From Patescibacteria group bacterium (GTDB lineage: Bacteria > Patescibacteriota > UBA1384 > CAJBMM01): a DNA stretch of 64,000 nucleotides. The position numbers were made by a program, and so were the translations under genes. The notes beneath the pieces were generated by a model that made no database searches, was not told where the DNA came from, and saw only the letters and a list, made by a program, of their open reading frames with translations. Below are positions 1 through 64,000 of this stretch, piece after piece. How positions within the stretch are numbered: position 1 is the first letter of the stretch; each line of letters begins with the position of its first letter. Location: the NCBI GenBank assembly GCA_041660565.1, contig JBAZWC010000001.1, positions 366,481-430,480 on the forward strand, in the 5' to 3' direction.

Positions 1-136
1 AAAGGAGACAATGGATGACCGAAGACGCCTAAAAAAGGATAACAAGGGATTGTAAAGGACAGCAAAGGGAGACAATGAAAGCCGTCCCATAGTTGCCCTT
101 AGGGATTCCCTAGCCATCCTAAGTATTCCTTTAATC

Positions 137-712
137 TTATTTCCCATTTTTGCCATCATTACCCTTATAATCCTTATGATATTTATCTTTCGTTGGATCG
201 TAGCCATTCTTTATTACATCTTGTAACCATTTCTCATCCTCGACAGCTTTTTTACCTTCTTCATAGCGGAGTTTGGCCAATCTTTGACTTTCTGAAATTA
301 GCCCTTGTTCCCCCACCATCACCTCAATTTTATCCATTTGATTTTTTAGCATTGTTTTTTCGCCCATGCACAGTTTGATTATTTTACTTATTTCCCCTAA
401 TGTCCCATCGCGATCCGTTACAATCCTTAACCCTCCCTTGATATCCTTTTCTAGAGCCATGCTATCCTCTAGTAATTCTAATAACGATCCGTTGGAAAAA
501 CCCAGAAATTCGTAATATTGCTTGGAATTGTTGCGCCCGTACCCTTCTGAAATGTTGCGAGTAACCGACCGTGCTGAATCTACCATGTGGCCAATGAGCC
601 GGCTGTCTTTGATGGGATGAAGGTTTGCAGCGGTAAATTGTTTTACTAATGCATATATTTCTTCACCTTGGGTGTATGTTAGCAAAGCTTTATAACCTAA
701 TGGGTTTCTCAT
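137..712 (-). CDS. Four-helix-bundle protein of the Avd / 23S rRNA intervening-sequence protein family, with a C-terminal Lys-rich extension
   Basis: NISEGYGR motif and helical pattern typical of TIGR02436/PF05635-like proteins (DGR Avd relatives). About 70 extra C-terminal residues. Confidence 0.7.
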   Translation of the reverse strand: MRNPLGYKALLTYTQGEEIYALVKQFTAANLHPIKDSRLIGHMVDSARSVTRNISEGYGRNNSKQYYEFLGFSNGSLLELLEDSMALEKDIKGGLRIVTDRDGTLGEISKIIKLCMGEKTMLKNQMDKIEVMVGEQGLISESQRLAKLRYEEGKKAVEDEKWLQDVIKNGYDPTKDKYHKDYKGNDGKNGK

Positions 713-730
713 AGGTCCCTCCAGTTTAAG

Positions 731-794
731 GATGATAAGGGATAGCTAGGGGTTACTATGGAACACAAGGCACCCTCGTTACCCCTCGCCATCC
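731..794. repeat. G-rich/C-rich imperfect palindrome (GGG...CCC hairpin family) upstream of the four-helix-bundle gene
   Basis: gatgataagggatagctaggggttac ... caccctcgttacccctcgccatcc. Same architecture as the elements at 13898, 14516 and 20226. Confidence 0.5.
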
Positions 795-859
795 ATTGAT
801 CTCCCTTGTTATCCTTCGTTGTTGCCATTTGTATTCCTTCATTTAAAATTTAAAATTAG

Positions 860-3800
860 TTATTTAATGTTCACTGTTCCTGTTCCAATATTTATGGTTC
901 CGCCGTTAATTTGGGTGCTTTTTACCGTGCCACCAAACGTCCAGTTGGTATTATTGGTGCCATCGTGGCTGGTACCATTGTTAGCCAAAATGGCACTACC
1001 ACCACTAACCGAAGCATCGGACCGCGAAACATTAACGTACGAGACGCTCTGCGTGCCGGTAACTTTGGTTAGCCAAGTACCAGATGTGGCAGAATTGCGG
1101 AAGAAAATCATCCTACCCAAACTACCCACCCAGTTGATATTGTTCCAAGTATAAGTATCGCCACTGTGGTACTGCACCCTACAACTTGGTGTGGTTATAG
1201 CATAGGTGTTGGTGGCTGTGGCGGCGGCACCAAAAATGATGCCGGGAACAAAGCCGGTGCGTTCATCGTCCGATGCATCGGTGCCAGACGGGTTAGATAG
1301 TGTTAGATTATAAAACGCGTTTGCGCCGGTCATTGTGCCGGAAAGCGTTTGCTGCCCCACCCCGTTCATATTTATTGTACCAGAGTTGGCGGTGAAAGTA
1401 CCCGAGTTGGTATAGTTACCGGAGACGGTAAGTGGGGCGGTTGATGAGGCGGTAAATAAGCCTTGGGAAGATATGTTCAAGTTTCCAAGGTTGAGGGTAC
1501 GGTCGTTTGTTTCGTTATCAAAGGTAGTAGTCCGAATATCGTCGCTCTTACCCACGTTCATGGTTGTGGCAGAAATTACGCCGGTTCCTCCGGTAGCAGC
1601 GGTAATGGTATAATTATTAGTTACTGAAGGGTTAGAGAAAGTTAAAGTGTCAAACACCCAGTTAAGCGCGCCACTGGTTGAGCCAAAATTCTTGGAGGCC
1701 ATAACCCGATTCTCTACCGTGCTCCCCGTACCCATATTAAAAGTGCCAGATCCAGAGATAGTACCGGGGACAGTGAGATCATTGTTCCCTCCAGAAACGG
1801 TGCCGTTGTTGATGAGATCAAAAGAATTGGATGCGATAGAGAGGGTGGAGTGGTTAGAAGCTCCTCCATCGAAGCTCATGGTAGTGGCTGCAGCTACGGT
1901 AACGGTGTCATCGTTTTGCTGAGGAGAAACTGTCTTGGTGGTGTTGGTATCACCCGAGGCATCCCACACTACGAAGGAATATTGGTCTCCCACCACATAC
2001 GCAGTTGGCGAGCCACCATCAATTTTAAAACTAACATTTACTCCCGCATTGGTATCAGTAAAAGTAGAACCAACGGTAGCGTTACCAACGCTTACCTCAT
2101 CACGATAGATGGCGAAGGTAGTAGCATCGGTGGCTGAGGCACGATAGGCGTAGGGACCGGCTGATAAATCGGAGGTACTAAGATCGTAGTTGAGGTCGGT
2201 GTCTTCCGTACCGGTACCATAGTAACTATGAACCGAAGCGGACTTTTCCCAAGAGTTTGAAGCATAATCATACTTGTCTGTTTCTTCGGCTTGAGGGGTC
2301 TCCGCAACAGCTGTTGGGGTGGTATACGCTCCCCAGATTTTGGTCACACCACCCGAGCCGGCATCTTTTTTAGAAATTATTCCAGAAGAATTTGCTGATG
2401 TAATCCCGTTAATTGTTGAAGTTAGTGTTGTATTATATAAGGTTAAATAATTGGATGAAGATGAAGCCCTAAAATCGTAAGTATTAGCTCCCAAACTTCC
2501 AAAGTTTCCGTTAATAATTGAATTTCCGGACGACGATAAACTAAGCTGAAATGCATATGTATTGCTGTAGAGAGATGGGGAAACGAAAATATTGTTATTA
2601 CTTGCCCCTAAATAATATAATCCGCGATATGAGTCATGTATTGTTAAGTTATTAAATATATTTTTCCCAACACTATTACCCAAATGGATTCCTTCTAATG
2701 CATAAGAGATATTAACGTTATAAAAATAGTTATTTGTAGACGTCCCTATTGATATTGGATACGAAGTATATCCAATTAGGTTTAGGTTTGATACAAATAT
2801 TCCGTTACCATTCAAACCAAGTGCTCCACGAATAATATCACTATCATAAATTTGGTTGTTGCTTGTCAAAGTTGGCGAACTAGATGTGAAAGTTGAATTT
2901 GAAACAATGTTCCCGCGACTCTGAAGACTTACAGCATGACCACTGTAAAACAAGCATTGATCGATCAAGTTATAGCCAACCCCGGTAATTATGTATATTC
3001 CTTGTTTATACGCTTGTTGAACTGTGGTCTTGACAATTCCTTTTGAGTAGGTTGCGTTATTATTTTTACCGCCACCTAAATACATGGCGTAGTTATTTTT
3101 TTTAATCCATGTGTAATTTACTGAAACTCCTTCGTTGGCATTTGCTCCATTAACAGCTCCTGTGGCAATACCGGCATAAATGCCATTTGTCCCCCTACCT
3201 AAATTACATACATCTGCATGGTTCATCACCGTTTCAGAACCAGTAGGCGCAGAATAGTATGGGGCTTTGGTGCTGTCCACTGTTGATGTGCATGCCGTAC
3301 CTGATTGGGCAGTCAAATGCGCAAACTGTTCGATCTCATAGTGATCAGTTGCTTGTAGCCCATCCGAAATATGGGCTGTGTGGCCAGTAGCAAGAGAAGT
3401 AATTGTGCCCGGATAGGGCACTACAGAAAAAGAGTCGAACGAGGAACCACAAGCAGCATCGGCATTAATTGAAGTTCTAATTAAAAAATAATCAGAAGAG
3501 GTTTCGTCATATAGGTACCTTCCGGCTTGCTGGTTGTCAGCCGTGATAAGAGTAGTTGAGTCAGAACAAACCTTGCGTCCGCTACCAGATCCCGATACTG
3601 TTTCGGTGAAGGAAGCTGAGGCGGTGGTAGTGTAGGTAAGCTCGGTGGTGGTGTTAGAGGTAATGGGGTAGATGAGGCCTTCAGCCAGTCCTGAGCTGAT
3701 GCGTAAATATTTATTGGCTTCGGAGTTTGTAGTCCACTCCGCAGAACGAGCGGTATCGGTGAGAGTGGTTTCGGTAGCTCCGGTTGAGGCTTGATCTGCA

Positions 3801-4693
3801 TAGTCCAGGGATCCGAGCATCTGTACCTTTCCCGTTGACTCGTTTTGGATGTAGGTGTCAGAGTTGGTGTTATCTGAGTTGAGCCTTAGGATGGTGTTCT
3901 TGTTGATAATAAGGTTACCCTGTCCTGCTCCAGAGGTGAAGCCAACCTCTACGAAGCAGTTGGTACAGTTAGCAGGAGAAGCGTTGTTGTTGATGTCAAT
4001 GGTAACGGTGCTTCCAGGGGCCAAACCACTCATGGTTTGCAGAGTGGCAGTGTAGCCTGAGGCATAGGCAATCTTAGTCTCGCCATTCACTTCAAGAGAG
4101 TCACCGGTACCGTTTCCAACTGTGACAGTGCCGTAGTTAATCACTAGGGTATCGGCAGCGTTAGCAGCTGAGACTATCATAGGATCTTCGATGGTCCAGG
4201 TAGGGTTGTTCCCTGATCCGGCGTCAAAGATCACCTTATAGAAGGAGCTGGTACCGTTGAGGGTTCCTGAGAGGGAGTAGGAGCCTGAGGTGGCAGTAAA
4301 CTTGACTGTACTGGTACTGGCGGTAAAGGTACCTAAGTTACTCCAGGAGCCGGTGGTGCTAATGGTGTAGCTTCCTCCATTTAAGGTGGCGCCGCTGTCT
4401 ATAGTTATTGATGTAACAGCCGCGGTGGTAACATCTACCGTGATATCTTGCGCCGCAGCAATCTGCACGCTGTCAGCGGTGGTGGGAACTCTGCCGCACG
4501 TCCAGCTGGCAGTGCTGTTCCAGCTACCGGCCCCGCCGGCTTGAGATACACAGGCAGAAGCATGCGTCGTTTTCGCACCAAAGAATAGCCAGAGAACACC
4601 AATAGTAGCGAAAACGAAAATTCTAAGCACGAAATTCGAAGCACGAAACAAATTCTTAAATTCAAAATTAAAAATACTTAAACTTTTATTCAT
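860..4693 (-). CDS. Giant secreted surface protein (1277 aa), Thr/Ser/Gly/Asn-rich with a parallel beta-helix (pectin-lyase-like) repeat region
   Basis: N-terminal signal peptide (…TIGVLWLFFGAKTTHASA). NNxI/GNxI beta-helix-like repeats around aa 560-760. Long ORF with coding periodicity. Start codon overlaps the stop of the upstream four-helix-bundle gene. Confidence 0.75.
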   Translation of the reverse strand: MNKSLSIFNFEFKNLFRASNFVLRIFVFATIGVLWLFFGAKTTHASACVSQAGGAGSWNSTASWTCGRVPTTADSVQIAAAQDITVDVTTAAVTSITIDSGATLNGGSYTISTTGSWSNLGTFTASTSTVKFTATSGSYSLSGTLNGTSSFYKVIFDAGSGNNPTWTIEDPMIVSAANAADTLVINYGTVTVGNGTGDSLEVNGETKIAYASGYTATLQTMSGLAPGSTVTIDINNNASPANCTNCFVEVGFTSGAGQGNLIINKNTILRLNSDNTNSDTYIQNESTGKVQMLGSLDYADQASTGATETTLTDTARSAEWTTNSEANKYLRISSGLAEGLIYPITSNTTTELTYTTTASASFTETVSGSGSGRKVCSDSTTLITADNQQAGRYLYDETSSDYFLIRTSINADAACGSSFDSFSVVPYPGTITSLATGHTAHISDGLQATDHYEIEQFAHLTAQSGTACTSTVDSTKAPYYSAPTGSETVMNHADVCNLGRGTNGIYAGIATGAVNGANANEGVSVNYTWIKKNNYAMYLGGGKNNNATYSKGIVKTTVQQAYKQGIYIITGVGYNLIDQCLFYSGHAVSLQSRGNIVSNSTFTSSSPTLTSNNQIYDSDIIRGALGLNGNGIFVSNLNLIGYTSYPISIGTSTNNYFYNVNISYALEGIHLGNSVGKNIFNNLTIHDSYRGLYYLGASNNNIFVSPSLYSNTYAFQLSLSSSGNSIINGNFGSLGANTYDFRASSSSNYLTLYNTTLTSTINGITSANSSGIISKKDAGSGGVTKIWGAYTTPTAVAETPQAEETDKYDYASNSWEKSASVHSYYGTGTEDTDLNYDLSTSDLSAGPYAYRASATDATTFAIYRDEVSVGNATVGSTFTDTNAGVNVSFKIDGGSPTAYVVGDQYSFVVWDASGDTNTTKTVSPQQNDDTVTVAAATTMSFDGGASNHSTLSIASNSFDLINNGTVSGGNNDLTVPGTISGSGTFNMGTGSTVENRVMASKNFGSTSGALNWVFDTLTFSNPSVTNNYTITAATGGTGVISATTMNVGKSDDIRTTTFDNETNDRTLNLGNLNISSQGLFTASSTAPLTVSGNYTNSGTFTANSGTINMNGVGQQTLSGTMTGANAFYNLTLSNPSGTDASDDERTGFVPGIIFGAAATATNTYAITTPSCRVQYHSGDTYTWNNINWVGSLGRMIFFRNSATSGTWLTKVTGTQSVSYVNVSRSDASVSGGSAILANNGTSHDGTNNTNWTFGGTVKSTQINGGTINIGTGTVNIK

Positions 4694-5064
4694 TACTTTT
4701 CCAATTTTTGAATAATTGATCCCAAAATTAACATTAGTTCTTTAGCTTCATTTTGTAGACTTGTTTTTTGTTTATCTGATTCGGAATTTTCTTCTACATA
4801 AATTAGATTTAACCAATAGCATGTTTCTTTAGCTTCTTTTCTAGAGATTTTCATTCTCATAACAAGATCTTTCTTGCTGAGTGAATCGTTAGCTTCAAGA
4901 TAGTTTGCTCCAATAGAACCAGAAGAACGAACGACTTGTTTTCCGTCCTCAATATTTGCAATTGTTTTAGGTAAATTACGGATAAACACCCTAACATCAC
5001 GGGCAAATTTAGCCGTTCTTTCTTCTAAGTCATAAATTGGGGTCGGATTTTGGTTCATTGTCAT
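4693..5064 (-). CDS. Four-helix-bundle protein (Avd / 23S rRNA IVS protein family)
   Basis: ERTAKFARDV…VVRSSGSIGANYLEA…SKKDL…KETCYWLNL is a near-textbook TIGR02436 pattern. Its TAA stop overlaps the ATG of the giant gene (TAATG, 4691-4695). Confidence 0.78.
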   Translation of the reverse strand: MTMNQNPTPIYDLEERTAKFARDVRVFIRNLPKTIANIEDGKQVVRSSGSIGANYLEANDSLSKKDLVMRMKISRKEAKETCYWLNLIYVEENSESDKQKTSLQNEAKELMLILGSIIQKLEK

Positions 5065-5078
5065 TTCTTGTTTTTAAT

Positions 5079-6155
5079 TTAAAATTTATGTGCTTTTAAT
5101 TTGTTTCGAATTTGGTGCTTCGTGCTTAGTGCTTTTCTAAACAGATGTTTTATGCCATTCCAAATACTTCGTCTAAATCTGATTATCGCAAAACAAACCA
5201 GTACTATCGCCCCCATCAACCACCACGGTAGAATCCAGATCACGCGCTCCGAATACATTGCCGGGAACCCGTTGACGGAAAAGATAGTTAGCTTGGCGGT
5301 GTAGCGGCCAAACATCAGACCGGAACCTCGCCATTTTGTGCTATACGAACCGGTGTTGTCGGGGTATAGCATTTTGCCGCTCGAACTGATCGCCGTAATA
5401 CCAACCTCATTATTCTTGTAGTTGTAAAATGTAACGTTTCCACTTGGACGAATGGCGGTGGTAGTTGGATTGGAAATGGTGGCGGACAACTTGAGCGTTG
5501 GCGTAAGCGCAACTCGACTGAGCGAGAAATTAGTGATACTTGGAGTAACAGACGCTACGGTTTGGTTTGGATTATAAACCGTTAGGCGAATGAATGCCGC
5601 GTCACCCACACCAAACTGCATCGCTCCATAATAACTACCGGGCTTAGCTGATTTTGGCACATACACAGAATAATTGACTTCGCCTTTTTGACTAGCGTTG
5701 ATAGTAATTTTGGGATTTGAAACAGTTATATAAGGAAGAGTTTCCGATTTATTAGCTTGAATAGTGTTGGTGCTATTTTCTGAAGCTAATTTTAGATCAC
5801 CGGATGCTTGGTCTGGTGCGGCGCCTGTAACAGTAGCGTTTAGATTTACCGTCGAAGTGGTTTGGTTGATAATGCGCACAACTTGATTTTGAAAGCCACC
5901 TTGTGCAAGCGAGATTTCAGCAGTAGTGGGATTTAAGAAAAGCGGCTGCGTAGATGCATGGGCTGATCCGGTTAAGATGGCGAAACCGACAAATATTCCG
6001 ATGGTAACCACCACAAAGGAACACAAGGGATCATGATGGATAATGGGGGAAGACAAAGTAGCCCTAGTTATCCTTCGGGCAGCTCTTATAATCCTTAGCC
6101 GTCCTTTGGTAAGAAGTTTAAAAATTAAAAATTGGGATTTGAGATTTATTTTCAT
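5079..6155 (-). CDS. Cell-surface protein with N-terminal signal/anchor and C-terminal transmembrane helix (DUF916/DUF3324-like architecture)
   Basis: Hydrophobic N-terminal segment, beta-rich Asn/Thr-rich ectodomain, C-terminal TM (ILPWWLMGAIVLVCFAIIRF) and basic tail. Lies between the two giant genes. Confidence 0.55.
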   Translation of the reverse strand: MKINLKSQFLIFKLLTKGRLRIIRAARRITRATLSSPIIHHDPLCSFVVVTIGIFVGFAILTGSAHASTQPLFLNPTTAEISLAQGGFQNQVVRIINQTTSTVNLNATVTGAAPDQASGDLKLASENSTNTIQANKSETLPYITVSNPKITINASQKGEVNYSVYVPKSAKPGSYYGAMQFGVGDAAFIRLTVYNPNQTVASVTPSITNFSLSRVALTPTLKLSATISNPTTTAIRPSGNVTFYNYKNNEVGITAISSSGKMLYPDNTGSYSTKWRGSGLMFGRYTAKLTIFSVNGFPAMYSERVIWILPWWLMGAIVLVCFAIIRFRRSIWNGIKHLFRKALSTKHQIRNKLKAHKF

Positions 6156-6160
6156 TTTAC

Positions 6161-9100
6161 CTAATTCAAGCTAATGTTTATCAACACAGATGGTAGGATA
6201 TTTGATGCGTTGGTTTTGACTGCGCCAAAGCAAGAGTTAACCGCACCAATTTCAGTTGAATCAACCGCGCCCGCCGTGGTGGAGGTAACAGCGCAAGTGT
6301 TACGAACAGCCCCAAAGATGGCTTTTACATAAGCTTGGCCGTTAGTCATCATTATTGCTTGGCCACTGGCCGAATTTCCAACCACAATTACTCCGGCGGC
6401 ACCGGTCATAGACGCTACGCCGGTTTGCTTGACTTGGTTGTCTGCCGAGGTATCATTAATAACTGCGCTGGCAGGCTCTGTGGCGGCTGCGGTGTTGGTA
6501 TAGACGAATGTGCCACCGATAAAGAACCTTGTATCGACTATGTTTGATACGGTGTTAATCCCCGTTGTCGCTTTGGCGATAACTACTGTTGGATAGTTAG
6601 CGTTGTACGCTGGCAAATCTACCGACTTATGCACTTCACAAGCTTGTCCGGTGGTTGAAGCGGTACCACTTGCAGTAAGGTAAACGTATTCAATAGACGA
6701 AGCATCCAACGCAAGGCTTGAATCAGAATTTACAACACAACGGGAAATCTTGGTTGGGCTGGAAATGCTGTCAGAGGTATAAACTGAGCCAGCGGCAATT
6801 TTAATATTAAGCCCAGCGTCTATGCTTGGTTTTAAGGCACTGGTGGCTGAAGTTAAATCTCCCGCTACTGTTCCAGAGTTTGGATCTACACCGACAATCG
6901 GCACACCCGGCAAGCTGTTGCCTGAGGCTATTTTACCTGTTACATCAACAGTAAACACCGATACTGAAGAGCTATTCTTTATGGATAGCAGATCACCAGT
7001 TTGATCTTGCGCTGCGCTGATTGCCAAGGCGGTATCGGCCGCATTTGCCGATCTAATTACCACCGATCCAGCGTTTACCGTACCAGCAGTTATGGTGGTT
7101 GCATTTAGCGTGGTAGTGGTAATTACCGTTGCCATGTTGTTTATCTGAGATTGTAGACTGGCGGTAGTAGTTAATAACGAATTAATCTTTGGCGTGGCGT
7201 CGGTGATAAAGGCATCGTGAGATTGCAATATTGGCAAGTAAAGTACGGCCAGTTGGTTGTATTTAACACCGGTTATCTCGCCTGCAGCATTTCTAATTAC
7301 CAAATCTGGCACGTGCTGGTCTGTTTCTTCAGCAATCAACCCAAAATCTTGTAATCCCGGGGTAGATGAATTTTGATTCCAGGTAAAGTTAACCGGCCGT
7401 AAGGATAAAATTGCACTGGAATCAATTACCTTGGTGGTGATATCGGTTTTATACTTTAGCGACGACGATTGCGGAATAATTGAGGTGCCATTTAAGACCA
7501 ATGCGGTTCCGGCTCCAGCTGCGGCCAGAGTAGCGTCTAATGTCCCTGTAATTGTGGCATTGCCGGTAACAGTTAACCCGGCTGCGGCTGTTAATTCTGT
7601 AACGTTATAAGTTACACCGGCAGTGTTAAGATTGACGATATCAGTACCGGTTCCAACTGTGATTGTCTTTCCACCGGTTGAAGTGATGGATGAGTTCTCG
7701 GCAAAAACCAGGTTGGACGCGTTACCAGACGCTCCTAATAATAACTGATTAGTACCGGTGCCTTGCAAAATCAAATTACCGCTTGAACTAGATATTATGC
7801 CATCAGTTCCATCGTGTGTTAACTGAACGTAGTCAGTATTATCCGAAGCATAAACCCGCAAGTAGTTTTGGGCGCTTGCCATATTGATGTTGGCGATTCC
7901 GGTTGACGCCTGTAAATTAACATCGCCGCCTTGCGCAATTAGCGAATATGCCGCAGCTCCGGTTGAGGCAGTGCCTGAATATGTACCGCCTGACAACGTC
8001 CCACCTGAAATTGTGGCGCCATTAATCGTACCGGCTGCGGTGATAACACCGGCTGAGGAAACTGCGAATTTTGACACACCATTCAATTGCGCATCGATAA
8101 GATTACCAGTAAATCCGGTAGCGGCGTTGACACCGATGCCAGTACCGGCAGTAGACCATCCTGTTGAAGTGGTACCGGCGGGTTCGACTAGTAGTTGAGG
8201 CTTGGTAGTGGTAGCATCGCCCCCCGAGAACCAAGTGCCCGTCAACAACGCGGCGGGAGTAGAAGCGGCACCGTTCGATTGGCTGATTAGCTGTCCGGCT
8301 GCAATCTGCAACGCATAGTTTGCCGTAGTTGCACCGGATGCGGTTAAGTAAGCGGCAACGTTAGTGCCGGAAGTTGCGTTGGTGTTTGTAACACTGGAAT
8401 AAAGTCCGTAAGCAGTGAAGGCGGTATTTGCGTTAGCCCCAGAAACGGCGATGTTAAGCGCTTTGCCTGATCCACTAGCTGTACCGGCGGTGGATGTAAC
8501 CGCCAAGTTAGCCAGATTGCCCGAAGTAAGCGAGCTTGACGAAACATCAACCAAATTTCCAGTGGTAAGAGAGTTGCCTTGAACAGACATCCCCGCAGAT
8601 GTGCCGGTTTGAGTGGTATTAGATGATGCCACCGCCAAGTTGCCGGTAATTGATTGGTTACCAACGATAGTGCTTCCGGTTGAGGTACTGGCACCAGCAG
8701 CTGAGATAGAGAATTTGGAAACGCTGTTTACTTGTAAGTCTAATAGATTTGCCGATTGTCCGGTGGCAGCGTTAACCAGTAAAGCTGTTGACGTGTTGCC
8801 GGAGTTGTTTACGACCAAACCAGTGGCTGCGGTAAGAGTAGCAACATTGTAGGTAACGGTTGCGACATTCAAATTAAATACATCAGCGCCATTTCCAACA
8901 GTAATAGTCTTACCACCTCCGTCGGCTCCACCTAGCGTTGAGCTTTCTTGGAATAACAAGTTTACCGCGGTACCGGTGCTACCTAAAATAAATTGGCTAG
9001 TGCCAGACCCGGTAAGTTGGAGCTCACCGGAGCTACTCGAAATAACTGCATTAGTACCATCATGAGTTAACTCAGCGTATTTTGTACCGGCCGAATCATA

Positions 9101-12100
9101 AACACGTAGGTAGTTTTGTACTCCGGAAGTATTAATCGCCACAATACCGGTGGTTGGTTGCAAGGCAAGGTTAGTGGCAGCTGGGGTAACGATGGTGCCA
9201 ATTGATAACACATCGCCAGCAGTGGCAGTGGATATTGTAGTACCACTCCTGGACCAATATCCTACCGATCCGGTGCTAGACGCCACTAGAGTGCCGGCAA
9301 TAGTTAAATTACCCGCAGAATCAAGTTTAAATATTGACACTCCACCAACCTGCCAATTTGCCAAGTCTGCCGCAGAACCGGCTCCGCTTCCCGGAGCATT
9401 CATGCCAAAATAAGTACCACCATTTGCAGCAGCATTTCCACCAACTATGGCGCTACCAACCTGAATTACTGACGCCGTAGATGATGCAGCCGGCACCGTG
9501 GATACAACCAACGAAGTACCAGAGACTTGATTAAACGTACCGGTTGACGCGGTCAATACTCCACCGGTGATAGTGGCGGTGCCATCGGTAAGTGTACCAC
9601 CTTGAATAGTGCCGGTGGCGGTTACGGACGCGCCCGAAACTCCACCAGTAGCGCTAAACGATGCCGCAGAAACCGCTCCAGAGAACGATCCGGTGGTACC
9701 ACCTGCGATAGATCCGGTATTAATAATTCCTGTAGAATTTAGATTCAATCCGCCAGCTGTAACTGTGACTCCACCAGCGGTAACCGCAAGACCGCCAGCA
9801 GTTATCCCAATTCCTCCACTGGTGACTGTAAGCAACCCGGTAAAGTTAGAGGTGCCGTTGACATCAAATTTGTATGCTCCAGGTGCGGCACCAACCCCAA
9901 TATTCCCACCGTCTGTGCCCAAAATAATATTGCCAGTGCTTACATCACCAAGTGTGATTGTACCGGTGCCTTTGGCATTAATGGTAAGGTTTTCATTGGC
10001 GGCAGATGAAATCGTCGAAATATCAGCTCCGGATCCTGCCGCTTTGGCGGTAATCTTAATTCCGGTTGCCGCGCTGGCCGCTGAGGAATCAACCTGTAGC
10101 GAGTAATACGTTGAAGTAGTGGACGGTGCCACTATTAACGCGGTTGCCGAAGCATCTGAAGTGATAAGTGAACCCACTTTAAGAGTAGCGTAGGTTGATG
10201 CGCCAAGCCTTGAATACAAATCAAACCTGTCTGAGGCACCGGTCCATTGCAACGCTGCATAAGTACTTTTAACCGGGCCAAGATAAAACTGAATCTGCTG
10301 GCTATCAACATTGTCGGTAGCTTGATTGGTATCAATTGTAAACGACAATGACGATGTTCCATTCACGTTTGTTGACCCAATGTTTAGATTGTCAAAATAA
10401 CCGGTGTCAAAGTGCGCGGAGGACGATCCTAAATTAATCCCTGCCCCAGTTGGCACGATACTGGAATTCGTAGCAATGTTTGACCCGGATAATGTTAGAG
10501 CGGTCGACCCACCCACACTTAAAGTGGCGCCGGTTACTGAACCAAGGGATACGATGTTACCGGCAGAATCGATGGTGGCCACGTTACTACCGTTACCTTG
10601 AACCTGAAACTTTCCCGTAGATCCAGTAGCGATGTTGACACTAAAGTTGGCATCGGTAGCGGTATTCGACAAAACAACAGTAAGATCCCTGGCATCGGAA
10701 GTGGTGATTGTATTACCGTTTTCGTATGCTGCTTGCAATGTGGCACCAGAACCTACCCCTGCGCAAGACCCAAACACCGGAGTACCTGACCCATCTGCGA
10801 CTAAACATTGCCCGGATACACCAGCCGCCGTTACGCTAACATTGCCTGTACCATTACCGTACATAACCCCTTTACTGGTAATAGTGGTTAGCCCTGTGCC
10901 GCCATGCTGAACATCAATTGCCGAGCCTTGCCAACTACCAGATGTAATTGGCGATCCGAAAGCAAAACCCGCTCCTGCGCCTGTAGCCGTAAAGGTAGTC
11001 AGCCCATTTGCCGCTACCGTGGTTGTGTAATAGTTGCTGTTATCATACTTAACTGTTAATTGTGGTGCGGTGGTTGAGGTAATAGTAACTGGCACCGAGA
11101 AATCACCGCCCGAGCTGCTACCGATAAACGCGCCTGCAATATTAACATTTCCGTCTTTATCTACCTTGAATTTAGATACTCCATTGCCTTGAAGATTGAT
11201 AAAGTCAGCTGCCGATCCGGCACCAGATGCGGGAGCATTTACACTGATATACGTACCTCCGTTGGCTGCCGCATTGCCGCCAACTAAGGCATTGCCAATT
11301 TGGATGACCGAAGATGTGGCCGATGCAGCGGGGAGAGTAGAAACCACCATTGAATTACCTGAAACTTGATTCAAATTGAGAGAAGTGGCGGTGATGGCAC
11401 CACCCGTAATTGTCGCTGTTCCATCAGTCAAAGTACCGCCCTGAACCGTACCTGTTGCGGTTACCGATGCACCGGAAATTCCACCAGTAGAAGTAAGCGA
11501 ACCGACAGTGACCGGCTTAGCAAACGTAAACGCTGCCCCCGCTCCCGCCCCATTAAATGTGGTAGCGCCATTGGCAGCAACCGAAGCGGTAAAGTAGTTT
11601 GACGCATCATATCCCACAGTCAATTGTGGAGTAGTAGTAGAAGTTACAGATATTGGAGAAGTAAACTCTCCTGAGGAAGACCCGCCTGACATGACCGTCC
11701 CCGATATGGTAAGGTTTCCACTCGAATCAACTTTAAAGATCGAAGTGCCACCAACTTGTAAATTTATCATGTCACCGACATAACCAGCCGTACTGTTGAC
11801 TCCAAGGTAAGTGCCACTGGCGTTGCCACCAGTGATTGGCGATCCAAGCTGTAGTAATGAGGCGGCATTTGAGGCAACCGGCGCGCTCGAAATTGACACG
11901 GAACCACTAGTGTTACTGTAAATGACGCTGCTTGCACCAGTGCCCGGCTCCATATTCTGCAACTTGTCCGAGTTGATAGCACTGGCAACCGTGCCCAACT
12001 GACGGCGCGGAACTAATTCCGGGTCGGTCCCAATACGAATACCGATAAATAGGTTGTTCGATGAAAAGTCGAGCGAGGATGAAAATGCGGTAGATGATCC

Positions 12101-12604
12101 CAGCAATGTGTACAAAATACCGTTTTTGGCTGCAATAGTTTTAGTTTCAGTCCATAGAGCAGTATCGGAATTGGATGGATACGGATCAGCTGTGGTGCGA
12201 TCGGTGGCGTAAATGCTGTAACGCACGGTGTAATTGCCATCGTCAATAGGAGTTCGGGTGCTAGGTTGAATAACGCGTAAAGTAAGAGGGATCTGACGTG
12301 CCGTAGCCGCTTGCACTTTTGTTGTAACAGGTAAATATGCCATGTTGGACAAAAGCATCGTCAGAATAATGGCGGCTATCCCAACAACCCCTCCGGGCGT
12401 ATGCCCTACGGGCTGGAGCCTAATCACCCTTACAGCCCTTACGACCCCCCTTGTATTTCCACCTAAGGATGAGCAAAGGATCGCAAGGGATTGGCAAAGG
12501 GAGACAAAAGAGAAACCAACGCTTACGCGACCTTCTCGATTATGAGCAGGCTCTACACGTTTTGACCAGCGTGCAGATAGGTTTATTAACTTAGGAAATC
12601 TCAA
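6161..12604 (-). CDS. Giant fibrous surface protein (2147 aa), Gly/Thr/Ser/Ala-rich, with an embedded phage tail-fibre intramolecular chaperone (peptidase S74-like) domain and intragenic repeats
   Basis: SSLKYKTDITTKVIDSSAILSLRPVNFTW…DFGLIAEETDQHVPDLVIRNAAGEITGVKYNQLAVLYLPILQ (about 7200-7470) matches the endosialidase-chaperone (S74) pattern. Two families of roughly 120-aa internal repeats. TTG start with an AGAGGGGAG Shine-Dalgarno 6 nt upstream and a TTACAT-17-TATAAT promoter. Long basic-then-hydrophobic N-terminus resembles an extended signal peptide. Confidence 0.8.
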   Translation of the reverse strand: MRFPKLINLSARWSKRVEPAHNREGRVSVGFSFVSLCQSLAILCSSLGGNTRGVVRAVRVIRLQPVGHTPGGVVGIAAIILTMLLSNMAYLPVTTKVQAATARQIPLTLRVIQPSTRTPIDDGNYTVRYSIYATDRTTADPYPSNSDTALWTETKTIAAKNGILYTLLGSSTAFSSSLDFSSNNLFIGIRIGTDPELVPRRQLGTVASAINSDKLQNMEPGTGASSVIYSNTSGSVSISSAPVASNAASLLQLGSPITGGNASGTYLGVNSTAGYVGDMINLQVGGTSIFKVDSSGNLTISGTVMSGGSSSGEFTSPISVTSTTTPQLTVGYDASNYFTASVAANGATTFNGAGAGAAFTFAKPVTVGSLTSTGGISGASVTATGTVQGGTLTDGTATITGGAITATSLNLNQVSGNSMVVSTLPAASATSSVIQIGNALVGGNAAANGGTYISVNAPASGAGSAADFINLQGNGVSKFKVDKDGNVNIAGAFIGSSSGGDFSVPVTITSTTAPQLTVKYDNSNYYTTTVAANGLTTFTATGAGAGFAFGSPITSGSWQGSAIDVQHGGTGLTTITSKGVMYGNGTGNVSVTAAGVSGQCLVADGSGTPVFGSCAGVGSGATLQAAYENGNTITTSDARDLTVVLSNTATDANFSVNIATGSTGKFQVQGNGSNVATIDSAGNIVSLGSVTGATLSVGGSTALTLSGSNIATNSSIVPTGAGINLGSSSAHFDTGYFDNLNIGSTNVNGTSSLSFTIDTNQATDNVDSQQIQFYLGPVKSTYAALQWTGASDRFDLYSRLGASTYATLKVGSLITSDASATALIVAPSTTSTYYSLQVDSSAASAATGIKITAKAAGSGADISTISSAANENLTINAKGTGTITLGDVSTGNIILGTDGGNIGVGAAPGAYKFDVNGTSNFTGLLTVTSGGIGITAGGLAVTAGGVTVTAGGLNLNSTGIINTGSIAGGTTGSFSGAVSAASFSATGGVSGASVTATGTIQGGTLTDGTATITGGVLTASTGTFNQVSGTSLVVSTVPAASSTASVIQVGSAIVGGNAAANGGTYFGMNAPGSGAGSAADLANWQVGGVSIFKLDSAGNLTIAGTLVASSTGSVGYWSRSGTTISTATAGDVLSIGTIVTPAATNLALQPTTGIVAINTSGVQNYLRVYDSAGTKYAELTHDGTNAVISSSSGELQLTGSGTSQFILGSTGTAVNLLFQESSTLGGADGGGKTITVGNGADVFNLNVATVTYNVATLTAATGLVVNNSGNTSTALLVNAATGQSANLLDLQVNSVSKFSISAAGASTSTGSTIVGNQSITGNLAVASSNTTQTGTSAGMSVQGNSLTTGNLVDVSSSSLTSGNLANLAVTSTAGTASGSGKALNIAVSGANANTAFTAYGLYSSVTNTNATSGTNVAAYLTASGATTANYALQIAAGQLISQSNGAASTPAALLTGTWFSGGDATTTKPQLLVEPAGTTSTGWSTAGTGIGVNAATGFTGNLIDAQLNGVSKFAVSSAGVITAAGTINGATISGGTLSGGTYSGTASTGAAAYSLIAQGGDVNLQASTGIANINMASAQNYLRVYASDNTDYVQLTHDGTDGIISSSSGNLILQGTGTNQLLLGASGNASNLVFAENSSITSTGGKTITVGTGTDIVNLNTAGVTYNVTELTAAAGLTVTGNATITGTLDATLAAAGAGTALVLNGTSIIPQSSSLKYKTDITTKVIDSSAILSLRPVNFTWNQNSSTPGLQDFGLIAEETDQHVPDLVIRNAAGEITGVKYNQLAVLYLPILQSHDAFITDATPKINSLLTTTASLQSQINNMATVITTTTLNATTITAGTVNAGSVVIRSANAADTALAISAAQDQTGDLLSIKNSSSVSVFTVDVTGKIASGNSLPGVPIVGVDPNSGTVAGDLTSATSALKPSIDAGLNIKIAAGSVYTSDSISSPTKISRCVVNSDSSLALDASSIEYVYLTASGTASTTGQACEVHKSVDLPAYNANYPTVVIAKATTGINTVSNIVDTRFFIGGTFVYTNTAAATEPASAVINDTSADNQVKQTGVASMTGAAGVIVVGNSASGQAIMMTNGQAYVKAIFGAVRNTCAVTSTTAGAVDSTEIGAVNSCFGAVKTNASNILPSVLINISLN

Positions 12605-12637
12605 ATGGTTCTCCCCTCTTATGAGACTTACTAGTTA

Positions 12638-12666
12638 ATTATATATAATCCAGCTAGATAATGTAA
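12638..12666 (-). promoter_or_regulatory. Sigma-70-type promoter (TTACAT-17-TATAAT) for the giant gene
   Basis: Minus-strand -35 box at 12661-12666 and -10 box at 12638-12643, about 35 nt upstream of the TTG start. Confidence 0.5.
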
Positions 12667-12861
12667 GAGCATTTTTGCGCTTAAATTGAGCACAAATATC
12701 GCGCAATAATTTGCGCAAAAGGAATGGATCGGTTTATTTGAACAAAATATAACGTTTTTGAGCCTGTCAATACCAGTTATCCACAGGTAGTCGGCAGCAC
12801 ACGGCTTAATTTGAAATTGTTTCTTGTTCTGCTATGATAAAATCACTGAACGAGAAAACAT

Positions 12862-13122
12862 ATGTTAGACATTGTCAACCCATCACAAATAAATCAACTT
12901 AATTCTCGAGTTAATCAGGTATCCTTGTCTGCATCGATATCGCTGATTATAACCTCTGCCATCCTTACGCTGGTTTTTGTCGGAGGTACTGCATTTTACG
13001 TTTACGGCAATAAATATCCCGGTAACGCTTCTGAGATAATCAATTCCAGAAACAAAAATAACACCGACGCTGGTGCTAATTTAACAAATTCAAACTACCT
13101 GGTCCCGCCAGGACCACAATAG
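12862..13122 (+). CDS. Small hypothetical membrane protein
   Basis: Single TM segment. Divergent from the giant-gene promoter region. Weak support. Confidence 0.3.
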   Translation: MLDIVNPSQINQLNSRVNQVSLSASISLIITSAILTLVFVGGTAFYVYGNKYPGNASEIINSRNKNNTDAGANLTNSNYLVPPGPQ

Positions 13123-13123
13123 T

Positions 13124-13240
13124 AAGCACTAAATTCGAAGCACCAAGCACTAAATAAATCGTAAATACAAAATTCAAAGCTTAAAATTTGGAATTTTGGA
13201 TTTGTTTCGAGTTTAGAATTTCGAGCTTAGTGCTTTTCGT
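13124..13240. repeat. Long imperfect palindrome of the AAGCAC / GTGCTT repeat family, between a plus-strand gene end and the tRNA-Val 3' end
   Basis: aagcactaaattcgaagcaccaagcacta … tttagaatttcgagcttagtgctt. Related copies at about 4615-4655, 5115-5150, 53375-53410 and 59283-59320. Confidence 0.5.
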
Positions 13241-13242
13241 CT

Positions 13243-13319
13243 TGGTGGAACCGAGTGGACTCGAACCACTGACCCCCACAATGTCAATGTGATGCTCTAA
13301 CCAACTGAGCTACGGCTCC
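13243..13319 (-). tRNA. tRNA-Val (anticodon GAC), CCA encoded
   Basis: Reverse complement GGAGCCGTAGCTCAGTTGGTTAGAGCATCACATTGACATTGTGGGGGTCAGTGGTTCGAGTCCACTCGGTTCCACCA. Cloverleaf with GTTCGAGTC T-loop and anticodon loop TTGACAT. Confidence 0.85.
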
Positions 13320-13405
13320 ATTATTACGATTATAACATAAAAACGCATAAGTTGAAACATGTGGCTCCAGAGCCACCCCTACACCCCTAACCACCCAAAC
13401 TTACC

Positions 13406-13891
13406 CTAACGTACTACCACTTTTCCCGTCTGAGCGGGATTGTAGCGATTATAGTACCCAAAAGTGCCAGTCTTACTAAAACTAACATCTGCACTGCTTC
13501 CCACAGTAATAATGCCAATATTCAATGGCAGATAATCTGTGTTAGTAGGATTAGGATTACTAGATAAGTTTAGTTCGTTACTACTACTATTCACAAAATG
13601 AACAGTCTGGTTTTTACTTACGCTGATTGTCGCCGGCGAGAATCCGTCTTTACTAAAAGTAACTTGGTTTTCATAAACTATCGTACTTGCGGAGGGCGAT
13701 GGGCTCGAAGCCGAACTAGGACTATTTGTACTAATTGAGCTCGGATTTGGCGAGCTAGTAACCCGATCAAACGTATTAGGAGTCGGTGAAGGCATTGGTA
13801 CCGGGTTTTTATTTAAATTACTGTAAGCTAACCACAATCCCGCAATGATTATGACTAAGTAAATTAGTAAATTTAGATTCTTATTTTTCAT
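13406..13891 (-). CDS. Secreted or membrane-anchored protein with Ser/Pro-rich linker and cupredoxin-like beta domain (no Cu ligands evident)
   Basis: N-terminal hydrophobic anchor, S/P-rich linker, C-terminal beta-rich domain ending GKVVVR. Confidence 0.45.
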   Translation of the reverse strand: MKNKNLNLLIYLVIIIAGLWLAYSNLNKNPVPMPSPTPNTFDRVTSSPNPSSISTNSPSSASSPSPSASTIVYENQVTFSKDGFSPATISVSKNQTVHFVNSSSNELNLSSNPNPTNTDYLPLNIGIITVGSSADVSFSKTGTFGYYNRYNPAQTGKVVVR

Positions 13892-13897
13892 AATTTA

Positions 13898-13985
13898 GGA
13901 CTGTTAGGGTTGTTAGGGAAGTTAGGGCAGTTGGGAAAACCATTAACACCCCCAACCACCCCTAACACCCCTAATTCCCCTTATA
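13898..13985. repeat. TTAGGG-repeat / CCCTAA-repeat imperfect palindrome (G4-capable on both strands) downstream of a four-helix-bundle gene
   Basis: ctgttagggttgttagggaagttagggcagttggg-aaaaccattaacaccc-ccaaccacccctaacacccctaattcccc. Confidence 0.6.
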
Positions 13986-14507
13986 CTTTTGGTTTTTCCT
14001 TTCATTAAACAGTTTTTCACTGTAGCCACCTTCGTTTTTGAATTTTTCTTCCAGACTTGTAATTTGTTTACCCAACAGAAATGTAGTCTGGTTTATAAAT
14101 GTTATCAGCATATTTGCGGCAATTTTAGGGTCACTGGGAAGATCGGGAGTATTAAGGTGACCTAGGTCTACCCAAACTGCCCTAAACTCCCTAAATCCCC
14201 TTACAATTTCATGGTCTTTCCCCAACAGTTCTAGGTTCCTTTGGCGTAAAAAATCTTGATAATCTAACAACAGTTCTTCCTGTGACGCTTTGGCAACCCC
14301 AGTTAGTTTGATATACATTTTCAGTGATTTTTCCACAGAGCCCTCGGCAATGTTTTGTCTGCCACTTCGAGCAGCTTGAATCATTTGCTCTACTAATCTA
14401 CCATATTCTTTACCAGCCAAAAATTTCTGGCAAAAAATTACCGTTAAATCGTATACAATTGTTGCCATTTTAAATGAAGCTAAATTTTTGTAGCCTGATT
14501 GGGGCAT
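13971..14507 (-). CDS. Four-helix-bundle protein (Avd / 23S rRNA IVS protein family) with C-terminal extension
   Basis: …AARSGRQNIAEGSVEKS…EELLLDYQDFLRQRNLELLGKD. Conserved core of about 110 aa. The C-terminal roughly 65 aa overlaps a copy of the GGG/CCC repeat (14140-14200) and may be a read-through. Confidence 0.7.
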   Translation of the reverse strand: MPQSGYKNLASFKMATIVYDLTVIFCQKFLAGKEYGRLVEQMIQAARSGRQNIAEGSVEKSLKMYIKLTGVAKASQEELLLDYQDFLRQRNLELLGKDHEIVRGFREFRAVWVDLGHLNTPDLPSDPKIAANMLITFINQTTFLLGKQITSLEEKFKNEGGYSEKLFNERKNQKYKGN

Positions 14508-14515
14508 TTGGTCCT

Positions 14516-14592
14516 TTTAGGGTAGTTTGGGACGTTAGGGTTGTTGGGAGAATAACCACCCCTAACACCCCTTACCGCTCTAACAACCCTTA
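14516..14592. repeat. TTAGGG/CCCTAA imperfect palindrome upstream of the four-helix-bundle gene
   Basis: tttagggtagtttgggacgttagggttgttggg-agaataacc-acccctaacaccccttaccgctctaacaacccttac. Confidence 0.6.
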
Positions 14593-17220
14593 CGTAACTT
14601 TAAACCTAATTTGCTCTTTCACCAAATCAACCTTAATTGTTCCACCAGTATTTATTTCTCCGCGGACAATCATCTGTGAGATTGGATTAAGTAGCTGGTT
14701 CTCAATTACCCTTTTTAGCGGCCGAGCACCGTAACGACTATCATAACCGATTTTGGCTAAGTGATCTTTGACCTGTTTGGACACCACTAAATTAATATGC
14801 TGTTTATTAAGACGTATTAGTACTAAATTGAGCTGAATATCGACAATTTTGACCAGTTGCTCGGGTTTTAACGGATTAAAGATTATTACGTCATCTAATC
14901 GGTTCAAAAATTCAGGCTTAAAATGTTCTTTAAGTACCTCATCAATTTTTTCTTCCAGCTTCACCTCTTCTTCGGCCTCTGCGCTATCACCAGACACAAA
15001 CCCGAGTCGCTTAATGCCACTTTCAGAAGCGTATTGTTGCATAATGTCCGATCCCAAGTTACTGGTTAAGATAATTACGCAATTCTTAAAATCTACATTA
15101 CGACCCTTGGCGTCAGTCAATCTGCCGTCATCCAAAATCTGCAACAAGATACTGAATACATCGGGATGCGCTTTTTCGATTTCATCAAGCAGCACCACAC
15201 TATACGGCCGGCGACGGATCATCTCGGTTAACTGCCCACCTTCTTCGTACCCCACATACCCTGGTGGCGAACCAACCATACGTGAAACAGCGTGTTTCTC
15301 CATATATTCGGACATATCAAGGCGCACCAATGCCGATTCGTCATTAAACAGTGCTTCGGCCAGTGCCTTAACCAGCTCGGTTTTCCCCACGCCGGTTGGC
15401 CCCAAAAAGATGAATGATGCAATCGGGCGCTTCTCTTCACTTAACCCAGCTCGCGAGCGTCTGATAGCATTTGCCACTGTTGTGATGGCCTCTTCTTGAC
15501 CTACCACCCTGTGCGCTAAAATTGACTCCAAATCGTTAAGTTTAGCAAGCTCTCCGGACAACATTTTGGTCACCGGCACGCCGGTCCACCGCGCCACTAC
15601 CGCTGCAATATCGTCCTCGGTTACCTTTTCTTTGAGCATTTTGGCACTTTTTGGTAGCTGTTCTAGCCGAACGTTCTCTTTTTGAATTTCTTTTTCCAAT
15701 TTGGGAATTTCGCCATAACGCAGACGCGCCACTTCCTCCAAATTGGCTTCGCGCTCGGCAGTGTCGGCGTTCGATTTTAGCACTTCAAGCATTTTGGATT
15801 TTTGTCGCACACTGGTGATAATAGACTTTTCTAACTGCCACTCGGCTTCCAAGGTTGATGACTTTTCTTTTAGCTCCGACAGCTCTTTTTGCAACTTTTC
15901 TAAACGATCTTTATTTGAAGCGTCATCATCATTTCGAATCGCTTCACGCTCAATTTCCAGTTGCATCACTTTGCGTTTAAGATGATCTAGCTCGGCCGGC
16001 ATCGAATCTACCTCCATGCGCAATGCCGATGTGGCCTCGTCAATCAAATCGATCGCTTTGTCTGGCAAAAATCGATCGGTAATGTAGCGGGCAGACAGTT
16101 CGACTGCTGCCACCAAGGCTGCGTCAGTAATATGCGTGCCATGATGCACTTCGTACTTTTCTTTCACACCTCGCATAATAGCGATGGCGTCTTCGATACT
16201 TGGCTCAGACACGTAAACCGGTTGAAATCGTCTGGCCAATGCTTGATCTTTTTCGATGTATTGTTGATATTCTTTCAGCGTGGTTGCCCCGATGGCGTGC
16301 AAAGTGCCTCGTGCTAGCGCCGGTTTAAGCAAATTGCTAGCGTCCATTGATCCTTCGGCCGCGCCGGCGCCAACCAAAGTGTGCAGCTCATCGATAAATA
16401 GAATAAATTTACCCTGCACCTCATCAATCGCTTTTAACACCGCTTTCAAACGTTCTTCAAAATCACCTCGGTGCTTAGCCCCGGCTAACATTGAGCCTAA
16501 ATCAAGCGACATTACTTGCCTGTCTTTAAGCGTTTCGGGCACATCACCGGAGACAATGCGGGTTGCCAACCCTTCCGCAATCGCTGTTTTACCCACACCC
16601 GGCTCACCAATTAAAACCGGATTATTTTTGGTCCGACGCGTGAGCACCTGCATCACCCGACGCACCTCTTCATCCCGGCCAATAACCGGATCAAGTTTGT
16701 TGTTTCGCGCCATATCACATAGGTTGATGGCGTATTTCTCTAAGGCTTGATATTTTTGCTCCGGGTCGGTTGATGTAACTCGCTCGGTGCCCCGAATAGT
16801 CGAGAGCGTTTGCAACATTAATTCGCGATTAATACCAAGTTTAGATAGAATTTGTTTTGCTTCAGACGATACCTCTAACATTGCCAATAGCAGGTGTTCA
16901 ATTGAAACATATTCATCGGTTAAGGTACGTGCCTCTTTTTCGGCTTGATTAAGCACGCGCACCAACGTTGGCGAGATCATAATTGAATTGGCCGCGCTTA
17001 GTTTAGGTAAATGCTCAAGCTGAGTTAATAAATCATCCCGAATCACGTCAAAATCTTTATTTACCGATTGAATTAGAGGGCGCATTAGATCTTCGCCAAC
17101 TTCTAAACTGGCGTAAAACAAATGCAGTGGTTCAATTTGGCTATGATGCAATTCACGCGCCAACTCTTCGGCGCGGGTTAAAACCGCCGCAGTTTTACTG
17201 GTAAATTTATTCGGATCCAT
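14590..17220 (-). CDS. clpB: ATP-dependent chaperone ClpB (AAA+ disaggregase, two nucleotide-binding domains)
   Basis: Clp N domain, Walker A motifs GEPGVGKT and GPTGVGKT, coiled-coil middle domain, 876 aa. Confidence 0.95.
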
Positions 17221-17286
17221 ATTTTCCTCCCCATCCTATCGTAGCATAATCACAATGGCGTCCGTAAAGTAGGCGATCGACAAAAC

Positions 17287-17652
17287 TTACTTACGTATTC
17301 TTACTTCAAGCAAATTATGGTCTAAATTGATATTAATATCATCTACGGTGATGCCTGGAACCTCTGCCTCAATAATTACTTCTCTTTTAGTTTGATAAAC
17401 ATCAACAGCAATGTTTTTAGGCAGCTCGGGGATATCTTCTTCAATGATAAAGAGCTGTTCAATTGGCGCCTCAAAGAATCTTGAGATGGCGATGGCCACC
17501 GGTACCGATGGTACACATCGCCCGGATTCAAGCGAGATAATCGATTGTCGAGATATCCCAACCGCCTCAGCCAACGCCTCTTGCGTTAGCTCATGCAATT
17601 TGCGCATATCTCTAATGCGATTTTTAATTATCGTAATTTCTTCTTGGCTCAT
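17287..17652 (-). CDS. HTH-XRE DNA-binding domain fused to a truncated alpha-crystallin (Hsp20) domain; putative heat-shock regulator
   Basis: N-terminal LTQEALAEAVGISRQSIISLESG (XRE HTH). C-terminal VDVYQTKREVIIEAEVPGITVDDININLDHNLLEVRIRK matches the first beta-strands of the Hsp20 ACD. Immediately upstream of clpB. Confidence 0.75.
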   Translation of the reverse strand: MSQEEITIIKNRIRDMRKLHELTQEALAEAVGISRQSIISLESGRCVPSVPVAIAISRFFEAPIEQLFIIEEDIPELPKNIAVDVYQTKREVIIEAEVPGITVDDININLDHNLLEVRIRK

Positions 17653-17670
17653 TTTATTTCTTTTAGTAAC

Positions 17671-17790
17671 ATTGTAAAGTATGCTTTACATTTTTGTCAA
17701 TACGTTTTGCTTTATGTTTCTTGTTCGAGCGAATGCGAGAACTACCCAATTTTCCCTATACATCACGGAGTTCTCGTTGCACTCGAACAA
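17671..17790 (-). promoter_or_regulatory. Promoter (TTGACA-18-TACAAT) plus a 23-bp-arm imperfect palindrome (operator or terminator) upstream of the HTH-ACD/clpB unit
   Basis: Minus-strand -35 at 17695-17700 and -10 at 17671-17676. Palindrome arms cttgttcgagcgaatgcgagaac (17720-17742) and gagttctcgttgcactcgaacaa (17768-17790). Confidence 0.5.
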
Positions 17791-17806
17791 AAACGAGATT
17801 CTAATT

Positions 17807-18553
17807 CTATTCCCTATCTTCCATTTTCCATTCTCTGCCAATAGGACAAATATCCACAAACTCGCACCACTTGCACGTCATCCCCGGGCTGGCCGATAGT
17901 TGTTTGTCAGCTTGAATACGAGAAACAGTATTTACGATTTCTGATTCCATCGCCGTAATATCAGCCTGATCCGGCGAGAAAGCAAAGCGATCATTTTGTT
18001 CTAAATACCAGTAGCTTACTTCTGCCGGAATTTGATCCATCGCCCGCGATACCAAAACCGCGTAAGTTAGAAGCTGCGATTTATCCACATATTCCGGATT
18101 GTAGCGACTGGTTTTATAGTCAATCAGATGCAGCCCTTTATTCTCGTCCAGATCAATTCGATCGATTCGGCCGCTCAATAAAATGTCATCGGTAATTTCG
18201 GATTGAATGTGATGCTCAAAAAAAGTTGGGGTGTTTTTGGATTGATCTTTTATCGCCACCTTAACCATTTCAATCGCACGCTGACCAAAGTTGGCTTCTT
18301 CATCACGAGATTTAAATCCGTTACGATTATTACGCCAATCTTGACGCAAAATGTCAACAGATTTTTTTATCGATATTTTTTGATAATTCGGATCAGAAAA
18401 GATAGTTTTCAATGCCCCATGCACATGCTGACCCATCGTAAATTCGGGTTTGGCTTTGGCAAATTTGTCACGCAGATTTTCCACATAGATAAACTTATAC
18501 CGCCGAGGGCACATGATGTAGTTTTTTAATTTATCATAGCTAGCTCGAAACAT
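17807..18553 (-). CDS. PD-(D/E)XK nuclease, Cas4-like / RecB-family exonuclease with a 4-Cys cluster (stand-alone, no CRISPR)
   Basis: IDRIDLDENKGLHLIDYKTSR (D…D/ExK motif). One N-terminal Cys (YIMCPRRY) plus C-terminal CKWCEFVDIC, the Cas4-type Fe-S arrangement. 11 nt downstream of xseB. Confidence 0.7.
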   Translation of the reverse strand: MFRASYDKLKNYIMCPRRYKFIYVENLRDKFAKAKPEFTMGQHVHGALKTIFSDPNYQKISIKKSVDILRQDWRNNRNGFKSRDEEANFGQRAIEMVKVAIKDQSKNTPTFFEHHIQSEITDDILLSGRIDRIDLDENKGLHLIDYKTSRYNPEYVDKSQLLTYAVLVSRAMDQIPAEVSYWYLEQNDRFAFSPDQADITAMESEIVNTVSRIQADKQLSASPGMTCKWCEFVDICPIGREWKMEDRE

Positions 18554-18564
18554 AGCACGCGCGC

Positions 18565-18801
18565 TTATTCTTCCCGATCTGAAATGTTTACATCCAGCAC
18601 CTTAAGCTCGTTTTCTACCTTCGATAGCTGTTTACGCAAACTTTTAAGCAACTCCATACCGGTCTTAAATTGACCGATCGATTTTTCCAAATCCATATTC
18701 CCCTGATCCAATTTATCTACAATTTCTTGCAGTTGTGCATATTCTTCCTCAAAACTTTTCATAATATCCCTTTCTTTACTCATGTGATTACTTTTTGTCA
18801 T
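18565..18801 (-). CDS. xseB: Exodeoxyribonuclease VII small subunit
   Basis: 78-aa helical protein, EEEYAQLQEIVDKLDQGNMDLEKSIGQFKTGMELLKSLRKQL is the XseB pattern. Confidence 0.8.
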   Translation of the reverse strand: MTKSNHMSKERDIMKSFEEEYAQLQEIVDKLDQGNMDLEKSIGQFKTGMELLKSLRKQLSKVENELKVLDVNISDREE

Positions 18802-18980
18802 TTCGACCCTGCGAGAATGTCGATTCGAGCTTGTTGGCCTCCGCTCGTAAAGCTACGGCTTGGAGAGAGAAATCTGAGAAAGAATCCCTTCAAGTCTTTT
18901 CAGGAGATTTCTCCCTCCGGGCTTACGCCCTAAGAGGGCAGGAAGCCACCCTCGACTTGAATGTCGAGGAGTCGAAATGA
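18796..18980. mobile_element. MITE-like structured element (about 185 nt) with 13-bp terminal inverted repeats TTGTCATTTCGAC/GTCGAAATGACAA, inserted between xseA and xseB
   Basis: Nested inverted repeats. Partial copies at 63021-63140 (left end) and 59205-59285 (right end). The ccctccgggcgta.gccctacgggctggagcc module also occurs at 12395-12430. Confidence 0.6.
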
Positions 18981-18992
18981 CAATTAATGGCA

Positions 18993-20174
18993 CTACTCAT
19001 TACTCACCACTTTGCTCTCCACCCTTCCATCCACAAACACCGATGTTATTTGATCTCCGGTTTTGACACTTTTGGCGGATGTTAGCACCTTGTCCCCAAT
19101 TTTGGTGATTGAATATCCTCGCTTCAAAACCTGCAGCGGATCCAAGCCTGACAATCGCACCGACATCAACCCAATTTTTTGATTCGCAGTCTGAATTTGC
19201 TGTTTGACTGCGTTCGACAATCGATGTTCTAAATCGTCCACCCGTCTTAACGGCATCACCAAACTACGATGCAAGCGATGTAATTGTTGGTCTAGCAGGC
19301 GTCCCCAATTTACTAAATTACGCTTGACTGCCGATTGCAAGTTGTTTTCAATCGAGTTAAGTTTTAGACCAAATTCATCGTAATCAATTACCGCAATCTC
19401 GGCTGCATTGGTAGGAGTAGCGGCTCGACGGTCTGCGACCATGTCGATTAAGGTAACATCTGGCTCGTGACCAACTCCGGTAATAATGGGAATTTTGCTG
19501 GCAAAAACCGCGCGCGCCACCGGCTCCGAGTTAAACGCCTGCAGATCTTCAAGCGACCCGCCTCCACGCGCCACAATAATTACGTCTACCGGATAGTTGG
19601 CGTTAAAATATTGCACCGCGTTTACAATGTCGGTAACCGCATTTTGACCTTGTACCGCCACCGGTAATAAGTTAATTTTTAGCCCACCTGCCCGATTGCT
19701 TAAAATTCGCATAATGTCTTGTAGAGCATCGCCATCTTTAGAGGTAATTAGTCCTAATTTGATCGGGAATAACGGTAGTGGTTGTTTCCATTTATCTAAA
19801 AACAGACCCTCTTTGTCTAACTTTTGTTTTAGCTGTTCAAACGCTTTTAGTAAATCACCTTCTCCCACTAATTCCAAGCTTTTGACGGTAAGTGAAAATC
19901 GGCCGCTTTTGGTCACAATTTTGGGTTGAGCTACTATTTTTACCTTCATCCCGTCTTCCAGAGCAAACGGCAGTGCAAACAACATCATAAAACAGCTGAG
20001 CATAGACTGATCATCTTTTATGTTAAAATACACGAATTTACTTTGGCTGATATTGAATCCGGACACCTCCCCTACCACAGTCAAAGTAAGCGGGTTTAAG
20101 ATATCGTTAAGCAGATCCGCGGCTTCGGTAACCGAGAAAGTTTGTTCTTGAATTATTTCGGGATAATTTGTCAT
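18993..20174 (-). CDS. xseA: Exodeoxyribonuclease VII large subunit
   Basis: OB-fold N-terminus. VARGGGSLEDLQAFNSEPVARAVFASKIPIITGVGHEPDVTLIDMVADRRAATPTNAAE is the conserved XseA catalytic core. Confidence 0.9.
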   Translation of the reverse strand: MTNYPEIIQEQTFSVTEAADLLNDILNPLTLTVVGEVSGFNISQSKFVYFNIKDDQSMLSCFMMLFALPFALEDGMKVKIVAQPKIVTKSGRFSLTVKSLELVGEGDLLKAFEQLKQKLDKEGLFLDKWKQPLPLFPIKLGLITSKDGDALQDIMRILSNRAGGLKINLLPVAVQGQNAVTDIVNAVQYFNANYPVDVIIVARGGGSLEDLQAFNSEPVARAVFASKIPIITGVGHEPDVTLIDMVADRRAATPTNAAEIAVIDYDEFGLKLNSIENNLQSAVKRNLVNWGRLLDQQLHRLHRSLVMPLRRVDDLEHRLSNAVKQQIQTANQKIGLMSVRLSGLDPLQVLKRGYSITKIGDKVLTSAKSVKTGDQITSVFVDGRVESKVVSNE

Positions 20175-20225
20175 CGCAAAGGTTAGTTTAACAGCTTTGA
20201 TTAATACTACGCAAGGATTGGATCA

Positions 20226-20307
20226 GTTGGGGAAATTAGGGAAGTTCGGGTTGTTGGGAGAGCCAATGGCCTACCAACCGCCCTAATACCCCCTAATCCC
20301 CCTAACC
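20226..20307. repeat. TTAGGG/CCCTAA-type imperfect palindrome (same family as 13898 and 14516)
   Basis: gttggggaaattagggaagttcgggttgttggg-agagccaatggcc-taccaaccgccctaataccccctaatccccctaacc. Confidence 0.6.
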
Positions 20308-20399
20308 GACTCTTCAGCATTTTCTAAGGCTTTCCCCATACTGTTAACTTGTAACCAAAACCGTCGGTAATAGTGTAGAATAGAAATGAGGGGAAAATA

Positions 20400-20969
20400 A
20401 TGGAATTAGATAAACTGGATGACAAAGCATTGGTTGCCCTAGCCCAAGAACAACATCAAGGTGCGCAACAGTTGCTTTATCGCCGATACTTTCAGCCGAT
20501 ATACGGCTATCTTGCTTCGCAACTTAGAAACACTCATAACGCAGAAGACTTGGCTCAGGAAACCTTTGTTCGTGCTTTTCAGGGATTGCATAACTATCGC
20601 GGTGAGGCAAGCTTCAAAAACTGGCTTTATAAGATTGCCAAAAATCAGCTTGCCGATTATTATCGTGATCAGCATTCCGGCGTAGTCGAGCTAGATGACG
20701 CCGCACCGCCAAGACAATTACAAAAGAATATGCTCGACGAAACCGACACCGAAGCAGCTGACAAACAAACAATGCGCCGCTTAAACAAAATGTTTTTCTA
20801 CCTACCGGCAAAATACAAAAAGGTGCTGGTGTTAAGATTTCTTAAGGGATTCTCTTTAAAAGAAACGGCTTCTGAAATGAATCTAAGCTTAGCCAATACT
20901 AAAGTAATTCAACATCGCGCCATGAAACTAGCCCGAACTAAGACGGAATTTGTCTATGAAGAAAATTAA
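20400..20969 (+). CDS. ECF-type RNA polymerase sigma-70 family factor
   Basis: Region 2 (DLAQETFVRAFQGLHNYRGEASFKNWLYKIAKNQ) and region 4 (VLVLRFLKGFSLKETASEMNLSLANTKVIQHRAMKLAR). Confidence 0.85.
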   Translation: MELDKLDDKALVALAQEQHQGAQQLLYRRYFQPIYGYLASQLRNTHNAEDLAQETFVRAFQGLHNYRGEASFKNWLYKIAKNQLADYYRDQHSGVVELDDAAPPRQLQKNMLDETDTEAADKQTMRRLNKMFFYLPAKYKKVLVLRFLKGFSLKETASEMNLSLANTKVIQHRAMKLARTKTEFVYEEN

Positions 20970-21207
20970 GTCCAAATTTACTTGCAATTCAAAATCCGTG
21001 CGCAAGATAGAGCGGTCTGTCTTAAAATTGGCCGGACACCCATCGGTTCGAAACGCCGGATTAGATTTTTATATCACCGAGCGTCAAATATTACTTCTAA
21101 TTATCTTATCCACGCTGATAATTCTATCGGTTAGCTTTGGTATTCTAACGCCATCCAGAGCGGCTGCCCCAGAATTTAGCGGAACCAATGATATCGTAAC
21201 ACGATAA
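20950..21207 (+). CDS. Possible membrane-anchored anti-sigma factor
   Basis: Overlaps the 3' end of the sigma gene by 20 nt. Single TM helix. No recognisable motif, so weak. Confidence 0.35.
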   Translation: MSMKKIKSKFTCNSKSVRKIERSVLKLAGHPSVRNAGLDFYITERQILLLIILSTLIILSVSFGILTPSRAAAPEFSGTNDIVTR

Positions 21208-21228
21208 ATATTCTCAATTTATCGTATT

Positions 21229-22119
21229 TTACCTGCCATTTAAAATGGGGGTTGCGGTTGGAGTATGCGTGACTGTAGGAGTTGGAGTGGATGTATGAGT
21301 AACCGTCGGAGTTGGGGTTTTTGTTGGGGAAGTAGCTGCCACCGGGTTAATAACTGCTTTGAAGGCCTTGATATCACCTAACGCCGCCACAGCATCGGCT
21401 CTAAACGCTTTTAAATCTGCAGTAACTGCGGCAATAGCGGTGGCAGAGGTACTAGTAGATTTAATATCAATTTTAGCCAAGTCGGTTTTTGCCAGATTTA
21501 AATTCGTATTTGCGTCAGCTACCTGTTTCTGATAATCAACTAACGTGGCGGATAAAGCGGTGGTATCAGTACCCGCAGCTTTCTGTGTAGCTATGGTGTT
21601 TTGCAGCCGAACGGTCATGGCATTGAGTAAGGCGTAAGTATTTTGTGCTCGATCAACCGCCGCCGATAAATGTAACTGAGGCATTCGCACCAAATATATA
21701 TGATAATTATCGTAAATGCTTAGTACGTTTGTTTTGGTGGTGGCCAAATCGGTCCCAGCATCAATTTGGCTTTTAAGAGTTGTTAAAGTATTAATATCAG
21801 TCTGCGCAATTTGTCTAAGCTCTGTTGATTGAGCTGCGCTTAATCCGGTTAAGTCTTTGTTTATATATCCGTTTAAAGTTGCAATGCGTTGATCAATCAG
21901 TTTATCGCCCAGAGTCTGTAATTTAGCTAATTTGTTAGCTGTATTTGCAGATTTGTACGCAGCCAGTGCCTGATCGGCCGTTGCGGACGAGGTAGCAGCC
22001 GGGGATGAAGAAGCAGTAGAGGTTGATGGTGAAAAAGTTGACGTTGTTCGCGCCGCTGTAGCGGAGGCGGTACCGATAGTCAAAATGTTTAGTAATAACA
22101 GTAAAAATATTTTTTTCAT
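21229..22119 (-). CDS. Secreted alpha-helical Ala/Thr-rich protein with C-terminal PTxT repeats
   Basis: Signal peptide MKKIFLLLLLNILTIGTASA. Coiled-coil-like composition. TPTPTVTHT repeats. Confidence 0.55.
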   Translation of the reverse strand: MKKIFLLLLLNILTIGTASATAARTTSTFSPSTSTASSSPAATSSATADQALAAYKSANTANKLAKLQTLGDKLIDQRIATLNGYINKDLTGLSAAQSTELRQIAQTDINTLTTLKSQIDAGTDLATTKTNVLSIYDNYHIYLVRMPQLHLSAAVDRAQNTYALLNAMTVRLQNTIATQKAAGTDTTALSATLVDYQKQVADANTNLNLAKTDLAKIDIKSTSTSATAIAAVTADLKAFRADAVAALGDIKAFKAVINPVAATSPTKTPTPTVTHTSTPTPTVTHTPTATPILNGR

Positions 22120-22128
22120 TCTTGCCTC

Positions 22129-22482
22129 TTATAAACTTGGCTGATTTTCGGATGGCTGCGTTCCGGCAGCTGAAATCGAGCTATCCATTGTAGTAATGCT
22201 ATTTGTTACAGATGTTGAGGCACTATCCAAATCTGTAGCAGTTACGGGTGCAGTGGAAACTGGCGTAGCGACAGCCGGAGATGCAGTTGAAGAAGCTGAA
22301 GAAGTTGAAGAAGTTGTGCTCGCAGATACGCTCGGCGCTGCAACAGGTGAATTAACTGAAATATTCGCAGATTCGCTGTTATTTTGATTGGTTAAATAAT
22401 ACGCGATAAAACCCGACCCCGCTACAATAATTAACCCCAGTACCCACCACAAAATGGCATGGCTTTTATGTTGTTCAGGCAT
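22129..22482 (-). CDS. Small membrane-anchored Ser/Thr-rich protein
   Basis: N-terminal TM (ILWWVLGLIIVAGSGFIAYYL) followed by S/T-rich low-complexity tail. Confidence 0.45.
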   Translation of the reverse strand: MPEQHKSHAILWWVLGLIIVAGSGFIAYYLTNQNNSESANISVNSPVAAPSVSASTTSSTSSASSTASPAVATPVSTAPVTATDLDSASTSVTNSITTMDSSISAAGTQPSENQPSL

Positions 22483-22647
22483 TTTTCTCCTTTGGCTTGT
22501 AACTTAATTCTATTTAAAAACACCCCTCTTGTCCATCCTCTCTCCGAGTCTATCGGCTCGTAGAGTCGGAGACCATCCCCTATCATCTATCATCTGAAAT
22601 GTTGACAACCGCCGAAACAAGTATAAATTAGAACCAAAGGTACTAAT

Positions 22648-23211
22648 TTGAATAATAAAGAAAAAATCCTACAATTTGCGGCTAGCGAGATGTCCAGATT
22701 GGGCTTTAATGCAGTATCAATGGATATGATTGTTGAAAAAACCGGCATTGCCAAAAGCAATGCTTATTATCACTATCAAAATAAAGAGGATTTAGGGATA
22801 GACGTCCTAAATTTTTGGGCAGGAATTTGGCGCGAATTTTGTGAAGTTACCATCAGCAACAAATCGCTTGAATTCGATATGAAATTTGAGCAGTTTTTTG
22901 ACCGGATAATTTTATACCAAACCAAAGCCCACTTTCCCGGCCCCCCGTTACTACAAATTGCCGGAGAAATGCAAAATGCACGCGCCAAAGAGATTTATCA
23001 AGAAACGTACCGATTTTACTATACGTCTTGTGCGAATTTTATCCTATTAGGGCAGCAAAAAGGTGTGATTAAACGTAATCTGAATGCTGAATTAGCCTCT
23101 AGTTTACTATTAAACGAGATTGGTGGGGCATTAATGGAATCGCGAATTTCGCAAAATGCCGCTCCAATTATTAAAGCTAAGCATATTATTAAGTCACTCA
23201 TTTACGCATAA
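22648..23211 (+). CDS. TetR/AcrR-family transcriptional regulator
   Basis: N-terminal HTH (FNAVSMDMIVEKTGIAKSNAYYHYQNKEDL). Promoter-like TTGACA about 22594 upstream. Confidence 0.85.
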   Translation: MNNKEKILQFAASEMSRLGFNAVSMDMIVEKTGIAKSNAYYHYQNKEDLGIDVLNFWAGIWREFCEVTISNKSLEFDMKFEQFFDRIILYQTKAHFPGPPLLQIAGEMQNARAKEIYQETYRFYYTSCANFILLGQQKGVIKRNLNAELASSLLLNEIGGALMESRISQNAAPIIKAKHIIKSLIYA

Positions 23212-23248
23212 ATATAGCCCGCCACCCTTTCGGGGCAGCGGGCCGTGT

Positions 23249-24103
23249 TCAGGTCTTGTGGTGATCCAGCCATCCGGCAACCTTGGCGAACATCTGGTAA
23301 ACCGGCAGCGCCAGATCTTCAATACGGTTGAGCATAGCGGCGTACTCGTCTTCGGTTGGAGCACGCGATCTGGCGGGATCATCGTCACTCAGTGGCATAG
23401 TTGAGGCGGCATACCATGCTTCCAGCAATGCGTTGTACCGACGGTCAACAGCCACCGCTTGCGACAGTTCCTGAGCAATATCGCAACCGCGATGCTGTTT
23501 TGCCAACTCGATCACGAATTGCCGAGAGTCATCAGGCATCTCCACGCCCTGATACTCCAATACCTTGCGCGTGAGATGCACCGGCCCCTCGACAATCTTC
23601 TGTAGCCATTCCAACCGGTCAGCACCAACGCGTGGCTTAAGCAGTCGTGAGCCGAAGATGTGCAATTTGTGCACGAGGTAGTTCCCCAAATCAGCCCTTG
23701 CCGTCGTCCCTGTCAGATTTAGGTACCGAAGGGGCGACTGGATGTGTTTGAGCAGACCGTCCGCTTGCTCTGCTCGGCGTAGGTGTTGGCAGAGTCCGTA
23801 TCCGATGGTGTGATAATGTCCACGAGCCAAGCTGAACGGGACTATGTAGATATTCAGCGGGACGTGATTCCCAGCTGCTTGGGCGATCATTCTTTTGCTC
23901 GTCTCGACCATCTCCGCGTAACAATCGTCCCGGCAGATGACCACAAACTCCACATCGCTTCGTCTGTTGATGCCGGCGGCGCGTTTTGGAAGCGTTGACC
24001 CAAACTGAATTGCCGCCACCGGCCGCATCTTGGTAATGGCGATTTTTGCGGTTCGAGCCACTGCCCGAATCTCTTCGGTAGTTGGTACCCGATGATGAAT
24101 CAA
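23249..24103 (-). CDS. Pol-beta-superfamily nucleotidyltransferase-domain protein (Lnu/ANT-like size), high-GC island gene
   Basis: FGSTLPKRAAGINRRSDVEFVV is the GS-x(n)-DxE nucleotidyltransferase motif. About 59% GC versus about 43% in flanking housekeeping genes. Confidence 0.5.
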   Translation of the reverse strand: MIHHRVPTTEEIRAVARTAKIAITKMRPVAAIQFGSTLPKRAAGINRRSDVEFVVICRDDCYAEMVETSKRMIAQAAGNHVPLNIYIVPFSLARGHYHTIGYGLCQHLRRAEQADGLLKHIQSPLRYLNLTGTTARADLGNYLVHKLHIFGSRLLKPRVGADRLEWLQKIVEGPVHLTRKVLEYQGVEMPDDSRQFVIELAKQHRGCDIAQELSQAVAVDRRYNALLEAWYAASTMPLSDDDPARSRAPTEDEYAAMLNRIEDLALPVYQMFAKVAGWLDHHKT

Positions 24104-24254
24104 GTCGTTCCACGAAAATATCTGTCCCTTTAGGGCACCTCCCCCGAGAAGTTTTGGTAAGGTTCTACCTGTTGACGCCTAAGCGTAGGACTTTTTAGCA
24201 CAAATGTCAACCCCGTTAGAAGCGAATCCACCCTTGCCTCTAACGGGGTCAATC

Positions 24255-24345
24255 ACCTTGTCATTCCGGGCTCGATTGTTCCGCTAGGGACTAACGATTC
24301 CGACCGCAAGGTAGCGAGGAGTATCCGGAATCTATGTAAAAGAAT
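24255..24345. repeat. Palindromic GTCATTCCGG…TCCGGAATCTATG repeat element (near-identical copy at 48655-48745)
   Basis: About 88% identity over about 90 nt with 48655-48745. Related units at 48600-48650, 49672-49745, 53399-53495 and 55748-55940. Confidence 0.65.
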
Positions 24346-24437
24346 AGTCAAAACCGTGCTTATTTGGGACCTGTCCCCTATTAAATATAAAAGACGCTCC
24401 GAGGTTGCCCTCGGAGCGGTGTATTCCAGATAAGTCG

Positions 24438-25511
24438 CTATGCCACAGCAACCGGTGGAATGTTGAAGTTGAGCTCGGCAACCCTAAGGTCGCTGGCTGC
24501 ATCCTCGGGAGCGGTCACGTTGATGTAGATTCCGGTGCCCAATTCGAACCCGGCGGCGATTGTCAGGCGGGGCATGATCGTCAGATGCCAATGGAAGTCG
24601 CACTCACGATCCTGGTTCACCGGAGCCGTGTGCAGCATGAAGTTGTACGGTGGATCGTTGAGGCTGGCGCCGATGCACCGCAGTATGTATTGGCAGATGC
24701 TCGCAAACGCGTTGATGGTGCCACGTTCCATCGCTGCGAACGAAGGCATATGCCTCCGCGGCATAATCCATGTCTCGTACGGGTACTTGGCCGCAAACGG
24801 GCAGAAGGCGACAAACTCTGGGTTCTGCGCCACGATGCGCTCGCCTAATTGCTCTTCCTGCTTCAGCATGTCGCAGTAGATGCAGCGATCATGGAAATCG
24901 TAGTACCGCGCAGCACCCGCAATCTTCAACATCACATTCGCCGGCACAATCGGCGTAGCGACCAATTGACAGTGCGAATGGGGTTGCGACGCTCCTCCGA
25001 TTCTCCCCTTGTTCTTGAACAATAGGATGTACTGGAAACGCTTGTCCTGTGTCAGATCAAGAACGCGATCGCGATAGGCCCAGAACACCTCCTGAGCTTG
25101 AAGGCCGGTGACGGTCGCAATAGACCGATTGTGATCGACGCTCTCGATGATGACCTCGTGTGCTCCAATGCCATTCATCTGGTCATACATCCCATAACCC
25201 GTTCTGTCCAACTCGCCCTCGATGGCCAGCGCAGGGAACTTGTTAGGCACCACGCGCGCCCACCAGCCAGGCTTGTTTGGGGCCGAGTCGGCGGAACGGT
25301 AGGCCAACACTTCCGGCGGCGTCATGTACTCATTGCCGGGGCAAAACGGGCATGCATCTTCGTGCTCCCGAAGCGGCGGTTCCGCCACGATCTTGAATTC
25401 GTCCGTCCGCTTACTGCGGCCGGTAGCTACAATGACCCACTCACGGGTCACCGGGTCTTTCCGCAATTGCGGATGCGCCGTGACTTTTGGCATTGTAACA
25501 TCCTCCCCCAT
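24438..25511 (-). CDS. galT: Galactose-1-phosphate uridylyltransferase family (HIT-like, class I GalT) protein
   Basis: Zn-binding CPFCPGNE and catalytic PHSHCQ (HxHxQ) motifs. High GC. Confidence 0.75.
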   Translation of the reverse strand: MGEDVTMPKVTAHPQLRKDPVTREWVIVATGRSKRTDEFKIVAEPPLREHEDACPFCPGNEYMTPPEVLAYRSADSAPNKPGWWARVVPNKFPALAIEGELDRTGYGMYDQMNGIGAHEVIIESVDHNRSIATVTGLQAQEVFWAYRDRVLDLTQDKRFQYILLFKNKGRIGGASQPHSHCQLVATPIVPANVMLKIAGAARYYDFHDRCIYCDMLKQEEQLGERIVAQNPEFVAFCPFAAKYPYETWIMPRRHMPSFAAMERGTINAFASICQYILRCIGASLNDPPYNFMLHTAPVNQDRECDFHWHLTIMPRLTIAAGFELGTGIYINVTAPEDAASDLRVAELNFNIPPVAVA

Positions 25512-25587
25512 GAGTTGTGTGGTACTCGGATGCCCCTACTGTATCTGTAAACAGCAAAATAAGCAATAAGAAAAACGGCCGGCCCCG

Positions 25588-25854
25588 CTAGGGAGCCGAC
25601 CGTGGTCGAGTCTCGAAGATCGCATGGCATAACACGACTAAGCCCATTACAACCTTCAACGCCAGGATCAACACTACGATCGTGATCAGGTCACAGTACG
25701 GGCTGGCCTTTCTGGCGATGTCCACGGCGCTCGTGATACCACATGTGACCACGAAGACCGTGTAGAACACCCATAGACTCGAATTCCTAGTCTTGGGGTG
25801 TATCAACGAGAAGGCAAGGAACGCAAGCGCCATCCACGTAAGCCAGAGCATCAT
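25588..25854 (-). CDS. Small multi-TM membrane protein, tandem paralogue 5 of 5
   Basis: Probable start MMLWLTWMALAF… Follows the previous paralogue closely. High GC. Confidence 0.45.
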   Translation of the reverse strand: MMLWLTWMALAFLAFSLIHPKTRNSSLWVFYTVFVVTCGITSAVDIARKASPYCDLITIVVLILALKVVMGLVVLCHAIFETRPRSAP

Positions 25855-25858
25855 CGCT

Positions 25859-26122
25859 TCACCCCTCCGTCTCGTCGCTTCTGACAAACAACGTCAGATG
25901 CACCGCAACAAATGCGGCGATCAGTAGAACGATGTACATCCATACTTCCTCGAACACTGTCTTCGTAACCCACGTCATCACCACCGACCCCGTAACAGCC
26001 AGAGCGATTGTGGCAACGCACAACACTACCCGCACCTTCCGACGAAGACGAACTACGCCTTGAGCAAGCACAAAGACCAAAACGACCATCGCCCCGACGA
26101 TCCACCACCACGCTACCAACAT
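25859..26122 (-). CDS. Small multi-TM membrane protein, tandem paralogue 4 of 5
   Basis: Probable start MLVAWWWIVGAMVV… (the track ORF extends further upstream). Start is within a few nt of the stop of the gene upstream. Confidence 0.45.
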   Translation of the reverse strand: MLVAWWWIVGAMVVLVFVLAQGVVRLRRKVRVVLCVATIALAVTGSVVMTWVTKTVFEEVWMYIVLLIAAFVAVHLTLFVRSDETEG

Positions 26123-26126
26123 CGCC

Positions 26127-26405
26127 CTAACCCTCCTTGGACGCGAGTTGCCCCCGCCCCCAGCGCGTCGTGAACTCGTACACCTCAACCAGACCGATCG
26201 CGGATACAACCAGCACGACGCACACGCCCGGACTGGTGAACTGGGACGCCACCATTACCACCGTCAGTATAATCCACTTGGTATAGTAGACGTTCATCTC
26301 CGGGGATTGCGGATCAACCTCGATGCTGGACAGATAGCGCTGGTCGTTGGCGATGATTAGCCCCAGCACTGCCAGTGATACTGCCCATATCACCCACGTT
26401 AGCAT
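26127..26405 (-). CDS. Small multi-TM membrane protein, tandem paralogue 3 of 5
   Basis: Probable start MLTWVIWAVSLAVLG…, closely following the upstream stop. Confidence 0.45.
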   Translation of the reverse strand: MLTWVIWAVSLAVLGLIIANDQRYLSSIEVDPQSPEMNVYYTKWIILTVVMVASQFTSPGVCVVLVVSAIGLVEVYEFTTRWGRGQLASKEG

Positions 26406-26749
26406 CTTTTCGCCCCTCCATTGGTCTTGTTCCGCCTGGCGGATTTCAGACCCCAGATCAGAAGCAGCCACGTAGTCGGATTATCGGCAAGGGGTTGCTC
26501 TTGGTTGACTTGGTCAAGCAGGTCATAGATTGCGATGGCTACCAACAGCGCTTCCATCGCGCAGATGGCTGCCAAAGCCACATATCCCCAACCCGCGTAA
26601 GCCCAGCGATGCGTAACCCCTATCATGCATGCCAGCCAACCAACGCCCATAATAATGCGATCGCACACTTTAACACGCTCCGGGTACGCGATCGCGAAGA
26701 TTACCACCGCTACCATAGCCAGCAGTACTACCGCTTGCCACCCGATCAT
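26399..26749 (-). CDS. Small multi-TM membrane protein, tandem paralogue 2 of 5
   Basis: Probable start MIGWQAVVLLAMVAVV… The longer track ORF 26399-26896 overlaps the upstream gene. Confidence 0.45.
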   Translation of the reverse strand: MIGWQAVVLLAMVAVVIFAIAYPERVKVCDRIIMGVGWLACMIGVTHRWAYAGWGYVALAAICAMEALLVAIAIYDLLDQVNQEQPLADNPTTWLLLIWGLKSARRNKTNGGAKRC

Positions 26750-27027
26750 GACAATCTCTCCCTCTCTGCTCGAAAGACAACCAGAAAACACCAGATGAGC
26801 AGACCCGACGCCACCGACGCCATCAAGCGGGCACACAACCACCATCTCCCGGCAAACGTCGAGGTTGGAAATGCGACGATCATCGCCAGCATCCAACCCA
26901 CCAAAACCAGCAGACGACCATCCTTGATCGTCCTAAGATCGTGACAAAACGTCAGCGGAAAACCGCTGATCAAACAGACCGCCGAAAGGACCATGGCGGC
27001 CATTACTGCCCAATGTATTATGTCCAT
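26746..27027 (-). CDS. Small multi-TM membrane protein, tandem paralogue 1 of 5
   Basis: Probable start MDIIHWAVMAAMVLSAV… The longer track ORF would run through the tmRNA promoter. Confidence 0.45.
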   Translation of the reverse strand: MDIIHWAVMAAMVLSAVCLISGFPLTFCHDLRTIKDGRLLVLVGWMLAMIVAFPTSTFAGRWWLCARLMASVASGLLIWCFLVVFRAERERLS

Positions 27028-27055
27028 TTGTTCAGGTCCTCCCCCGGGTTCGTTA

Positions 27056-27084
27056 TTGACAATGTACACCATATTTGGTACAAT
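27056..27084 (+). promoter_or_regulatory. Consensus sigma-70 promoter TTGACA-17-TACAAT for ssrA, with TGTACA dyads
   Basis: -35 at 27056-27061 and -10 at 27079-27084, about 40 nt before the tmRNA 5' end. aaTGTACAcc…caaTGTACAt repeats. Confidence 0.6.
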
Positions 27085-27122
27085 GTACATAGCTAGAACA
27101 TTAAAAATTTGCAAAAAATCAT

Positions 27123-27514
27123 GGGGCTGTATTAGATTCGACAGGCCGTCCACATTCACCCTTGCATAACGAGACGCTCACTCACTCGTAAAACGCGAGC
27201 AAAAAACAATAACTGCCAACAGTTTTGTTAGCAAAGTCAAAGGTGCTTTTGCATCTATGTCCTTTGCGCCAGCTTTCGCCTAAAACCGAAAGCCGTTTGC
27301 TTTCTTCTTCGTTGATGAAGAAAGGCCAAGCGTCATATTATCAACGCGCCAAAGTGTAGATTCATTCTGTAAACTTTGAAAGATACTGAATGTGCTGGGA
27401 TAACTAACTTGGAGTGCTCATTATGTTAGACCAAAAGAAATTTGAACACCTAATTATGTAGAAAAGATGAATGTACCGGTTTGGACAGGAGTGCAACTCT
27501 CCTCAGCTCCACCA
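27123..27514 (+). ncRNA. ssrA: tmRNA (SsrA), one-piece. tRNA-like ends GGGGCUG…UCCACCA. Predicted tag ORF ANSFVSKVKGAFASMSFAPAFA*
   Basis: 5' ggggctgtattagattcgacagg and 3' ggacaggagtgcaactctcctcagctccacca closely parallel E. coli ssrA. Resume codon GCC follows aataact, and the frame ends gct ttc gcc taa. Confidence 0.85.
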
Positions 27515-27597
27515 CGCTAAGCGTGGTAATCGGGACGCTCAGCGTCCCACCAAATGTATGGAATTATTCCATTTTTAATGTTACGACGCTAAGCGTC
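27510..27597. repeat. Three short hairpins of the NNCGC-TNA-GCGNN family directly after the tmRNA 3' end
   Basis: ccacgcTAAgcgtgg, gggacgcTCAgcgtccc and gacgcTAAgcgtc. The same hairpin family occurs at 55882-55917 and 59017-59052. Confidence 0.55.
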
Positions 27598-27604
27598 GCA
27601 AACT

Positions 27605-27952
27605 TTGAAAAACGTTTGGATTAGTACTCTTAGCAACAAAAATGAACCAGAAATGGTTCTTTTTTGTTATAATAATATTATGTATTATGTTTATATTTTA
27701 TTAAGTGATAAAGATGACATGCTGTATTTTGGTAGTACACCAAATTTACAGGAAAGAATCGCAAAACATGACGCTGGATTTGTTAAAGCAACGCAAAACA
27801 GGCGACCACTTAAATTATTATACTACGAGGCATATTCATCAAAAATTGATGCGCTAAAAAGAGAGAAGTATTTTAAGGGAGGGAAAGGCCATAACGACCT
27901 AAAAGTGCAATTTGAGAATACCTTGCTAAAAAATAATTATATATTTCTCTAA
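27605..27952 (+). CDS. GIY-YIG nuclease-domain protein (UPF0213-like small endonuclease)
   Basis: YYVYILLSDKDDMLYFGSTPNLQERIAKHDAG…REKYFKGGKG. The track start is TTG. A more likely start is ATG at 27653 or 27680 (possibly leaderless after a TATAAT at 27667). Confidence 0.75.
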   Translation: MKNVWISTLSNKNEPEMVLFCYNNIMYYVYILLSDKDDMLYFGSTPNLQERIAKHDAGFVKATQNRRPLKLLYYEAYSSKIDALKREKYFKGGKGHNDLKVQFENTLLKNNYIFL

Positions 27953-28065
27953 ACATTTGTAGAATTCCGTCGCAGACATTTTTGATACCAACATGAAAGT
28001 GTTGGTGTTTTTTGTTACAAAAAAACCTACTCATTCAAGTAGGATGTAATCGCCAGAAAATAGAA

Positions 28066-28094
28066 GCGGGAGGCAGCCAATTGGCTGCCTCCCG
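28066..28094. terminator. Perfect GC-rich palindromic hairpin (gcgggaggcagcc-aatt-ggctgcctcccgt) downstream of the secreted paralogue gene
   Basis: 13-bp perfect stem. Same hairpin family at 29031-29059 and 29990-30018. Confidence 0.55.
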
Positions 28095-28123
28095 TGTGAG
28101 ACAGGTGTTGCCGGCGCCGTGGG

Positions 28124-28753
28124 CTAGTCGTGGCCTTGCGGGCAGGCCCGGACATAGTCACCGGCGAATACGCCCGTCACCTGTGTCCCGTAGTTGTACT
28201 GGTTGTCGCGGCAGTTGGAGACCCCGACGTAGTATACGCGGTAGGACGCCGGGTAAATGATGCGCCACGTCCACATCTGCCCGTTGAAGTAGAACTCCTG
28301 GTGTGTCGGAATGATCGCCGAGTTGTTGGCCCACGTTAGCCTGGAGTTGAAGTAGTGTGGCGCATCGGTATCATATTCGTGCGTGCTATTCCAGTACCAA
28401 TCGTACGCCATGGCATGCGTGGCCCACGTCAACTCCTCATGCCACAGCTGGTTACCAACAGCGTCGTACGTGCCATTGGTGCCGCCGTACACCGACTGCC
28501 AAGTGGTCGTGGCGTTGGCGTCGGTGTAGAAGACCCACCTCGGGTGGATGGCGAAGGTCGCGTTGGCATTACCATTGGTGTATGGTTGACCCATCCACTC
28601 GAAGACGAAGAAGACCTCATCTGTCGTGTAGTTGTACGCGCACTCCCAGTCAACCTCGATGTTCGAGTTGTTGAGGTACCCAGGGGTCGCCTGAGCCATC
28701 GTCGGGAAGAGCATGACGGCCAGCGCCGCCAGCAGAACGAGATGCTTACGCAA
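28124..28753 (-). CDS. Secreted W/Y/N/T-rich protein, paralogue A1 (about 209 aa), high-GC island
   Basis: Signal peptide MRKHLVLLAALAVMLFPTMAQA. TTG start preceded by GGAG. C-terminus …CPQGHD. About 60% identical to 29092-29724. Confidence 0.65.
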   Translation of the reverse strand: MRKHLVLLAALAVMLFPTMAQATPGYLNNSNIEVDWECAYNYTTDEVFFVFEWMGQPYTNGNANATFAIHPRWVFYTDANATTTWQSVYGGTNGTYDAVGNQLWHEELTWATHAMAYDWYWNSTHEYDTDAPHYFNSRLTWANNSAIIPTHQEFYFNGQMWTWRIIYPASYRVYYVGVSNCRDNQYNYGTQVTGVFAGDYVRACPQGHD

Positions 28754-28990
28754 TTTCTTCTCCTAGCCCACAAACCGCGGGGGCGGGGTCGGTACTGCAT
28801 GATGGGTACGACAATCATCGTACGGCATACGGCACCCGACTTGGCTAGTCTTACATCACGTCGATAGGCGCATTCCCCCTTGATTCCGACCGAACCAAAA
28901 CCACTACCGGTCTTTTGGAAACCACATCTGTGTGGAATCCACCAGATAAGTAAGTTGTTCAGGTTCGGTGCTGTAATACACACAAAAGGT

Positions 28991-29059
28991 ATAATAACAC
29001 ATCCATATTATTTATGTCAATATATTATAAGCGGGAGGCAGCCCGAAGGCCGCCTCCCG
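28991..29059 (-). promoter_or_regulatory. Terminator hairpin followed by TTGACA-18-TATTAT promoter, a repeated module upstream of each secreted paralogue
   Basis: Hairpin gcgggaggcagcccgaaggccgcctcccgt (29031-29059). Minus-strand -35 at 29015-29020. Module repeated at 29950-30018. Confidence 0.5.
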
Positions 29060-29091
29060 TGTGAGACAGATGTTGCCGGCGCCGTACCGGA

Positions 29092-29724
29092 CTAGTCGTG
29101 GCCCTGCGGGCACGGCCTGAGCTTATCTTCCGAGAAGAAGCTGAAGGGGTCCCCCCAGTTTCGGTTGTTATCGCAACACTTGGTGTCAACGTGGTACGCC
29201 ACGCGGTAAGTCGCGGGGTAAATGGCGTCGTAGTGATACATGTAAGGCGGAATGCCATCCCACACGAGCACGTAATGCCTAGGGATAACCGCCGAGTTGA
29301 GCGCCCAGGTCAGGTGCGAGTTGAAGTAGTGAGTCGTACCGTCGTAGCTGGCGTTCGATGTATCCCATTCCCACCCGTAGGTCATGGCGTGAGTAGCCCA
29401 GGTTATGGACTGTTGCCACAGTATGTTGCCAACTGCGTCGTAAACACCTCCGGAGCCGTACACTTCGTTCCACGGGATAGTGCCGGCGGAATCGGTGTAG
29501 AAGATGTAACACGGGTGAATGGTGAAGTCGGCCTCGGCTGACCCATTGCTTGTCGGCATTCCGCTCCACACGATGTTGTACGAGACGATATCAGTGGTGT
29601 TGTTGTAGGCCACATCCCACTGAATCGTGATGTCGTCAACGGATACGTATCCCGGTGTTGCCGATACGGGGAGCTGGGCAAACATGACGACCAGGGCCGC
29701 CAGCAAAACGAGATGCTTACGCAA
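29092..29724 (-). CDS. Secreted W/Y/N/T-rich protein, paralogue A2 (about 210 aa)
   Basis: Signal peptide, TTG start, C-terminus …RPCPQGHD. Shares a roughly 290-nt conserved upstream leader with A1. Confidence 0.65.
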   Translation of the reverse strand: MRKHLVLLAALVVMFAQLPVSATPGYVSVDDITIQWDVAYNNTTDIVSYNIVWSGMPTSNGSAEADFTIHPCYIFYTDSAGTIPWNEVYGSGGVYDAVGNILWQQSITWATHAMTYGWEWDTSNASYDGTTHYFNSHLTWALNSAVIPRHYVLVWDGIPPYMYHYDAIYPATYRVAYHVDTKCCDNNRNWGDPFSFFSEDKLRPCPQGHD

Positions 29725-30045
29725 TTTCTTCTCCTAGCCCTCAAACCACGGGGGCGGGGTCGGTACTGCACCGAGTGTACGGCATACAGCGCCCGACTTG
29801 GCTAGTCTTACGGCTTCACGACAATAGGCATTTCCCCCTTGATTCCGACCGGACCAAAACCACTACCGGTCTTTTGGAAACCACTCCTGTGTGGAATCCA
29901 CTAGATAAGTAAGTTGTTCAGGTTCGGTGCTGTAATACACACAAAAAGTATAATAACACATCCATATTATTTATGTCAATATATTATAAGCGGGAGGCAG
30001 CCCGAAGGCCGCCTCCCGTGTGAGACAGATGTTGCCGGTTGGCCC

Positions 30046-30546
30046 TTAGGGGGCAATCCATGCAGTCGTCGCGGACGTGGCGGTAGCACCGTCACCCTTC
30101 ACGTACACCTTCAGGGTGACGAGTATGTACTTGTACGGCCACGGGACGTAGTAGGTGATGTCCCTATACGATTGGAAGCTCGGCCGACCCTCGTCGTAAT
30201 CGGCGTAGTCCTGCCAGATGATGTTGCCGTTCTCGAAGGCCTGCGCTCCGGCCGTCTGACCGGAGGCAGAGCAGCTCCCCTTGAGGTCGCAGGTGATGCC
30301 TCCAGAAGTACCTATCCACAACCCGCTCTGCCACGCGTAGACAACAGAGTATGTCGCCGTGGCGTAGCTGTCGTTCTCGTCGTGCCCGACGCCCTTGAGA
30401 TATCCGGAACCGACCGTGAACGTCCCGGTACCGGTGGTGCTGGTGATGACCGGGGTGGTCTGGGTCATCACCCAATCAGCCATCGAGGAGACGGACAGCG
30501 ACATCAGCGCGCAGATCGCAACGAACAGCATGGTTAGACGCTTCAT
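30046..30546 (-). CDS. Secreted Gly/Thr/Tyr-rich protein, paralogue B1 (start at MKRLTMLFVAICALMSL…)
   Basis: Signal peptide. Shared motifs GNDENDSYATATY, WQDYADYD and WPYKYxLVTLKVYVKG with 30805-31308. Confidence 0.6.
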   Translation of the reverse strand: MKRLTMLFVAICALMSLSVSSMADWVMTQTTPVITSTTGTGTFTVGSGYLKGVGHDENDSYATATYSVVYAWQSGLWIGTSGGITCDLKGSCSASGQTAGAQAFENGNIIWQDYADYDEGRPSFQSYRDITYYVPWPYKYILVTLKVYVKGDGATATSATTAWIAP

Positions 30547-30804
30547 TGCTTGGCTCCTGTGTGGTTTGATACAACTGAGCGGGGTCGTTTTGTCTCTGCT
30601 GGGGGCATACGACCACAATGTACGTCACCTGGCTTGGCTGGACTAATATCGATTAGCCATCACCTCCTTTAGGAGTTGCGCAAGCCCGACTCCTTTTTGA
30701 TTGCGATACGACTGAACTTGTCGAACCGCCAGCATATCAACAGTTGGCGACTTGCGCGGGCTACAGGGTACCCACATTATGTGGTTATCGGCTTATGCGC
30801 CAAC

Positions 30805-31308
30805 TCAGTACGTTAACGCTGCGGCGTATGCGGTAGTGCCAGTGCCCTTCACGTACACCTTCAGGGTGACGAGCACGTACTTGTACGGCCACATGACGTA
30901 GTAGCCGTAGTTTTCCGCCGAGTCGTAGGACGTCGGCCCGTCGTCGTAATCGGCGTAGTCCTGCCAAACAATGTTGCCGTTCTGGAAGACCTGCGACCCC
31001 GCCGTCTGTCCAGCCGATGAGGATTGCCCACTGACTATACCCCTGATTCCCCCATTGAAGCCTAACGGTAAACCAGGGCCAACCCACGAGTAGACGACAG
31101 CGTACGTCGCCGTGGCGTAGCTGTCATTCTCATCATTGCCGGTGCCCGATAGTGAGTTGACGCCAGCCACGAAAGTGCCGGTCCCGGTAATCGAGTTGAT
31201 GGTAACAGGACCCTCGAACATCACCCAACCGGCAGGGACAGCCATGGAGGCGACGGACAGCGACATCAGTGCGCAGAAAGCGACGAGCAGCACAGTGAGA
31301 CGCTTCAT
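30805..31308 (-). CDS. Secreted Gly/Thr/Tyr-rich protein, paralogue B2
   Basis: MKRLTVLLVAFCALMSLSVASMA signal. Paralogous to 30046-30546. Confidence 0.6.
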   Translation of the reverse strand: MKRLTVLLVAFCALMSLSVASMAVPAGWVMFEGPVTINSITGTGTFVAGVNSLSGTGNDENDSYATATYAVVYSWVGPGLPLGFNGGIRGIVSGQSSSAGQTAGSQVFQNGNIVWQDYADYDDGPTSYDSAENYGYYVMWPYKYVLVTLKVYVKGTGTTAYAAALTY

Positions 31309-31520
31309 TGCTTGGCTCCTTTTTGATTGCGATACGACTGAGCGTTACGACCGTAAAACACCTGGGTACGCAACAGGATCTTCGAGACCAGCTGTATTCC
31401 CCTTGCGATTCCTGTCAGTAATGGACTAAGTAGGTTGTTCAGGTTCAGCGCTGTAAAACACAATCAATATATTAACACATCCATATTATTCGTGTCAACA
31501 TCCGATGCAACAATAAGTAT

Positions 31521-31549
31521 TTGACATTTGAAAAAATTTATGTTAATAT
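31521..31549 (+). promoter_or_regulatory. Sigma-70 promoter TTGACA-17-TAATAT for the DEAD-box helicase gene
   Basis: -35 at 31521-31526, -10 at 31544-31549. Confidence 0.55.
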
Positions 31550-31640
31550 TAAAATAATGTGATTTTGAATATCGGGTATGTTGGTAGATGTCTCGTTGTT
31601 CAGCGCAAGAGATATAAACCAAACAGAAAGGTATTCATAA

Positions 31641-32849
31641 ATGAATAGCTCTATTTCCTCAGGAACAAAACCGTCTTATAACCGATTTTCGGGCGGAAAC
31701 CGTCGGACTAATTTTAGTGCCAGACCACGTTTTCGGGGTACCTACATTAGCCCGGAAAAATTTATCAATAAAGCAATTGTGCAAGCCGAACAACCGGCTT
31801 ATCAGCCACAAAATCGTTTTCGTGATTTTCATTTTGTAGGGACGTTGCAACGAAATATCGAACAACATGGCTATGTTACCCCCACTCCAATTCAAGACCA
31901 AGCCATTGCCCCAATTTTAGCCGGTCAAGATTTACTAGGCTTAGCCAACACCGGCACCGGTAAAACAGCTGCATTTTTATTGCCAATTATTCAATTAATT
32001 CACGCTGATCCAAATTTAGGCACCGCTTTAATTATTGTGCCAACTCGCGAGCTAGCGCTGCAAATTGACATGGAATTTAGAGCATTCATTCGTGATATGC
32101 GTTTATATTCGGCAGTTTGCGTGGGCGGTGCCAACATTTTTCGTCAGATTTCCACTCTTAGACGCAAACCACATGTCATTATCGGTACCCCGGGGCGGCT
32201 AAAGGATTTGGCTGACCGCGGAGATTTAAACTTATCTACCACCAGAATTTTAGTACTTGATGAAGCTGACAGAATGTTAGATATGGGCTTTAGTAAAGAT
32301 ATCAATGTTTTGGTAGATATGATCCCCCAAAATCGCCAAACATTGTGCTTTAGTGCAACGATTACTGAAACAGTTAAAGGGTTAGTGGATAAATTACTCA
32401 AAGAACATCAAACCATCTCGGTCTGCGCACCGGTAGCCAGCTCTCACATCGATCAAGATGTGGTGCGATACAACTCACCGGAACATCGTCTGGATTTGTT
32501 AATTCAAATGCTAACCAAAGCCGAGTACGAAAAAGTGTTGATTTTTGGCGAAACCAAACGCGGCGTGCAAAAATTATCCGAAAAACTGATGCAATCTGGC
32601 ATCACCGCCGAAGCCATTCATGGCAACAAATCGCAACCGCAGCGACAGCGCGCCTTGCAAGCGTTTCGTGATAACAACGTTAAAGCGTTGGTGGCTACCG
32701 ATGTAGCTGCCCGCGGATTAGATATTTCCGATATTTCGCATGTAATTAACTACGATCAGCCAAATACGTTTGACGACTACGTTCATCGCATTGGCCGCAC
32801 CGGTCGTGCCGGCAAAACCGGCAAAGCTCTCACCTTCGTCCAAGGATAG
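31641..32849 (+). CDS. DEAD-box ATP-dependent RNA helicase
   Basis: Q-motif, ANTGTGKTAAF (Walker A), DEAD, SAT and HRIGRTGRAG motifs. Confidence 0.92.
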   Translation: MNSSISSGTKPSYNRFSGGNRRTNFSARPRFRGTYISPEKFINKAIVQAEQPAYQPQNRFRDFHFVGTLQRNIEQHGYVTPTPIQDQAIAPILAGQDLLGLANTGTGKTAAFLLPIIQLIHADPNLGTALIIVPTRELALQIDMEFRAFIRDMRLYSAVCVGGANIFRQISTLRRKPHVIIGTPGRLKDLADRGDLNLSTTRILVLDEADRMLDMGFSKDINVLVDMIPQNRQTLCFSATITETVKGLVDKLLKEHQTISVCAPVASSHIDQDVVRYNSPEHRLDLLIQMLTKAEYEKVLIFGETKRGVQKLSEKLMQSGITAEAIHGNKSQPQRQRALQAFRDNNVKALVATDVAARGLDISDISHVINYDQPNTFDDYVHRIGRTGRAGKTGKALTFVQG

Positions 32850-32925
32850 GAGACTGTTCTCAACGTCCCCTGCCTTGGTTTTGGGATGGGTTTAGTGTAT
32901 AAAGATACCGAGGGGGAAGACAGCG

Positions 32926-33453
32926 ATGGAATACTACGTTGGTGTGCCTCTGCCCCAACCGCTCGACTACTACATCCACGTGGTTAGACGCACGTGGGGG
33001 TGCCGAAACAAAAGCGACCCGCATTTGACCTTGATGGTGCCGCGGAGTCTGTTACCAAACCGGACTGAGCGTGAGCTAACCACAGCGCTGGCCGGAATTG
33101 CTGCTCAGCCACTGGTATTTGAGGTTTCGATTAACGGTTTTGGGGTGTTTGAGGAAATCGGCAACCTTCATCTGGTTGTGGATCGTAGCGACCAGTTGGT
33201 GGCTTGCTGCAAGGCCATCGATCATGCGGTTGAGGGGATTTTGGCACCTTCGGCGTCTAAGTACGCCCATATCCCCAGCCCACACATCACCGTACTAGAC
33301 AGGCTACCACAAAAAGACCTTGCTTTGGCATTGGCACAGCTTGGCCCGTACAAGTTTGGGCCAACCCACCTTCAATGCAGCACACTCCACCTATTCAAAG
33401 ATGGCAACTCGACCATCGGCTGGCAGATAGCCCAGACCATCAGACTCAGCTAA
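32926..33453 (+). CDS. 2H phosphoesterase (LigT/ThpR-like RNA 2',3'-cyclic phosphodiesterase), high GC
   Basis: Two H-x-T-x motifs (PHLTLMVP and PHITVLD) about 85 aa apart. Confidence 0.65.
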   Translation: MEYYVGVPLPQPLDYYIHVVRRTWGCRNKSDPHLTLMVPRSLLPNRTERELTTALAGIAAQPLVFEVSINGFGVFEEIGNLHLVVDRSDQLVACCKAIDHAVEGILAPSASKYAHIPSPHITVLDRLPQKDLALALAQLGPYKFGPTHLQCSTLHLFKDGNSTIGWQIAQTIRLS

Positions 33454-33534
33454 ACCCGCCCGGTTAACGCCGCGGCGGGTTCAACTTATATAAAAAAGAG
33501 GGCGGCCGCGACATGCGCGAACGCCCTACTCCCC

Positions 33535-34257
33535 CTAGAACTTGACCTCGAGTGATGTGGTGATGGTGTCATTGATGCACCCGGAAGAGCTACCGACGCT
33601 CTTCTGCAGTGCAATCTCGGGCACCAACGTCACCTTGCCCGCGGCAATCGGCCGCTTGATGATCAGCCGAAGGTGGCTGACCAGCTCGGGCTGGGCGCCA
33701 AACGCGCCATCGTTCCCCCCGGCGGACAACTCCAGATTGCATCCCTTGATGGAGCTTTTGACTCCCACCCGCCAGAACATCCCGCCCTCCAGGATGTTGG
33801 GGCTGTCGGGTACGCAGCTGTCGACCGAGATAAACGGTCGCACCAGCCCGCGATTCGCCGTTAGAGACGTGGTCAGGTCGTGCACGTCACCCCGCCAGTG
33901 CCCCACCGGCATTAGGTCGAAGAAGCAATATTCGACATTGACATTGGCCTGTCCGCGCCAGATGTTGCTGGCATAGCCGACGCCGTAGTCGATTTCCGAC
34001 GCCCAGTCTCGGTTCCAGCCCGACCGGGTGGGGACGCATCCCCACACATAGGCGTAGAACGGGCCCTTGGCGGCGGTGGCCATCCCCTGCACCACCGGCT
34101 TGTTGTAGATGACGTTCCCGGTCACACTGCCGGTGTACTGGCTGCGCCACTTGATCATGTACGACATCTGCTGGGCATCGGACGTGCGGGCCAAGCCCAG
34201 AGACATCAGAATGACTACGACCATCGCCCTGCAATGCATTGCCGTCTCCTTATGCAA
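33535..34257 (-). CDS. Secreted protein with outer-membrane beta-barrel-like features (MipA/OmpV-like composition, C-terminal Phe), high GC
   Basis: Signal peptide. Alternating aromatic/hydrophilic beta-strand pattern. Terminal …SLEVKF. Start probably at the internal MHCRAMVVVILMSLGLA. Confidence 0.45.
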   Translation of the reverse strand: MHKETAMHCRAMVVVILMSLGLARTSDAQQMSYMIKWRSQYTGSVTGNVIYNKPVVQGMATAAKGPFYAYVWGCVPTRSGWNRDWASEIDYGVGYASNIWRGQANVNVEYCFFDLMPVGHWRGDVHDLTTSLTANRGLVRPFISVDSCVPDSPNILEGGMFWRVGVKSSIKGCNLELSAGGNDGAFGAQPELVSHLRLIIKRPIAAGKVTLVPEIALQKSVGSSSGCINDTITTSLEVKF

Positions 34258-34376
34258 TCGCTGTAGATATCTGACTTGTCGTTAGCATTTTATAATACTT
34301 GAGCTTGTTTGTCAATATCATTGCTCTAAATACTCTAATCTATTACAATAAACTGACTAATAACTTTGGAGCGGCA

Positions 34377-34964
34377 ATGCCAAGAGATACGGCGCATTTT
34401 CAAAACAGAGAGCCCAAACTGGAATCATACCTAAGATACCGGCGGTTTTTGTGCGTATCGAAACACATTAAACCAAACAGCAAAGTGTTAGATTTAGGTT
34501 GCGGTTTTGATGCCTATTTTCTAAATCGCGTTGCAGATAAGTTGCATACCGGTATCGGCATTGATTTAACCGAATCAAAACAAGCTAACCCACACATTAC
34601 GGTAATAGCGCACGATGTAAACAAAGAATTGCCACTTGAGGATGATTTTTTTGACGCGGTAGTCTCTATGGCTAATATGGAGCATTTGGATAATCGGGTG
34701 CAAACGCTTAAAGAGGCTCACCGAGTGCTGGCACCAAACGGGATGCTGCTCATCACCACCCCATCCACCAAAGCCAAACCGGTTTTAGAGTTCTTGTCTG
34801 GTGGCTTAAGACTAATTAGTACCGAAGAAATTGAAGATCATAAATTTTATTACGATCCGCCAATGTTACGCAATGATTTGATTGAGGCAGGATTTGTTGA
34901 TTCAAATATTTACATCCAACCGTTTCAGCTGAACTTTAATCTTTTTGCCAAATCGATAAAATAA
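34377..34964 (+). CDS. Class I SAM-dependent methyltransferase
   Basis: Motif I VLDLGCGFDAYF. ATG at 34377 with a GGAG 7 nt upstream. The track start at 34299 is a TTG. Confidence 0.7.
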   Translation: MPRDTAHFQNREPKLESYLRYRRFLCVSKHIKPNSKVLDLGCGFDAYFLNRVADKLHTGIGIDLTESKQANPHITVIAHDVNKELPLEDDFFDAVVSMANMEHLDNRVQTLKEAHRVLAPNGMLLITTPSTKAKPVLEFLSGGLRLISTEEIEDHKFYYDPPMLRNDLIEAGFVDSNIYIQPFQLNFNLFAKSIK

Positions 34965-34969
34965 GGTAA

Positions 34970-36367
34970 TTATTCGTATCTAAGTGCTTCTACCGGATTA
35001 AGCCTAGCAGCGCGAATGGCGGGGATTAACCCAGACATCATCCCAAGCAGTGTAGTAAAGATAATTACCGCTATCACCAACCACCACGGGAACTCACCCA
35101 AATGCTCTAACGGCAAGCTACCTAGGCTGGCGCCGTATTTGGTAAATAGCAGTTTGGCAATTTTGACCAAACCGTAACTGATGATAATTCCAAAAACACC
35201 GCCAAAAAATCCAAGCAGTGCGGCCTCAAAAGTAAATAAATGCCTAATAGTGGCCCTGGTGGCGCCACAAGCTCGCATCATCCCAATTTCCTTGGTGCGT
35301 TCATACGTGGCCATAATCATGGTGTTGATAATACCAATAGTGGCCACGAATAACGAGATACCGCCAATTACAGCCAACACGATACTAATCAGTAGTAAAA
35401 TTTGATTGATCTGATCTAGCATTGTTTGGGCGGTGGTGGCCCCATACCCCAATTTTTTTACGCTCTCGGCCACCGTACCAATGTTCTTAGTGTCATCAAC
35501 CTTTAATAGAATTGACCCGTAGCCTTGTTGCAAAAAATTGTCGGTTTTCGTTAACTGCATAGTTGAACCACACTCGCTGTCTTTATCGCACTTTGGAAAT
35601 TCCCACTGCACGTTTGTCATTAAATGTCTGGCCCAAGACAAAGTGACATAGCTCTGGCCGTCGTCAATAGCGCCGCTACCAGTAATGCCAACTATTTCGA
35701 CCGGAATTTCAATGGATGGCTGATTTTCCCACCATGATTTATCGGCATTCATTGGAGGCCGTGGCGGTGGAGATCCCCAATCCGGGGCCGAGTTACCCCC
35801 GTTTTGAAATGTTAGGATAACATTTTTACCAACAAGATCATTAGGATGGCTGGTGTAACCCATATCTTGGACAAACCGATTACCGACCAAAATTTTGTCG
35901 GTATCGGTGGCCACCAGTTTTCGCCCAAACGCTGTACTGATATTAAAAACCGCGCTGTCCGGATCAAAACCAACAATACTGGCCCAAGTTTTTTTGTCTT
36001 GCCCTTCTAGTTTCATTGTTTTTACCCCAATACCATTTACTACCCCGGTTGCCGCAATTACATGATCAAGCCGACGTGCCTGGGCCAAGGTAGTATCATC
36101 CATATTCTTACCCTCAGACGGATCACCGTTTGAACCAATTAGACTACTTGAATTCACTGAGTTAGGATCTTTCACCACTGTCACCAAATCAAACGCACCC
36201 AGTTGCTTGAACTGATCGGTTAAGGATTGTTTGATACTAATAATGACCGACGCCATTAAAATTAATGAAAGCGAGCCAACCATAATGGCAATGATGGTTA
36301 AAATTGTTCGAGCTTTGGATCGGGTTAAATTCTTAAACGCCAATTTGACATAATCAGAAAATCTCAT
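34970..36367 (-). CDS. ABC transporter permease, FtsX/MacB-like (4 TM with large periplasmic domain)
   Basis: N-terminal TM, extracytoplasmic domain, C-terminal FtsX-type 3-TM bundle. Confidence 0.85.
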   Translation of the reverse strand: MRFSDYVKLAFKNLTRSKARTILTIIAIMVGSLSLILMASVIISIKQSLTDQFKQLGAFDLVTVVKDPNSVNSSSLIGSNGDPSEGKNMDDTTLAQARRLDHVIAATGVVNGIGVKTMKLEGQDKKTWASIVGFDPDSAVFNISTAFGRKLVATDTDKILVGNRFVQDMGYTSHPNDLVGKNVILTFQNGGNSAPDWGSPPPRPPMNADKSWWENQPSIEIPVEIVGITGSGAIDDGQSYVTLSWARHLMTNVQWEFPKCDKDSECGSTMQLTKTDNFLQQGYGSILLKVDDTKNIGTVAESVKKLGYGATTAQTMLDQINQILLLISIVLAVIGGISLFVATIGIINTMIMATYERTKEIGMMRACGATRATIRHLFTFEAALLGFFGGVFGIIISYGLVKIAKLLFTKYGASLGSLPLEHLGEFPWWLVIAVIIFTTLLGMMSGLIPAIRAARLNPVEALRYE

Positions 36368-37047
36368 CGCACCCCCTTCAGTCGGCCATCACGAATTGTG
36401 ACTATTTGCCGCGCTTGCCGTGCCACACTTTCGTCGTGAGTGATAACCACTAATGTGATGCCGGATTTTTTGTTTAAATCTTTTAACAGTTCAACAATTT
36501 CTATTCCTTTGCGAGTATCCAAATTTCCAGTCGGCTCATCGGCAATTATTATTTCGGGATTGTTGGCCAAGGCTCTAGCAATGCTAACCCGTTGACGTTG
36601 ACCGCCGGATAGCTGATTTGGGCGATGATTTACGCGATCTTCTAGCCCTACCGCGTGTAAACACTCAAGCGCTCGTTTCTTGCGATCCCTGGCAGAGATG
36701 TGAGCAAAAACCATTGGAATCATCACGTTTTCCAAAGCAGTGTACATTGGCTGTAAATTAAAAGTTTGGAAGATAAAACCAATGCGTTTGTTTCGATAAT
36801 TCGATAAATCCAAATCGGATACATGGGCAATGTTTTGCCCATCAACTAACACCTCGCCCTCATCCGGAATATCCAACCCGCCAATAATATTGGCCAAGGT
36901 TGACTTGCCAGATCCCGACGGGCCAACAATGGCAATAAAATCGCCCTTGTCCACGGTAAAGTTAACGTGATCAAGCGCGTATATTTTTTCGTTTCCCAGT
37001 TCGTAAACTTTGGAAACATTTTTTAGTACTATCATTTTCCCCTCCAA
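36364..37047 (-). CDS. ABC transporter ATP-binding protein (MacB/LolD-type)
   Basis: GPSGSGKSTL, LSGGQRQRVSIARAL and IIADEPTGNLD motifs. Overlaps the permease gene by 4 nt. Confidence 0.92.
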   Translation of the reverse strand: MEGKMIVLKNVSKVYELGNEKIYALDHVNFTVDKGDFIAIVGPSGSGKSTLANIIGGLDIPDEGEVLVDGQNIAHVSDLDLSNYRNKRIGFIFQTFNLQPMYTALENVMIPMVFAHISARDRKKRALECLHAVGLEDRVNHRPNQLSGGQRQRVSIARALANNPEIIIADEPTGNLDTRKGIEIVELLKDLNKKSGITLVVITHDESVARQARQIVTIRDGRLKGVR

Positions 37048-37060
37048 TTCTGGTATTTGA

Positions 37061-37708
37061 CTACAAAGCCGAGAACGGTAAGACCGAAATTAAAGTATTA
37101 TCATAATACATCTTGAGCTCGTACTTTCCGGTGGTTAAACTTTCCGGCTCGCAGCTGGTATTTCCACCAGTTAGTGTGGAGTGAACCGCCGTTACTTTAT
37201 CTACCACATTGGTTTTGGTGGCTAAACTATAAATTGCCATGGCAATATGGCCACTTTCAATTGTTCGCCTGGCGGTCATGTTAACGCAAAACTGATCTGT
37301 CGTAAAATTAAAAGTGGTTGTTTTGGTGGTGTTATTTGGGCCAACTTGTTCTCCAACTGCTAATTTTGATAAATATGATGAAGACAAATATTGATTAAAC
37401 ATATCTAAGTTAGGTTGCTCCGATAGCACCACCGGCGTTGCAGTAGGACTAGGACTACTAGACGAGGAAGACGTTGTAGTGGTTGAATTATTACTCAAAA
37501 ACCACCACACTCCACCACCGAAAATCACTAATAATAAAACCACAATCACAATCCACAAAATGGCGTTACTTTTCTTTGGTTGTTCTTCCAAAATACCCTC
37601 CTTGTTGCTTCCCTTTAATGGTACCATCAACAATATTGCCGAGCAACATCGCAACTGGATTATTTTTGCGATTGAGTAGTGTTGCCACTGCAGGTGGATG
37701 GGGACCAA
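37061..37708 (-). CDS. Hypothetical membrane-anchored Ser-rich secreted protein
   Basis: TM (ILWIVIVVLLLVIFGGGVWWFL), Ser/Thr linker, beta-rich C-terminal domain. Start uncertain. Confidence 0.4.
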   Translation of the reverse strand: MVPIHLQWQHYSIAKIIQLRCCSAILLMVPLKGSNKEGILEEQPKKSNAILWIVIVVLLLVIFGGGVWWFLSNNSTTTTSSSSSSPSPTATPVVLSEQPNLDMFNQYLSSSYLSKLAVGEQVGPNNTTKTTTFNFTTDQFCVNMTARRTIESGHIAMAIYSLATKTNVVDKVTAVHSTLTGGNTSCEPESLTTGKYELKMYYDNTLISVLPFSAL

Positions 37709-38478
37709 AAACCAAGTTGTTTTGATTTTGCATCGCTCTGAGCAGATTTGAATTGAGATTGATATTTATATTTTTGACTAAAATAAGTGTATTCGTGCGC
37801 GTAGCCGTTTGCAATCATCCATTCATTGTAAAGCGTGCCATCAGGTAAAAAGACGTACCTAAGCAACCGATCATACTTATCCCAATCGCCTTCTATCGGA
37901 TCATATTCCAGCCTGACAGTTTGGTGTGATAGCAACTCTTTGCCTTTATCCGAAGCCTCGCGCCCAAAACATTGCACCGGCTTGCGTGGGTCTAGCACCT
38001 CTGGCGTATCCATCCCAATCAACCGCACCGAAATTTTACTGCCGTTTACATCAATCACAACCGTGTCGCCATCCACTACCTGATCGATTTTGGTTGATGT
38101 CTGCTCGGACAATATTTTAACAATCAGTTGTTTTGAGGCGGTGTTACGATTATTTTGCGGATAAAGTAAGCGATAACTGGCTAAATCGCCAATTTTATTC
38201 AGATATTTTTCGGATACAAAAGTAACTGCCCCTACACCGATAATTACGATGAGCACCGAGATCCAAGCCCGCTTAAAATGCTTGAACAATGACCATGCCA
38301 ACATAAAAATGATCGTTAAACAAAGCAGATATTGGACCACAATATCGGCTTGGGTTGTTGGATATGCGGCGGCGATAATTACTAACGCCCAGCAAATTAG
38401 TTTGATCAGCTTAATAAACTGGCTATCGCCACGCTTAAACCAAAGCATTCGAACTAGATTAGAAATATTATTTTTCAT
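37660..38478 (-). CDS. Membrane-anchored thermonuclease (staphylococcal-nuclease/SNase-fold) protein
   Basis: Two N-terminal TM helices then DGDTVVIDVNGSKISVRLIGMDTPE…YDRLLRYVF…ANGYA (SNase catalytic pattern). Confidence 0.8.
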   Translation of the reverse strand: MKNNISNLVRMLWFKRGDSQFIKLIKLICWALVIIAAAYPTTQADIVVQYLLCLTIIFMLAWSLFKHFKRAWISVLIVIIGVGAVTFVSEKYLNKIGDLASYRLLYPQNNRNTASKQLIVKILSEQTSTKIDQVVDGDTVVIDVNGSKISVRLIGMDTPEVLDPRKPVQCFGREASDKGKELLSHQTVRLEYDPIEGDWDKYDRLLRYVFLPDGTLYNEWMIANGYAHEYTYFSQKYKYQSQFKSAQSDAKSKQLGFWSPSTCSGNTTQSQK

Positions 38479-38526
38479 TCGCTCTAATAATACTTTAATC
38501 CTTTATCGTTTTTTGACAAATAATTA

Positions 38527-38556
38527 GGGCGGGCACGGCATTCGCCACACCCGCCC
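38527..38556 (-). terminator. GC hairpin GGGCGGG…CCCGCCC within a 43-nt sequence identical to 39513-39556
   Basis: acaaataattagggcgggcacggcattcgccacacccgccca duplicated 3' of both alpha-CTD-like genes. Confidence 0.55.
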
Positions 38557-38567
38557 ACCGCGAGGAA

Positions 38568-39395
38568 CTATCGGAACTTCTGGGGCACGTTCTCGGCGTC
38601 CGCTAGCCGATAACCGTTCTCGCCCAACCTCTGTACCACCTCGCTGTAATCGCTCCGGTTGAAGCCACGAATCGTTGATAACGCGGCCGGGGTGCACGCA
38701 GCCAGCTGCAGAATGGTTAGAATACCCGACTTCTGTAGCAAGCCACAGGTACGAGCAGGAAAGCCGAGCTCGATGATCCGCCTGATAGTGTCGAGACGCT
38801 CGCTCTTGCGGTGTACTTGATCGTCAACGCCGTCGATCTCCCACACTAGCCTACGGGCATCGTGACCCGCCTTACCGAGCAGCCGAGACAGCCGACTCAC
38901 CCGCCCGTGAAGATTGGCGTTCACATCCATGACGCTTTTTGTCCGAGCAGAGAAGCCAACCACCTCCTCGGCCACCCGACCGTCCATGAACAGCGAGATG
39001 GCGGTAGTTGACGCCACTCTTCCCAATTGCTGGGCCAGAGCGGTGCGCAATAACAGGTCGGCGCGCATGGCAGAAAATGCCCGCTCATCCTGCAACACCA
39101 GCTTCGCCCGATCTTGTCCTCTCTCGCTGGTCAACCAGTCCCAGAAGAAGCGATAAAAGCTCTGATCGATCTCTGTCCGGCGCAAGAGAATGTCAAAGCT
39201 GACCGCTTTGTGTTCACGCTCGTGGTAGAACGTCCGCGCATCCTTGACCGTTGCCGACGCGATGATGGCGTCCATCAGAAGATCGTAGTTTGGCCAGCAA
39301 TGCGACAACCAGAACTGCTTCGCCTCGGGCAGCACATCCGGAATCAGCTCCCACAACCGCTTCAGGTTGTTAAACGTATTTCTTTGCCCCGCCAT
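38568..39395 (-). CDS. Hypothetical protein with C-terminal RNA-polymerase alpha-subunit CTD-like (HhH) domain, high GC
   Basis: C-terminal ARTCGLLQKSGILTILQLAACTPAALSTIRGFNRSDYSEVVQRLGENGYRL resembles alpha-CTD (…SVRSxNCLKxxGIxTVGDLVxxSExELLKIPNFGKKSxxEIxxxL). GAGGAGGG Shine-Dalgarno. Confidence 0.6.
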   Translation of the reverse strand: MAGQRNTFNNLKRLWELIPDVLPEAKQFWLSHCWPNYDLLMDAIIASATVKDARTFYHEREHKAVSFDILLRRTEIDQSFYRFFWDWLTSERGQDRAKLVLQDERAFSAMRADLLLRTALAQQLGRVASTTAISLFMDGRVAEEVVGFSARTKSVMDVNANLHGRVSRLSRLLGKAGHDARRLVWEIDGVDDQVHRKSERLDTIRRIIELGFPARTCGLLQKSGILTILQLAACTPAALSTIRGFNRSDYSEVVQRLGENGYRLADAENVPQKFR

Positions 39396-39471
39396 CGCTC
39401 GCCCTCCTCAGGGTCTCGTGTTATTCATGTTCGAGACGCAAAGAACAATGCTGCGCCAACGTAATGCGCTG

Positions 39472-39500
39472 ATTATATCATTATCGTTATGTATCGTCAA
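39472..39500 (-). promoter_or_regulatory. Consensus promoter TTGACG-17-TATAAT for 38568-39395
   Basis: Minus-strand -35 at 39495-39500, -10 at 39472-39477. Confidence 0.55.
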
Positions 39501-39525
39501 TATTTGTTTTATTTACAAATAATTA

Positions 39526-39555
39526 GGGCGGGCACGGCATTCGCCACACCCGCCC
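39526..39555 (-). terminator. GC hairpin terminator, identical copy of 38527-38556
   Basis: Identical 43-nt block. Confidence 0.55.
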
Positions 39556-39568
39556 ACTTGCGGGAAGA

Positions 39569-39985
39569 CTACCAGAAATCCTTTGGCAACACATCGGCTT
39601 CGGCCAACTTAACGCCGAGAATCTCCAACTTCTGCAGAACCTCGTAGTAGCCTTTTTTCCCGAAGTTGCGAACAGATGCCAGCTCGGACGGAGTCAACTC
39701 AACCAAGTCAGCAACGGTTAATATGTTAGCCCTCGCGAGTGACTTAAAAGGCCTGACCGAGAGACCAAGATCCCCAATCCATATATGGAGAATCGCTTGA
39801 GGAGTCTGAGCATCCGTGTCAGCGGCACCGCCCGCTAGAAATCGCTCCAGATCCCTTCCCTTCAGCTTTTCCTTGAAAAGGCTGACCAGCCGAAGGTTCT
39901 GCACCCTCAGCCGGCGATTCTCCTCTAGAACAGCTTGGCACTGCTCAAAGGAGACCAGCCCCTCCGAAGACTCTGTATCCACCAT
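39569..39985 (-). CDS. Small protein (138 aa) with C-terminal RNA-polymerase alpha-CTD-like domain, high GC
   Basis: LSVRPFKSLARANILTVADLVELTPSELASVRNFGKKGYYEVLQKLEILGVKL is alpha-CTD-like. C-terminal tail LAEADVLPKDFW parallels LADAENVPQKFR of its neighbour. Confidence 0.6.
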   Translation of the reverse strand: MVDTESSEGLVSFEQCQAVLEENRRLRVQNLRLVSLFKEKLKGRDLERFLAGGAADTDAQTPQAILHIWIGDLGLSVRPFKSLARANILTVADLVELTPSELASVRNFGKKGYYEVLQKLEILGVKLAEADVLPKDFW

Positions 39986-40036
39986 CGTCTAACCCTCCTT
40001 AGGGGGTATATTGTCGTGTACAAATCCAATACACAA

Positions 40037-40065
40037 ATTCTAACATTATTTTTATTCATTGTCAA
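40037..40065 (-). promoter_or_regulatory. Consensus promoter TTGACA-17-TAGAAT for 39569-39985
   Basis: Minus-strand -35 at 40060-40065, -10 at 40037-40042. AAGGAGGG Shine-Dalgarno before the ATG. Confidence 0.55.
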
Positions 40066-40194
40066 TGTTTTTTGACAAATATATTTTTCAGCTATAATTA
40101 ATTTATGGATCAGTTAGTTGGTTGATCGGTTACTTTGATTATCACCCACAATATCCCATCATAAATATGAATAGATTTTTTATTATCGGGAGGA

Positions 40195-41403
40195 ATGATG
40201 AGGAACGTAAAAACAAAAGGAATTTTACCAATCTTTATCGCGCTCATTGTGGTTGGGGCGCTTGGGCTAAGCGCCGCCGGGTATGAGGGCGTTACTTACT
40301 ACCAATCCAAAAAACTGGTTGAAGCAGGTGATAAATTAATGAATGATGGGCTGTATGCCGAAGCGCTGGCAAAATATGAAATGGCGGGCAATAAATTTAA
40401 ACCGGGCAAAAGCAAAATTGACTCCAAAATTTCAAATGCTCGTGAACTGTTGACTCAAGATGATACATATAAGCAAGGCACAGCCAGTTATAACAAGCAG
40501 GAGTGGCAAAAATGTTTAGATTATTTCAAGCTTGTAACCGATAAATATCCGCAATACAAGGCGGCTCAGGTACGTTATTCCGAATGTCAGAAAAAACTGG
40601 CAGATGCGCAAACCGCAGCCGCAAGCTCGACAGCACAGCCCAGCCCAACTCCAACATCAACTCCTTCAACTACAAGAAAACGAAGTACCAGTAGTCCTTC
40701 AGCCAGTTCTAGCTCATCCTCCGGAGAATCTACTACTTCATCAAATAACAACTCTTCCAGTTCATCCAGCTCATCAAATGAAGTAGCTTCCAGTTCCCCA
40801 AGTAGCCAAACCCAAACAAGACCGGTCTTATATCTACCTTACTCCGGAACCAGCCCGGACAGACTATCTCCAATGGGCGAAACGGTTTTTCACCCCAAAC
40901 CACAAAATCCTACCGGACATCATGGCATTGATTTTATCTGGTTAGATACTCCGGGAAATGTTGGCATTATCGCCTCAATGGACGGGGTGGTTACGGCCAT
41001 AAACGCCAACACATCCCATGCTGGCGCGTGGGATGTGCTAACCAGGAGCGGAACATATGGCGTTGATTATACCGAAATGGGTAGCATAAGAAGCGGACTA
41101 AAGGTTGGTGATTCAGTTAAGGTTGGTGATTCAGTTGGTTATGCATACCACGATGCAAACAACGTTGACCAGCCAAATTACAAAATGATCCACTGGCAAT
41201 TCGGCAACCAATCAGAAGACCCGGCAAACCATCCCGGCGTCACAACTTGCCTTTGTCCTTTATCATATTTTGCTAGCAGCGCCTTATCAGCAATTAACAC
41301 TCTTTGGGCAAACAGCGACTGGAGCGGGACCGAAGTAAATGGTGAACCGGTGGATTTGAAGGCAAACTCTCCATATATCTGTAGCGGTAGTTACGCGCAA
41401 TAA
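40195..41403 (+). CDS. Secreted membrane-anchored protein with Ser-rich linker and degenerate M23/LytM peptidase-like domain
   Basis: N-terminal TM. HHGIDFIWLD…GNVGIIASMDGVV…GDSVKVGDSVGY resembles an M23 core, but the terminal HxH motif is replaced by HWQF. Confidence 0.55.
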   Translation: MMRNVKTKGILPIFIALIVVGALGLSAAGYEGVTYYQSKKLVEAGDKLMNDGLYAEALAKYEMAGNKFKPGKSKIDSKISNARELLTQDDTYKQGTASYNKQEWQKCLDYFKLVTDKYPQYKAAQVRYSECQKKLADAQTAAASSTAQPSPTPTSTPSTTRKRSTSSPSASSSSSSGESTTSSNNNSSSSSSSSNEVASSSPSSQTQTRPVLYLPYSGTSPDRLSPMGETVFHPKPQNPTGHHGIDFIWLDTPGNVGIIASMDGVVTAINANTSHAGAWDVLTRSGTYGVDYTEMGSIRSGLKVGDSVKVGDSVGYAYHDANNVDQPNYKMIHWQFGNQSEDPANHPGVTTCLCPLSYFASSALSAINTLWANSDWSGTEVNGEPVDLKANSPYICSGSYAQ

Positions 41404-41413
41404 TGATTTTACG

Positions 41414-42259
41414 ATGGATAAAACGCTGGAGGAAAATACGAACGATCAAAATCAAAACAAAAAACCGATTTGGCGATATCTTAGATGGGTTTTACTAGCT
41501 TTTGCAATACTGGTCGTTGGCGTTTTGATTTTTCTGTATTGCTACTATTACATCTGGATGAAAATGAGTACTACTATGGTTACTAACGCCGAAAACGCGC
41601 TTGCCAACGGCATTAGTATAAATGATGAGCGAGACGATTTTGTGATAATGAGCTCGAACAAAGAAGAACTAAACGCCGAAGACAATCCTTCACCGTATCG
41701 GCTGGATTATTTTGACATAAAATCGGTATCGGTAGGTGCAGATGATCAATATCTTTATATCAAGACGACATTTTTTGGTACAATTCCAAAAACCAGCCAA
41801 AAAGTAAACGGTGATAATATTGTCGCCATTGCAGCCAAAGCCGAGATTACCGACGACCAGGGTAAGGAATATCTAGGCATGGCAGCAGATTTTGGTTACG
41901 TTGCGATTATTGGCATTCCGGCGTTAAACACCTACTATTCTTACGGCGCCACCGGCATTGAATGGCCAGAGAATGCGCGCTACACCCATCAAGACAGAGA
42001 CAGTAAGGTCTATGGGGGAGGTGGCACTGATTATATTATGGGAGCATACCCGCTTAACAAAATGGGCCTAGAAATGGGGCAAACAATCAACATTCGCTTC
42101 CCAATGGAAGTCAGAAGCCATAAATTTACCCACGCAGCCGTGGATGTGCTAGCCGGATCAGGTAAATCACCGGGAATAGTAACGTGGAAATTAGGCTCGA
42201 ATCAGTACACCATCAATAATAATACTGATAACTCAGCTCAATCTAACGACAAAAAATGA
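41414..42259 (+). CDS. Hypothetical membrane-anchored protein
   Basis: Single N-terminal TM, beta-rich ectodomain. No recognisable motif. Confidence 0.45.
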   Translation: MDKTLEENTNDQNQNKKPIWRYLRWVLLAFAILVVGVLIFLYCYYYIWMKMSTTMVTNAENALANGISINDERDDFVIMSSNKEELNAEDNPSPYRLDYFDIKSVSVGADDQYLYIKTTFFGTIPKTSQKVNGDNIVAIAAKAEITDDQGKEYLGMAADFGYVAIIGIPALNTYYSYGATGIEWPENARYTHQDRDSKVYGGGGTDYIMGAYPLNKMGLEMGQTINIRFPMEVRSHKFTHAAVDVLAGSGKSPGIVTWKLGSNQYTINNNTDNSAQSNDKK

Positions 42260-42275
42260 TGAGTTAAGGAGAGAA

Positions 42276-42896
42276 ATGAACAAAATTGATCTAAAAAAGA
42301 ATTTGAAGGATTTATACAATCCTAAAACCAACGTAATTGCCGAAGTTTTGGTGCCAAAAATGAACTTTTTAATGGTAGATGGTAAGGGTGATCCAAATAC
42401 ATCAAAGGAATTTGTAAATGCCATAGAAGCGTTGTACCCGGTGGCATATACGATAAAATTTGATATCAAAAAAAATCTAGGCAAAGATTATGGGGTAATG
42501 CCACTTGAAGGGCTGTGGTGGTCAAGTGATCTGAGTGATTTTGCCACCGGTAAAAAAGATAACTGGTTCTGGACGTTAATGATAATGCAACCCGAATTTG
42601 TAACCAAAGACCTGTTTGAAAAAGCGCTAGAGAGCGTAAAAGCCAAAAAGCACCCAGCATTCATTGATAAAGTGCGCTTTGAATCGTTTGAAGAGGGCAA
42701 ATCGGCACAGCTGATGCACATTGGCCCGTTTGCCGCCGAAGGGCCAAATATCCAAAAAATCCACGACTATATAAAAGAAGCAGGTGGAAAGTTTGATGGC
42801 ATGAAGCAGAAACATCATGAAATCTACCTGTCGGATATGCGTAAAACCGCACCAGACAAGCTCAAAACCATCCTCCGCCAAGCTTTTGTGAAATAG
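42276..42896 (+). CDS. GyrI-like small-molecule-binding domain protein
   Basis: …GVMPLEGLWWSSD…WFWTLMIMQPEFV…HHEIYLSDMRKTAPDKLKTILRQ is the conserved pattern of the GyrI-like/AraC-effector-binding family. Confidence 0.65.
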   Translation: MNKIDLKKNLKDLYNPKTNVIAEVLVPKMNFLMVDGKGDPNTSKEFVNAIEALYPVAYTIKFDIKKNLGKDYGVMPLEGLWWSSDLSDFATGKKDNWFWTLMIMQPEFVTKDLFEKALESVKAKKHPAFIDKVRFESFEEGKSAQLMHIGPFAAEGPNIQKIHDYIKEAGGKFDGMKQKHHEIYLSDMRKTAPDKLKTILRQAFVK

Positions 42897-42960
42897 TTTA
42901 GGGGACAGATCCTGATTTTAGCCATTCGGGATCCAATGCAAATACTGGTATAATACGATT

Positions 42961-43314
42961 ATGTTAAGCAAATTTGCGTCAAAATTTACTTGGTCGTCGC
43001 TGATATTGTCAGTCTATTGGGTTTTGTTGTCGGTCATTATGGATGATCGCGCACAAAATATTTATCAGAACATACCAACAAGTCCGCCGATATTAAAATA
43101 CGCAATTGATGCAATATTATTATTATTTCTCATCGCAATCCCCATTATCTTTGTATATACAATGATTGTTTATATCAAAATTGCGATGCAAGCTAATTCT
43201 TTAATAAAGCAAATCCCAACCACAATAAATGAAAAGGGGGTCACTGTAGCTCTCCCTCTTATCTTCGATTTAATATTCCTTCTGCTACCACTTTATTTAC
43301 TTTCACATCGGTGA
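42961..43314 (+). CDS. Small hypothetical membrane protein within a duplicated-flank insertion
   Basis: 3 TM helices. Flanked by a 45-nt direct repeat (42852-42896 and 43347-43394). Confidence 0.4.
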   Translation: MLSKFASKFTWSSLILSVYWVLLSVIMDDRAQNIYQNIPTSPPILKYAIDAILLLFLIAIPIIFVYTMIVYIKIAMQANSLIKQIPTTINEKGVTVALPLIFDLIFLLLPLYLLSHR

Positions 43315-43346
43315 TAATTGAGTGCTACTCGGTTTAATGAAAGTGC

Positions 43347-43394
43347 CGCGCCGGACAAGCTCAAAACCATCCTCCGCCAAGCTTTTGTGAAATA
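43347..43394. repeat. Direct repeat of the last 45 nt of gene 42276-42896 (…gacaagctcaaaaccatcctccgccaagcttttgtgaaatag)
   Basis: Near-exact duplicate of 42852-42896 including the stop codon. Confidence 0.7.
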
Positions 43395-43414
43395 GCGGTA
43401 ATTATCTTCTCTTA

Positions 43415-43777
43415 TTATTTGACCAAGTTGTAGTCCACAGCAGCTCGGACTAGCTCTTTTAGCTCGGATTCTTTGATTTTATCACCTTCAAAATAGTCAA
43501 TCGTGCGCCACTTATTTCCATCAAGACCGTTGTTAAAAAGATGGTGTGGGTCAGGAAGATGGGCGCCTTGGTGAAATGTCATTTTAACTTTATCCTTGAA
43601 CGCGTTGGCAATGCAGACTATGCCACGTTTAGACCAAACCGGCGTGCCCATCCACTTCCATTCTTCAATTATTTCGGGATCCGCTCCTAATATAATTCTA
43701 CGAATATTTGCAAGAGTTTCCCCGCGCCACCCGTCGGTTTCTGATATCAGATTATCAATTTGTTCTTTTGGTGTCAT
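43415..43777 (-). CDS. DUF1801 (YdhG-like) domain protein
   Basis: …WKWMGTPVWSKRGIVCIANAFKDKVKMTFHQG… is the pattern of the YdhG/DUF1801 family. Confidence 0.55.
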   Translation of the reverse strand: MTPKEQIDNLISETDGWRGETLANIRRIILGADPEIIEEWKWMGTPVWSKRGIVCIANAFKDKVKMTFHQGAHLPDPHHLFNNGLDGNKWRTIDYFEGDKIKESELKELVRAAVDYNLVK

Positions 43778-44021
43778 TTTCTCTCCAGTTAGATGGAGAC
43801 GTAATTAGTTACAAATATAACAAGACCATTTGCACTACACGGGAAAACCACATATAATTTAACCAATTCGGAATATACTCCTGTCCTGCTCTTGGGGTAC
43901 ATTAAAAGGAGTCCGATTACAAAAATCAAGAGCCCTAAGCTATCTCTTATTCGCTCCAACTCCGCCAGCTGGCGGATGGCGGACGGATCGGTCGAATTGA
44001 TAGTCGTCAAAAATCAATGTT

Positions 44022-44240
44022 TTGGAGAATAAAATGGACAAAACAGAATCGCAAAAATTTGCGCGAGACGTCGAAGAAAATGTGCTGAAAAGCGTTCAGG
44101 AAGATAAATTTCCGTTGTGGCGCAGATCGCACTGGGATGAATGGGGCTCACCGGTTGGTTTAGGCCTAAGCTGGGCGCTGTTTATTATCCCGTTAGGATT
44201 GTTCCTGTACTTTCTGCACTTGGCCGGACTGATTAAATAA
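44022..44240 (+). CDS. Small hypothetical membrane protein
   Basis: 72 aa, one C-terminal TM. Weak support. Confidence 0.3.
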   Translation: MENKMDKTESQKFARDVEENVLKSVQEDKFPLWRRSHWDEWGSPVGLGLSWALFIIPLGLFLYFLHLAGLIK

Positions 44241-44663
44241 GTCCCGGGCGAGTCAACTAAAAAATCAGCTGCAACAGGCTGATTTTTTAGAAAAATAAAA
44301 TAATAAGTTATTTTTGAAAAAGTTTAGGCGCTTCGCGGTGAATTGCGAAACGCCTTAGGCTGTACCGCTGTGTTCACTAACCCTCGTTAGTTTCAGTACC
44401 TTTGGCAGGAATCCACTCGCCGTTGGTATCGATACGGCACGGAAGAATCACAACAGGCGGCACCGGCAAACGCCCCGCGGAGTCAGCTGAAGACGACGCC
44501 CCTCCAACACCAAGCAGGTGTCTGCGAGATTCTTCACATTGGGCCAAATACCTCACATTGTACATGATCCCGTTTCCCCCTATATTACCACTTTAGCAAA
44601 ATTCACTTTGATTGCCCATAAATTAAAAAGCCAGCTATTGTGGCTTTTCTCAAAACTTATTAT

Positions 44664-44738
44664 TGGCTCCCCGGGTCAGATTCGAACTGACGACCAACTC
44701 GTTAACAGCGAGCTGCGCTACCGCTGCGCTACCGGGGA
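44664..44738 (-). tRNA. tRNA-Asn (anticodon GTT), CCA encoded, with a hairpin+T-run terminator just downstream (about 44620-44650)
   Basis: Reverse complement TCCCCGGTAGCGCAGCGGTAGCGCAGCTCGCTGTTAACGAGTTGGTCGTCAGTTCGAATCTGACCCGGGGAGCCA. Confidence 0.85.
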
Positions 44739-44808
44739 ATAAATGATTTTCTATCCACATAATAGCATTTTTGCCGCTATCTCGCAACATGCCAGACGTG
44801 ACTATCAA

Positions 44809-45267
44809 TCAGCTGCAGCCCAGTATGATTTTGATTTTATTTATATACACTCGCTCCCAATACCACATAGAAAACCAACCAAATAATGGCTTTGCGAAAA
44901 TACGCAAAATGATATTGGCTTTTGAAAGATCATAATTATAAGAATAATTAATTCTGGTGCCGTTTTCGACATCTTCCATTAAAAACTCTTCGTGCCCGGT
45001 GGCTTTGAATACAGGGTTAATGTTGTCCGAGATATATCCTTTTCCCGGAACAAGTGTTGTTTTCATAGTTACCGAAATTGGAGGAGTACCAAAAGATTTT
45101 GCTTCTGCGTGAATAAGTAAGTTGTTGCCATCTTTGCTGACAATTTTCACCGAATGTGCAACCTGCGGAAAATTCTTTGGCAAATTTTCAAAATCAGTCA
45201 CTATTTTATAAATAGATTCTCTGGGAGCTTTTATTATCCAACTGTTTTTGAGGTGAATTTTTGTCAT
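44809..45267 (-). CDS. SRPBCC (START/Bet-v1/polyketide-cyclase-like) domain protein
   Basis: 152 aa with typical beta-alpha-beta grip composition. Low-to-moderate support. Confidence 0.5.
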   Translation of the reverse strand: MTKIHLKNSWIIKAPRESIYKIVTDFENLPKNFPQVAHSVKIVSKDGNNLLIHAEAKSFGTPPISVTMKTTLVPGKGYISDNINPVFKATGHEEFLMEDVENGTRINYSYNYDLSKANIILRIFAKPLFGWFSMWYWERVYINKIKIILGCS

Positions 45268-45377
45268 TTGTTTTTATTATAATTTAAAATTAACCAGGTT
45301 GTAATGCCACGGAAAACTATCAAAAACGAACTCGGATAAAATATCAAACGTATATTCGTACAAAAAATTTGTTTTTA

Positions 45378-45405
45378 TTGACATATTTGAACAATACGCT
45401 ATAAT
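45378..45405 (+). promoter_or_regulatory. Consensus promoter TTGACA-16-TATAAT
   Basis: -35 at 45378-45383, -10 at 45400-45405, before a GGGAG Shine-Dalgarno and the ATG at 45439. Confidence 0.55.
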
Positions 45406-45438
45406 ATTATCTATCACAGCTCTTCACGGGAGTTTTCC

Positions 45439-45795
45439 ATGATGGTCATGAAGCAGGTGCCTGAGGACAGGCAGCGGGTCCAATATTGGAGCCGGTCACT
45501 TCTTGTCCTTGGGTCGTATGTGCTGATAGGGTGGGCGTGGAGTTGGTGGGTTGCCATTGCAGCGCTGCTCATCATGTCAGTTGCGGTGGAAGGGCAGCTC
45601 AAGAATGTGAATGGCGTGGCGGTTCGGCGAACAATGGCTGAGATGATGGCGTCAAGAAGCCGATATGTCGGTGGCCTGATCGTGGCTCTCGTCGCAGGCG
45701 TTGCTTCGATAGCCACTGGGCACATCGCGATTGGGGCTCTGTGGCTCATCATCGTCGCCTGCGCCCACTTTCCCGTACCATGCTTTCGCACGTGA
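45439..45795 (+). CDS. Small high-GC integral membrane protein (cassette 1)
   Basis: 3-4 TM helices. Chosen over the antisense ORF 45414-45791 on the basis of promoter, Shine-Dalgarno and terminator orientation. Confidence 0.5.
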   Translation: MMVMKQVPEDRQRVQYWSRSLLVLGSYVLIGWAWSWWVAIAALLIMSVAVEGQLKNVNGVAVRRTMAEMMASRSRYVGGLIVALVAGVASIATGHIAIGALWLIIVACAHFPVPCFRT

Positions 45796-45802
45796 TGCCA
45801 AC

Positions 45803-45850
45803 TAGGGCGTTTCCGCAGAACATCGCGGAGGCGCCCTAACTTTTTATTTT
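45803..45850 (+). terminator. Rho-independent terminator (tagggcg…cgcccta + T-run). 36-nt core identical to 46428-46463
   Basis: gggcgtttccgcagaacatcgcggaggcgccctaac followed by tttttatttt. Confidence 0.7.
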
Positions 45851-45870
45851 GAATTTGACGAAATTCACTA

Positions 45871-45899
45871 TTGACTATTACGCAACAGTATGATATAAT
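45871..45899 (+). promoter_or_regulatory. Consensus promoter TTGACT-17-TATAAT
   Basis: -35 at 45871-45876, -10 at 45894-45899. AGGAGG Shine-Dalgarno before the ATG at 46006. Confidence 0.55.
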
Positions 45900-46005
45900 A
45901 CTGTTGTTTTGTAATTTAATAACATATTTATAAGCACAGCGTTGTGTATATCCGTTTGGGTGTGCAGATCGCTGTGTTTATCTACATGGTAAATAGGAGG
46001 AAACC

Positions 46006-46416
46006 ATGGCACGCAGACCAACTCTCGACGAGTTGCGCCAGTTGGCAACTTGGGGGGACATCAGCCACGTGGTTGACCGCTGGTATCGCGGACACCAAGT
46101 ACCTCCCGAAGTGATGGAGGCGGTGCAGGTGGGGTACTACGCGATGGCGCGGAACTGGCTCAAGTCGATGCTGCCGGCAAAGATGTATCGTCGCATCACA
46201 CCGGGCGAACAATACCCGGCCTACCAGTCAGTCGAGACCCGGAACGGACGAGTCCAGATCGGGTCGTACTCGCTGGGACAGCGGCTGACCGCAGCGCGGC
46301 GCTGGGCCACCAAGGCCAAGTTGCCGCTGGAAAAGATCGCGGCAGATTACGGCCTGACTCACTTGCTCGCGGTAACACCCGAGCCTGAGCCAGATCCGAT
46401 CCCGCGCGGCTCATAG
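46006..46416 (+). CDS. Hypothetical high-GC protein (cassette 2)
   Basis: 136 aa with Pro/Glu-rich C-terminus. Strong Shine-Dalgarno and promoter. No recognisable motif. Confidence 0.5.
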   Translation: MARRPTLDELRQLATWGDISHVVDRWYRGHQVPPEVMEAVQVGYYAMARNWLKSMLPAKMYRRITPGEQYPAYQSVETRNGRVQIGSYSLGQRLTAARRWATKAKLPLEKIAADYGLTHLLAVTPEPEPDPIPRGS

Positions 46417-46427
46417 CATTCCATCGC

Positions 46428-46470
46428 AGGGCGTTTCCGCAGAACATCGCGGAGGCGCCCTAACTTTTAT
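46428..46470 (+). terminator. Rho-independent terminator, duplicate of 45803-45850
   Basis: Identical 36-nt hairpin core followed by a T-run. Confidence 0.7.
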
Positions 46471-46554
46471 CTGATTAAAAAAATAAGACCATCAACGGTC
46501 TTTTTTTAGTAACTACCTTATGTCATAAAACTATCACAAAAATAAAGGAGGAAT

Positions 46555-46890
46555 ATGGCGAATATCGTCAATAAATCATTCACAGAGTCAAACGAAAATG
46601 TGACACCGGAAAAAACCAGGGTTGAAACGGCAACGTTAATTGATCACGAATTTCAACGCGTTACCGCTGAACCAGGTTGGCAATGGTCAAAACATTCAAA
46701 ACCGGTGGTTGGCGGCAAAAGCTGCCAAAAACATCATTTGCTCTATATTATTTCAGGTAGAATTGCATCAAGAATGTCCGATGGAGATGAGGTAGAGTTT
46801 GGCCCGGGTGAAATTGGGATTATCCCTCCCGGCCATGATGGCTGGACAGTTGGAGACGAACCGGCAGTCTGGCTCGAAATCCCCCACTAA
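46555..46890 (+). CDS. Cupin-domain protein (host-like GC)
   Basis: …HHLLYIISGRIASRMSDGDEVEFGPGEIGIIPPGHDGWTV… (cupin 2 beta-barrel motifs). AAAGGAGGAA Shine-Dalgarno. Confidence 0.6.
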   Translation: MANIVNKSFTESNENVTPEKTRVETATLIDHEFQRVTAEPGWQWSKHSKPVVGGKSCQKHHLLYIISGRIASRMSDGDEVEFGPGEIGIIPPGHDGWTVGDEPAVWLEIPH

Positions 46891-46953
46891 TTATTAAAAG
46901 AATAGGCCCCGACGCATTGCGCGCCGGGGCCTTTGGGCTGGGTATGGGCTGGA

Positions 46954-48513
46954 TTAGCTGGCGGACTTCTGCTCCACCTCGGTCAACGCGATCACCTGTA
47001 GCAGCCGCCCGAGGAGCAACTCCATCTTGGGATCGTTCGGAGCCTTTCGAGTCTCCGACGCGATCTTGAGCAGATCAGTGGTGGCCAACTTAAGTGCTTC
47101 CAAGTCGCCGGCGTTTGATGCCTGGGCCACCTTGTCAACACCCGCGAGCCTGTCCTGTTCAATCTGCGCATACTCGGCAACTGCCTCGCCATAGACGCGG
47201 GCATAGCCGAGCGTACACAGCATTCGCGACAGCCCCTCGCCAGCGGTGATCGGATGCTGCCCGAGCAGCGCCAGCACATTCACGGGCTCAGAAACCGGGG
47301 TCGGTTCGGGCTCAACCGGTGCCGGTGTGTCCGGCATCGGTTCGGGCTGCGGCGGCAGGTCGGGCTGGGTCTTCGTGGTTAGCGCCGCAATCTCTGCCTT
47401 TGCCTTTTCCGACAGTCGGCAGTGATACCGAATGTGGGACAACGCCTCGGTCTTCTCCAGCAGTCCGTTCTGGATCGCAACCCGAAGGAAACTGCCGGTA
47501 GCTCCATCCGACAGTCCAAGCTGTCCGGAAACAACCTTCCCGGCGTCGCCCGCTTGGGTACCGTCCGCGTGAGTAGCCTTCTTCGCGATCTCTTCGAGAA
47601 CGAGCAGCATCCAGCCGTACTCGTCGGTGCCCTGGACGAAGTACTTGCTGACGATGCCCTTGTTCGGCCTTGCCGGGGTAGGCGATGCGGGTAACTCGGG
47701 AACTGCCGGTGGCGGGACTAACACCTTCCCTTCATCGGTCAGCTTGTAGCCGATGACCGCTGGTGGCATCCCCTCAGCCACGGCTTCAAGCAGCTTGGCA
47801 TCCGCCAACATCGACAGCGCCGTCTCGGCATCGAGATACGACAAGGACTGGAACTCAGTCCGAACCCCCTCTGTGCAGGCCTGGGTCGCAAGAAATGCCC
47901 CGTTGCTGCACATACTCGAGATGTACCCCAGAATCCGAACCACGTGGCCATCGGTGGAGTCGATCAGCCCGTGGAACCACACCCTGTCGAACTCCGCCTT
48001 AGCATTCCTCCTCACTTCCTCATCCTCCTTGGCAGCAAGTAGCTGCCTGACAGCTTCACGCCTTTCGACGATCATCTCCTCGTGGTGACTGGCGCGCTTC
48101 TGGTCTTCGGCCAGAAACATCTCGTTGGCGCACTCACACGCCATGAGCAGAACGCGGTCAATGTGATTCTTGTCCAATGCGCAGCAGCTGGCCGGGAAAT
48201 CGACCCACCACTGCATGCACGTGTCTGTGCCTCCAGGCTGGAACATCAACTTGAACCGCTTGTTCTTATCGAGCCCCTTACCGACAATCTTCACTCCTCG
48301 ATCTGCCCTAGACCCCTGCTTCTTCCTGCAGAAACTGGCGTCGATCGTCAGATCGGCATCACCAAACGGGTCTGCGCAAACCGGTGCCACAATTGCAGCA
48401 AAGCTCTCCAGAAGTTTCTGGATTACTTGAGGCACCTGGTCTTCACCGGGCAAACCGGCGCCACGATGGCTGGAGTTACGCACAACCCGTGCGCAAATCT
48501 GTGGTACGGCCAT
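46954..48513 (-). CDS. Hypothetical 519-aa high-GC protein (Cys-rich N-terminal region, Pro-rich linker), possibly of plasmid or phage origin
   Basis: Long ORF with TTGACT-17-TATAAA promoter and GAGGGGG Shine-Dalgarno upstream (48514-48590). No recognisable motif. Confidence 0.55.
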   Translation of the reverse strand: MAVPQICARVVRNSSHRGAGLPGEDQVPQVIQKLLESFAAIVAPVCADPFGDADLTIDASFCRKKQGSRADRGVKIVGKGLDKNKRFKLMFQPGGTDTCMQWWVDFPASCCALDKNHIDRVLLMACECANEMFLAEDQKRASHHEEMIVERREAVRQLLAAKEDEEVRRNAKAEFDRVWFHGLIDSTDGHVVRILGYISSMCSNGAFLATQACTEGVRTEFQSLSYLDAETALSMLADAKLLEAVAEGMPPAVIGYKLTDEGKVLVPPPAVPELPASPTPARPNKGIVSKYFVQGTDEYGWMLLVLEEIAKKATHADGTQAGDAGKVVSGQLGLSDGATGSFLRVAIQNGLLEKTEALSHIRYHCRLSEKAKAEIAALTTKTQPDLPPQPEPMPDTPAPVEPEPTPVSEPVNVLALLGQHPITAGEGLSRMLCTLGYARVYGEAVAEYAQIEQDRLAGVDKVAQASNAGDLEALKLATTDLLKIASETRKAPNDPKMELLLGRLLQVIALTEVEQKSAS

Positions 48514-48654
48514 TAGTTATCCCCCTCTCTCGGTTATTCAAGATCTTAGTGAATACTTTATATCATATTTTTATATCAAAGTCAATAGAAAACCGTGAGT
48601 GACTGTCATTCCGGTCCGCCAGCTGGCGGATGACCCAGAACCCATGCTTTCTTG

Positions 48655-48745
48655 GTGTCATTCCGGGCTTGATTGTTCTGCTAAGAACTAACGACTCCAG
48701 CCGCAAGGCAGTGAGGAGTATCCGGAATCTATGTAAAAGATTATT
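48655..48745. repeat. GTCATTCCGG…TCCGGAATCTATG palindromic element (copy of 24255-24345)
   Basis: About 88% identity to 24255-24345. Adjacent partial unit at 48600-48650 shares ccgccagctggcggatg with 43946-43966. Confidence 0.65.
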
Positions 48746-48868
48746 AAGGATATCTAGAGATCTCGCAATGGATTCCATTTCCCATTCTCTATCTACCATC
48801 CTCCAACAAAGAAAGACGCCCGGCGGTCTCGCCGCAAGGCGTCTAGTTATGACGACGATGGTTCGTCA

Positions 48869-49078
48869 TCACTTAGTTCCGTAGATCCCCGGAAACGGGG
48901 TCATAACACGGTCCTGGGGGCGGTTCAGCCTCATGATGCGTACGTCCGCCGATTCTGCCCGACCAATCGCCTGACGTCTCTCCTCATCGGTATTTGCGGC
49001 CTCTAGATCGGCTATCAGCTTCCCACCCGCCTCCGTCCCGTAGGCGCCAATAGTCCACCGTTTTTGCTCCTCAGTCAT
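48869..49078 (-). CDS. Hypothetical small protein (high-GC mini-operon, gene 3)
   Basis: Start overlaps the stop of 49075-49356 (ATGA-type overlap). Confidence 0.35.
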   Translation of the reverse strand: MTEEQKRWTIGAYGTEAGGKLIADLEAANTDEERRQAIGRAESADVRIMRLNRPQDRVMTPFPGIYGTK

Positions 49079-49356
49079 GCCACTACCTCCTTTTCGAGAT
49101 TCATGTCATCCCGCTCCAGACGTTTCCGGACAAAGCCCCGGATGCTGCGCGGTCCGTAGTACCCTCGGTCATCCTCGTCCTTGACGAATGGACAGACAAA
49201 CAGTTCGTCCATCGTCGACGGACAGGTAACCAACTCAAACTCTAGCCCCGGGACTTTCTTCATTTCGCTCATCGCCTCGTCGTTATCCGCTCCATCAGTT
49301 ATGACAAAGAGCGAAACCCCTAGTTTTTGGTCGCTCATTGCTGCATTACCTCCCAT
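49075..49356 (-). CDS. Hypothetical small protein with vWA-like LFVITDGADNDE segment (possible fragment)
   Basis: 93 aa. Motif resembles the vWA TDG loop. Possibly a gene remnant. Confidence 0.35.
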   Translation of the reverse strand: MGGNAAMSDQKLGVSLFVITDGADNDEAMSEMKKVPGLEFELVTCPSTMDELFVCPFVKDEDDRGYYGPRSIRGFVRKRLERDDMNLEKEVVA

Positions 49357-49367
49357 TCGGTGATCGA

Positions 49368-49568
49368 CTAGTCCAACGAGTCAAACCGAGCATCCTCCCA
49401 CGACATCCGACGAGCCTCGGCCAGCAAGTCTAGCTGCCGGTCAATCCTTGCACCCAACTCGTCCCTCGCGGCCACGATACGTTTCGTCGGACGCGGAAGT
49501 AGAACCGGCCCGCCACCTTGAACCAGCCGGTCCAGGAAAATGCGGGTTGATGATGGCTTTGTCTTCAT
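49368..49568 (-). CDS. Hypothetical small protein (start at MKTKPSS…; the track ORF extends into a repeat element)
   Basis: 66 aa. The upstream extension is encoded by the palindromic repeat at 49672-49745. Confidence 0.35.
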   Translation of the reverse strand: MKTKPSSTRIFLDRLVQGGGPVLLPRPTKRIVAARDELGARIDRQLDLLAEARRMSWEDARFDSLD

Positions 49569-49671
49569 TACGTCTCTCCCAATGAACCGAGATATTATCA
49601 ATGTTATGTGAAGGTTCAGCTTTGTTATCAGCTTTAGATTACAGCGACATTTGCCTTGACGCAATAGTCTC

Positions 49672-49745
49672 TTTGTCATTCCCGTGAAGACGGGAATCCA
49701 GACTATGAAAATATTTTCCACATAGATTCCGGATCAAGTCCGGAA
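49672..49745. repeat. Palindromic GTCATTCC…GGAATGAC element containing an inverted TCCGGAATCTATG module
   Basis: gtcattcccgtgaagacgggaatc … catagattccggatcaagtccggaatgaca. Confidence 0.55.
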
Positions 49746-49761
49746 TGACATGGCCGAGTGA

Positions 49762-49789
49762 TTGACATTTTAGAATTGTAGAGTATAAT
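49762..49789 (+). promoter_or_regulatory. Consensus promoter TTGACA-16-TATAAT
   Basis: -35 at 49762-49767, -10 at 49784-49789. GGGAGGTG Shine-Dalgarno before the ATG at 49834. Confidence 0.55.
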
Positions 49790-49833
49790 TTGGACTAGTC
49801 GCTACATTCTTCACTGAGGGAGGTGAGACAGGG

Positions 49834-50202
49834 ATGTTGTATGTCTGGATTGGAGACATCGCTCCAGACGTTGATAGCGAATACGTCCGCCGACTGGAGC
49901 TGGAAGTGGAGACGACAATCGGTCATGCCGTTCACCCCAGACCAGTCAAGTGTTGGGCAGCAAGGGCATTTCGCTGCTCCGATGAGCCACAGCAGACACC
50001 TTCGGTCATGACGATCCATGTCATCTCGGCAGGACCGATCCCGGCAACAGACGTGGATCGACTCCAGCAGCTACTTCATGAGATCGCGCTCAGGTTCATC
50101 ACGGATTGCAATTCAGGACAACATGGGTTAGCAGTTATGGTAGTAGGCTACTCCCGCGACCCGCTGTCCTACCAGTACCTAACGACTGACGACACGCCCT
50201 GA
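49834..50202 (+). CDS. Hypothetical high-GC protein (cassette)
   Basis: 122 aa, strong Shine-Dalgarno, followed by a terminator. No recognisable motif. Confidence 0.45.
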   Translation: MLYVWIGDIAPDVDSEYVRRLELEVETTIGHAVHPRPVKCWAARAFRCSDEPQQTPSVMTIHVISAGPIPATDVDRLQQLLHEIALRFITDCNSGQHGLAVMVVGYSRDPLSYQYLTTDDTP

Positions 50203-50211
50203 TCAGCTCAA

Positions 50212-50252
50212 AACCGCCTACTGCAACCCCGCAGCGGGCGGTGATTTTTTTG
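50212..50252 (+). terminator. Rho-independent terminator (aaaccgcc…ggcggt + TTTTTTT)
   Basis: Hairpin with inner ctgcaaccccgcag, then a T7 run. Could serve both 49834-50202 (+) and rpoD (-). Confidence 0.6.
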
Positions 50253-50359
50253 TACGACAAGGGTGGGCGGACACATAGGTCCGCCCCTACGTTGCTAGAT
50301 TAATCATTGTGATTTCGAAATTTATTTCAAATTTCAAATTGTAAATTTCAAATTCGTTA

Positions 50360-51490
50360 CTATCTCAAATAGTCCTTAAGACGATCGGATTGTTCGTTTT
50401 TCTTCAGTTTTTGTAGTGATTTTGCTTCAATTTGGCGAATACGTTCACGCGTTACCCCAAACTCTTGCCCTACTTCTTCCAGCGTGTGCGCTTTACCATC
50501 TTCGTTTAGCCCAAATCGCATTCGTAGAATTTTTTGCTCGCGCGCAGCTAGTGTGTCCAAAAATTCATCCACATGCCCACGCAATAGCTGGTAGATGGCT
50601 GATTCTTCCGGGCTTAGGCTTTCTTTGTCTTCCAAAAAATCGCCCAGCTTTGAGTCTTCTTCTTCACCAACCGGCGATTCCAGCGAGACCGTTTCTTGGC
50701 TAATCTTTAAAATATGCTCAACTTTATCTACTTCTAGGCCCATTTCGGCTGCAATTTCTTCCGGCAACGGTTCGCGCCCTAAATCTTGCACTAGCTGACG
50801 CTGTACCCGAATTAATTTGTTGATCGTTTCAATCATATGCACCGGGATACGGATGGTGCGAGCTTGGTCGGCGATGGCACGGGTAATGGCTTGGCGAATC
50901 CACCAAGTAGCGTAAGTGGAAAACTTGTAACCTTTTTTGTAGTCAAATTTCTCTACCGCGCGCATTAAACCGGTGTTGCCCTCTTGAATTAGATCGAGTA
51001 GCTGCAAACCACGGCCAATGTATTTTTTCGCGATTGCCACCACCAAACGCAAGTTGGCCTCGGATAACCGTTTTTTAGATAGCTCATCACCTCTAGACAT
51101 TGCTTTGGCTAGCTGAACTTCTTCGGTTGGAGTTAATAGTGGGATGCGTCCGATTTCACGTAAATACATTCGCACCGAATCATCGGAAATGTCACGCAGA
51201 TCGATTGAATCAAAATCGTCATCTTCTTCTAGTGATTTGATTTGTTCCGGAGAAACCAAGCGCGCCAAAATTCCACCGGCGGCGGTGTCTTTGACTTCGA
51301 TGCCACGGCGATAAAAATAATCGAATAGTGCGTCTAGCTGCGGAATATCATCTTCAATGTTCGGAAATGCTTGTAACATTTCTTGAGTTGTCACAAAGCC
51401 ATGAGTTCGGCCTTTGCGAATTAGAGCAACCAGCTGGTCTTGAAAATCCAACGGCTCTTCGGTTTTTAATTTTACTACGCGTTTTGTCAT
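50360..51490 (-). CDS. rpoD: RNA polymerase primary sigma factor (short RpoD/SigA, 376 aa)
   Basis: Regions 1.2, 2 (…[29 protein letters not shown]), 3 and 4 ([24 protein letters not shown]). Classic dnaG-rpoD arrangement. Confidence 0.95.
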
Positions 51491-51539
51491 ATTTGCATTA
51501 AAGACGAATTACGAATTCAAAATTCGAAACTTTTTTAAA

Positions 51540-51595
51540 ATTAGATGCTTCGCATCGAAATCACTCGCAGAATGCTCGCGATTATCAAATCCGTC
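51540..51595. repeat. 55-nt element (gatgcTTCGgcatc-like hairpin plus tcgcga core) in the dnaG-rpoD spacer. Second copy at 59139-59195
   Basis: ttagatgcttcgcatcgaaatcactcgcagaatgctcgcgattatcaaat versus 59139 ttagatgcttcgcatcgaaatcactcgcaatttgctcgcgattatcaaat. Confidence 0.6.
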
Positions 51596-53332
51596 TTACC
51601 TCTCATTACTAACTATAATATCATTTTCAATCGATTTTAGCAATGCCTGAGCTTTCTTTTTATCCCCACTCTTGAGCGCTGTGGCAATTGCCTGTGTATT
51701 TTGTTGAATTCGGCCTTCGCGTTCCCGATCACCAAACCGCGCCAACCGATCTGAAATTTCAATGATAATTGATGGCTGATCCATTTGTTCGTGACTACGC
51801 AGCTGTTCCATCATCAGCTGATTTAGGCGATTTTTCCATGCCGGCGGCAATTCCTTATATATGTCATCTACCTTTTGATTATTTTTTTTAGCTTTACTAA
51901 TGGCATCGAATACTTTTTGCAGCGAACTGTTATCAAAAATTATCTCCGGCAAAACAATTAACAGATCAAAATACGCCAACATCACACCAATTAACTGCTC
52001 TTCTTGCCCATCGGGTTTAACGGCTTGAGGCTTGATAGCAGTTTCCGAGTTAGGGCGAGAAGCTTGCTGATCATTTAATAACACCGCTTCACTTACTCCC
52101 AGTTTTCCCGCTAATCGATGCAAATATTCTTCTTTCTCCAACCCGTTTTGCACCGCCGCAATTAATGGTGACAACTTGGCCACAATCGCCTTTTTACCTA
52201 CTCCGGTTAAATTGGCGTTGCCACCAAAAGCTTGATTAAGGAAAAAATCAAAACAGGGCAATGCCGCATCAACCGCCCCCTTCCAGTCTGCTAAATTATG
52301 ACGAATACATTCATCCGGGTCTTTACCGTACGGTATAGTGACGGCGTAAGGATTCAAATCTACCTCCCACGCCATAATGGCCGCGGAATACAACGTTTTT
52401 TGCCCCGCCGCATCTGCGTCAAAAGCAAAGTAAATTTGATTGGTGTAGCGTTTCAGTAATTTTAGATGATCGCGGGTAAGAGCGGTGCCAGAGGTGGCGA
52501 TGGTGTTAGCAAACCCAAATTGGTGTGAGGTAATTACATCCATTTGTCCTTCAACTACAATCACTTTGTCTTCGGATCGGATAGTTTTACGCGCCAAGCT
52601 GATCCCATAAAGTGCTTCACTTTTACGAAACGCCGGCGATTCCGAGGTATTAAGGTACTTTGCCACGTCATTTTGATCCTGCAGAATACGGCCGGTAAAA
52701 CCAATTATTTGACCACTGGCATCGTCTATCGGGAACATAATGCGACCACGAAAGCGATCGTAAAAGTTGTTTGAACCGGTTTTTTTGACGCTCAAGCCGG
52801 ATTTGACCGCCCACTCTAAATCAATCCCTTTTTTAGTCAGCATTGCTTCAATATTATGCCAACCGTCCGGGGCATAGCCAATCTTAAAAGCTTCAATCAT
52901 TTCTGTTGATATGCCACGTTTTTCCAAATACTGACGCGCCAAATTAGCCACGGGCGATTTTAATAAAATTTGATGATAAAAATTCGATGCAACTATTAGC
53001 ACTTCCAATATCTTACTTTTTTCAGAGCGTTCTTGATTTTCTTTATCGGACATCGGTGAAATTTCGATGCCTACACGCGCCGCCAGTTTAGACAAAGCTT
53101 CTACAAACGATAATCCATCGATTTTTTGTACAAACGAAATAACATCTCCACCCTCATTACAACCGAAACAGTGCCAAGATTGACGCTCGGCGCTTACCGA
53201 AAATGACGGTGTTTTTTCACTATGAAACGGGCATAAACCTTTGTAGGTTATACCACTTTTTTTAAGCGTTAGATATTCGCCAATAATTTCGACAATATCT
53301 AGCTTAGATTTAATCTCATCTACATCGGCCAT
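51596..53332 (-). CDS. dnaG: DNA primase
   Basis: Zn-ribbon CPFHSEKTPSFSV…HCFGC and a TOPRIM domain (EGQMDVIT…DADAAGQKT). Confidence 0.95.
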   Translation of the reverse strand: MADVDEIKSKLDIVEIIGEYLTLKKSGITYKGLCPFHSEKTPSFSVSAERQSWHCFGCNEGGDVISFVQKIDGLSFVEALSKLAARVGIEISPMSDKENQERSEKSKILEVLIVASNFYHQILLKSPVANLARQYLEKRGISTEMIEAFKIGYAPDGWHNIEAMLTKKGIDLEWAVKSGLSVKKTGSNNFYDRFRGRIMFPIDDASGQIIGFTGRILQDQNDVAKYLNTSESPAFRKSEALYGISLARKTIRSEDKVIVVEGQMDVITSHQFGFANTIATSGTALTRDHLKLLKRYTNQIYFAFDADAAGQKTLYSAAIMAWEVDLNPYAVTIPYGKDPDECIRHNLADWKGAVDAALPCFDFFLNQAFGGNANLTGVGKKAIVAKLSPLIAAVQNGLEKEEYLHRLAGKLGVSEAVLLNDQQASRPNSETAIKPQAVKPDGQEEQLIGVMLAYFDLLIVLPEIIFDNSSLQKVFDAISKAKKNNQKVDDIYKELPPAWKNRLNQLMMEQLRSHEQMDQPSIIIEISDRLARFGDREREGRIQQNTQAIATALKSGDKKKAQALLKSIENDIIVSNER

Positions 53333-53398
53333 AGCAACCTTGTTTTGTGCCTAAAGCATAGCACAAAACAAATAAATTCTAAATTCTAAGCACCAAAT

Positions 53399-53495
53399 TC
53401 TAAAAATGTCATTCCGGATTTAATCCGGAATCTATATAAAAAATCTTTTATAGTCTGGATCCCGGGTCGAGCCCGGGATGACAGCTCGGGATACT
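53399..53495. repeat. Compound palindromic repeat (gtcattccgga-ttta-atccggaatc and atcccgggtcgagcccgggat-gacagctcgggata) related to 55748-55940
   Basis: Shared …tctggatcc…gggatgacagctcg.gata… module with 55850-55945. Confidence 0.55.
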
Positions 53496-53504
53496 AATCT
53501 CAAT

Positions 53505-55727
53505 TTACAAGCTATTATGCTTGTGTAATATGGCGGTAATAAACAGTTTAATTGCTTGGCGGCGCCAAATTGATACTCCGGCAAGAATCAGCAGAATTGT
53601 GCCAGACCCAGCTCCAACCGCCAATTTCATATCATCATTCTTTTTCTGTTCGTCGGTTGATGTTTCTAGCACCGGTGGAGATATTTTTGGCGTCGGAGTA
53701 GCGGTGGGAGCAACGGCGATATACGTTAATTTAAGCGTAGCGATAGTTTTACTATCCACCTGAACCGTAGCGGTGCGATCTCCCACTTCTGTTGATGAGA
53801 TTTCGGTAAACCACTCCGGACCAACCATCACGGTTTTGCCAACCGTAGTCTGACCACCACCCATCAAAATTGCCGGCGTACGATCGGTTAAGAACTTGTC
53901 GCTGGCATCTTTTATGCCCACCACAATACGATAAACCGATGTCCCATCGGCGGGAATGTTCGTTCCATCTAACCTGACGTATGTTTTTGTTTGGTCAAAT
54001 GGCGTTTTCGGCACCGCGGTTGCGGTAGATTTTTTCTTGGTTGAGGTAGAAGTAGATGTAGATGTAGAAGTGCTGCTTGCCCCTTGGCTGGTTGACGCGG
54101 CGGGAGTATCGGTACAACTTACCCCGGCAGCGTACGCTGGCGACTCACCAAAAGTTCTGGACGCGCCGCATAGTGTAGCGGTATCGCTTCCCGATGCCTT
54201 CCAGTAAGCAATGGTCGAACTATATTGATATGCGTACAGGTCTGAGCTACCGGTAATTGCAATTAATTCATCCACCGTACCATTGGCGCTGGCCGATCCA
54301 CCCTGACGGTCGATTACAAATGAGTTGAACGAGATAGGAAAATCAATATTACCATTCCCGCCCCAGCTAACCCATGCCGTGTCGGTACCAATACTAAACT
54401 GCTTGTAACTCCAACCCGAAGCAATACTGCCCAAATCTGTTTGAAACGTCTCACCATCTTTATCTTTAAATCTAAATTTCCATACGTTTTTAGTATCGTC
54501 ACCGTTAAACCAAGCAGCCAGCGCTGTTGGAGTTCCAGCAATTGGCATATTTCGCTCCGCCACTGCGTACGCAGAATCGGCGGTAAAATTGTATGATATC
54601 TTCATACCACTACCCGTGTATCCACCGGATGACGATAGCGATGTCGAACCGTTTGAGGTGCCATCGGTTTTCCAAGCCGAGCTCACCGCGTCAAAATTAT
54701 CCAATGTGGTTTTTGACTGAGGCGATAATTTAGTTCCGGTTCCCAAACCCGAAACATTAGAGATAACTTCTTTGACTTTTTCGAACGATTCTTTGTTAGA
54801 AAAACCAGATGTCAGCAAGCCGTAGCTATCGCCCTCATCATACAAACGATAAATAAACATCTTCTCTACCTTAGAAACGCTCTTTGCCATCAGCAACGTT
54901 CTGGCCAGCCAATTAGCTTGGCCACTGGTACCTTCCGCAGAAGATTGGTAGCCAATTTCAGTGATCCAGATATCTTTACCGCCACCATTTTTGTTAATGT
55001 TTCCTACCACCCGGTCTAGTTCACCCACCAAATCACCCCCGCCAAAGTTCACTTTTTCCGGATTGCCGGAGTGATAAACGTGCAAACCAATATCATCAAA
55101 CGCAGCCCAGCCTCCGGCAGTTTTAATTCCATCCCAAAAATTTGTAGCCTCAATACGAGAGGTTAACCCTGAACAAATAATCTTTGCCGATGGATTTATC
55201 CCTTTGATAATCGGATTAGCTTCATTTAAATACGTGGTGTAGTCGGCAGCTGAAAGATAGTTGTCGGCTTCATTCATAATTTCCCACGCCGCAACACCAC
55301 TGCCAAAATGTGAAACCACCAAATTAACGTAAGCTGTCCACGTTTCGTGTGAGGTACCGGCGCCCGGGTAGGTCAGTAACCCTAAGATTTTTAGACCAGA
55401 CGCACTCGATTTAGCATAAGCGGCGTCGTAAGGGGTAAAATCCATATTGGCAGAATAGGTGTATTCGTGGCGAATCCAGCCGAAACCGGCTTCGGTTACT
55501 TTACTGTTTGCGGTTGATTTGGCAGCATCACCTTGAAGAGACGACACCGCGTCGTTTACTCCAAATTCAGAAGACAGACCGGCGGCGTGAGAAGTGGTAA
55601 TTGGTGCTAGTTCGGTATAGTTGATATCGGTTAACGGCATTGCATTAAATGAAATAATTAAAGCAACCAAGGTACCTTTAATTAAGCCAACCGCAACACT
55701 TGCCCCGTATCGATGTTTCTTTGTCAT
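53505..55727 (-). CDS. Secreted glycoside hydrolase family 5-like enzyme with C-terminal beta-rich domain, Ser/Thr linker and C-terminal TM anchor
   Basis: WEIMNEADNY (NE acid/base) and IWITEIGYQ (TE nucleophile) GH5 motifs. Signal/anchor at the start MTKKHRYGASVAVGLIKGTLVALIISF. C-terminal TM TILLILAGVSIW. The track ORF extends upstream into a repeat. Confidence 0.75.
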   Translation of the reverse strand: MTKKHRYGASVAVGLIKGTLVALIISFNAMPLTDINYTELAPITTSHAAGLSSEFGVNDAVSSLQGDAAKSTANSKVTEAGFGWIRHEYTYSANMDFTPYDAAYAKSSASGLKILGLLTYPGAGTSHETWTAYVNLVVSHFGSGVAAWEIMNEADNYLSAADYTTYLNEANPIIKGINPSAKIICSGLTSRIEATNFWDGIKTAGGWAAFDDIGLHVYHSGNPEKVNFGGGDLVGELDRVVGNINKNGGGKDIWITEIGYQSSAEGTSGQANWLARTLLMAKSVSKVEKMFIYRLYDEGDSYGLLTSGFSNKESFEKVKEVISNVSGLGTGTKLSPQSKTTLDNFDAVSSAWKTDGTSNGSTSLSSSGGYTGSGMKISYNFTADSAYAVAERNMPIAGTPTALAAWFNGDDTKNVWKFRFKDKDGETFQTDLGSIASGWSYKQFSIGTDTAWVSWGGNGNIDFPISFNSFVIDRQGGSASANGTVDELIAITGSSDLYAYQYSSTIAYWKASGSDTATLCGASRTFGESPAYAAGVSCTDTPAASTSQGASSTSTSTSTSTSTKKKSTATAVPKTPFDQTKTYVRLDGTNIPADGTSVYRIVVGIKDASDKFLTDRTPAILMGGGQTTVGKTVMVGPEWFTEISSTEVGDRTATVQVDSKTIATLKLTYIAVAPTATPTPKISPPVLETSTDEQKKNDDMKLAVGAGSGTILLILAGVSIWRRQAIKLFITAILHKHNSL

Positions 55728-55747
55728 AATACTATTGTAACAGAGAC

Positions 55748-55940
55748 AATTTAAATTGTCATTCCCGCCCCGAGGCAATGCTCGGGGTAAACTTCGGCGG
55801 GAATCTGGTGCCAACCATCCCGAACTTGCTTCGGGGCAGCCTAAAACTAAGATTCTTTTCTGGATCCCCGAATAGAATGTCGGGACGCTAAGCGTTCCTT
55901 TGCCCCGCTCAGCGGGGCGGGGATGACAGCTCGTGATATT
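55748..55940. repeat. Compound palindromic repeat block (gtcattcccgcc…ggcgggaatc, gggacgcTAAgcgttcc, ccccgcTCAgcgggg, gggatgacagctcg)
   Basis: Multiple nested hairpins shared with 53399-53495, 27510-27597 and 59017-59052. Confidence 0.55.
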
Positions 55941-55943
55941 TAT

Positions 55944-56600
55944 CTAATCTTTAATCTCAAACTTATCGCGGTGATGGATAGTGCTATCACCTTCTGAAAC
56001 CAAATAAAACATCGAAAACGATGCCGGTACATTTGGCTCGTTGACGATGTCGTTAAAAGCGGTAATTAAATCGATATGCGATAAATAGATTCGATTATAG
56101 TCTTGTTCGTCTTTGCCTACCGGAGAATCATCTCTGTTAACTCCGCCTAAACGCACCGCCGTCACCTGTAAATTGTGATATCGAGCGTAATATTTTCCCA
56201 GTTCTTCAAGATAAACTTTAGTGGCACCATATAAACTGGTTGGCATGGTGTGATCGGACGCCGAAATAACTCCTTCGTGCCCACGATACTCGCGCACGTG
56301 AACCGATGATGCTAAAACAACGTGTTTAATATTGTATCGAACCGCCACCTCTAGCACGTTTAGCGCCATTACAATGTTATCCGGGTCAAATTGGCCTTCG
56401 CTGTAAATGTCGCTGTCTTTCCATGCCAAATGAACCAGACAGTCAGTGTCCTTAGGCACGCACTGCGACAGCAATTCTAAATTGGTCATATCACACTGCA
56501 AACGGGTTAGCGGAGTTACGTCGTGAAAGTTGGCTAATCCGTCAACAAGCACACTTCCAACTACTCCGGTTGCTCCGGTGATGACTATATTTTTAGACAT
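55944..56600 (-). CDS. NAD(P)-dependent epimerase/dehydratase-family (extended SDR) protein
   Basis: ITGATGVVGSVL Rossmann motif. YGATK catalytic YxxxK. Confidence 0.75.
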   Translation of the reverse strand: MSKNIVITGATGVVGSVLVDGLANFHDVTPLTRLQCDMTNLELLSQCVPKDTDCLVHLAWKDSDIYSEGQFDPDNIVMALNVLEVAVRYNIKHVVLASSVHVREYRGHEGVISASDHTMPTSLYGATKVYLEELGKYYARYHNLQVTAVRLGGVNRDDSPVGKDEQDYNRIYLSHIDLITAFNDIVNEPNVPASFSMFYLVSEGDSTIHHRDKFEIKD

Positions 56601-56729
56601 TTAGATCTCCAATATCCTTTATAGTGTACCACATTTTGAGGATGTAGGATAGGGGGAAAGAATCAGGGCGGCGGAAATTCTTGCACCCTCGGGGAGAAAT
56701 ACGTTCACACCTGTGATTTCAACTCAGTT

Positions 56730-57962
56730 TTATTGTTCGTTTTGATATAAATCATCCAAATATTTTAAATTTTCAGGGAGATTTTTTAATAACGATAGCG
56801 GCAAATCCATTTCCCGTTCCTCATCGATCGCTGATTTTATTGAATCGACGCCAGGCCCGTGATCTTGTTCGACCCGCTGAACAACCCGCTTTAAGGGAAA
56901 ATGACTAAAATGCAAGCTACCCAACTCAATCGCCGCCCTCAAAAGATAATATCTATTATTCGGTTCGTTAAGATCAGGATTATCACGGCTTTTCCAGTCA
57001 AAACAACCTTTAATAAATTGTTTCTGCAAATCTGGGTTTGCCCACACCTTTCCGAAATACTGTTGAATGTCTCGTATCAAACCTAGAATTGGATAGTGTG
57101 TCGCGGATGCAGCTTCGAAATCAATCATCAGGTCAGGTTCTTGACCATCTTGGCTGTTGGCCCGAAAAAAGATGTTTTGAATGCCGGCGTCATTGTGAAC
57201 AAAATACTCATCATCTTGTTTTGGGAAGTGTTCAATTAATAGGTCTATTAGTTGCGGGAGTCGGGAAAACTCTCGAGCCAACTCGGCAACGTCAACCGAG
57301 TCACCGACGACTTGTTGCAGATTCTCAACTATCCCGGGATAATCGATAAATGACCGCCTTTGGTCAATCCCGTTTTTGAGTGACTCCGGGGAATCAACCA
57401 TCTGGCTCCACCCCTCAGCGCCTCTGTGCAAAAATCGAGTCGCGTCCTCATCCGACGGCAATTTGGCAAAACCATGGGACATTAGAGTTTGCGCAGATCG
57501 CGAACCATATTTTTGAGCTTCTTCATCACTCAAACCCGAAATATCCTCGTAGCTAACAAATGCACTGCCATCTTCAGATGATAATTTATCAAAAACTACC
57601 ATCCCGTGCTCCGAATCAATTTCAGAATACGGCAGAGAGACACCTGTGGTGTCGAAACCTAGATCTTGGGCTAGCAATGTGTTTGACACTTCCCGGGCTA
57701 GCTGGAGTTTGTGATTCGGCTCTTTCGCAATTTTCCCAAAGCATTGTTTGGTAAAAAAATAGGCGTATCGATCACCTTTAATGAACCCCTCTAAGTTAGT
57801 AAATTTGATTTCTTCTGGGCTAATCTGCAGCTTTTCCGCCACCGACAGGTGAATTTTTTGCTCTGGCTCTGATAGCATCGATTCTTCGTGGCCTATTGAT
57901 TCACTCAGCATGATGTAACCTTTTCCAGCCACGCAACCATCTTTCGAACATTTTCTGCTCAT
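56730..57962 (-). CDS. Phosphotransferase (APH/choline-kinase-like protein-kinase fold) family protein
   Basis: FVHNDAGIQNIFF (HxDxxxxN catalytic loop) and LMIDFEAAS (DFE/DxD metal-binding motif). Confidence 0.6.
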   Translation of the reverse strand: MSRKCSKDGCVAGKGYIMLSESIGHEESMLSEPEQKIHLSVAEKLQISPEEIKFTNLEGFIKGDRYAYFFTKQCFGKIAKEPNHKLQLAREVSNTLLAQDLGFDTTGVSLPYSEIDSEHGMVVFDKLSSEDGSAFVSYEDISGLSDEEAQKYGSRSAQTLMSHGFAKLPSDEDATRFLHRGAEGWSQMVDSPESLKNGIDQRRSFIDYPGIVENLQQVVGDSVDVAELAREFSRLPQLIDLLIEHFPKQDDEYFVHNDAGIQNIFFRANSQDGQEPDLMIDFEAASATHYPILGLIRDIQQYFGKVWANPDLQKQFIKGCFDWKSRDNPDLNEPNNRYYLLRAAIELGSLHFSHFPLKRVVQRVEQDHGPGVDSIKSAIDEEREMDLPLSLLKNLPENLKYLDDLYQNEQ

Positions 57963-58228
57963 TCAAACTATTTTCCGCTGGCGGTTCTACACCCTTTTCG
58001 ACCAAACGGGGATATACTTCTGTCCGATATTGAATAATGGTTGGCTCTTGAATGTTCATAAAATAATTATGAGTTCTATTTTCTGATAATTCAAGCAGCC
58101 CCTCTTGCACCCCCGAGGTGAAACATGTTCACGCCTATGATCTTGACAAAAAATAAACGTACAAATAACTACATGGCAAATATAAAGAATCAGGGCGGCG
58201 GAAAAATCTCCGTCGCCCTCGGCTTGTA

Positions 58229-58444
58229 TTACGCCGCCTTAGCGCGAAACTTCAGGGAACCCCGAAGCCACATGGCGGCCTCGATAGCCCTCATCGCCTG
58301 CGACTCGTTGAAGATGAACTCGACACGTTGCTCGCGGCACTCCGAACACCTGACCTGCCTAATGACCGCCTTGCCGTCTTCTTCGGTGGCAACGTATCCG
58401 CTCGGTAGAATCTTGTTCAGCGCCTCAATCAAATCCACCTGCAT
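58229..58444 (-). CDS. Hypothetical small high-GC protein
   Basis: 71 aa ORF with coding-like composition between repeat copies. Weak. Confidence 0.3.
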   Translation of the reverse strand: MQVDLIEALNKILPSGYVATEEDGKAVIRQVRCSECREQRVEFIFNESQAMRAIEAAMWLRGSLKFRAKAA

Positions 58445-58502
58445 CGCGCGTCTCCCTTGCGACCAGTTTGTAGCTATAATATATCAGTTTTGTGATCAGT
58501 CG

Positions 58503-58943
58503 TCAAACCTTTTTAAGGCTGGTTACTTGCCGTTGTTCTTTGGCGATGTCGCGTTTTTTGATTAGTTCGCGCTTATCATATTTTTTACGCCCCCGCCCAA
58601 CACCAATGTCTATTTTGGCTTTACCACGCTTAAAGTATAGATATAAAGGAATAAGGGCATATCCTTTTTGTTCTACCAGTCCAATTAGTCGGTTGATTTC
58701 GGATTTATGTAATAACAATTTCCGGGTGCGCGTGGGATTCTCCAAACCATTTAGCGATAAATTCATATTAATTAACCAAACTTCTCCACGCAAAACTCTA
58801 GCGTATGCCGCAGAAATATCAGCGCGCTTGGCACGAATAGATTTAATTTCACCCCCGGTTAACGCAATCCCCGCTTCAAAATGCTCGGTGATTTCGTAAT
58901 CAAACAATCCGCGCTTATTTTTGGCAATGGTGTTTTCGGTCAT
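58503..58943 (-). CDS. smpB: SsrA-binding protein SmpB
   Basis: …NKRGLFDYEITEHFEAGIALTGGEIKSIR…LLLHKSEINRL…KGKAKIDIGVGRGRKKYDKR is the canonical SmpB pattern. Confidence 0.9.
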   Translation of the reverse strand: MTENTIAKNKRGLFDYEITEHFEAGIALTGGEIKSIRAKRADISAAYARVLRGEVWLINMNLSLNGLENPTRTRKLLLHKSEINRLIGLVEQKGYALIPLYLYFKRGKAKIDIGVGRGRKKYDKRELIKKRDIAKEQRQVTSLKKV

Positions 58944-59138
58944 GATCTTACTATAAAATTTTTAAGCTCAAATGTCTAATATTCCTCCTCATCCGCCCTC
59001 CGGGCACCCCGCTAAGCGGGGTTGAGGGACGCTTAGCGTCCCACCTTCTCCTCTAGAGGAGAAGGGAGCTTCCAATTAAGCCAATCAATCCAATCAGACC
59101 AATTGTGATCAGAGAAAAAATCCTTTCCATCATTAAAA

Positions 59139-59195
59139 ATTAGATGCTTCGCATCGAAATCACTCGCAATTTGCTCGCGATTATCAAATTTCAAA
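59139..59195. repeat. Second copy of the 55-nt dnaG-rpoD spacer element, upstream of the P-type ATPase gene
   Basis: 50/55 identical to 51540-51595. Confidence 0.6.
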
Positions 59196-59204
59196 ATCTT
59201 ATAT

Positions 59205-59285
59205 TACATTTCTCCCTCCGGGCGTAGCCTACGGGCGGAGCCAACAGCTCGACAAGGCTCGTAGGGTCGAAATGACAGCTCAGAA
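59205..59285. repeat. Right-end fragment of the TTGTCATTTCGAC MITE-like element (…ccctccgggcgtagcctacgggcggagcc…gggtcgaaatgacag)
   Basis: Shares the TIR and the internal ccctccgggcgta…ctacggg module with 18796-18980 and 63021-63140. Confidence 0.5.
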
Positions 59286-59347
59286 AGTTTCGTGCTTAGA
59301 ATTTAGTGCTTAGTGCTTTTTCATTTTAGTTGCTAAAATGAAATGGT

Positions 59348-61840
59348 ATGGATGCTATTAATTTTAATTCAAAACAAACCGCGCTTTTAAACCGTCTTTA
59401 CTCATCACCAAACGGGCTAACCGCGGATGCTGTAAGACGTCGTCAAGCAAAATACGGCCCAAACAGCGTCGTCACCCAAACTCGCCGTACCCTCTTAATC
59501 AGTTTTTTGGAAAAATTTACCAATCCGTTAATCATCTTGCTACTATTCGCCTCATTTTTCTCGATGCTAACCGGTTCAATGTTAGATTTTGTAATGATAT
59601 TGATTATGATTTTGATCAGCGTGTCATTAGACGTCTATCTTGAACATCGCAGTGAGAAAGCGGCGGAGCGATTAAAACGACAAGTTGAGGTCAAAACCGA
59701 TGTAATGCGCAACGGGATGCTAACCGAAATCCCCTCAAAAGAGATCACGGTGGGAGATTTGATTTCTGTTGAGAGCGGTAGCGTTATCCCGGCCGATGTT
59801 AAAATTATCTCAATTAAAGATTTGCACATTGATGAATCAACGTTAACCGGCGAGTCGTTTCCACAAGAAAAAACCATGGGTCAGCTTGCGTACATGGGCA
59901 CATTGGTGGTAAATGGCGAAGGCTTTGCGGTGGTAGAAACCATCGGCAAAGATACTCGATACGGCAAAATCGCCACCGATCTGGCCAATGCCAGCCCCGA
60001 AACCAATTTTGAACGCGGTATTCGGCAATTCGGCTATTTGGTAATGAAAATTGCCATTTGCTTGGTGCTGGTGGTCTTCTTGATCAACAGTTTTAGCGGA
60101 CATCAGCTGATCGATTCTTTTCTTTTTGCCCTTGCTTTGGCTATTGGCATCACCCCGGAACTTTTGCCGATGATTATGACCGTAAACCTAGCCGAAGGGG
60201 CGCTAAAAATGTCTAGAAAAGGGGTGATTGTCAAACATTTGCCTTCGATTCATAACCTAGGCAGTATGAATATGTTGTGTACCGATAAAACCGGCACGCT
60301 GACGGAAAATAAAATCATCTTAGAAAAATACGAGAATTTTGACTTCAAAACCGACCGTAAAGTGTTGCAATTCGCTCATGCTAACTGCACTCATCAATCA
60401 AACATCCGCGGGCCACTGGAAGAAGCGATATTAAAACATCATGAGGTCAGAGACGCGTGGCAAAAAATTGATGAGATTCCGTTTGATTTTGTGCGCAAAC
60501 GCTTATCGGTGGTACTGAAAAAAGATGGCAAAACAATACTAATATGCAAAGGTGCATTAGAAGAAATGTTGCCTGAGCTTGATTTTTACGAACACGATGG
60601 AGTGGTTAAACCACTTACCACGCGTAGTAGGCAAAAAATTTCTGACCGCCTGTCTGAGCTAAGCAAAGATGGTTTTAGGGTATTGGCGGTGTCGTATCGC
60701 GAATTAAAAGCTAAAAATCAGCACGCTACTTATTCAAAAACCGATGAAAAAGATTTGATTTTCTTAGGACTTACCGCATTTCAAGATCCACCCAAGCAAT
60801 CAGCAAAAAGATCGCTTAAACAATTAGCCGCATCAGGTATCGGACTCAAAATATTAACCGGAGACAACCCCGAAGTTACAATGAAGGTATGTAAAGATCT
60901 GGATTTGGCCGTTTCCGGGGTTTGTATTGGAGACGATCTACTTCACTTATCTGAAGAAAAGCTGGTGGAAAAAATAAAAGCTAACACCATTTTTGCCAAG
61001 CTTACGCCGGATCAAAAAAAATTAGTCATTAGCACCTTACAGCGCAGCGGGATGGTGGTTGGTTACCTTGGAGACGGTGTGAACGACGCTTCGTCGCTCA
61101 AACAAGCCGATGTCGGGATATCTGTTGAAAACGCCACCGATGTAGCCAAGGAGTCCGCTGATCTCATTTTAATGCACAAATCACTAGAAGTACTGCTTGA
61201 AGGCGTAAAAGACGGACGCAAAGTGTTCATCAACACCACCAAATACATCTTTATGAACTTTGGCTCCAATTTTGGCAACATGATTTCAATGAGTGTGGCA
61301 TCATTCTTCCTCCCATTTATCCCCATGCTGCCAATTCAAATCATTTTAAACAACCTAATCTACGACGTCTCCCAGTTAAGCTTACCCACCGACAATGTAG
61401 ATAATTCGGAAACAGCCAAACCATTAAAGTGGGATATAAATCAAATTAAACGATTTATTTTTATTTTTGGCCCGGTCAGTTCAATTTTTGATATTCTTAC
61501 ATTTGTTGGCCTGCTGTATATTTTTCATTCCAGCGTAGGATCGTTTAGATCCGGATGGTTTATTGAGTCGCTTGCCACTCAAGCAATGGTAATGATTGTA
61601 CTTAGAACTAAGATTATACCGTTCTTTAAGAGCAAGCCGTCAATTTGGGTTAAGGTATCTGCTTCGGCAATCGTTATGTTTGCCATTATTATCAGTCAGA
61701 GCCCACTGGGGAAAATGTTCGAATTTAACGTCTTGCCAATTGGGTTTTGGCTATTTATGATTGTAGTGCTTGTCTTAAACGTGTTTGTTAATGAATTTGC
61801 CAAACACTGGTTTTATTCACGCGAATCACGGTTAGCTTAA
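59348..61840 (+). CDS. P-type cation-transporting ATPase (MgtA/Ca2+-type, 10 TM)
   Basis: N-terminal cation-ATPase domain. CTDKTGTLT phosphorylation motif. TGDNPEV and GDGVNDASSLKQADVGIS hinge motif. Confidence 0.9.
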   Translation: MDAINFNSKQTALLNRLYSSPNGLTADAVRRRQAKYGPNSVVTQTRRTLLISFLEKFTNPLIILLLFASFFSMLTGSMLDFVMILIMILISVSLDVYLEHRSEKAAERLKRQVEVKTDVMRNGMLTEIPSKEITVGDLISVESGSVIPADVKIISIKDLHIDESTLTGESFPQEKTMGQLAYMGTLVVNGEGFAVVETIGKDTRYGKIATDLANASPETNFERGIRQFGYLVMKIAICLVLVVFLINSFSGHQLIDSFLFALALAIGITPELLPMIMTVNLAEGALKMSRKGVIVKHLPSIHNLGSMNMLCTDKTGTLTENKIILEKYENFDFKTDRKVLQFAHANCTHQSNIRGPLEEAILKHHEVRDAWQKIDEIPFDFVRKRLSVVLKKDGKTILICKGALEEMLPELDFYEHDGVVKPLTTRSRQKISDRLSELSKDGFRVLAVSYRELKAKNQHATYSKTDEKDLIFLGLTAFQDPPKQSAKRSLKQLAASGIGLKILTGDNPEVTMKVCKDLDLAVSGVCIGDDLLHLSEEKLVEKIKANTIFAKLTPDQKKLVISTLQRSGMVVGYLGDGVNDASSLKQADVGISVENATDVAKESADLILMHKSLEVLLEGVKDGRKVFINTTKYIFMNFGSNFGNMISMSVASFFLPFIPMLPIQIILNNLIYDVSQLSLPTDNVDNSETAKPLKWDINQIKRFIFIFGPVSSIFDILTFVGLLYIFHSSVGSFRSGWFIESLATQAMVMIVLRTKIIPFFKSKPSIWVKVSASAIVMFAIIISQSPLGKMFEFNVLPIGFWLFMIVVLVLNVFVNEFAKHWFYSRESRLA

Positions 61841-61891
61841 ATTTAATATCATTATTCTAATTTAGGTTTATGATTAACATTAGAGGGGAAA

Positions 61892-62971
61892 ATGCTCGAA
61901 CGCAAAAGTGAATTAGTACTGAGTCCTAAAGATCTAAAACCATCAGACGAGCGATTAAAAGTAATCGGAGTTTTTAACCCCGGGGTTACTCGCTACAATC
62001 AAAAAGTAATTATGCTTGCTAGAGTGGCCGAGGCAGTAAAAAACGTTGAGCGAAATCAGACTTGCTCGCCCCGAATGGTGTTTAGCGAGCTCTCCAAAGT
62101 CAATCTAGAGGTAGATTGTTTTAGAACTGACGATGAAAACCATGACCCGCGAAAGGTAGCTTCAGACAATGGGCTGGTAAGGCTAAACTTTATTTCAAGG
62201 CTTGCATTAATTGAGTTAAACCAAAGCGGACAAGAAATAATTAAGGTTTCTTCGCCATCCGCGCTACAGCCCATAAATGAGTATGAGGAATACGGTGTAG
62301 AAGACCCACGCATCTCAAAAATTGATGATACGTTTTATATCACCTACGTTTCAGTCTCAAAAAAATGCGGCATTTGCACCTCGTTAATGTCTACCAAAGA
62401 TTTCGTCGATTTTAAGCGGTTAGGCATAATTTTTGATTTAGAAACCAAAGACGTAGTGCTGTTCCCTGAGCAAATTGACGGTAAATTCGCCGCGTACACT
62501 CGGCCATCCAGCCATACTCGGCTGCATCATTCTAATTTGCTATTGGCATATTCTACCGATCTAATTCATTGGGGAGAATATCAGCACGTGCTAACCAGTC
62601 CAGAGGTGGGATTTGATTCGAATAAACTTGGCCCAGGATGTCCACCGCTTAAAACCAAGCACGGTTGGCTTAATATCTATCATGGAGTAGAAAAAGTAGA
62701 TGATTCAGACTCAATTGGAGTGTATTCCGCCGGCGCCTTTTTGTCAGACCTAGACGACCCGTCGAAAGTGATTGCCAGAACAAAATCGGCCATTATGGCA
62801 CCGTTTGAATCGTTTGAAACCACCGGATTTGCCCCATACGTCGTGTTTCCTACCGGCGTAATTCAAGACCACTTAAACCCTGACATTTTACAAATTTTTT
62901 ACGGTGCCGCAGACACAGTAGTCGGCCGGGCGACAATCTCCCTAGCAGATGTAATTAACGCGATGGAATAA
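61892..62971 (+). CDS. Glycoside hydrolase family 130-like (beta-mannoside phosphorylase/glycosidase, DUF377) protein
   Basis: …VIGVFNPGVTRYNQKVIMLARVAE…EDPRISKIDDTFYITYV… five-bladed beta-propeller GH130 pattern. Confidence 0.75.
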   Translation: MLERKSELVLSPKDLKPSDERLKVIGVFNPGVTRYNQKVIMLARVAEAVKNVERNQTCSPRMVFSELSKVNLEVDCFRTDDENHDPRKVASDNGLVRLNFISRLALIELNQSGQEIIKVSSPSALQPINEYEEYGVEDPRISKIDDTFYITYVSVSKKCGICTSLMSTKDFVDFKRLGIIFDLETKDVVLFPEQIDGKFAAYTRPSSHTRLHHSNLLLAYSTDLIHWGEYQHVLTSPEVGFDSNKLGPGCPPLKTKHGWLNIYHGVEKVDDSDSIGVYSAGAFLSDLDDPSKVIARTKSAIMAPFESFETTGFAPYVVFPTGVIQDHLNPDILQIFYGAADTVVGRATISLADVINAME

Positions 62972-63020
62972 ATCAGATGACAGAGGACGGAAGACGGAAA
63001 ACTGAGAGTGTCATATTATT

Positions 63021-63140
63021 CTGTCATTTCGACTCTGCGAGAATGTCGATTCGAGCGTGTTGGCCTCCGGCTCGTAGACCCTCCGGGCGTAAGTCCTACG
63101 GGCTGGAGCCTACGGCTCGGAGAGAGAAATCTTAAAAAAG
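63021..63140. repeat. Left-end partial copy of the TTGTCATTTCGAC MITE-like element
   Basis: ctgtcatttcgactctgcgagaatgtcgattcgagcgtgttggcctccggctcgta… is about 85% identical to 18796-18850. Confidence 0.55.
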
Positions 63141-63221
63141 AATCCCATCCCGTAATTAAAAATTTCAAATTTCAAATTATCGCAATTGTACTGTCAACCC
63201 AGAATGTGATTAAATAGAAGT

Positions 63222-63773
63222 ATGCACACCGTTACCCATCAAATCAAAAATAAGGTTATGGCTTTAAAGGCCGATGGCGGCACCAAAGCCGGAATTTTGC
63301 GTATCTACCAACACACCGGCCAATTTAGATCGGTAGAAGATCTACGTGATCTGACCGAGCAAGAACAAGATTGGTTTCGATTAGGTTTTGAACATTACTT
63401 AGACGATCAAAATCACGTTGTGCGCATCCTACATTCACCTAGGCATTTTGGTAAAACAATTTTTTATTTATCGCTAATTTATTTTGTTACGCTAATCACC
63501 TGGATGAGTTTACTTATTAAGTACACCACCAGCCATTCGCATTCCATTGATTGGTCTATGGTGTGGAACTGGGTGGTTTTGGCGGCGGTGCTTAATCTTT
63601 GTCTGACGTTCTATGGTATCTATTTGGAGATGCGGTCCCTTAGACAACAAATCACTGCCAGCCAACGCATTGTGGCTGCGGTAGCAATTATTGCCCTAAT
63701 TGTCGCCATTTTAGGAAATGTTCTCTCACCACTGTCCAGTTCGGCTAGTACCCTTGCCCCATTTATTAAGTAA
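63222..63773 (+). CDS. Hypothetical integral membrane protein
   Basis: 183 aa with a soluble N-terminal part and 3-4 C-terminal TM helices. Confidence 0.45.
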   Translation: MHTVTHQIKNKVMALKADGGTKAGILRIYQHTGQFRSVEDLRDLTEQEQDWFRLGFEHYLDDQNHVVRILHSPRHFGKTIFYLSLIYFVTLITWMSLLIKYTTSHSHSIDWSMVWNWVVLAAVLNLCLTFYGIYLEMRSLRQQITASQRIVAAVAIIALIVAILGNVLSPLSSSASTLAPFIK

Positions 63774-64000
63774 ATTTGCTTCTATTCAATTTTTTGATAT
63801 CATTGTAATGTCAAAAAACCCGCTAGAGTGAACTAGTTGTTTTCAGTTTATTATCAGGCAAAATCAGTGTAATTAGGTAGGCAGCCAAAACGGAAGGTGG
63901 ATTGTTATTAATCTAGAATATAAATTTAGAGCGAGCTTGGCAGTTTGGATTGCGGCATTTTTAATCATCACACCGCTTCACAGCGCGCACGCATATATTG

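Follow-up and report, generated by a model that had tools for sequence, protein, structure and literature searches.

Why should a Cas4-type nuclease gene follow the two genes of exonuclease VII (ExoVII), and what is the structured element that parts xseA from xseB at the same locus? Both questions arise from a three-gene set on the minus strand of the 64-kb stretch of DNA analyzed here (the window), annotated in the order xseA, a 230-nt spacer, xseB, and nuclease. The host is a small Saccharibacteria-like Patescibacteria bacterium, and its ExoVII operon is an ordinary one that carries an iron-sulfur Cas4-family nuclease as gene three. The features of the locus are as follows:

18993..20174, minus strand: xseA, exonuclease VII large subunit, 393 aa, intact (TIGR00237, PF02601, PF13742)
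18796..18982, unstranded: inverted dimer of two TGTC-tagged hairpin units, of an expanded SRM/CGTC-REP type (inverted ends, fold, unit detection)
18565..18762, minus strand: xseB, exonuclease VII small subunit, 65 aa (TIGR01280, PF02609; start by alignment)
17807..18553, minus strand: solo Cas4-family/RecB-type PD-(D/E)XK nuclease with a predicted four-Cys Fe-S site, 248 aa (PF12705, PF01930)
17671..17700, minus strand: promoter-like site TTGACA-18-TACAAT, 11/12, ahead of the next gene (HTH) (consensus match only)

Profile matches confirmed the three gene calls and coordinates of an earlier sequence-only reading, together with its 11-nt gap between the xseB stop, which ends at 18565, and the nuclease ATG at 18553. 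XseA scored 374 bits against TIGR00237 (cut-off 180; model positions 19–388 of 389) and E 1e-80 against PF02601, with PF13742 also matched, and XseB scored 60.2 bits against TIGR01280 (cut-off 35), with PF02609 matched too. We assign the pair to ExoVII on the grounds that both subunits exceed their equivalog cut-offs and lie on the same strand, 230 nt apart. The xseA and xseB genes of relatives are adjacent or overlapping, and the usual ExoVII operon differs from this one, with its 230-nt spacer containing a repeat element and its third, nuclease gene. Truncation of xseA by the insertion was ruled out: the C terminus of the protein aligns with those of five orthologs, and its shortness is accounted for by an internal coiled-coil gap and a shorter N terminus. 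The longest xseB ORF (18801..18565) takes its first 13 codons from an ATG within the inverted end of the element, whereas alignment with five orthologs (65–71 aa) places the true start at 18762. The promoter-like site at 17671..17700, judged by its sequence, is likely to mark the downstream limit of the xseA-xseB-nuclease unit, and no terminator-like site was found on the minus strand between 17200 and 20500.

In HMM searches, the nuclease encoded at 17807–18553 matched PF12705 (PDDEXK_1) over the whole protein with 116.9 bits, a far better fit than to the Cas4 models: PF01930 (Cas_Cas4) gave 36.2 bits (above 22.7) over a partial alignment, model positions 52–158 of 160, and the TIGR00372 cas4 equivalog gave 47.6 bits, under its cut-off of 65. 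The Cas4-type 1+3 Cys arrangement that had been read from the letters is present, with C15, C227, C230, and C236 (CxxCx5C) aligned and invariant across 27 homologs. D131, D145-Y146-K147, and Y164 are also invariant across the 27, and Q160 is found in the 10 closest (motifs D ... (D/E)xK ... QxxxY). The protein has a RecB-type PD-(D/E)XK domain, which the 1+3 Cys are predicted to hold together through an iron-sulfur cluster. Among solved structures in the PDB, the best relative is ACE1 (9iab/9iac), an Argonaute-associated Cas4-family enzyme (PMC12094033), and the AdnA nuclease domain (6ppu), SSO0001, and Cas4 (4ic1) also matched; only the ~120 C-terminal residues of the nuclease align with these structures.

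No CRISPR repeat array was found in the 64-kb window and no cas gene within 5 kb of the nuclease, where the neighbors are ClpB, an HTH gene, xseAB, a sigma factor, and TetR; the nuclease is placed in the solo category for this reason, and the absence of CRISPR and cas genes had been correctly noted before. The earlier label of stand-alone Cas4 stands as to solo and the Cas4-type Cys arrangement, but as to Cas4 it is weakened by the score under the TIGR00372 cut-off and by the identity of the best solved relatives (ACE1, the nuclease domain of AdnA, and SSO0001). On sequence grounds the nuclease is a solo Cas4-family member, and the class is an established and large one (Hudaiberdiev et al. 2017, as cited in PMC12538437); our search recovered 3,328 cluster representatives at E<=1e-3, many of them ~250 aa. 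With solo-Cas4 proteins, ACE1, and the AddB and AdnA domains the nuclease shares a RecB-type PD-(D/E)XK core in which a single Cys near the N terminus and three near the C terminus would bind an Fe-S cluster, and it is encoded away from CRISPR-cas loci. The nuclease differs from Cas4 in its longer N-terminal half (248 aa versus ~200), and its conserved neighbor is xseAB rather than Argonaute or a helicase.

The xseB-nuclease linkage, proposed from this one locus, is not unique to it. Linkage of the nuclease to xseAB recurs in three gene orders across Saccharibacteria and Kerfeldbacteria. Four Saccharibacteria-type ortholog loci (44–50% identity) have the order sigma factor, xseA, xseB, none or one further gene, nuclease, SNase, HTH/Hsp20, and ClpB. 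Another Saccharibacteria genome has the order nuclease, xseA (with an 8-nt overlap), xseB, and an endonuclease III-like gene, and the Kerfeldbacteria order is xseA, xseB, an LCP-like gene, and the nuclease, adjoining a LexA-like gene.

In the closest relatives the entire 10-kb neighborhood is syntenic from the sigma factor to ClpB, and therefore the linkage there is partly just inherited, so that adjacency alone is uninformative in those genomes. It is possible, if on balance unlikely, that adjacency everywhere is inherited synteny without shared function, with the nuclease working in an unrelated pathway and the transcript merely being common. Extra genes part xseB from the nuclease in the Kerfeldbacteria loci and in two relatives (one has an AHSA1-like gene there, the other an ORF on the opposite strand), and none of ~50 Chloroflexota and other ortholog loci has xseAB within 5 kb of the nuclease. 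Against this, the partners stay together through the three gene orders in at least two Patescibacteria classes, one of these orders being the 8-nt nuclease-xseA overlap beside the endonuclease III-like gene, and xseB-nuclease gaps of 10–11 nt in two lineages suggest co-translation units. We infer from gene neighborhood within this one phylum that the nuclease is coupled to ExoVII. It would trim DNA ends or single strands, by analogy with Cas4 and the AddB and AdnA nuclease domains, and would act in one pathway with ExoVII, a single-strand exonuclease; that pathway would process ends or flaps during recombination, repair, or DNA uptake and would not serve CRISPR adaptation.

That the nuclease acts in defense instead of repair, as an accessory protein resembling Cas4 (ACE1, Argonaute-associated, or Druantia type), strikes us as improbable. 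PADLOC does rank Cas4 models best (E 1.7e-15), with weaker matches to DruK and Aga_Cas4-like_Nuc, and the closest solved structure is from an Argonaute-associated enzyme. Nevertheless, there is neither an Argonaute nor a Druantia partner among the neighbors of the nuclease, just as there are no cas genes or CRISPR arrays, its score falls under the curated cas4 cut-off, and it occupies a stable chromosomal position beside housekeeping genes in several lineages.

The spacer between xseA and xseB was previously described as holding a 185-nt structured, MITE-like element with 13-bp TIRs. The structure and the inverted ends are borne out. The ends, TTGTCATTTCGAC, are perfect over 13 nt (18795–18807 and 18971–18983) and 85% complementary when extended to 20 nt, and a 206-nt stretch folds at -84.2 kcal/mol versus -57.8 +/- 4.6 for shuffles, with 0 of 200 shuffles as stable (z-scores: mRNA strand, -5.8; opposite strand, -5.2). 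The element is, however, 187–189 nt long, and its ends are in fact tags that face outward from a pair of REP-type hairpin units in inverted orientation. Co-transcription of the genes across the -84 kcal/mol hairpin is assumed here, and such a structure might just as well act as a partial terminator or be cut by RNase III; that the operon is left unbroken by the element is plausible, since xseB is intact and the locus shows no terminator signature. Both units read TGTC-ATTTC...GAAAT-C, with a 5-bp basal stem (ATTTC/GAAAT), an internal loop, one or two nested hairpins per unit, and the tail CT. These two units and the other copies in the window are:

18796..18874, plus strand: left unit of the xseA/xseB copy, TGTCATTTCGAC ... 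GGAGAGAGAAATC, 79 nt, with nested extra hairpins (matches the solo unit at 63022 with ~93% identity across 58 nt)
18906..18982, minus strand: right unit of the xseA/xseB copy, 77 nt, minus-strand reading TGTCATTTCGAC TCCTCGAC..GTCGAGG ... GGAGGGAGAAATC (unit detection)
24259..24332, plus strand: solo 74-nt unit, TGTCATTCCGG...CCGGAATC (65/74 positions identical to the unit at 48656)
48656..48729, plus strand: solo 74-nt unit (unit detection)
49674..49750, unstranded: canonical 77-nt dimer, whose left unit TGTCATTCCCGTGAAGACGGGAATCCAG (49674–49701, plus strand) fits the SRM pattern (unit detection)
50019..50085, plus strand: solo 67-nt unit, TGTCATCTCGG...GAGATC (overlaps a 122-aa ORF of uncertain reality)
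53407..53483, unstranded: canonical 77-nt dimer, whose right unit TGTCATCCCGGGCTCGACCCGGGATCCAG (53455–53483, minus strand) fits the SRM pattern (unit detection)
55757..55928, unstranded: 172-nt dimer between two minus-strand genes (unit detection)
59208..59277, minus strand: solo unit of the TGTCATTTCGAC subtype (sequence similarity)
63022..63131, plus strand: solo unit, 110 nt, TGTCATTTCGAC subtype (its nearest match is the left unit in the xseA/xseB copy)

In total the window contains 13 'TGTCAT-hairpin-ATC' units at nine sites, 12 of them found by the detector and the 13th, the solo unit at 59208–59277, by other searches; shuffled windows gave 0–3 units versus the 12 detected. Seven of the nine sites lie between co-directional genes, and approximately one in six intergenic spacers is occupied. 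The solo units in the window point both ways relative to transcription. Related metagenome loci contain 265 units in 784 kb. Across 60 aligned units the TGTC tag, the AT start, and the C after the palindrome are invariant, and 91.9% of cells are paired, compared with 38–62% in slid controls. Six pairs have changed on both sides, in 58 cells versus 10.7 in shuffles, and none of 500 shuffles reaches the covariation score. Pair 7-44 is UA in 54 units and CG in 6, with none unpaired, and pair 16-34 is UA in 21, CG in 19, AU in 7, and GC in 2. A model built from the 60 units matches 18942–18982 in the xseA/xseB copy with E 9e-4. At pair 13-37 the presence of U-G favors the TGTCAT strand as RNA, yet 19 of the 60 cells there are unpaired.

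The covariation favors full elements being two side-by-side hairpins. The four-way-junction fold, in which the outer ends pair with each other and the inner GGAGAAATCT and AGATCTCTCC pair, is disfavored by the T/C-to-A/G covariation within each unit (pair 7-44). Both units of the xseA/xseB copy are of the same type, so that side-by-side and four-way folds are both possible in that copy.

The element is a copy of the known CGTC/TGTC-tagged REP superfamily and Ssn-related motifs, not a new kind of repeat. The SRM motifs, and the Neisseria NTS and dRS3 repeats, are targets of the small GIY-YIG site-specific ssDNA nucleases Ssn; they are hairpins of 20–50 nt, present in many copies and flanking Ssn-type GIY-YIG genes, and follow the pattern HGTCWYN(0-2)YYVSBRHN(0-5)WNVSBRGN(0-2)RNCYNB (Chenal et al., Nat Commun 2025, PMC11893778). 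The xseA/xseB copy has three SRM-like signs, a 5' (C/T)GTC tag, a palindrome beginning AT, and a C right after the palindrome, and in related units the hairpin is maintained by compensatory change. The window unit TGTCATTCCCGTGAAGACGGGAATCCAG comes close to the NTS of Neisseria, CGTCATTCCCGCGMAVGCGGGAATCYRG, and two window units fit the published SRM pattern versus 0.17 expected in simulated sequence. The xseA/xseB copy differs in being 77–79 nt per unit, branched, and matched by the published pattern in neither unit, and in its Patescibacteria host. CGTC-tagged REPs have a CGTC, TGTC, or CCTC tag, an 8–9-bp stem starting AT, a 4–5-nt loop, and the tail CCA, are mostly inverted dimers, and occur mainly in Alphaproteobacteria, with no dedicated enzyme found for the family (Di Nocera, De Gregorio and Rocco, BMC Genomics 2013, PMC3733652). 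The small window copies, as ATTCCCG-TGAAGA-CGGGAAT-CCA, have the stem, loop, and tail of a CGTC-tagged REP, and the xseA/xseB copy shares the tag, AT start, and dimer organization, although its units are longer and branched, with a 5-bp basal stem and the tail CT. REPINs and their RAYTs (Bertels and Rainey 2011, PMC3116915) likewise have two inverted units in one long hairpin, non-autonomous, and a lone associated nuclease gene flanked by the same units. The tag is TGTC here and GTAG there, and the gene encodes a GIY-YIG protein (PF01541) here and an IS200-like tyrosine (HUH) transposase there. Rfam gave only chance-level matches (E > 0.6) in 17000–21000 and no family on canonical repeat copies in 11 loci, and full-text literature searches returned nothing relevant on the repeat sequence itself, on COG2827, or on MITEs with GIY-YIG genes or in Patescibacteria.

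The repeat is associated with GIY-YIG genes in related loci. In loci selected by the element, all eight GIY-YIG ORFs lie exactly between a plus and a minus unit. For homologs chosen by protein alone, a tagged hairpin lies just upstream in 6/6, with an inverted unit at the 3' end or immediately beyond it in 5/6, and PLSDB cases have tagged hairpins on their flanks in 6/6 (four of these found by eye, not by the detector). The only ORFs within full-length related elements are 90–100-aa GIY-YIG genes, in either orientation, and one ORF of such an element shares 44% identity with the SsnA homolog of Neisseria gonorrhoeae (E 1.5e-25). By analogy, Ssn nucleases would bind and cut such units as single-stranded DNA. 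No Ssn gene flanked by TGTCAT units was found within the 64-kb window; the window's only GIY-YIG ORF, at 27680–27952, was rejected as the cognate Ssn, with 30% identity to the N. gonorrhoeae SsnA homolog, upstream hairpins of another type, and no TGTCAT units. We also considered the GIY-YIG/hairpin association as a new 'missing enzyme' of CGTC REPs and set this aside, as it has already been published as the Ssn family (PMC11893778).

Alternatively, selection might have kept the insert at this position as a cis-regulatory RNA dedicated to the ExoVII operon, setting the XseA:XseB ratio as an attenuator, a stabilizer, or a site of processing. ExoVII requires XseB in large excess over XseA (XseA4:XseB24; PMC10835039), effects of REP-type elements on the 3' ends of mRNAs are known (PMC3733652), and the predicted RNA structure on the mRNA strand is very stable. 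We give this explanation little credence: the insert is absent at 5/5 orthologous xseA/xseB junctions, where the gap in relatives is 0–58 nt, it occupies one of nine sites of a family dispersed through about one in six spacers, it has no Rfam match, and its two strands fold equally well, as expected of a DNA palindrome. A classical MITE, an IS deletion derivative with 13-bp ends on which a DDE-type transposase acts in trans to move it, is very improbable: the element is indeed MITE-like in being small (<200 nt), ORF-less, palindromic, perfect at its ends, and repeated in the window, but none of six copies inspected has a target-site duplication, solo half-units, which a TIR-defined MITE does not predict, are common, the 'TIR' is the tag and basal stem of a covarying hairpin unit, 120 loci yielded no relative with a transposase, and the family, published as REP/SRM, has a GIY-YIG nuclease rather than an IS transposase.

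We consider it probable that the locus as a whole is an operon of xseA, xseB, and a solo Cas4-family nuclease for DNA processing, with a passenger REP/SRM dimer in its spacer. A copy of the 187-nt repeat would have reached this lineage and would be transcribed as part of the operon, forming a very stable RNA hairpin that would do no more than modulate mRNA stability or the xseA:xseB expression ratio. A more far-reaching proposal, which we put forward tentatively and with some doubt, is that the nuclease is a dedicated ExoVII partner in Patescibacteria, forming a minimal helicase-free module for ends and single strands in repair-depleted genomes; such a module may serve recombination, foreign-DNA uptake, or the removal of protein-DNA adducts. 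More speculatively still, it might also handle Ssn-made ssDNA breaks at the hairpin repeats of these genomes, one of which is inside the operon.

These results overturn nothing known; they provide new examples of known families and are of modest importance. For annotation, the public gene call of the nuclease begins at residue 24, so that the first of the Cys ligands is missed; the longest ORF for xseB takes its start codon from the repeat; and small hypothetical ORFs are readily called across such repeats. The Ssn-related, CGTC-tagged family, most of whose characterization comes from Neisseria and Alphaproteobacteria, has many copies in this Saccharibacteria genome, where branched units of up to 110 nt escape the published search pattern. 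The recurrence of a Cas4-family nuclease beside xseAB in ultrasmall Patescibacteria provides a testable lead on DNA-end processing in reduced genomes.

The gene calls of the sequence-only reading were borne out by TIGR and Pfam profile scores, and all three genes lie in the same direction on the minus strand:

20174..18993, minus strand: xseA, 393 aa (TIGR00237, 374 bits, cut-off 180; matches to PF02601 and PF13742)
18762..18565, minus strand: xseB (TIGR01280, 60 bits, cut-off 35; match to PF02609)
18553..17807, minus strand: PD-(D/E)XK nuclease, 248 aa (PF12705, 116.9 bits; PF01930 Cas_Cas4, 36.2 bits)

The longest xseB ORF starts at 18801, its ATG falling within the element inserted between xseA and xseB. 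Since the xseB orthologues, of 65-71 aa, align from M14, xseB was assigned to 18762..18565, leaving a spacer of 230 nt; the layout first described stands, with its ORF start corrected. Truncation of xseA by the insert was ruled out, as xseA is whole. Only 11 nt separate the xseB stop from the nuclease ATG. No terminator-like site was found on the minus strand around the operon, the sequence downstream of the element hairpin is A-rich, not U-rich, and the next good promoter-like site lies at 17700..17671, ahead of the HTH gene; together these features point to a single transcript for xseA, xseB and the nuclease gene.

In an alignment of 27 homologues of the nuclease, C15, C227, C230 and C236 are invariant, as are D131, D145-Y-K147 and Y164. 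The Cas4-type 1+3 Cys pattern originally noticed therefore extends across the homologues, and the protein has the RecB-type core and the 1+3 placement of Cys residues seen in Cas4, AddB and AdnA. The public (JGI) gene call is 225 aa long and begins at residue 24, so that Cys15, the first Fe-S ligand, is left out; homologues align from residue 1. A full HMMER scan found 3,328 cluster representatives related to the nuclease at E<=1e-3, many of them stand-alone proteins of ~250 aa and others the C-terminal domains of 1,000-aa helicase-nuclease-like proteins. Tandem copies of the nuclease domain, three to seven per polypeptide, occur in relatives P0009 (1297 aa, seven matched stretches), P0010, P0014, P0019 and P0028, an unusual architecture for a Cas4/RecB-type domain.

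The closest solved structures by sequence are 9iab/9iac, which represent ACE1, a Cas4-family enzyme associated with Argonaute (PMC12094033), the AdnA nuclease domain and Cas4 SSO0001, each alignment being confined to ~120 C-terminal residues of the nuclease. PADLOC Cas4 models match it with an E value of 1.7e-15. Against the curated cas4 equivalog it scores 47.6 bits, under the cut-off of 65; no CRISPR-like array was found in the 64-kb window, in agreement with the sequence-only reading, and the flanking genes encode ClpB, an HTH protein, a sigma factor and TetR. The missed equivalog, the lack of an array and the non-cas neighbours make it a 'Solo-Cas4'-type protein. Solo-Cas4 is an already published category, for which PMC12538437, citing Hudaiberdiev 2017, gives repair or recombination as the expected role.

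The closest orthologues of the nuclease, at 44-50% identity, are encoded on groundwater contigs and in a MAG that bears the label Candidatus Saccharibacteria, and their loci retain the gene order sigma - xseA - xseB - (variable) - nuclease - SNase - HTH/Hsp20 - ClpB, the variable position being either empty or taken by an AHSA1-like gene or an ORF on the opposite strand. To survey the linkage, 5 kb around the nuclease was scanned with XseA and XseB profiles at 80 loci from species-representative genomes. Nearby xseAB was found only in Patescibacteria, and in none of ~50 loci from Chloroflexota or other groups. A second Saccharibacteria chromosome has the order nuclease - xseA (8-nt overlap) - xseB - endonuclease III-like, and in several Kerfeldbacteria and unclassified Patescibacteria xseA and xseB are followed by one to four genes and then the nuclease, beside a LexA-like gene. 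The xseB-nuclease linkage, which had been proposed from this genome alone, is thus not unique to it, and its presence in other genomes and persistence through rearrangement favour a shared role. Because the linkage is phylum-restricted and partly plain synteny, functional coupling of the nuclease with ExoVII is graded as likely and no higher; a dedicated ExoVII-Cas4-like module in ultrasmall bacteria seems rather improbable.

In one Kerfeldbacteria genome (L024, 1039-2055) a 338-aa ORF, ATP-grasp-like by reading of the sequence and not by profile search, lies between xseA and xseB, so the junction is open to insertions in other Patescibacteria too; two further ORFs of similar look, labelled in the same way, lie downstream of xseB. 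Downstream of the window nuclease, the HTH_3 gene at 17287-17652 (minus strand, 121 aa) stops partway through an Hsp20 (alpha-crystallin) domain, and its orthologues are HTH_3+HSP20 fusions of 211-232 aa. A staphylococcal-nuclease (SNase) gene follows the Cas4-like gene in four of four relatives and is absent from the window, where a 154-nt spacer (17653-17806) is left in its place. The shortened HTH_3 gene and missing SNase gene suggest two deletions in the window lineage.

The element between xseA and xseB has 13-nt perfect inverted ends, TTGTCATTTCGAC, at 18795-18807 and 18971-18983. The spacer folds at -84 kcal/mol, well beyond shuffled sequences (z of -5.8 and -5.2 on the two strands), which upholds the inverted ends and structure reported earlier. 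The element had also been called MITE-like, and it is indeed repeated; a classical MITE is ruled out by the absence of a target-site duplication at the copies inspected, the many solo units, and the lack of a transposase-bearing relative among the matches listed. None of the orthologous xseA/xseB junctions examined has the insert: their gaps are 0, 20 or 58 nt, and in loci L021 and L037 the genes are adjacent. The insert therefore arrived in the window lineage, and the insertion is lineage-specific. In an independent assembly (Logan SRR18595301), 16600-18862 is matched at 100% identity and the contig ends at the palindrome centre, so the insert is present there as well. Contigs of <2 kb are the source of many Ssn-type GIY-YIG entries in the protein collection. 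Given these short contigs and the short-read assembly that stops at the palindrome, hairpin repeats appear to break metagenome assemblies.

Reading of the copies made clear that the repeated unit is half of the palindrome, not the whole. Each half consists of TGTCAT, a 5-bp stem (ATYTC...GARAT) around a variable hairpin, and then C(T). 'Full' elements of 68-190 nt are two inverted units with TGTCAT tags outward, and solo units are common. Across 60 distinct units, 91.9% of cells are paired versus 38-62% in slid controls. At pair 7-44 no unit is unpaired (54 have UA, 6 have CG), pair 16-34 shows four Watson-Crick types, and the covariation score was reached by none of 500 shuffles; the hairpin is therefore backed by compensatory change. 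No Rfam family matches the repeat. BLAST and pattern searches found partial copies in the window at 63021-63150 and 59208-59278. A scan of public metagenome contigs with the end motif gave at least 120 loci, including at least six sites on a 1.04-Mb contig that also carries a nuclease orthologue. A detector requiring tag, 5-bp stem and C found 12 units in the window versus 0-3 in shuffles, and pattern and BLAST searches added a 13th, the solo unit at 59208-59277. Every unit inspected has the expected fold. The units occupy nine sites, seven of them between co-directional genes:

18796-18982: the xseA-xseB element
24259: repeat site
48656: repeat site
49674-49750: repeat site
50019: repeat site
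53407-53483: repeat site
55757-55928: repeat site
59208: solo unit
63022: partial copy

In most full elements among the matches listed from metagenome loci L088-L207, the two aligned units differ systematically, one having ATTTC/GAAAT and its partner ATCTC/GAGAT, so that the long outer palindrome is always mismatched. These elements match the 'heterodimers' of Di Nocera 2013, whereas the xseA-xseB copy is a homodimer whose 13-bp outer stem is perfect. The 5' arm by itself (TGTCATYTCGAC plus 5-17 nt) is repeated two to four times in tandem ahead of a complete unit in L103 (~1040-1115), L132 (~2577), L141 (~793), L184 (~2295), L199 (~895) and L225 (downstream of a GIY-YIG gene), a pattern that resembles partial duplication occurring repeatedly, or insertions stacked at the tag.

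Among the metagenome matches listed, eight of eight GIY-YIG ORFs (PF01541, 90-99 aa) are bounded exactly by one plus unit and one minus unit, in either orientation, giving elements of ~390-420 nt. Because these loci were picked by the repeat, the association was retested on homologues picked by protein alone, from Berkelbacteria, Scalindua, Anaerolineaceae, Sulfotelmatobacter and two others: a tagged hairpin lies just upstream in all six, and an inverted unit at the 3' end in five. PLSDB has members of this protein family from Rhizobium, Sinorhizobium, Sphingobium, Novosphingobium, Azospirillum and Neisseria. In the six cases inspected, hairpins tagged CGTC, TGTC or CCTC flank the gene; four of the six were recognized by eye in the flanks and not by the detector. 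On plasmid AZO_p3 of Azospirillum lipoferum 4B (255506-255799), REP dimers stand on both sides of an Ssn-type GIY-YIG gene that lies between sufB and sufC, another housekeeping operon hosting the family.

CGTC-tagged REPs were defined by Di Nocera et al. 2013 (PMC3733652). The Ssn family comprises small GIY-YIG proteins flanked by these motifs, termed NTS/dRS3 in Neisseria and SRM generally; the hairpin is bound by SsnA only when single-stranded, and the cut falls a few nucleotides upstream of it (Chenal et al. 2025, PMC11893778). Two window units match the published SRM pattern versus 0.17 expected by chance, and the Neisseria NTS is nearly identical to the SRM-matching window unit TGTCATTCCCGTGAAGACGGGAATCCAG. 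An ORF carried by one of the elements shares 44% identity with the SsnA homologue of Neisseria gonorrhoeae (E 1.5e-25). The xseA-xseB copy retains the tag, a basal stem starting with AT and the C after the palindrome, but its units are enlarged to 77-79 nt with nested hairpins and fail to match the SRM pattern; it is therefore filed as an expanded variant within the known family, not a canonical SRM.

The window also encodes a GIY-YIG ORF at 27680-27952 (plus strand; PF01541, E 6e-16), 30% identical to the N. gonorrhoeae SsnA homologue and with no flanking TGTCAT units. Three short hairpins with core ACGCTNAGCGT lie ahead of it at 27514-27600, and the core recurs at 55885, inside a repeat, and at 59029. 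This ORF and its hairpins may form a second nuclease/hairpin pair.

We propose that the three genes would be transcribed together through the element, and that the nuclease would share a pathway with ExoVII, trimming ends or single strands. The element would be a passenger whose effect, at most, is on the stability of the mRNA or on the XseA:XseB ratio; roughly every sixth spacer in the window is occupied, so the presence of a copy at the xseA-xseB junction calls for no special explanation. The source genome would be expected to hold at least one Ssn-type GIY-YIG gene flanked by TGTCATTTCGAC-type units. The arrangement seen in the sequence-only reading is confirmed, its interpretation in part. 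All the parts map onto known kinds: an ExoVII operon, a solo Cas4-family nuclease and a REP/SRM dimer tied to Ssn nucleases. What is modestly new is the recurrent xseAB-nuclease neighbourhood in Patescibacteria and the abundant, enlarged SRM-type repeats in a Saccharibacteria genome.

Follow-up and report, generated by a model that had tools for sequence, protein, structure and literature searches.

Stem-loops in the 5′ untranslated regions (5′UTRs) of E. coli ompA and B. subtilis aprE stabilise the mRNAs of abundant exported proteins. In mycoplasmas, the vpma and vsp gene families combine a conserved 5′UTR and signal peptide with divergent mature parts (PMC2268961). Bdellovibrio, a bacterium that lives on bacteria, provides an example of a small secreted protein bearing a signal peptide, Bd1399 (PDB 8OKH, DUF4360-like; PMC10792529), and Patescibacteria are well-documented recipients of horizontal transfer (PMC12455944). 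The locus analysed here can be compared with all of these. It lies in a 64,000-nt window, by which we mean the whole stretch of DNA under analysis, of what appears to be a Saccharimonadia-like Patescibacteria genome. We consider it probable that the locus represents a GC-rich acquired islet made up of three self-contained units, in which secreted orphan families are accompanied by a recently copied regulatory block.

The islet, its genes and its origin

Within a 516-kb contig, the islet has a DEAD-box helicase gene at one end and, at the other, the tmRNA gene together with a small GIY-YIG gene. DNA of atypical composition starts about 0.6 kb past the tmRNA 3′ end, after the GIY-YIG gene, and the islet spans about 3.5 kb; GC-rich DNA also occurs on the far side of tmRNA. 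An FtsX/ABC gene pair is located near the cluster and also occurs in relatives without the cluster. The four ORFs described in the earlier note are all present, all on the minus strand, and their lengths agree with the GenBank gene calls:

27123-27514, small GIY-YIG gene between tmRNA and the islet
28124..28753, minus strand, A1 gene: 209 aa, TTG start, C-terminal CPQGHD, GC3 0.82 (GenBank MFA6082156.1)
29092..29724, minus strand, A2 gene: 210 aa, TTG start behind AGGAG, C-terminal CPQGHD, GC3 0.75 (GenBank MFA6082157.1)
30046..30546, minus strand, B1 gene: 166 aa, ATG start, Sec signal peptide, GC3 0.81 (GenBank MFA6082158.1)
30805..31308, minus strand, B2 gene: 167 aa, ATG start, GC3 0.74 (GenBank MFA6082159.1, hypothetical)

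As had been proposed, these genes form two tandem paralogous pairs. A1 and A2 share 50% amino-acid identity (E 3e-69), with their first 11 residues and the CPQGHD tail being identical, and B1 and B2 share 62% (E 9e-68), including the motifs (G)[NH]DENDSYATATY and WPYKY[IV]LVTLKVYVKG. The TTG starts attributed to all four genes hold for pair A (context AGGAGAAGAAA-TTG), but pair B starts with ATG (AGGAGCCAAGCA-ATG); a longer TTG ORF at 30046-30618 is an upstream extension of B1. All four translations read as n-h-c signal peptides with an AxA-type cleavage site, Sec-type cleavage falling after AQA in A1, VSA in A2 and SMA in B2, and the mature proteins comprise about 187 aa in pair A and about 144 aa in pair B. 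The reported richness in Trp, Tyr, Asn and Thr is borne out, these residues making up 28-36% of the mature proteins compared with 9-16% in helicase, FtsX and sigma-70. The proteins are acidic and almost devoid of lysine.

The contrast between high-GC coding regions and AT-rich control regions is likewise real (GC 0.56-0.60 in the four genes versus 0.44-0.52 upstream), and the composition is foreign to the host genome. GC3 amounts to 0.74-0.82 in the four genes versus 0.41-0.45 in neighbouring housekeeping genes and is far above GC2. The same GC-rich pattern is seen in several other short islets. In the paralogous coding regions pN is below pS (dN/dS about 0.47-0.5). This, together with the paralogue E-values, the excess of GC3 over GC2 and the matching GenBank calls, indicates that the genes are real.

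Such an abrupt rise in GC3, from about 0.43 to about 0.8 inside a few hundred bases, might raise the suspicion that the GC-rich genes are foreign to this genome and result from an assembly or binning chimera, all the more so as the 207-nt repeats break short-read assemblies. We find this barely credible. The islet sits inside the long contig, with tmRNA on one flank and, on the other, a helicase with a leader that relatives conserve; its promoters are AT-rich, host-type and arranged back to back with that of the helicase (31521-31549, plus strand). An independent short-read (Logan) assembly is 100% identical over 22124-28765, that is, across the junction of native DNA and A1 and over the A1 gene up to the repeat. 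The recurrence of the pattern in other islets also speaks against a chimera. Horizontal acquisition appears to be the better account, suggested by the composition and by the absence of the islet from relatives: those with a helicase 65-74% identical keep the helicase-FtsX/ABC neighbourhood and miss the four genes. The search for a donor lineage, advocated in the earlier note, identified neither a donor nor homologues outside this genome in the databases searched, where the sole matches were the proteins themselves.

Predicted transcription units

The four genes appear to be arranged in three minus-strand transcription units, P-leader-[B2-B1]-T, P-leader-[A2]-T and P-leader-[A1]-T, and not in four identical modules. 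Each unit would have a near-consensus sigma-70 promoter with an extended −10 element, a 150-230-nt 5′UTR and the same GC-rich hairpin terminator. The elements predicted from the DNA are as follows:

31469..31498, minus strand, promoter P3 (B2-B1 unit), adjoining the helicase promoter back to back: TTGACA, 18-nt spacer, TG-n-TAATAT, 10 of 12
31309..31462, minus strand, B2 5′ leader: about 154 nt (estimated), no stable structure predicted
30547..30804, minus strand, B2-B1 spacer: 258 nt, fold z = −2.1
29991..30018, minus strand, terminator T3 after B1: 12-bp stem with one G.U pair, UUCG loop
29950..29979, minus strand, promoter P2 of A2: TTGACA, 18-nt spacer, TG-n-TATTAT, 11 of 12
29725..29943, minus strand, A2 5′ leader: about 219 nt (estimated), long imperfect hairpin at 29848-29928, z = −3.78
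29032..29059, minus strand, terminator T2 after A2: same sequence as T3
28991..29020, minus strand, promoter P1 of A1: identical to P2, from scan and motif search
28754..28984, minus strand, A1 5′ leader: about 231 nt (estimated), long hairpin at 28889-28969
28056..28094, minus strand, terminator T1 downstream of A1: 12-bp stem, perfectly paired, with AAUU loop and tail CUUCUAUUUU
28016..28043, minus strand, additional hairpin resembling a terminator, located past T1 and carrying a T7 run, from terminator scan

The predicted sigma-70 promoters, long leaders and hairpin terminators agree with what had been described: P1-P3 score 10-11 of 12 and have the TG extension, and three hairpins were detected. 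The repetition is also genuine, as the promoter/leader motifs of 20 and 26 nt occur exactly three times (the 26-nt motif of P3 is also in P1 and P2), with no match in any of 100 shuffles. The idea of the same upstream module before every gene fared less well. The module is whole in A1 and A2, B2 has only the promoter and 36 nt, and upstream of B1 both a module-type promoter and the hairpin are absent. The roughly 230-290 nt ascribed to the leaders are corrected to estimated 5′UTRs of about 231 nt (A1), 219 nt (A2) and 154 nt (B2), and the 258 nt before B1 form a spacer.

The 'GC hairpin' upstream of a gene, previously listed as an element separate from the terminator, turns out to be the predicted intrinsic terminator at the end of the unit before it, located after A1, A2 and B1 but not after B2. 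The three hairpins fold at about −28 kcal/mol with z of −6.6 to −7.2. T1, the top match of the terminator scan (−28.1 kcal/mol, z = −7.2), is the only perfect palindrome among terminators that had all been called perfect. T2 and T3 have a G.U pair that pairs only in the coding-strand RNA. T3 (−27.8 kcal/mol, z = −6.65; repeat families D2 and I3) has a U-poor 3′ tail, and since neither T2 nor T3 has a good U-tract, read-through or a role as 3′ stabiliser is possible instead. The hairpin at 28016..28043 may serve as a back-up terminator.

B1 is probably co-transcribed with B2. No terminator lies in the spacer between them, and its sole promoter-like site is weak (9 of 12 at 30803-30776). This spacer resembles the B2 leader only in the ribosome-binding region and in a 35-nt copy of the leader end (30690-30724, 89% identity, 26 nt exact; repeat D14), after which about 131 nt, bracketed by AGGAG (30690-30694 and 30554-30558), have no counterpart in the B2 leader.

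Probably copied leaders and the case for a regulatory RNA

A1 and A2 have the hairpin, the promoter and the whole leader in common (207 nt, 98% identity). Identity stays at 98-100% across the hairpin, promoter and early leader and then decays to about 60%; the terminator loop and promoter spacer are as similar between the two copies as the leader is. The coding regions, on the other hand, are near synonymous saturation (dS about 0.9-1.0). Near-identity that extends even over the terminator loop and promoter spacer, next to such diverged coding regions, points to recent copying of the terminator-promoter-leader block or gene conversion between paralogues, although with two copies gene conversion is formally inseparable from very strong purifying selection on the promoter-leader block. 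The block would have been copied by tandem duplication and/or gene conversion, while the coding regions of the paralogues would be old.

The B2 leader has only its first 36 nt (TGTGTTTTACAGCGCTGAACCTGAACAACCTACTTA) in common with the A leaders (local alignment z = 17.7). Its overall fold has z = +2.38, and the segment matching the A hairpin has z = +0.77. The long hairpin is missing from B2 and has no counterpart upstream of B1. Of the conserved small hairpins reported earlier, two (28917-28940 and 28895-28918) do occur in both A leaders, as parts of a single 81-nt hairpin; the third (28806-28823) lies inside a 14-nt indel and is specific to A1, and none is present in the B leaders. The earlier note suggested that the leaders may be cis-regulatory RNAs; a single conserved RNA of this kind common to all four genes is not supported.

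A narrower version of this idea is that the A-type leader alone is a true cis-regulatory RNA, whose 81-nt hairpin and a helix at the Shine-Dalgarno control A1/A2 translation or mRNA decay in response to, for instance, temperature, a ligand, a protein or an sRNA, the near-identity resulting from selection. The long hairpin is indeed far more stable than shuffles (z = −5.18 in A1 and −3.78 in A2), the whole A1 leader folds at z = −2.75, the predicted helix CUAGCC/GGCUAG abuts the Shine-Dalgarno in both A leaders, and, given the small genome, a 5′UTR of about 220-230 nt is of unusual length. However, Rfam returned nothing for the leaders, whether at gathering score or with E values up to 5, and none of the 58 predicted pairs shows a compensatory change between A1 and A2, covariation being assessed in two to three near-identical copies. 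Two of the three A1/A2 differences in the hairpin region weaken pairs (an A-U pair becomes an A.C mismatch and one pair is lost from the apical stem) and the third is at an unpaired position; the folding energy falls from −38 to −32 kcal/mol. B2 has the 5′ arm sequence without its partner, and in B1 the helix beside the Shine-Dalgarno is broken at four of six pairs. Finally, the terminator loop and promoter spacer, equally identical, are beyond the reach of selection on RNA structure. On balance, we regard this alternative as unlikely, though the least so of those weighed here, and recent copying as the preferred reading. No covarying pairs were found, yet no housekeeping homologues of the proteins were found either.

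Protein function and comparison with known systems

Searches of Pfam, NCBIfam, PHROGs and PDB sequences gave no match, and A and B are best explained as two mutually unrelated, lineage-restricted families. Structure models of both pairs are all-beta. That of pair A is unusable (pLDDT 35), and that of pair B is a low-confidence beta-sandwich (pLDDT 66, pTM 0.59). The best Foldseek matches of the latter are carbohydrate-binding modules, phage tail-fibre domains and Bd1399 (E 3.5e-5 to 1e-3), but they are weak (TM 0.3-0.46, rmsd about 9 Å, identity 10-15%). The products are probably small all-beta proteins exported by Sec and cleaved by signal peptidase I, and we infer that they are secreted or surface binding proteins, their most likely role being extracellular or cell-surface recognition of glycans or a host surface.

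Could they instead be lectin-like or pore-forming toxins or bacteriocins directed against competitors or the host? Small, secreted, aromatic-rich, acidic and nearly lysine-free all-beta proteins with strong promoters on an acquired islet would fit, and the weak structural neighbours include a Cry toxin jelly-roll domain and lectins. Yet the cluster has no immunity gene, dedicated exporter or processing gene, and the nearby FtsX/ABC pair is shared with relatives lacking the cluster. Moreover, no toxin, bacteriocin or defence family was matched in Pfam, NCBIfam or PHROGs, and the fold matches are generic beta-sandwiches with TM of 0.46 or less. We therefore consider a toxin role highly improbable and favour binding.

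Another possibility is a cassette system that varies surface or secreted host-interaction proteins, with the 5′UTR plus signal peptide and the C-terminus plus terminator as recombination handles and mature domains exchanged within the array or between strains. The mycoplasma vpma (M. agalactiae), vsp (M. bovis) and vlp (M. hyorhinis) families are similarly tandem paralogues of reduced-genome, host-associated bacteria in which 5′ untranslated and signal-peptide DNA is conserved and mature coding parts are diverged (for vpma/vsp, PMC2268961). Here, too, the host belongs to a reduced-genome episymbiont lineage, and conserved ends of A1/A2 DNA (94-96% identity over the ribosome-binding site and signal peptide, 80-84% from C-terminus to terminator) surround a diverged centre (40-70%). 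The identical first 11 residues and CPQGHD tail and a dN/dS of about 0.5, suiting fast-evolving surface proteins, point the same way. In contrast to the mycoplasma families, with which there is no sequence similarity, the proteins lack a lipobox cysteine and their signal peptides are of the signal peptidase I type, there are only two copies per family, and an intact promoter precedes every unit. Homopolymer or dinucleotide tracts that could be phase-variable are missing from the promoter spacer, and there are no inversion sites or invertible repeats, no intragenic repeats and no adjacent Xer-like recombinase; the neighbouring ORFs scanned (about 13.4-51.5 kb) included no gene for a recombinase, integrase or transposase. 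A cassette system therefore seems improbable, if less so than a toxin, and we retain binding proteins behind a recently copied block.

Similarly to genomic islands at tmRNA (ssrA), atypical DNA begins shortly beyond the tmRNA 3′ end. However, the islet is only about 3.5 kb long, has GC-rich DNA on both sides of the tmRNA gene, and neither an integrase nor a direct repeat of the tmRNA 3′ end was found. The pair B model, about 145 residues, shares the all-beta sandwich with CBM4, CBM6, CBM61, phage tail-fibre tip domains and Bd1399, but at the low TM given above, with no Pfam or PDB sequence match and no assignable sugar-binding residues. As for the ompA and aprE leaders, the A hairpin is much longer (81 nt), is present in two of three units only and has no sequence relation to them. 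Like them, the A leaders are long and have a stable stem-loop near the 5′ end, ahead of strongly promoted genes for exported proteins. Assuming that A1 and A2 are strongly expressed as secreted proteins, this hairpin would most plausibly act as an mRNA stabiliser or a modest tuner of translation.

Genes and transcription units of the locus

The two pairs of secreted orphan-protein genes, A1 and A2 (pair A) and B1 and B2 (pair B), all lie on the minus strand and are real genes. GenBank calls the same four proteins (MFA6082156.1-MFA6082159.1, all "hypothetical"), annotated on a 516-kb contig of the MAG "Patescibacteria group bacterium". A1 and A2 share 50% identity (E 3e-69) and B1 and B2 62% (E 9e-68); pN is lower than pS (dN/dS ~0.47-0.5), codon-position periodicity is strong (GC3 0.74-0.82 versus GC2 0.43-0.52) and the Shine-Dalgarno sequences are properly spaced. 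The earlier note had described two tandem paralogue pairs, the first with CPQGHD at the C-terminus of both members and the second with shared motifs of its own, and all of this is borne out. The TTG starts that it gave to all four genes are found in A1 and A2, but B1 and B2 start with ATG.

Its reading of the proteins as carrying signal peptides and being rich in Trp, Tyr, Asn and Thr also proved correct. As read from the translations, the signal peptides have the n-h-c layout (MRKH-LVLLAALAVMLF-PTMAQA, cleaved before T, and MKR-LTVLLVAFCALMSLSV-ASMA, cleaved before V), with cleavage sites AQA, VSA and SMA. Small residues at -3 and -1 and the lack of a lipobox agree with Sec export and signal peptidase I; the residue in front of the sole cysteine of the pair B signal (AFC/AIC) is none of G, A or S. 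The mature proteins are acidic and have almost no lysine, and W, Y, N and T together make up 28-36% of their residues versus 9-16% in housekeeping proteins.

The promoter and terminator predictions resolve the locus into the features listed below and therefore into three predicted expression units, B2-B1, A2 and A1, all bounded by promoters of one type and terminators of one type.

Features of the locus in the order of transcription (window positions)
31498-31469, minus strand: promoter P3 of the B2-B1 unit (TTGACA, 18-nt spacer, TG-n-TAATAT; promoter scan)
31462-31309, minus strand: B2 leader (predicted 5'UTR), ~154 nt
31308-30805, minus strand: B2 gene, ATG start
30804-30547, minus strand: B2-B1 spacer, 258 nt, without terminator, with one weak promoter-like site
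30546-30046, minus strand: B1 gene, ATG start
30018-29991, minus strand: hairpin T3 (terminator scan)
29979-29950, minus strand: promoter P2 of A2 (promoter scan)
29943-29725, minus strand: A2 leader, ~219 nt
29724-29092, minus strand: A2 gene, TTG start
29059-29032, minus strand: hairpin T2 (terminator scan)
29020-28991, minus strand: promoter P1 of A1 (promoter scan)
28984-28754, minus strand: A1 leader, ~231 nt
28753-28124, minus strand: A1 gene, TTG start
28094-28067, minus strand: hairpin T1 (U-rich tail, then second hairpin with T7 run)

All three predicted promoters combine TTGACA, an 18-nt spacer and TATTAT or TAATAT (score 10-11 of 12) with a TG extension, and thus have the -35 and -10 hexamers and the 16-18-nt spacing of sigma-70 promoters; the window also contains an RpoD gene. 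Across the window there are exactly three copies of the promoter-leader motifs, and 0 of 100 shuffles match them. No repeat tract was found in the promoter spacer TAAATAATATGGATGTGT. An ECF-type sigma factor gene at 20400-20969 (plus strand), ~7 kb from the cluster, was the reason to consider an ECF-type promoter as well. The conserved leader motif GAACCTGAAC has GAAC elements resembling an ECF-promoter -35, but such a promoter is unsupported, with no -10 conserved between the A and B2 copies.

At the other end of each unit, 27-32 nt past the stop codons of A1, A2 and B1, stands a 12-bp GC-rich stem (-28 kcal/mol, z -6.6 to -7.2), as in a Rho-independent terminator. T1, with the tail CUUCUAUUUU, passes the terminator scan and has a second hairpin with a T7 run downstream, whereas the tail of T2 and T3, CUUAUAAUAUAUU, does not qualify as a U-tract; read-through is possible there because a good U-tract is missing. 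T2 and T3 have a UUCG loop and differ from T1 by an A-to-G change that makes a G.U pair in the minus-strand transcript and an A.C mismatch in the other strand, which supports the view that the hairpin acts as RNA transcribed from the coding strand. The upstream GC hairpin and the palindromic terminator of the earlier note are both present, but they coincide: each is the terminator of the unit before. Overall, the promoters, signal peptides and terminators of the locus are ordinary.

Leaders as candidate RNA elements

The earlier note had assigned the same hairpin-promoter-leader module to each of the four genes and proposed that the leaders might be cis-regulatory RNAs. The first claim does not hold, since the whole upstream block is common to A1 and A2 only, as 207 nt at 98% identity running from the terminator hairpin through the promoter into the first half of the leader. 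B2 has part of it: its promoter is shared with the A genes, and so are the initial 36 nt of its transcript, but no more (z = 17.7). B1 has none: the best stretch between its upstream region and the A leaders (23/30 nt) equals the best shuffle and is not significant. Even between B1 and B2, upstream similarity is limited to the ribosome-binding region and an exact match of 26 nt (35 nt at 89%). Upstream of B1, ~131 nt at 30554-30694 (minus strand) have no counterpart in the B2 leader and lie between two AGGAG pentamers, one being the end of the copied B2 leader segment and the other the B1 Shine-Dalgarno sequence; this stretch looks like an insertion or slipped duplication into what may have been an ancestral short leader.

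Folding predictions follow the same division. A long imperfect hairpin, stabler than shuffles, is predicted at 28889-28969 in A1 (z -5.18) and 29848-29928 in A2 (z -3.78). Of the three small leader hairpins reported in the earlier note, two are real as sub-parts of this long hairpin, while the third lies in a 14-nt indel and is present in A1 only. The B2 segment matching the A hairpin forms no stable fold (z +0.77), and shuffles are more structured than the B2 leader as a whole (z +2.38). In B1, the helix predicted next to the Shine-Dalgarno sequence is disrupted. Neither B2 nor B1, then, has upstream the structure predicted for the A genes. Three differences between A1 and A2 fall in the hairpin region and make it less stable (-32 instead of -38 kcal/mol), and the few differences that fall at predicted base pairs weaken them.

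The Rfam and covariation analysis proposed in the earlier note returned neither a match nor covariation. Over the whole window, Rfam matched only the tmRNA and two tRNAs; within 27950-31650, with E up to 5, it gave three chance-level matches (17-23 bits versus gathering scores of 45-50). Compensatory changes between A1 and A2 were seen in 0 of 58 predicted pairs, a comparison of two copies, 94-98% identical, whose power is almost nil. The 18-mer AATAATATGGATGTGTTA had 34 matches in 596 Gb of genomes, all single chance ones in unrelated taxa and none in Patescibacteria, and the 20-mer GAACCTGAACAACYTACTTA had none in JGI metagenomes. These DNA collections therefore supplied no additional copies of the leader for covariation analysis. 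One RNA element common to all four genes is refuted, and the predictions lend no support to the A-type leader as a conserved structured RNA, though it could be one.

Two other readings of the leader DNA were rejected. A plus-strand ORF at 28880-29095 coincides with the 98% block; it was dismissed because one of the four differences makes a stop in the A2 copy and because it would cross both promoter and hairpin. A possible pairing of the shared leader motif with the conserved hairpin loop in the leader of the neighbouring helicase gene was also examined; GTTGTTCAG occurs 6 times versus 0.38 expected. In a window-wide duplex scan, however, module segments were not among the best partners of that loop, and the pairing was therefore set aside as chance or shared ancestry.

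The 5' leader of the DEAD-box helicase gene (31556-31640, plus strand) is kept in relatives whose helicase is 65-74% identical (L035, ~9900-10000; L037, ~800-1000), its conserved parts being TTGAATAYCGGGTA and the hairpin TCTCGTTGTTCAGCGCAAGAGA. Its fold is predicted to be very stable (z -4.46), with the ribosome-binding region paired. As a candidate conserved cis-regulatory leader it ranks above those of pairs A and B.

Origin of the regulatory block and of the coding DNA

The near-identity of the A1 and A2 blocks stands out against the age of the genes. Silent-site divergence is considerable (dS ~0.92-0.97 for A1/A2 and 0.67-0.72 for B1/B2), while the terminator-promoter-leader block differs at ~2% of positions and is about forty times less diverged. 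Along the A1/A2 alignment, identity is 98% over the block, decays to ~60% in the later leader, is 94-96% at the ribosome-binding site and signal-peptide start, 40-70% where the mature protein is encoded and 80-84% from the C-terminus through the terminator. Identity is no lower in the loop of the hairpin, in the 18-nt spacer of the promoter or in the AT-rich stretch that separates terminator from promoter, and selection for RNA structure could not account for this. It can be accounted for if the flanks of old paralogues were recently duplicated or homogenised by gene conversion, or if recombination within the conserved flanks replaced the middle of the coding region. The block starts sharply, 7-12 nt past the stop codons of B1 and A2, two non-homologous genes, and therefore moved as a unit. 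Mutagenesis by a diversity-generating retroelement was rejected, because divergence is even and no reverse transcriptase gene is nearby. In one relative (the contig with helicase homologue P0067), an RVT_1 reverse-transcriptase gene and an HD-domain gene stand upstream of the helicase in place of the cluster.

A second, unrelated shared upstream module of ~95 nt occurs at ~24250-24345 and ~48650-48745 (minus-strand sense), in copies ~89% identical that precede two other GC-rich orphan genes (23249-24103 and 46954-48513). This hints that re-using promoter/leader modules for foreign genes may be a wider habit of this genome.

The cluster begins ~0.6 kb past the 3' end of the tmRNA gene (27123-27514), after a small GIY-YIG gene, and is flanked by that gene and the DEAD-box helicase gene. 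A tmRNA-targeted genomic island was considered and rejected for want of an att repeat and an integrase: the 22-nt tmRNA 3' end occurs once with 3 mismatches allowed, there is no direct repeat at the far border, and none of the neighbouring ORFs scanned encodes an integrase. Directly after the tmRNA 3' end (27508-27600, plus strand) stand three small palindromes with the core ACGCT(A/C)AGCGT (CCACGCTAAGCGTGG, GGGACGCTCAGCGTCCC and CGACGCTAAGCGTCG).

In base composition the cluster differs strongly from its surroundings, with GC3 of 0.74-0.82 versus 0.41-0.45 in the helicase, FtsX, ClpB-like and other genes. Relatives with a 65-74% identical helicase, the closest matches, keep the helicase-FtsX/ABC neighbourhood and have no A or B genes; the homologues with names (~58-62% identical) are mostly from Saccharimonadales/Saccharibacteria. 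These data are best read as horizontal transfer of the genes from a GC-rich donor that has not been sampled; such transfer is well attested in Patescibacteria, as are genomic islands (PMC12455944). The search for a donor lineage, as proposed in the earlier note, found no homologue outside this genome in any database. Since the promoters are AT-rich and of host type, with P3 back to back with the helicase promoter, the foreign coding DNA appears to have been wired to local promoter DNA that was then copied. An independent short-read Logan assembly (SRR18595301) is 100% identical to positions 22124-28765; its contig stops 12 nt before the start codon of A1, where the RBS-proximal end of the leader is repeated. 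This identity supports the sequence and speaks against a chimera.

Other unusual genes lie in the same window. Further short GC-rich islets (23000-27000, 32900-34300 and 46000-49800; GC 0.52-0.62, GC3 0.6-0.83, in a genome of ~43% GC) hold a GalT/HIT-like gene (24438-25511), a run of small membrane ORFs (25588-27159) and a 519-aa orphan, and the tmRNA gene sits between two such islets. The gene at 33535-34239 (minus strand) encodes a further secreted orphan protein (234 aa, signal peptide, GC3 0.83), unrelated to pairs A and B and without a Pfam or PHROGs match; it has a short leader and a near-consensus promoter at 34315-34287 (TTGACA, 17-nt spacer, TAAAAT). Two minus-strand ORFs, 38568-39395 and 39569-39985, appear to encode stand-alone alpha-CTD proteins, the RNA polymerase alpha-subunit C-terminal domain being their sole Pfam match. 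There are also giant minus-strand ORFs at 6161-12604 (2147 aa) and 860-4693 (1277 aa); Thr, Gly and Ser make up 39% of the former, which suggests a large surface protein.

Protein function and comparison with known systems

Both families are confined to this genome in every collection searched. A word-index search of 5.8 billion clustered proteins gave self-matches only, and a full HMMER search of 1.84 billion representatives with the pair A profile found no homologues except itself. Its weak multi-stretch matches to beta-propeller-repeat, fn3 and T9SS proteins reflect one short motif (profile positions ~57-98) and were rejected as homologues. There were no homologues in IMG/VR, JGI metagenomes, GenBank phages or plasmids, and no matches in Pfam, NCBIfam, PHROGs or PDB sequences. 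Nor are the pairs related to each other (profile-profile probability 0.4%).

Structure prediction failed for pair A (an all-beta AlphaFold model with pLDDT 35) and gave for pair B a ten-strand beta-sandwich of moderate quality (pLDDT 66, pTM 0.59). The best Foldseek matches of the latter among PDB and viral structures were CBM4, CBM6, CBM61, tail-spike/tail-fibre domains and Bd1399, with E of 3.5e-5 but TM-scores of at most 0.46 on a pLDDT-66 model and no Pfam match. Because of these TM-scores, the modeled likeness to carbohydrate-binding modules and Bd1399 may serve as a lead, not a classification. Most likely, the proteins are secreted or surface-exposed binding proteins. A toxin or bacteriocin role is conceivable, with no immunity gene, dedicated exporter or processing gene nearby.

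The observations of the earlier note are thus largely right but over-generalised, and the protein part of its interpretation is plausible. On present evidence, the locus amounts to two hypothetical-protein families specific to one lineage, whose promoters and terminators are ordinary, and holds no new regulatory RNA class. Patescibacteria depend on other cells, and their proteins for host contact and exploitation are mostly unknown; two secreted, fast-evolving orphan families with strong predicted promoters on an acquired islet are reasonable candidates for host interaction. It is also a clear illustration of how foreign genes of high GC content can come under host-type promoters. A far more specific scenario, which we regard as improbable, is that a Saccharibacteria-like episymbiont took the genes of secreted binding proteins with a beta-sandwich fold from a GC-rich source, which might have been its actinobacterial host or the phage of that host, and that they now stand behind a portable, genome-specific terminator-promoter-leader-signal-peptide block, kept identical by gene conversion and providing recombination handles. 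If true, the array would be a primitive host-interaction cassette system, like the variable surface proteins of mycoplasmas and built differently.

Among known proteins, Bd1399 is an elongated beta-sandwich secreted by Bdellovibrio and implicated in predation (PMC10792529). Pair B differs from DUF4360/Bd1399-like proteins in having no Pfam match at E up to 1 and in lacking their two conserved disulfides (after signal cleavage B2 contains no cysteine and B1 two). The nearest analogy is offered by the mycoplasma vsp/vpma/vlp loci, in which 5'UTR and signal-peptide DNA is conserved and the mature parts differ (PMC2268961). This pattern is seen in pair A and partly in pair B. Unlike the products of those loci, the A and B proteins have no lipobox or +1 cysteine. 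There is no recombinase among the neighbouring ORFs scanned, the locus has neither inversion sites nor a phase-variable tract, and every expression unit has a predicted promoter of its own. The locus is accordingly not a member of the vsp/vpma/vlp class and, by analogy, may at most have evolved in a loosely similar way; it is a new lineage-specific case of a familiar kind, in which tandem secreted-protein genes on an acquired islet carry homogenised regulatory flanks.

What the first reader, a model, noticed from the sequence alone, without database searches (positions are those of the whole stretch)
38511..40130. Two adjacent high-GC proteins ending in RNA-polymerase alpha-CTD-like domains, each with a consensus promoter and an identical 43-nt terminator block
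Both C-termini (…LSVRPFKSLARANILTVADLVELTPSELASVRNFGKKGYYEVLQKL… and …ARTCGLLQKSGILTILQLAACTPAALSTIRGFNRSDYSEVVQRL…) resemble the helix-hairpin-helix alpha-CTD that contacts UP elements and activators. They share a C-terminal tail (LAEADVLPKDFW and LADAENVPQKFR). Free alpha-CTD-like proteins could act as decoys or transcription modulators, possibly phage- or host-derived. The duplicated promoter, Shine-Dalgarno and terminator modules show they were installed as expression cassettes.
Basis: partly seen in the sequence, partly recalled or inferred. Interest (0 to 1): 0.7.

Follow-up and report, generated by a model that had tools for sequence, protein, structure and literature searches.

The report
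Two acquired RNA-polymerase alpha-CTD-domain genes
Two neighbouring, foreign-looking genes in a Saccharibacteria (Patescibacteria) chromosome each encode an otherwise orphan protein ending in the DNA/activator-contacting domain of the RNA polymerase alpha subunit; the domain call is solid and already in GenBank, and their function is unknown.

Summary
On the minus strand, geneA (38568-39395, 275 aa) and geneB (39569-39985, 138 aa) each have a near-consensus sigma-70 promoter (11/12 plus TG), a GGAGGG ribosome site and the same 43-nt terminator block. GC3 is 0.71 and 0.62, against 0.35-0.45 in backbone genes. Both C-termini pass Pfam's own threshold for PF03118 (62 and 26.8 bits; cut-off 23.8) and are paralogous (37% over 68 aa). 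Neither is RpoA: there is no alpha N-terminal domain. Upstream of the alpha-CTD neither has a detectable relative among 1.84 billion representative proteins. GeneB keeps the E. coli DNA-binding residues R265, G296, K297 and K298; geneA keeps only R265.

The cassette anatomy is not special to these genes. The window holds many high-GC, mostly orphan genes with their own promoters and terminators, and two other adjacent sets also share a terminator. An exact 15-mer flanks the two-gene module. I read them as horizontally acquired, moron-like units encoding accessory alpha-CTD-fold proteins. GeneB is probably a minor-groove A/T-DNA binder or transcription modulator; that step is inferred.

GenBank already names both "alpha C-terminal domain-containing protein", and non-RpoA alpha-CTD proteins are common. 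This is a new member of a known kind, of modest interest.

The parts
38508..38522 (+). Left copy of the exact 15-mer GTTTTTTGACAAATA that flanks the two-gene module
   Evidence: The exact 15-mer occurs only at 38508 and 40067 in the 64-kb window.
38516..38558 (-). Terminator block copy 1 downstream of geneA (hairpin 38527-38556 plus U-rich tail)
   Evidence: 13-bp stem and 4-nt loop. The G.U pairs form only in the minus-strand RNA.
38568..39395 (-). geneA, 275 aa: orphan all-helical N-terminal region (about residues 1-200) plus a degenerate alpha-CTD (residues 205-258)
   Evidence: PF03118 26.8 bits against a cut-off of 23.8. Only self hits in the 5.8-billion database. No hit to the N-terminal part among 1.84 billion representatives. 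GC3 is 0.714.
39402..39409 (-). Shine-Dalgarno GAGGAGGG of geneA, 6 nt before the ATG
   Evidence: Read directly from the sequence.
39472..39500 (-). geneA promoter TTGACG-17-TATAAT with TG extension
   Evidence: 11/12.
39507..39521 (+). Degenerate (12/15) internal copy of the 15-mer at the junction between the two cassettes
39515..39557 (-). Terminator block copy 2 downstream of geneB (hairpin 39526-39555). Its A/T-rich tail lies just upstream of geneA's -35 hexamer.
39569..39985 (-). geneB, 138 aa: N-terminal helix (about 13-40), low-confidence acidic linker (47-59), alpha-CTD (63-121) with R78, G109, K110 and K111 at E. coli positions R265, G296, K297 and K298
   Evidence: PF03118 62 bits. 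PDB RpoA alpha-CTDs at E = 4e-10. Alignment to the verified E. coli alpha-CTD. AF2 secondary structure.
39993..40000 (-). Shine-Dalgarno AAGGAGGG of geneB, 7 nt before the ATG
   Evidence: Read directly from the sequence.
40037..40065 (-). geneB promoter TTGACA-17-TAGAAT with TG extension
   Evidence: 11/12.
40067..40081 (+). Right copy of the exact 15-mer. It overlaps the TTGACA (40072-40077) upstream of the + strand M23-peptidase gene (40195-41403).

Best explanation
GeneA and geneB are a tandem pair of horizontally acquired, self-contained transcription units (promoter, ribosome site, gene, intrinsic terminator). They sit in the divergent intergenic region between a backbone nuclease gene and an M23-peptidase gene of a Saccharibacteria chromosome.

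They descend from one ancestral cassette. The C-terminal 140 residues and the promoters are homologous. The 43-nt terminator was kept or re-copied identically, most likely by gene conversion. They encode accessory proteins, not RNA polymerase subunits, built on the alpha-CTD helix-hairpin-helix fold.

GeneB is a 'mini-alpha tail': helix, flexible linker and an alpha-CTD with the minor-groove DNA-binding residues intact. It most likely binds A/T-rich, UP-element-like DNA, alone or as an oligomer. By occupying such sites, or by occupying proteins that normally dock on alpha-CTD, it would modulate transcription. GeneA has lost most DNA-contact residues and carries an extra orphan helical domain. 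It more likely uses its alpha-CTD as a protein-contact module, possibly partnering geneB through the homologous helix that precedes the domain.

Shown: gene structure, expression signals, foreign composition, domain identity, paralogy, residue conservation and orphan status. Inferred: DNA binding, oligomerisation, effect on transcription and mode of acquisition.
For: Domain: PF03118 is above its gathering score for both proteins. NCBIfam rpoA models match only the C-terminal part. PDB RpoA alpha-CTDs match geneB at E = 4e-10.

Paralogy: 37% identity over 68 aa, E = 3e-13. All of geneB aligns to geneA residues 136-275 at 31%. The promoters are 22/29 identical.

DNA-contact residues: R265 is kept in both. 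G296, K297 and K298 are kept in geneB only.

Autonomy: promoters and terminators; hairpin strand asymmetry.

Foreignness: GC3 is 0.71 and 0.62 against 0.35-0.45, with only self hits in 5.8 billion proteins. Another high-GC gene in the window (GalT-like) has its closest named relatives in Armatimonadota at 57-61% identity.

Insertion signature: the exact 15-mer occurs only at 38508 and 40067.

The same cassette style is seen elsewhere in the window.

Terminator re-copying: the flanking coding DNA is only 29-58% identical per 45-nt bin, next to a 100% identical block.
Against: There is no experimental or comparative evidence for function. No orthologue exists, so selection on the coding sequence cannot be measured.

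AF2 models are of low confidence (pLDDT 60.7 and 41.7). The fold search gave nothing.

Heptad periodicity in geneB's N-terminal helix is weak (0.5 of a/d positions hydrophobic), so dimerisation is uncertain.

No empty-site relative was found to prove insertion: the best relatives are only 57-67% identical and not syntenic.

The 15-mer could instead mark the ends of a tandem-duplication unit.

Confidence: 0.5

Rival explanations
1. The alpha-CTD here is only a generic helix-hairpin-helix nucleic-acid or protein-binding module. On this view the proteins serve a mobile-element or defence-related role, such as DNA recognition in a system whose other parts lie elsewhere, with no link to RNA polymerase or promoters.
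For: Among 1.84 billion representatives, 3647 proteins match the alpha-CTD part. The top hits are non-RpoA proteins with 2-11 tandem alpha-CTD repeats in varied architectures. GeneB weakly matches the alpha-CTD-like segment of the BREX kinase PglW (NCBIfam E = 8e-5, PADLOC E = 3e-4). The genes lie in a region rich in acquired cassettes.
Against: No defence or mobile-element family matches either whole protein. The neighbours are housekeeping or backbone genes. The nuclease next door has relatives in other Saccharibacteria MAGs with no alpha-CTD gene beside it. GeneB retains precisely the RpoA DNA-contact residues.
Confidence: 0.25
2. The proteins are alpha-CTD mimics used in conflict. One version is decoys that absorb phage factors targeting alpha-CTD, for example ADP-ribosylation of R265 as T4 does (established knowledge). 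The other is effectors that the epibiont delivers to perturb transcription in its high-GC host.
For: R265 is conserved in both proteins even though geneA lost the other DNA contacts. Expression signals are strong and constitutive-looking. Divergence between the paralogues is high, as expected in arms races. Composition is high-GC.
Against: There is no secretion signal and no linked defence or secretion genes. The alpha-CTD is no closer to actinobacterial RpoA than to others. This rests on analogy alone.
Confidence: 0.08
3. The genes are functionless debris: fragments of a foreign rpoA 3' end fused to random sequence, carried along neutrally.
For: The N-terminal regions are orphans. GeneA's alpha-CTD is degenerate and barely above threshold.
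Against: There are two intact ORFs of 275 and 138 codons with strong promoters, ribosome sites and terminators. The hydrophobic core and R265 are conserved across paralogues that are otherwise saturated at the DNA level.
Confidence: 0.07
4. The units are integron-type gene cassettes, and the shared hairpins are attC recombination sites.
For: Adjacent cassettes share imperfect-palindrome blocks at their 3' ends. A short direct repeat flanks the module.
Against: The hairpins are plain 13-bp stems followed by U-tracts. They lack the RYYYAAC...GTTRRRY cores in the required order (read). Each cassette has its own promoter. No integrase was found among the roughly 28 window proteins scanned, but most window ORFs were not scanned.
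Confidence: 0.03

Closest known systems
C-terminal domain of the bacterial RNA polymerase alpha subunit (RpoA alpha-CTD, Pfam PF03118; e.g. E. coli residues 249-329, PDB 1LB2/3K4G)
   Same: The helix-hairpin-helix domain is the same by sequence. GeneB keeps R265, G296, K297 and K298 and follows a flexible linker, as in RpoA.
   Different: There is no alpha N-terminal assembly domain: rpoA equivalog models score 53 and 23 bits against cut-offs of at least 227. These proteins therefore cannot be core-enzyme subunits. E261 (the sigma region 4 contact) is Gly in both, and geneA lacks G296, K298 and S299.
Non-RpoA 'alpha C-terminal domain-containing proteins' in genome and metagenome annotation, including multi-repeat alpha-CTD proteins and a Bacillus phage Goe8 210-aa protein annotated as 'RNA polymerase subunit alpha'
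   Same: They carry an alpha-CTD outside RpoA. GenBank gives both window proteins exactly this name.
   Different: The window proteins have a single alpha-CTD and unique N-terminal regions with no relatives. Per-domain scores to the best of these proteins (40-54 bits) are no better than to RpoA itself. No member of this loose class turned up as characterised in the literature library.
Phage 'morons' (independent promoter-gene-terminator units of deviant composition; Cumby, Davidson and Maxwell 2012, PMC3594210)
   Same: Each unit has its own sigma-70-type promoter, its own intrinsic terminator and a composition unlike its neighbours. The units are inserted between two unrelated genes.
   Different: The surroundings are chromosomal backbone genes, not a prophage. 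There are no PHROG or phage DNA matches.

Membership tests
PF03118 RNA_pol_A_CTD domain family | Profile match above Pfam's curated gathering score | tested here: met
   GeneB 62.0 bits and geneA 26.8 bits, against a cut-off of 23.8.
PF03118 RNA_pol_A_CTD domain family | Compact helix-hairpin-helix fold of four to five short helices | tested here: inconclusive
   The geneB AF2 model has helices 62-72, 78-85, 91-95, 99-108 and 110-122, but pLDDT is only 60.7. Foldseek found no match. The geneA model is unusable (pLDDT 41.7).
PF03118 RNA_pol_A_CTD domain family | DNA-binding '265 determinant' (E. coli R265, N268, C269, G296, K298, S299) | tested here: inconclusive
   GeneB has R, K, S, G, K, G at these positions, so R265, G296 and K298 are kept. 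GeneA has R, G, L, N, S, D, so only R265 is kept. Binding itself was not tested.
RNA polymerase alpha subunit (RpoA) | N-terminal dimerisation and core-assembly domain, with a full-length match to rpoA equivalog models | tested here: not met
   There is no Pfam hit to an alpha N-terminal domain. TIGR02027 scores 52.9 and 22.8 bits against a cut-off of 227.8, matching model positions 229-296 only.
Phage moron | Own promoter and own factor-independent terminator, with nucleotide composition different from the neighbours | tested here: met
Phage moron | Located inside a phage or prophage genome between phage genes | tested here: not met
   The neighbours are an SNase-domain nuclease, an ABC transporter and an M23 peptidase. 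There are no phage matches.
Integron gene cassette | attC site with inverse-core and core sequences, a promoterless ORF, and an IntI integrase with attI nearby | tested here: not met
   The hairpins are simple terminators without RYYYAAC/GTTRRRY cores. Each unit has its own promoter. No integrase was found among the roughly 28 window proteins scanned, but most window ORFs were not scanned.
BREX PglW | Roughly 1400-aa serine/threonine kinase with a full-length model match | tested here: not met
   Only a 77-residue local match to model positions 785-861, at 20.4 bits against a cut-off of 990.

The most novel reading that the evidence does not exclude
The alpha-CTD pair would be one instance of an undescribed way in which a naturally competent epibiont captures and keeps foreign genes. 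Foreign coding sequences would be fitted with native-style promoters and with a terminator block that is copied between neighbours. That block could act as a homology anchor for further capture or for concerted evolution. The alpha-CTD proteins themselves would be conflict proteins: mimics of the polymerase tail that divert host or phage factors, or UP-element occupancy.
Probability: 0.1. Interest if true: 0.7.

Novelty: new member of a known kind. Interest (0 to 1): 0.3.

Why it matters
Alpha-CTD is the part of bacterial RNA polymerase that reads UP elements and receives most class I activators. Free copies of it are therefore plausible natural modulators or decoys of transcription, and the non-RpoA alpha-CTD proteins found here appear to have no experimental characterisation. 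GeneB is a compact, testable example: 138 aa with intact DNA-contact residues and strong expression signals.

The cassette context also bears on how reduced, host-dependent Saccharibacteria take up and domesticate foreign genes. As it stands, however, the domain call is already in GenBank, and nothing here shows an unusual mechanism.

Tried and rejected
1. Homologue searches. The word-indexed searches returned only the proteins themselves. The exhaustive HMMER search found relatives of the alpha-CTD only and none for geneA positions 1-175 or geneB's N-terminus. No family alignment, covariation or selection analysis was therefore possible.

2. Structure. AF2 on geneA (2-row alignment) gave pLDDT 41.7 and on geneB (single sequence) 60.7. 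Foldseek against the PDB with the geneB model gave no meaningful match. GeneA was not searched.

3. Terminator block elsewhere. A degenerate hairpin pattern scanned against JGI metagenomes gave 26 unrelated GC-rich hairpins. None was this block, and the source contig was apparently not in that collection.

4. Empty-site or synteny comparison. The neighbouring nuclease, searched against GTDB genomes, gave 58 loci. The best are Saccharibacteria at 57-67% identity, with no conserved neighbourhood and no geneA or geneB.

5. Phage origin. There was no DNA match and no geneA protein match. GeneB hits were rpoA-like fragments plus one phage alpha-CTD protein. IMG/VR gave none and PHROGs none.

6. Plasmid origin. 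Only rpoA genes in records labelled as plasmids.

7. Known RNA motif in the shared block. No Rfam match.

8. Integron attC reading. Rejected on sequence features.

9. Second alpha-CTD or rpoA in the window. None.

10. Weak similarity of geneA residues 24-77 to designed PPR repeats (E = 3e-4, with no individually significant stretch). Treated as a hint of helical-repeat character only.
Full report
**What is there**

The finding's interval holds two minus-strand ORFs. GeneA is at 38568-39395 (275 aa) and geneB at 39569-39985 (138 aa). They lie between two divergently oriented backbone genes: a membrane-anchored SNase-domain nuclease (37660-38478, -) and an M23-peptidase-like protein (40195-41403, +).

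The window is chromosomal. It carries ClpB, exonuclease VII, ABC transporter genes, a sigma-70-like gene at 50360-51490 (judged from its translation; not run against Pfam), tmRNA and two tRNAs. GenBank assigns the two proteins to a Patescibacteria-group MAG on a 516-kb contig. The nuclease's nearest relatives are Saccharibacteria MAGs at 57-67% identity.

**Checking the observation**

- **Composition.** GeneA has GC 0.577 and GC3 0.714; geneB has GC 0.530 and GC3 0.619. Backbone genes have GC3 of 0.35-0.45.
- **Promoters.** Both score 11/12 with a TG extension: TTGACG-17-TATAAT at 39500..39472 and TTGACA-17-TAGAAT at 40065..40037. They share 22 of 29 positions, spacer included.
- **Ribosome sites.** Both genes have GGAGGG 6-7 nt before the ATG.
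- **Terminator.** The shared block is exactly 43 nt (38516-38558 = 39515-39557) and occurs nowhere else in the window. It forms a 13-bp hairpin whose three G.U pairs exist only in the minus-strand transcript. The hairpin is followed by UAAUUAUUUG, as expected for an intrinsic terminator of these genes.
- **Independent assembly.** A Logan assembly of run SRR18595301 gives contigs equal to window 39528-42884 and 38529-39544 at 100% identity. These break inside the repeat. The juxtaposition of low-GC backbone and high-GC geneB is therefore real.

**Domain identity**

Pfam PF03118 (RNA_pol_A_CTD) matches geneB residues 63-121 at 62 bits. It matches geneA residues 205-258 at 26.8 bits. Both exceed the curated cut-off of 23.8. 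GeneB matches solved RpoA alpha-CTDs at E = 4e-10 to 1e-7.

The two C-termini are 37% identical over 68 residues (E = 3e-13). All of geneB aligns to geneA residues 136-275 at 31%.

Neither protein is an alpha subunit. rpoA equivalog models match only model positions of about 229-296 and score far below their cut-offs.

I verified the E. coli alpha-CTD sequence against the PDB and aligned it to both proteins. The E. coli residue roles below are established knowledge.

| E. coli residue | Role | geneB | geneA |
|---|---|---|---|
| R265 | key DNA contact | kept (R78) | kept (R215) |
| N268 | DNA contact | K | G |
| G296, K297, K298 | DNA contacts | kept (G109, K110, K111) | N246, R247, S248 |
| S299 | DNA contact | G | D249 |
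| E261 | sigma region 4 contact | G | G |

**Orphan status**

The word-indexed search of 5.8 billion proteins returned only the proteins themselves. An exhaustive HMMER search of 1.84 billion representatives used a profile of both proteins. It gave 3647 hits, all confined to the alpha-CTD columns (about 190-277). Nothing matched geneA's first 175 positions or geneB's N-terminus.

The top hits are non-RpoA proteins with 2-11 tandem alpha-CTD repeats, one of them with a sigma-70 region 4. Per-domain scores to these (40-54 bits) are no higher than to RpoA itself. The window's alpha-CTDs are thus roughly equidistant from everything known.

AF2 predicts all-helical proteins at low confidence: geneB 60.7 and geneA 41.7. 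For geneB it gives a long helix at 13-40, a low-confidence acidic linker at 47-59, and five short helices. A fold search with that model was uninformative.

**The cassette anatomy is a property of the region, not of these genes**

The window is a mosaic. Backbone genes have GC3 of 0.35-0.45, while about twenty ORFs have GC3 of 0.56-0.83. These lie at 23.2-27.1, 28.0-31.4, 32.9-34.3, 38.6-40.0 and 45.4-50.2 kb. Two of the islands abut the tmRNA gene and one abuts tRNA-Asn. Most of these ORFs have no Pfam domain.

Many of them carry their own near-consensus promoter and hairpin terminator. Two further adjacent sets share a terminator:

- Three copies of GCGGGAGGCAGCC..GGCTGCCTCCCG at 28061, 29026 and 29985. 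They follow paralogous secreted proteins that are 50% identical, while 371 nt of upstream sequence is 90% identical.
- A 41-nt block, 100% identical, at 45804-45844 and 46428-46468. It follows two unrelated ORFs.

Loci from related Saccharibacteria show almost no such mosaic. One high-GC gene with recognisable relatives, a GalT-like gene at 24438-25511, has its closest named relatives in Armatimonadota at 57-61% identity. This fits acquisition from GC-richer bacteria.

**How the pair probably arose**

The exact 15-mer GTTTTTTGACAAATA occurs only at 38508 and 40067, bracketing the whole 1559-bp module (38523-40081). A 12/15 copy sits at the internal junction. The right-hand copy contains the TTGACA upstream of the M23 gene.

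This is the footprint expected of one of two events: insertion into that intergenic region with duplication of the target, or unequal exchange between short repeats producing a tandem duplication.

Homologous promoters, ribosome sites and C-terminal halves argue that the two cassettes descend from one. The coding DNA, however, is only 29-58% identical per 45-nt bin, directly beside a 100% identical 43-nt block. The terminator must therefore have been re-copied recently by gene conversion. This matches what is seen at the other cassette sets.

The hairpins are ordinary terminators. They do not have integron attC cores, and no integrase was found among the roughly 28 window proteins scanned; most window ORFs were not scanned.

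**Most likely function (inferred)**

GeneB reproduces the layout of the alpha subunit's tail: a helix, a flexible linker and an alpha-CTD with the DNA-contact residues intact. From what is established for alpha-CTD (minor-groove recognition of A/T-rich UP elements through R265, G296 and K298, and docking of activators), the best guess is an A/T-DNA-binding accessory protein. It could compete with, or mimic, the polymerase's own alpha-CTD at promoters or on regulators.

GeneA has lost most DNA contacts and carries an orphan helical domain. It more plausibly uses its alpha-CTD for protein contacts. Its helix 139-175 has good heptad periodicity (0.8) and is homologous to geneB's N-terminal helix, so a geneA-geneB partnership is conceivable.

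GeneB's terminator tail forms the A/T-rich stretch just upstream of geneA's -35 hexamer. This would allow feedback, but that is speculation.

**Rival readings**

Four alternatives remain open:

- a generic HhH module in a mobile or defence context, hinted at by a weak local match to the alpha-CTD-like part of BREX PglW;
- conflict decoys or effectors;
- neutral debris;
- integron-like cassettes.

The last two are poorly supported.

**Comparison with what is known, and verdict**

The domain family is well known. GenBank already labels both proteins [quoted passage not shown]. Alpha-CTD outside RpoA is common, and at least one phage encodes such a protein. I found no paper in the library that characterises such proteins.

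The anatomy resembles phage morons (PMC3594210) but is not in a prophage.

The finding is real and correctly interpreted at the domain level. It is a new member of a known kind with unknown function. The more unusual feature is regional: many foreign, orphan, autonomously expressed cassettes with terminators shared between neighbours in a Saccharibacteria chromosome.

Noticed in passing
window 23200-27100, 28000-31400, 32900-34260, 45400-50200: Many high-GC (GC3 0.56-0.83), mostly orphan ORFs are embedded in a backbone of about 42% GC, often with their own near-consensus promoters and hairpin terminators. Two islands flank the tmRNA gene (27123-27514) and one abuts tRNA-Asn (44664-44738). Loci from related Saccharibacteria show almost no such mosaic.
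   Followed up: partly
window 28061-30044 (genes 28124-28753 and 29092-29724): Tandem paralogous secreted proteins are only 50% identical. Yet 371 nt of upstream and 5' sequence is 90% identical (a 207-nt core at 98%), and the same terminator hairpin occurs three times (28061, 29026, 29985). The flanks are more conserved than the coding sequence.
   Followed up: partly
window 30046-30618 and 30805-31308: A second tandem pair of high-GC secreted paralogues (62% identity) lies next to the first pair.
   Followed up: no
window 45804-45844 and 46428-46468: A 41-nt terminator block, 100% identical, follows two adjacent but unrelated high-GC ORFs (45439-45795 and 46006-46416). Their promoters score 12/12 and 11/12.
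   Followed up: partly
window 42847-42896 and 43346-43395: A 50-nt direct repeat (96%) duplicates the 3' end of the GyrI-like gene, stop codon included, about 450 nt downstream. It looks like a remnant of a rearrangement.
   Followed up: no
window 24259-24343, 48656-48740, 49696-49751, 53406-53460: Dispersed intergenic repeats contain the palindrome TGTCATTCCGG...CCGGAATC (85-89% identity, both orientations), resembling REP- or MITE-like elements.
   Followed up: no
window 13886-13938, 14508-14551, 20218-20261: Short arrays of a 9-nt GTTAGGG/GTTGGGA-like unit occur in three intergenic regions.
   Followed up: no
window 24438-25511: A high-GC GalT/HIT-family gene is annotated as galactose-1-phosphate uridylyltransferase. 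Its closest named relatives are Armatimonadota at 57-61% identity, with unnamed metagenome proteins at 74%. This suggests cross-phylum transfer.
   Followed up: partly
L087 (Bacillus phage vB_BmeM-Goe8, MN043729.1) 1959-2591: A 210-aa phage protein annotated as 'RNA polymerase subunit alpha' carries an alpha-CTD-like segment, with a second match elsewhere in the record. This is a phage precedent for alpha-CTD outside RpoA.
   Followed up: no
window 860-4693 and 6161-12604: Two very large ORFs (1277 and 2147 aa) lie on the minus strand. The smaller has almost no Pfam annotation and the larger was not scanned. They are probably surface proteins of the epibiont.
   Followed up: no
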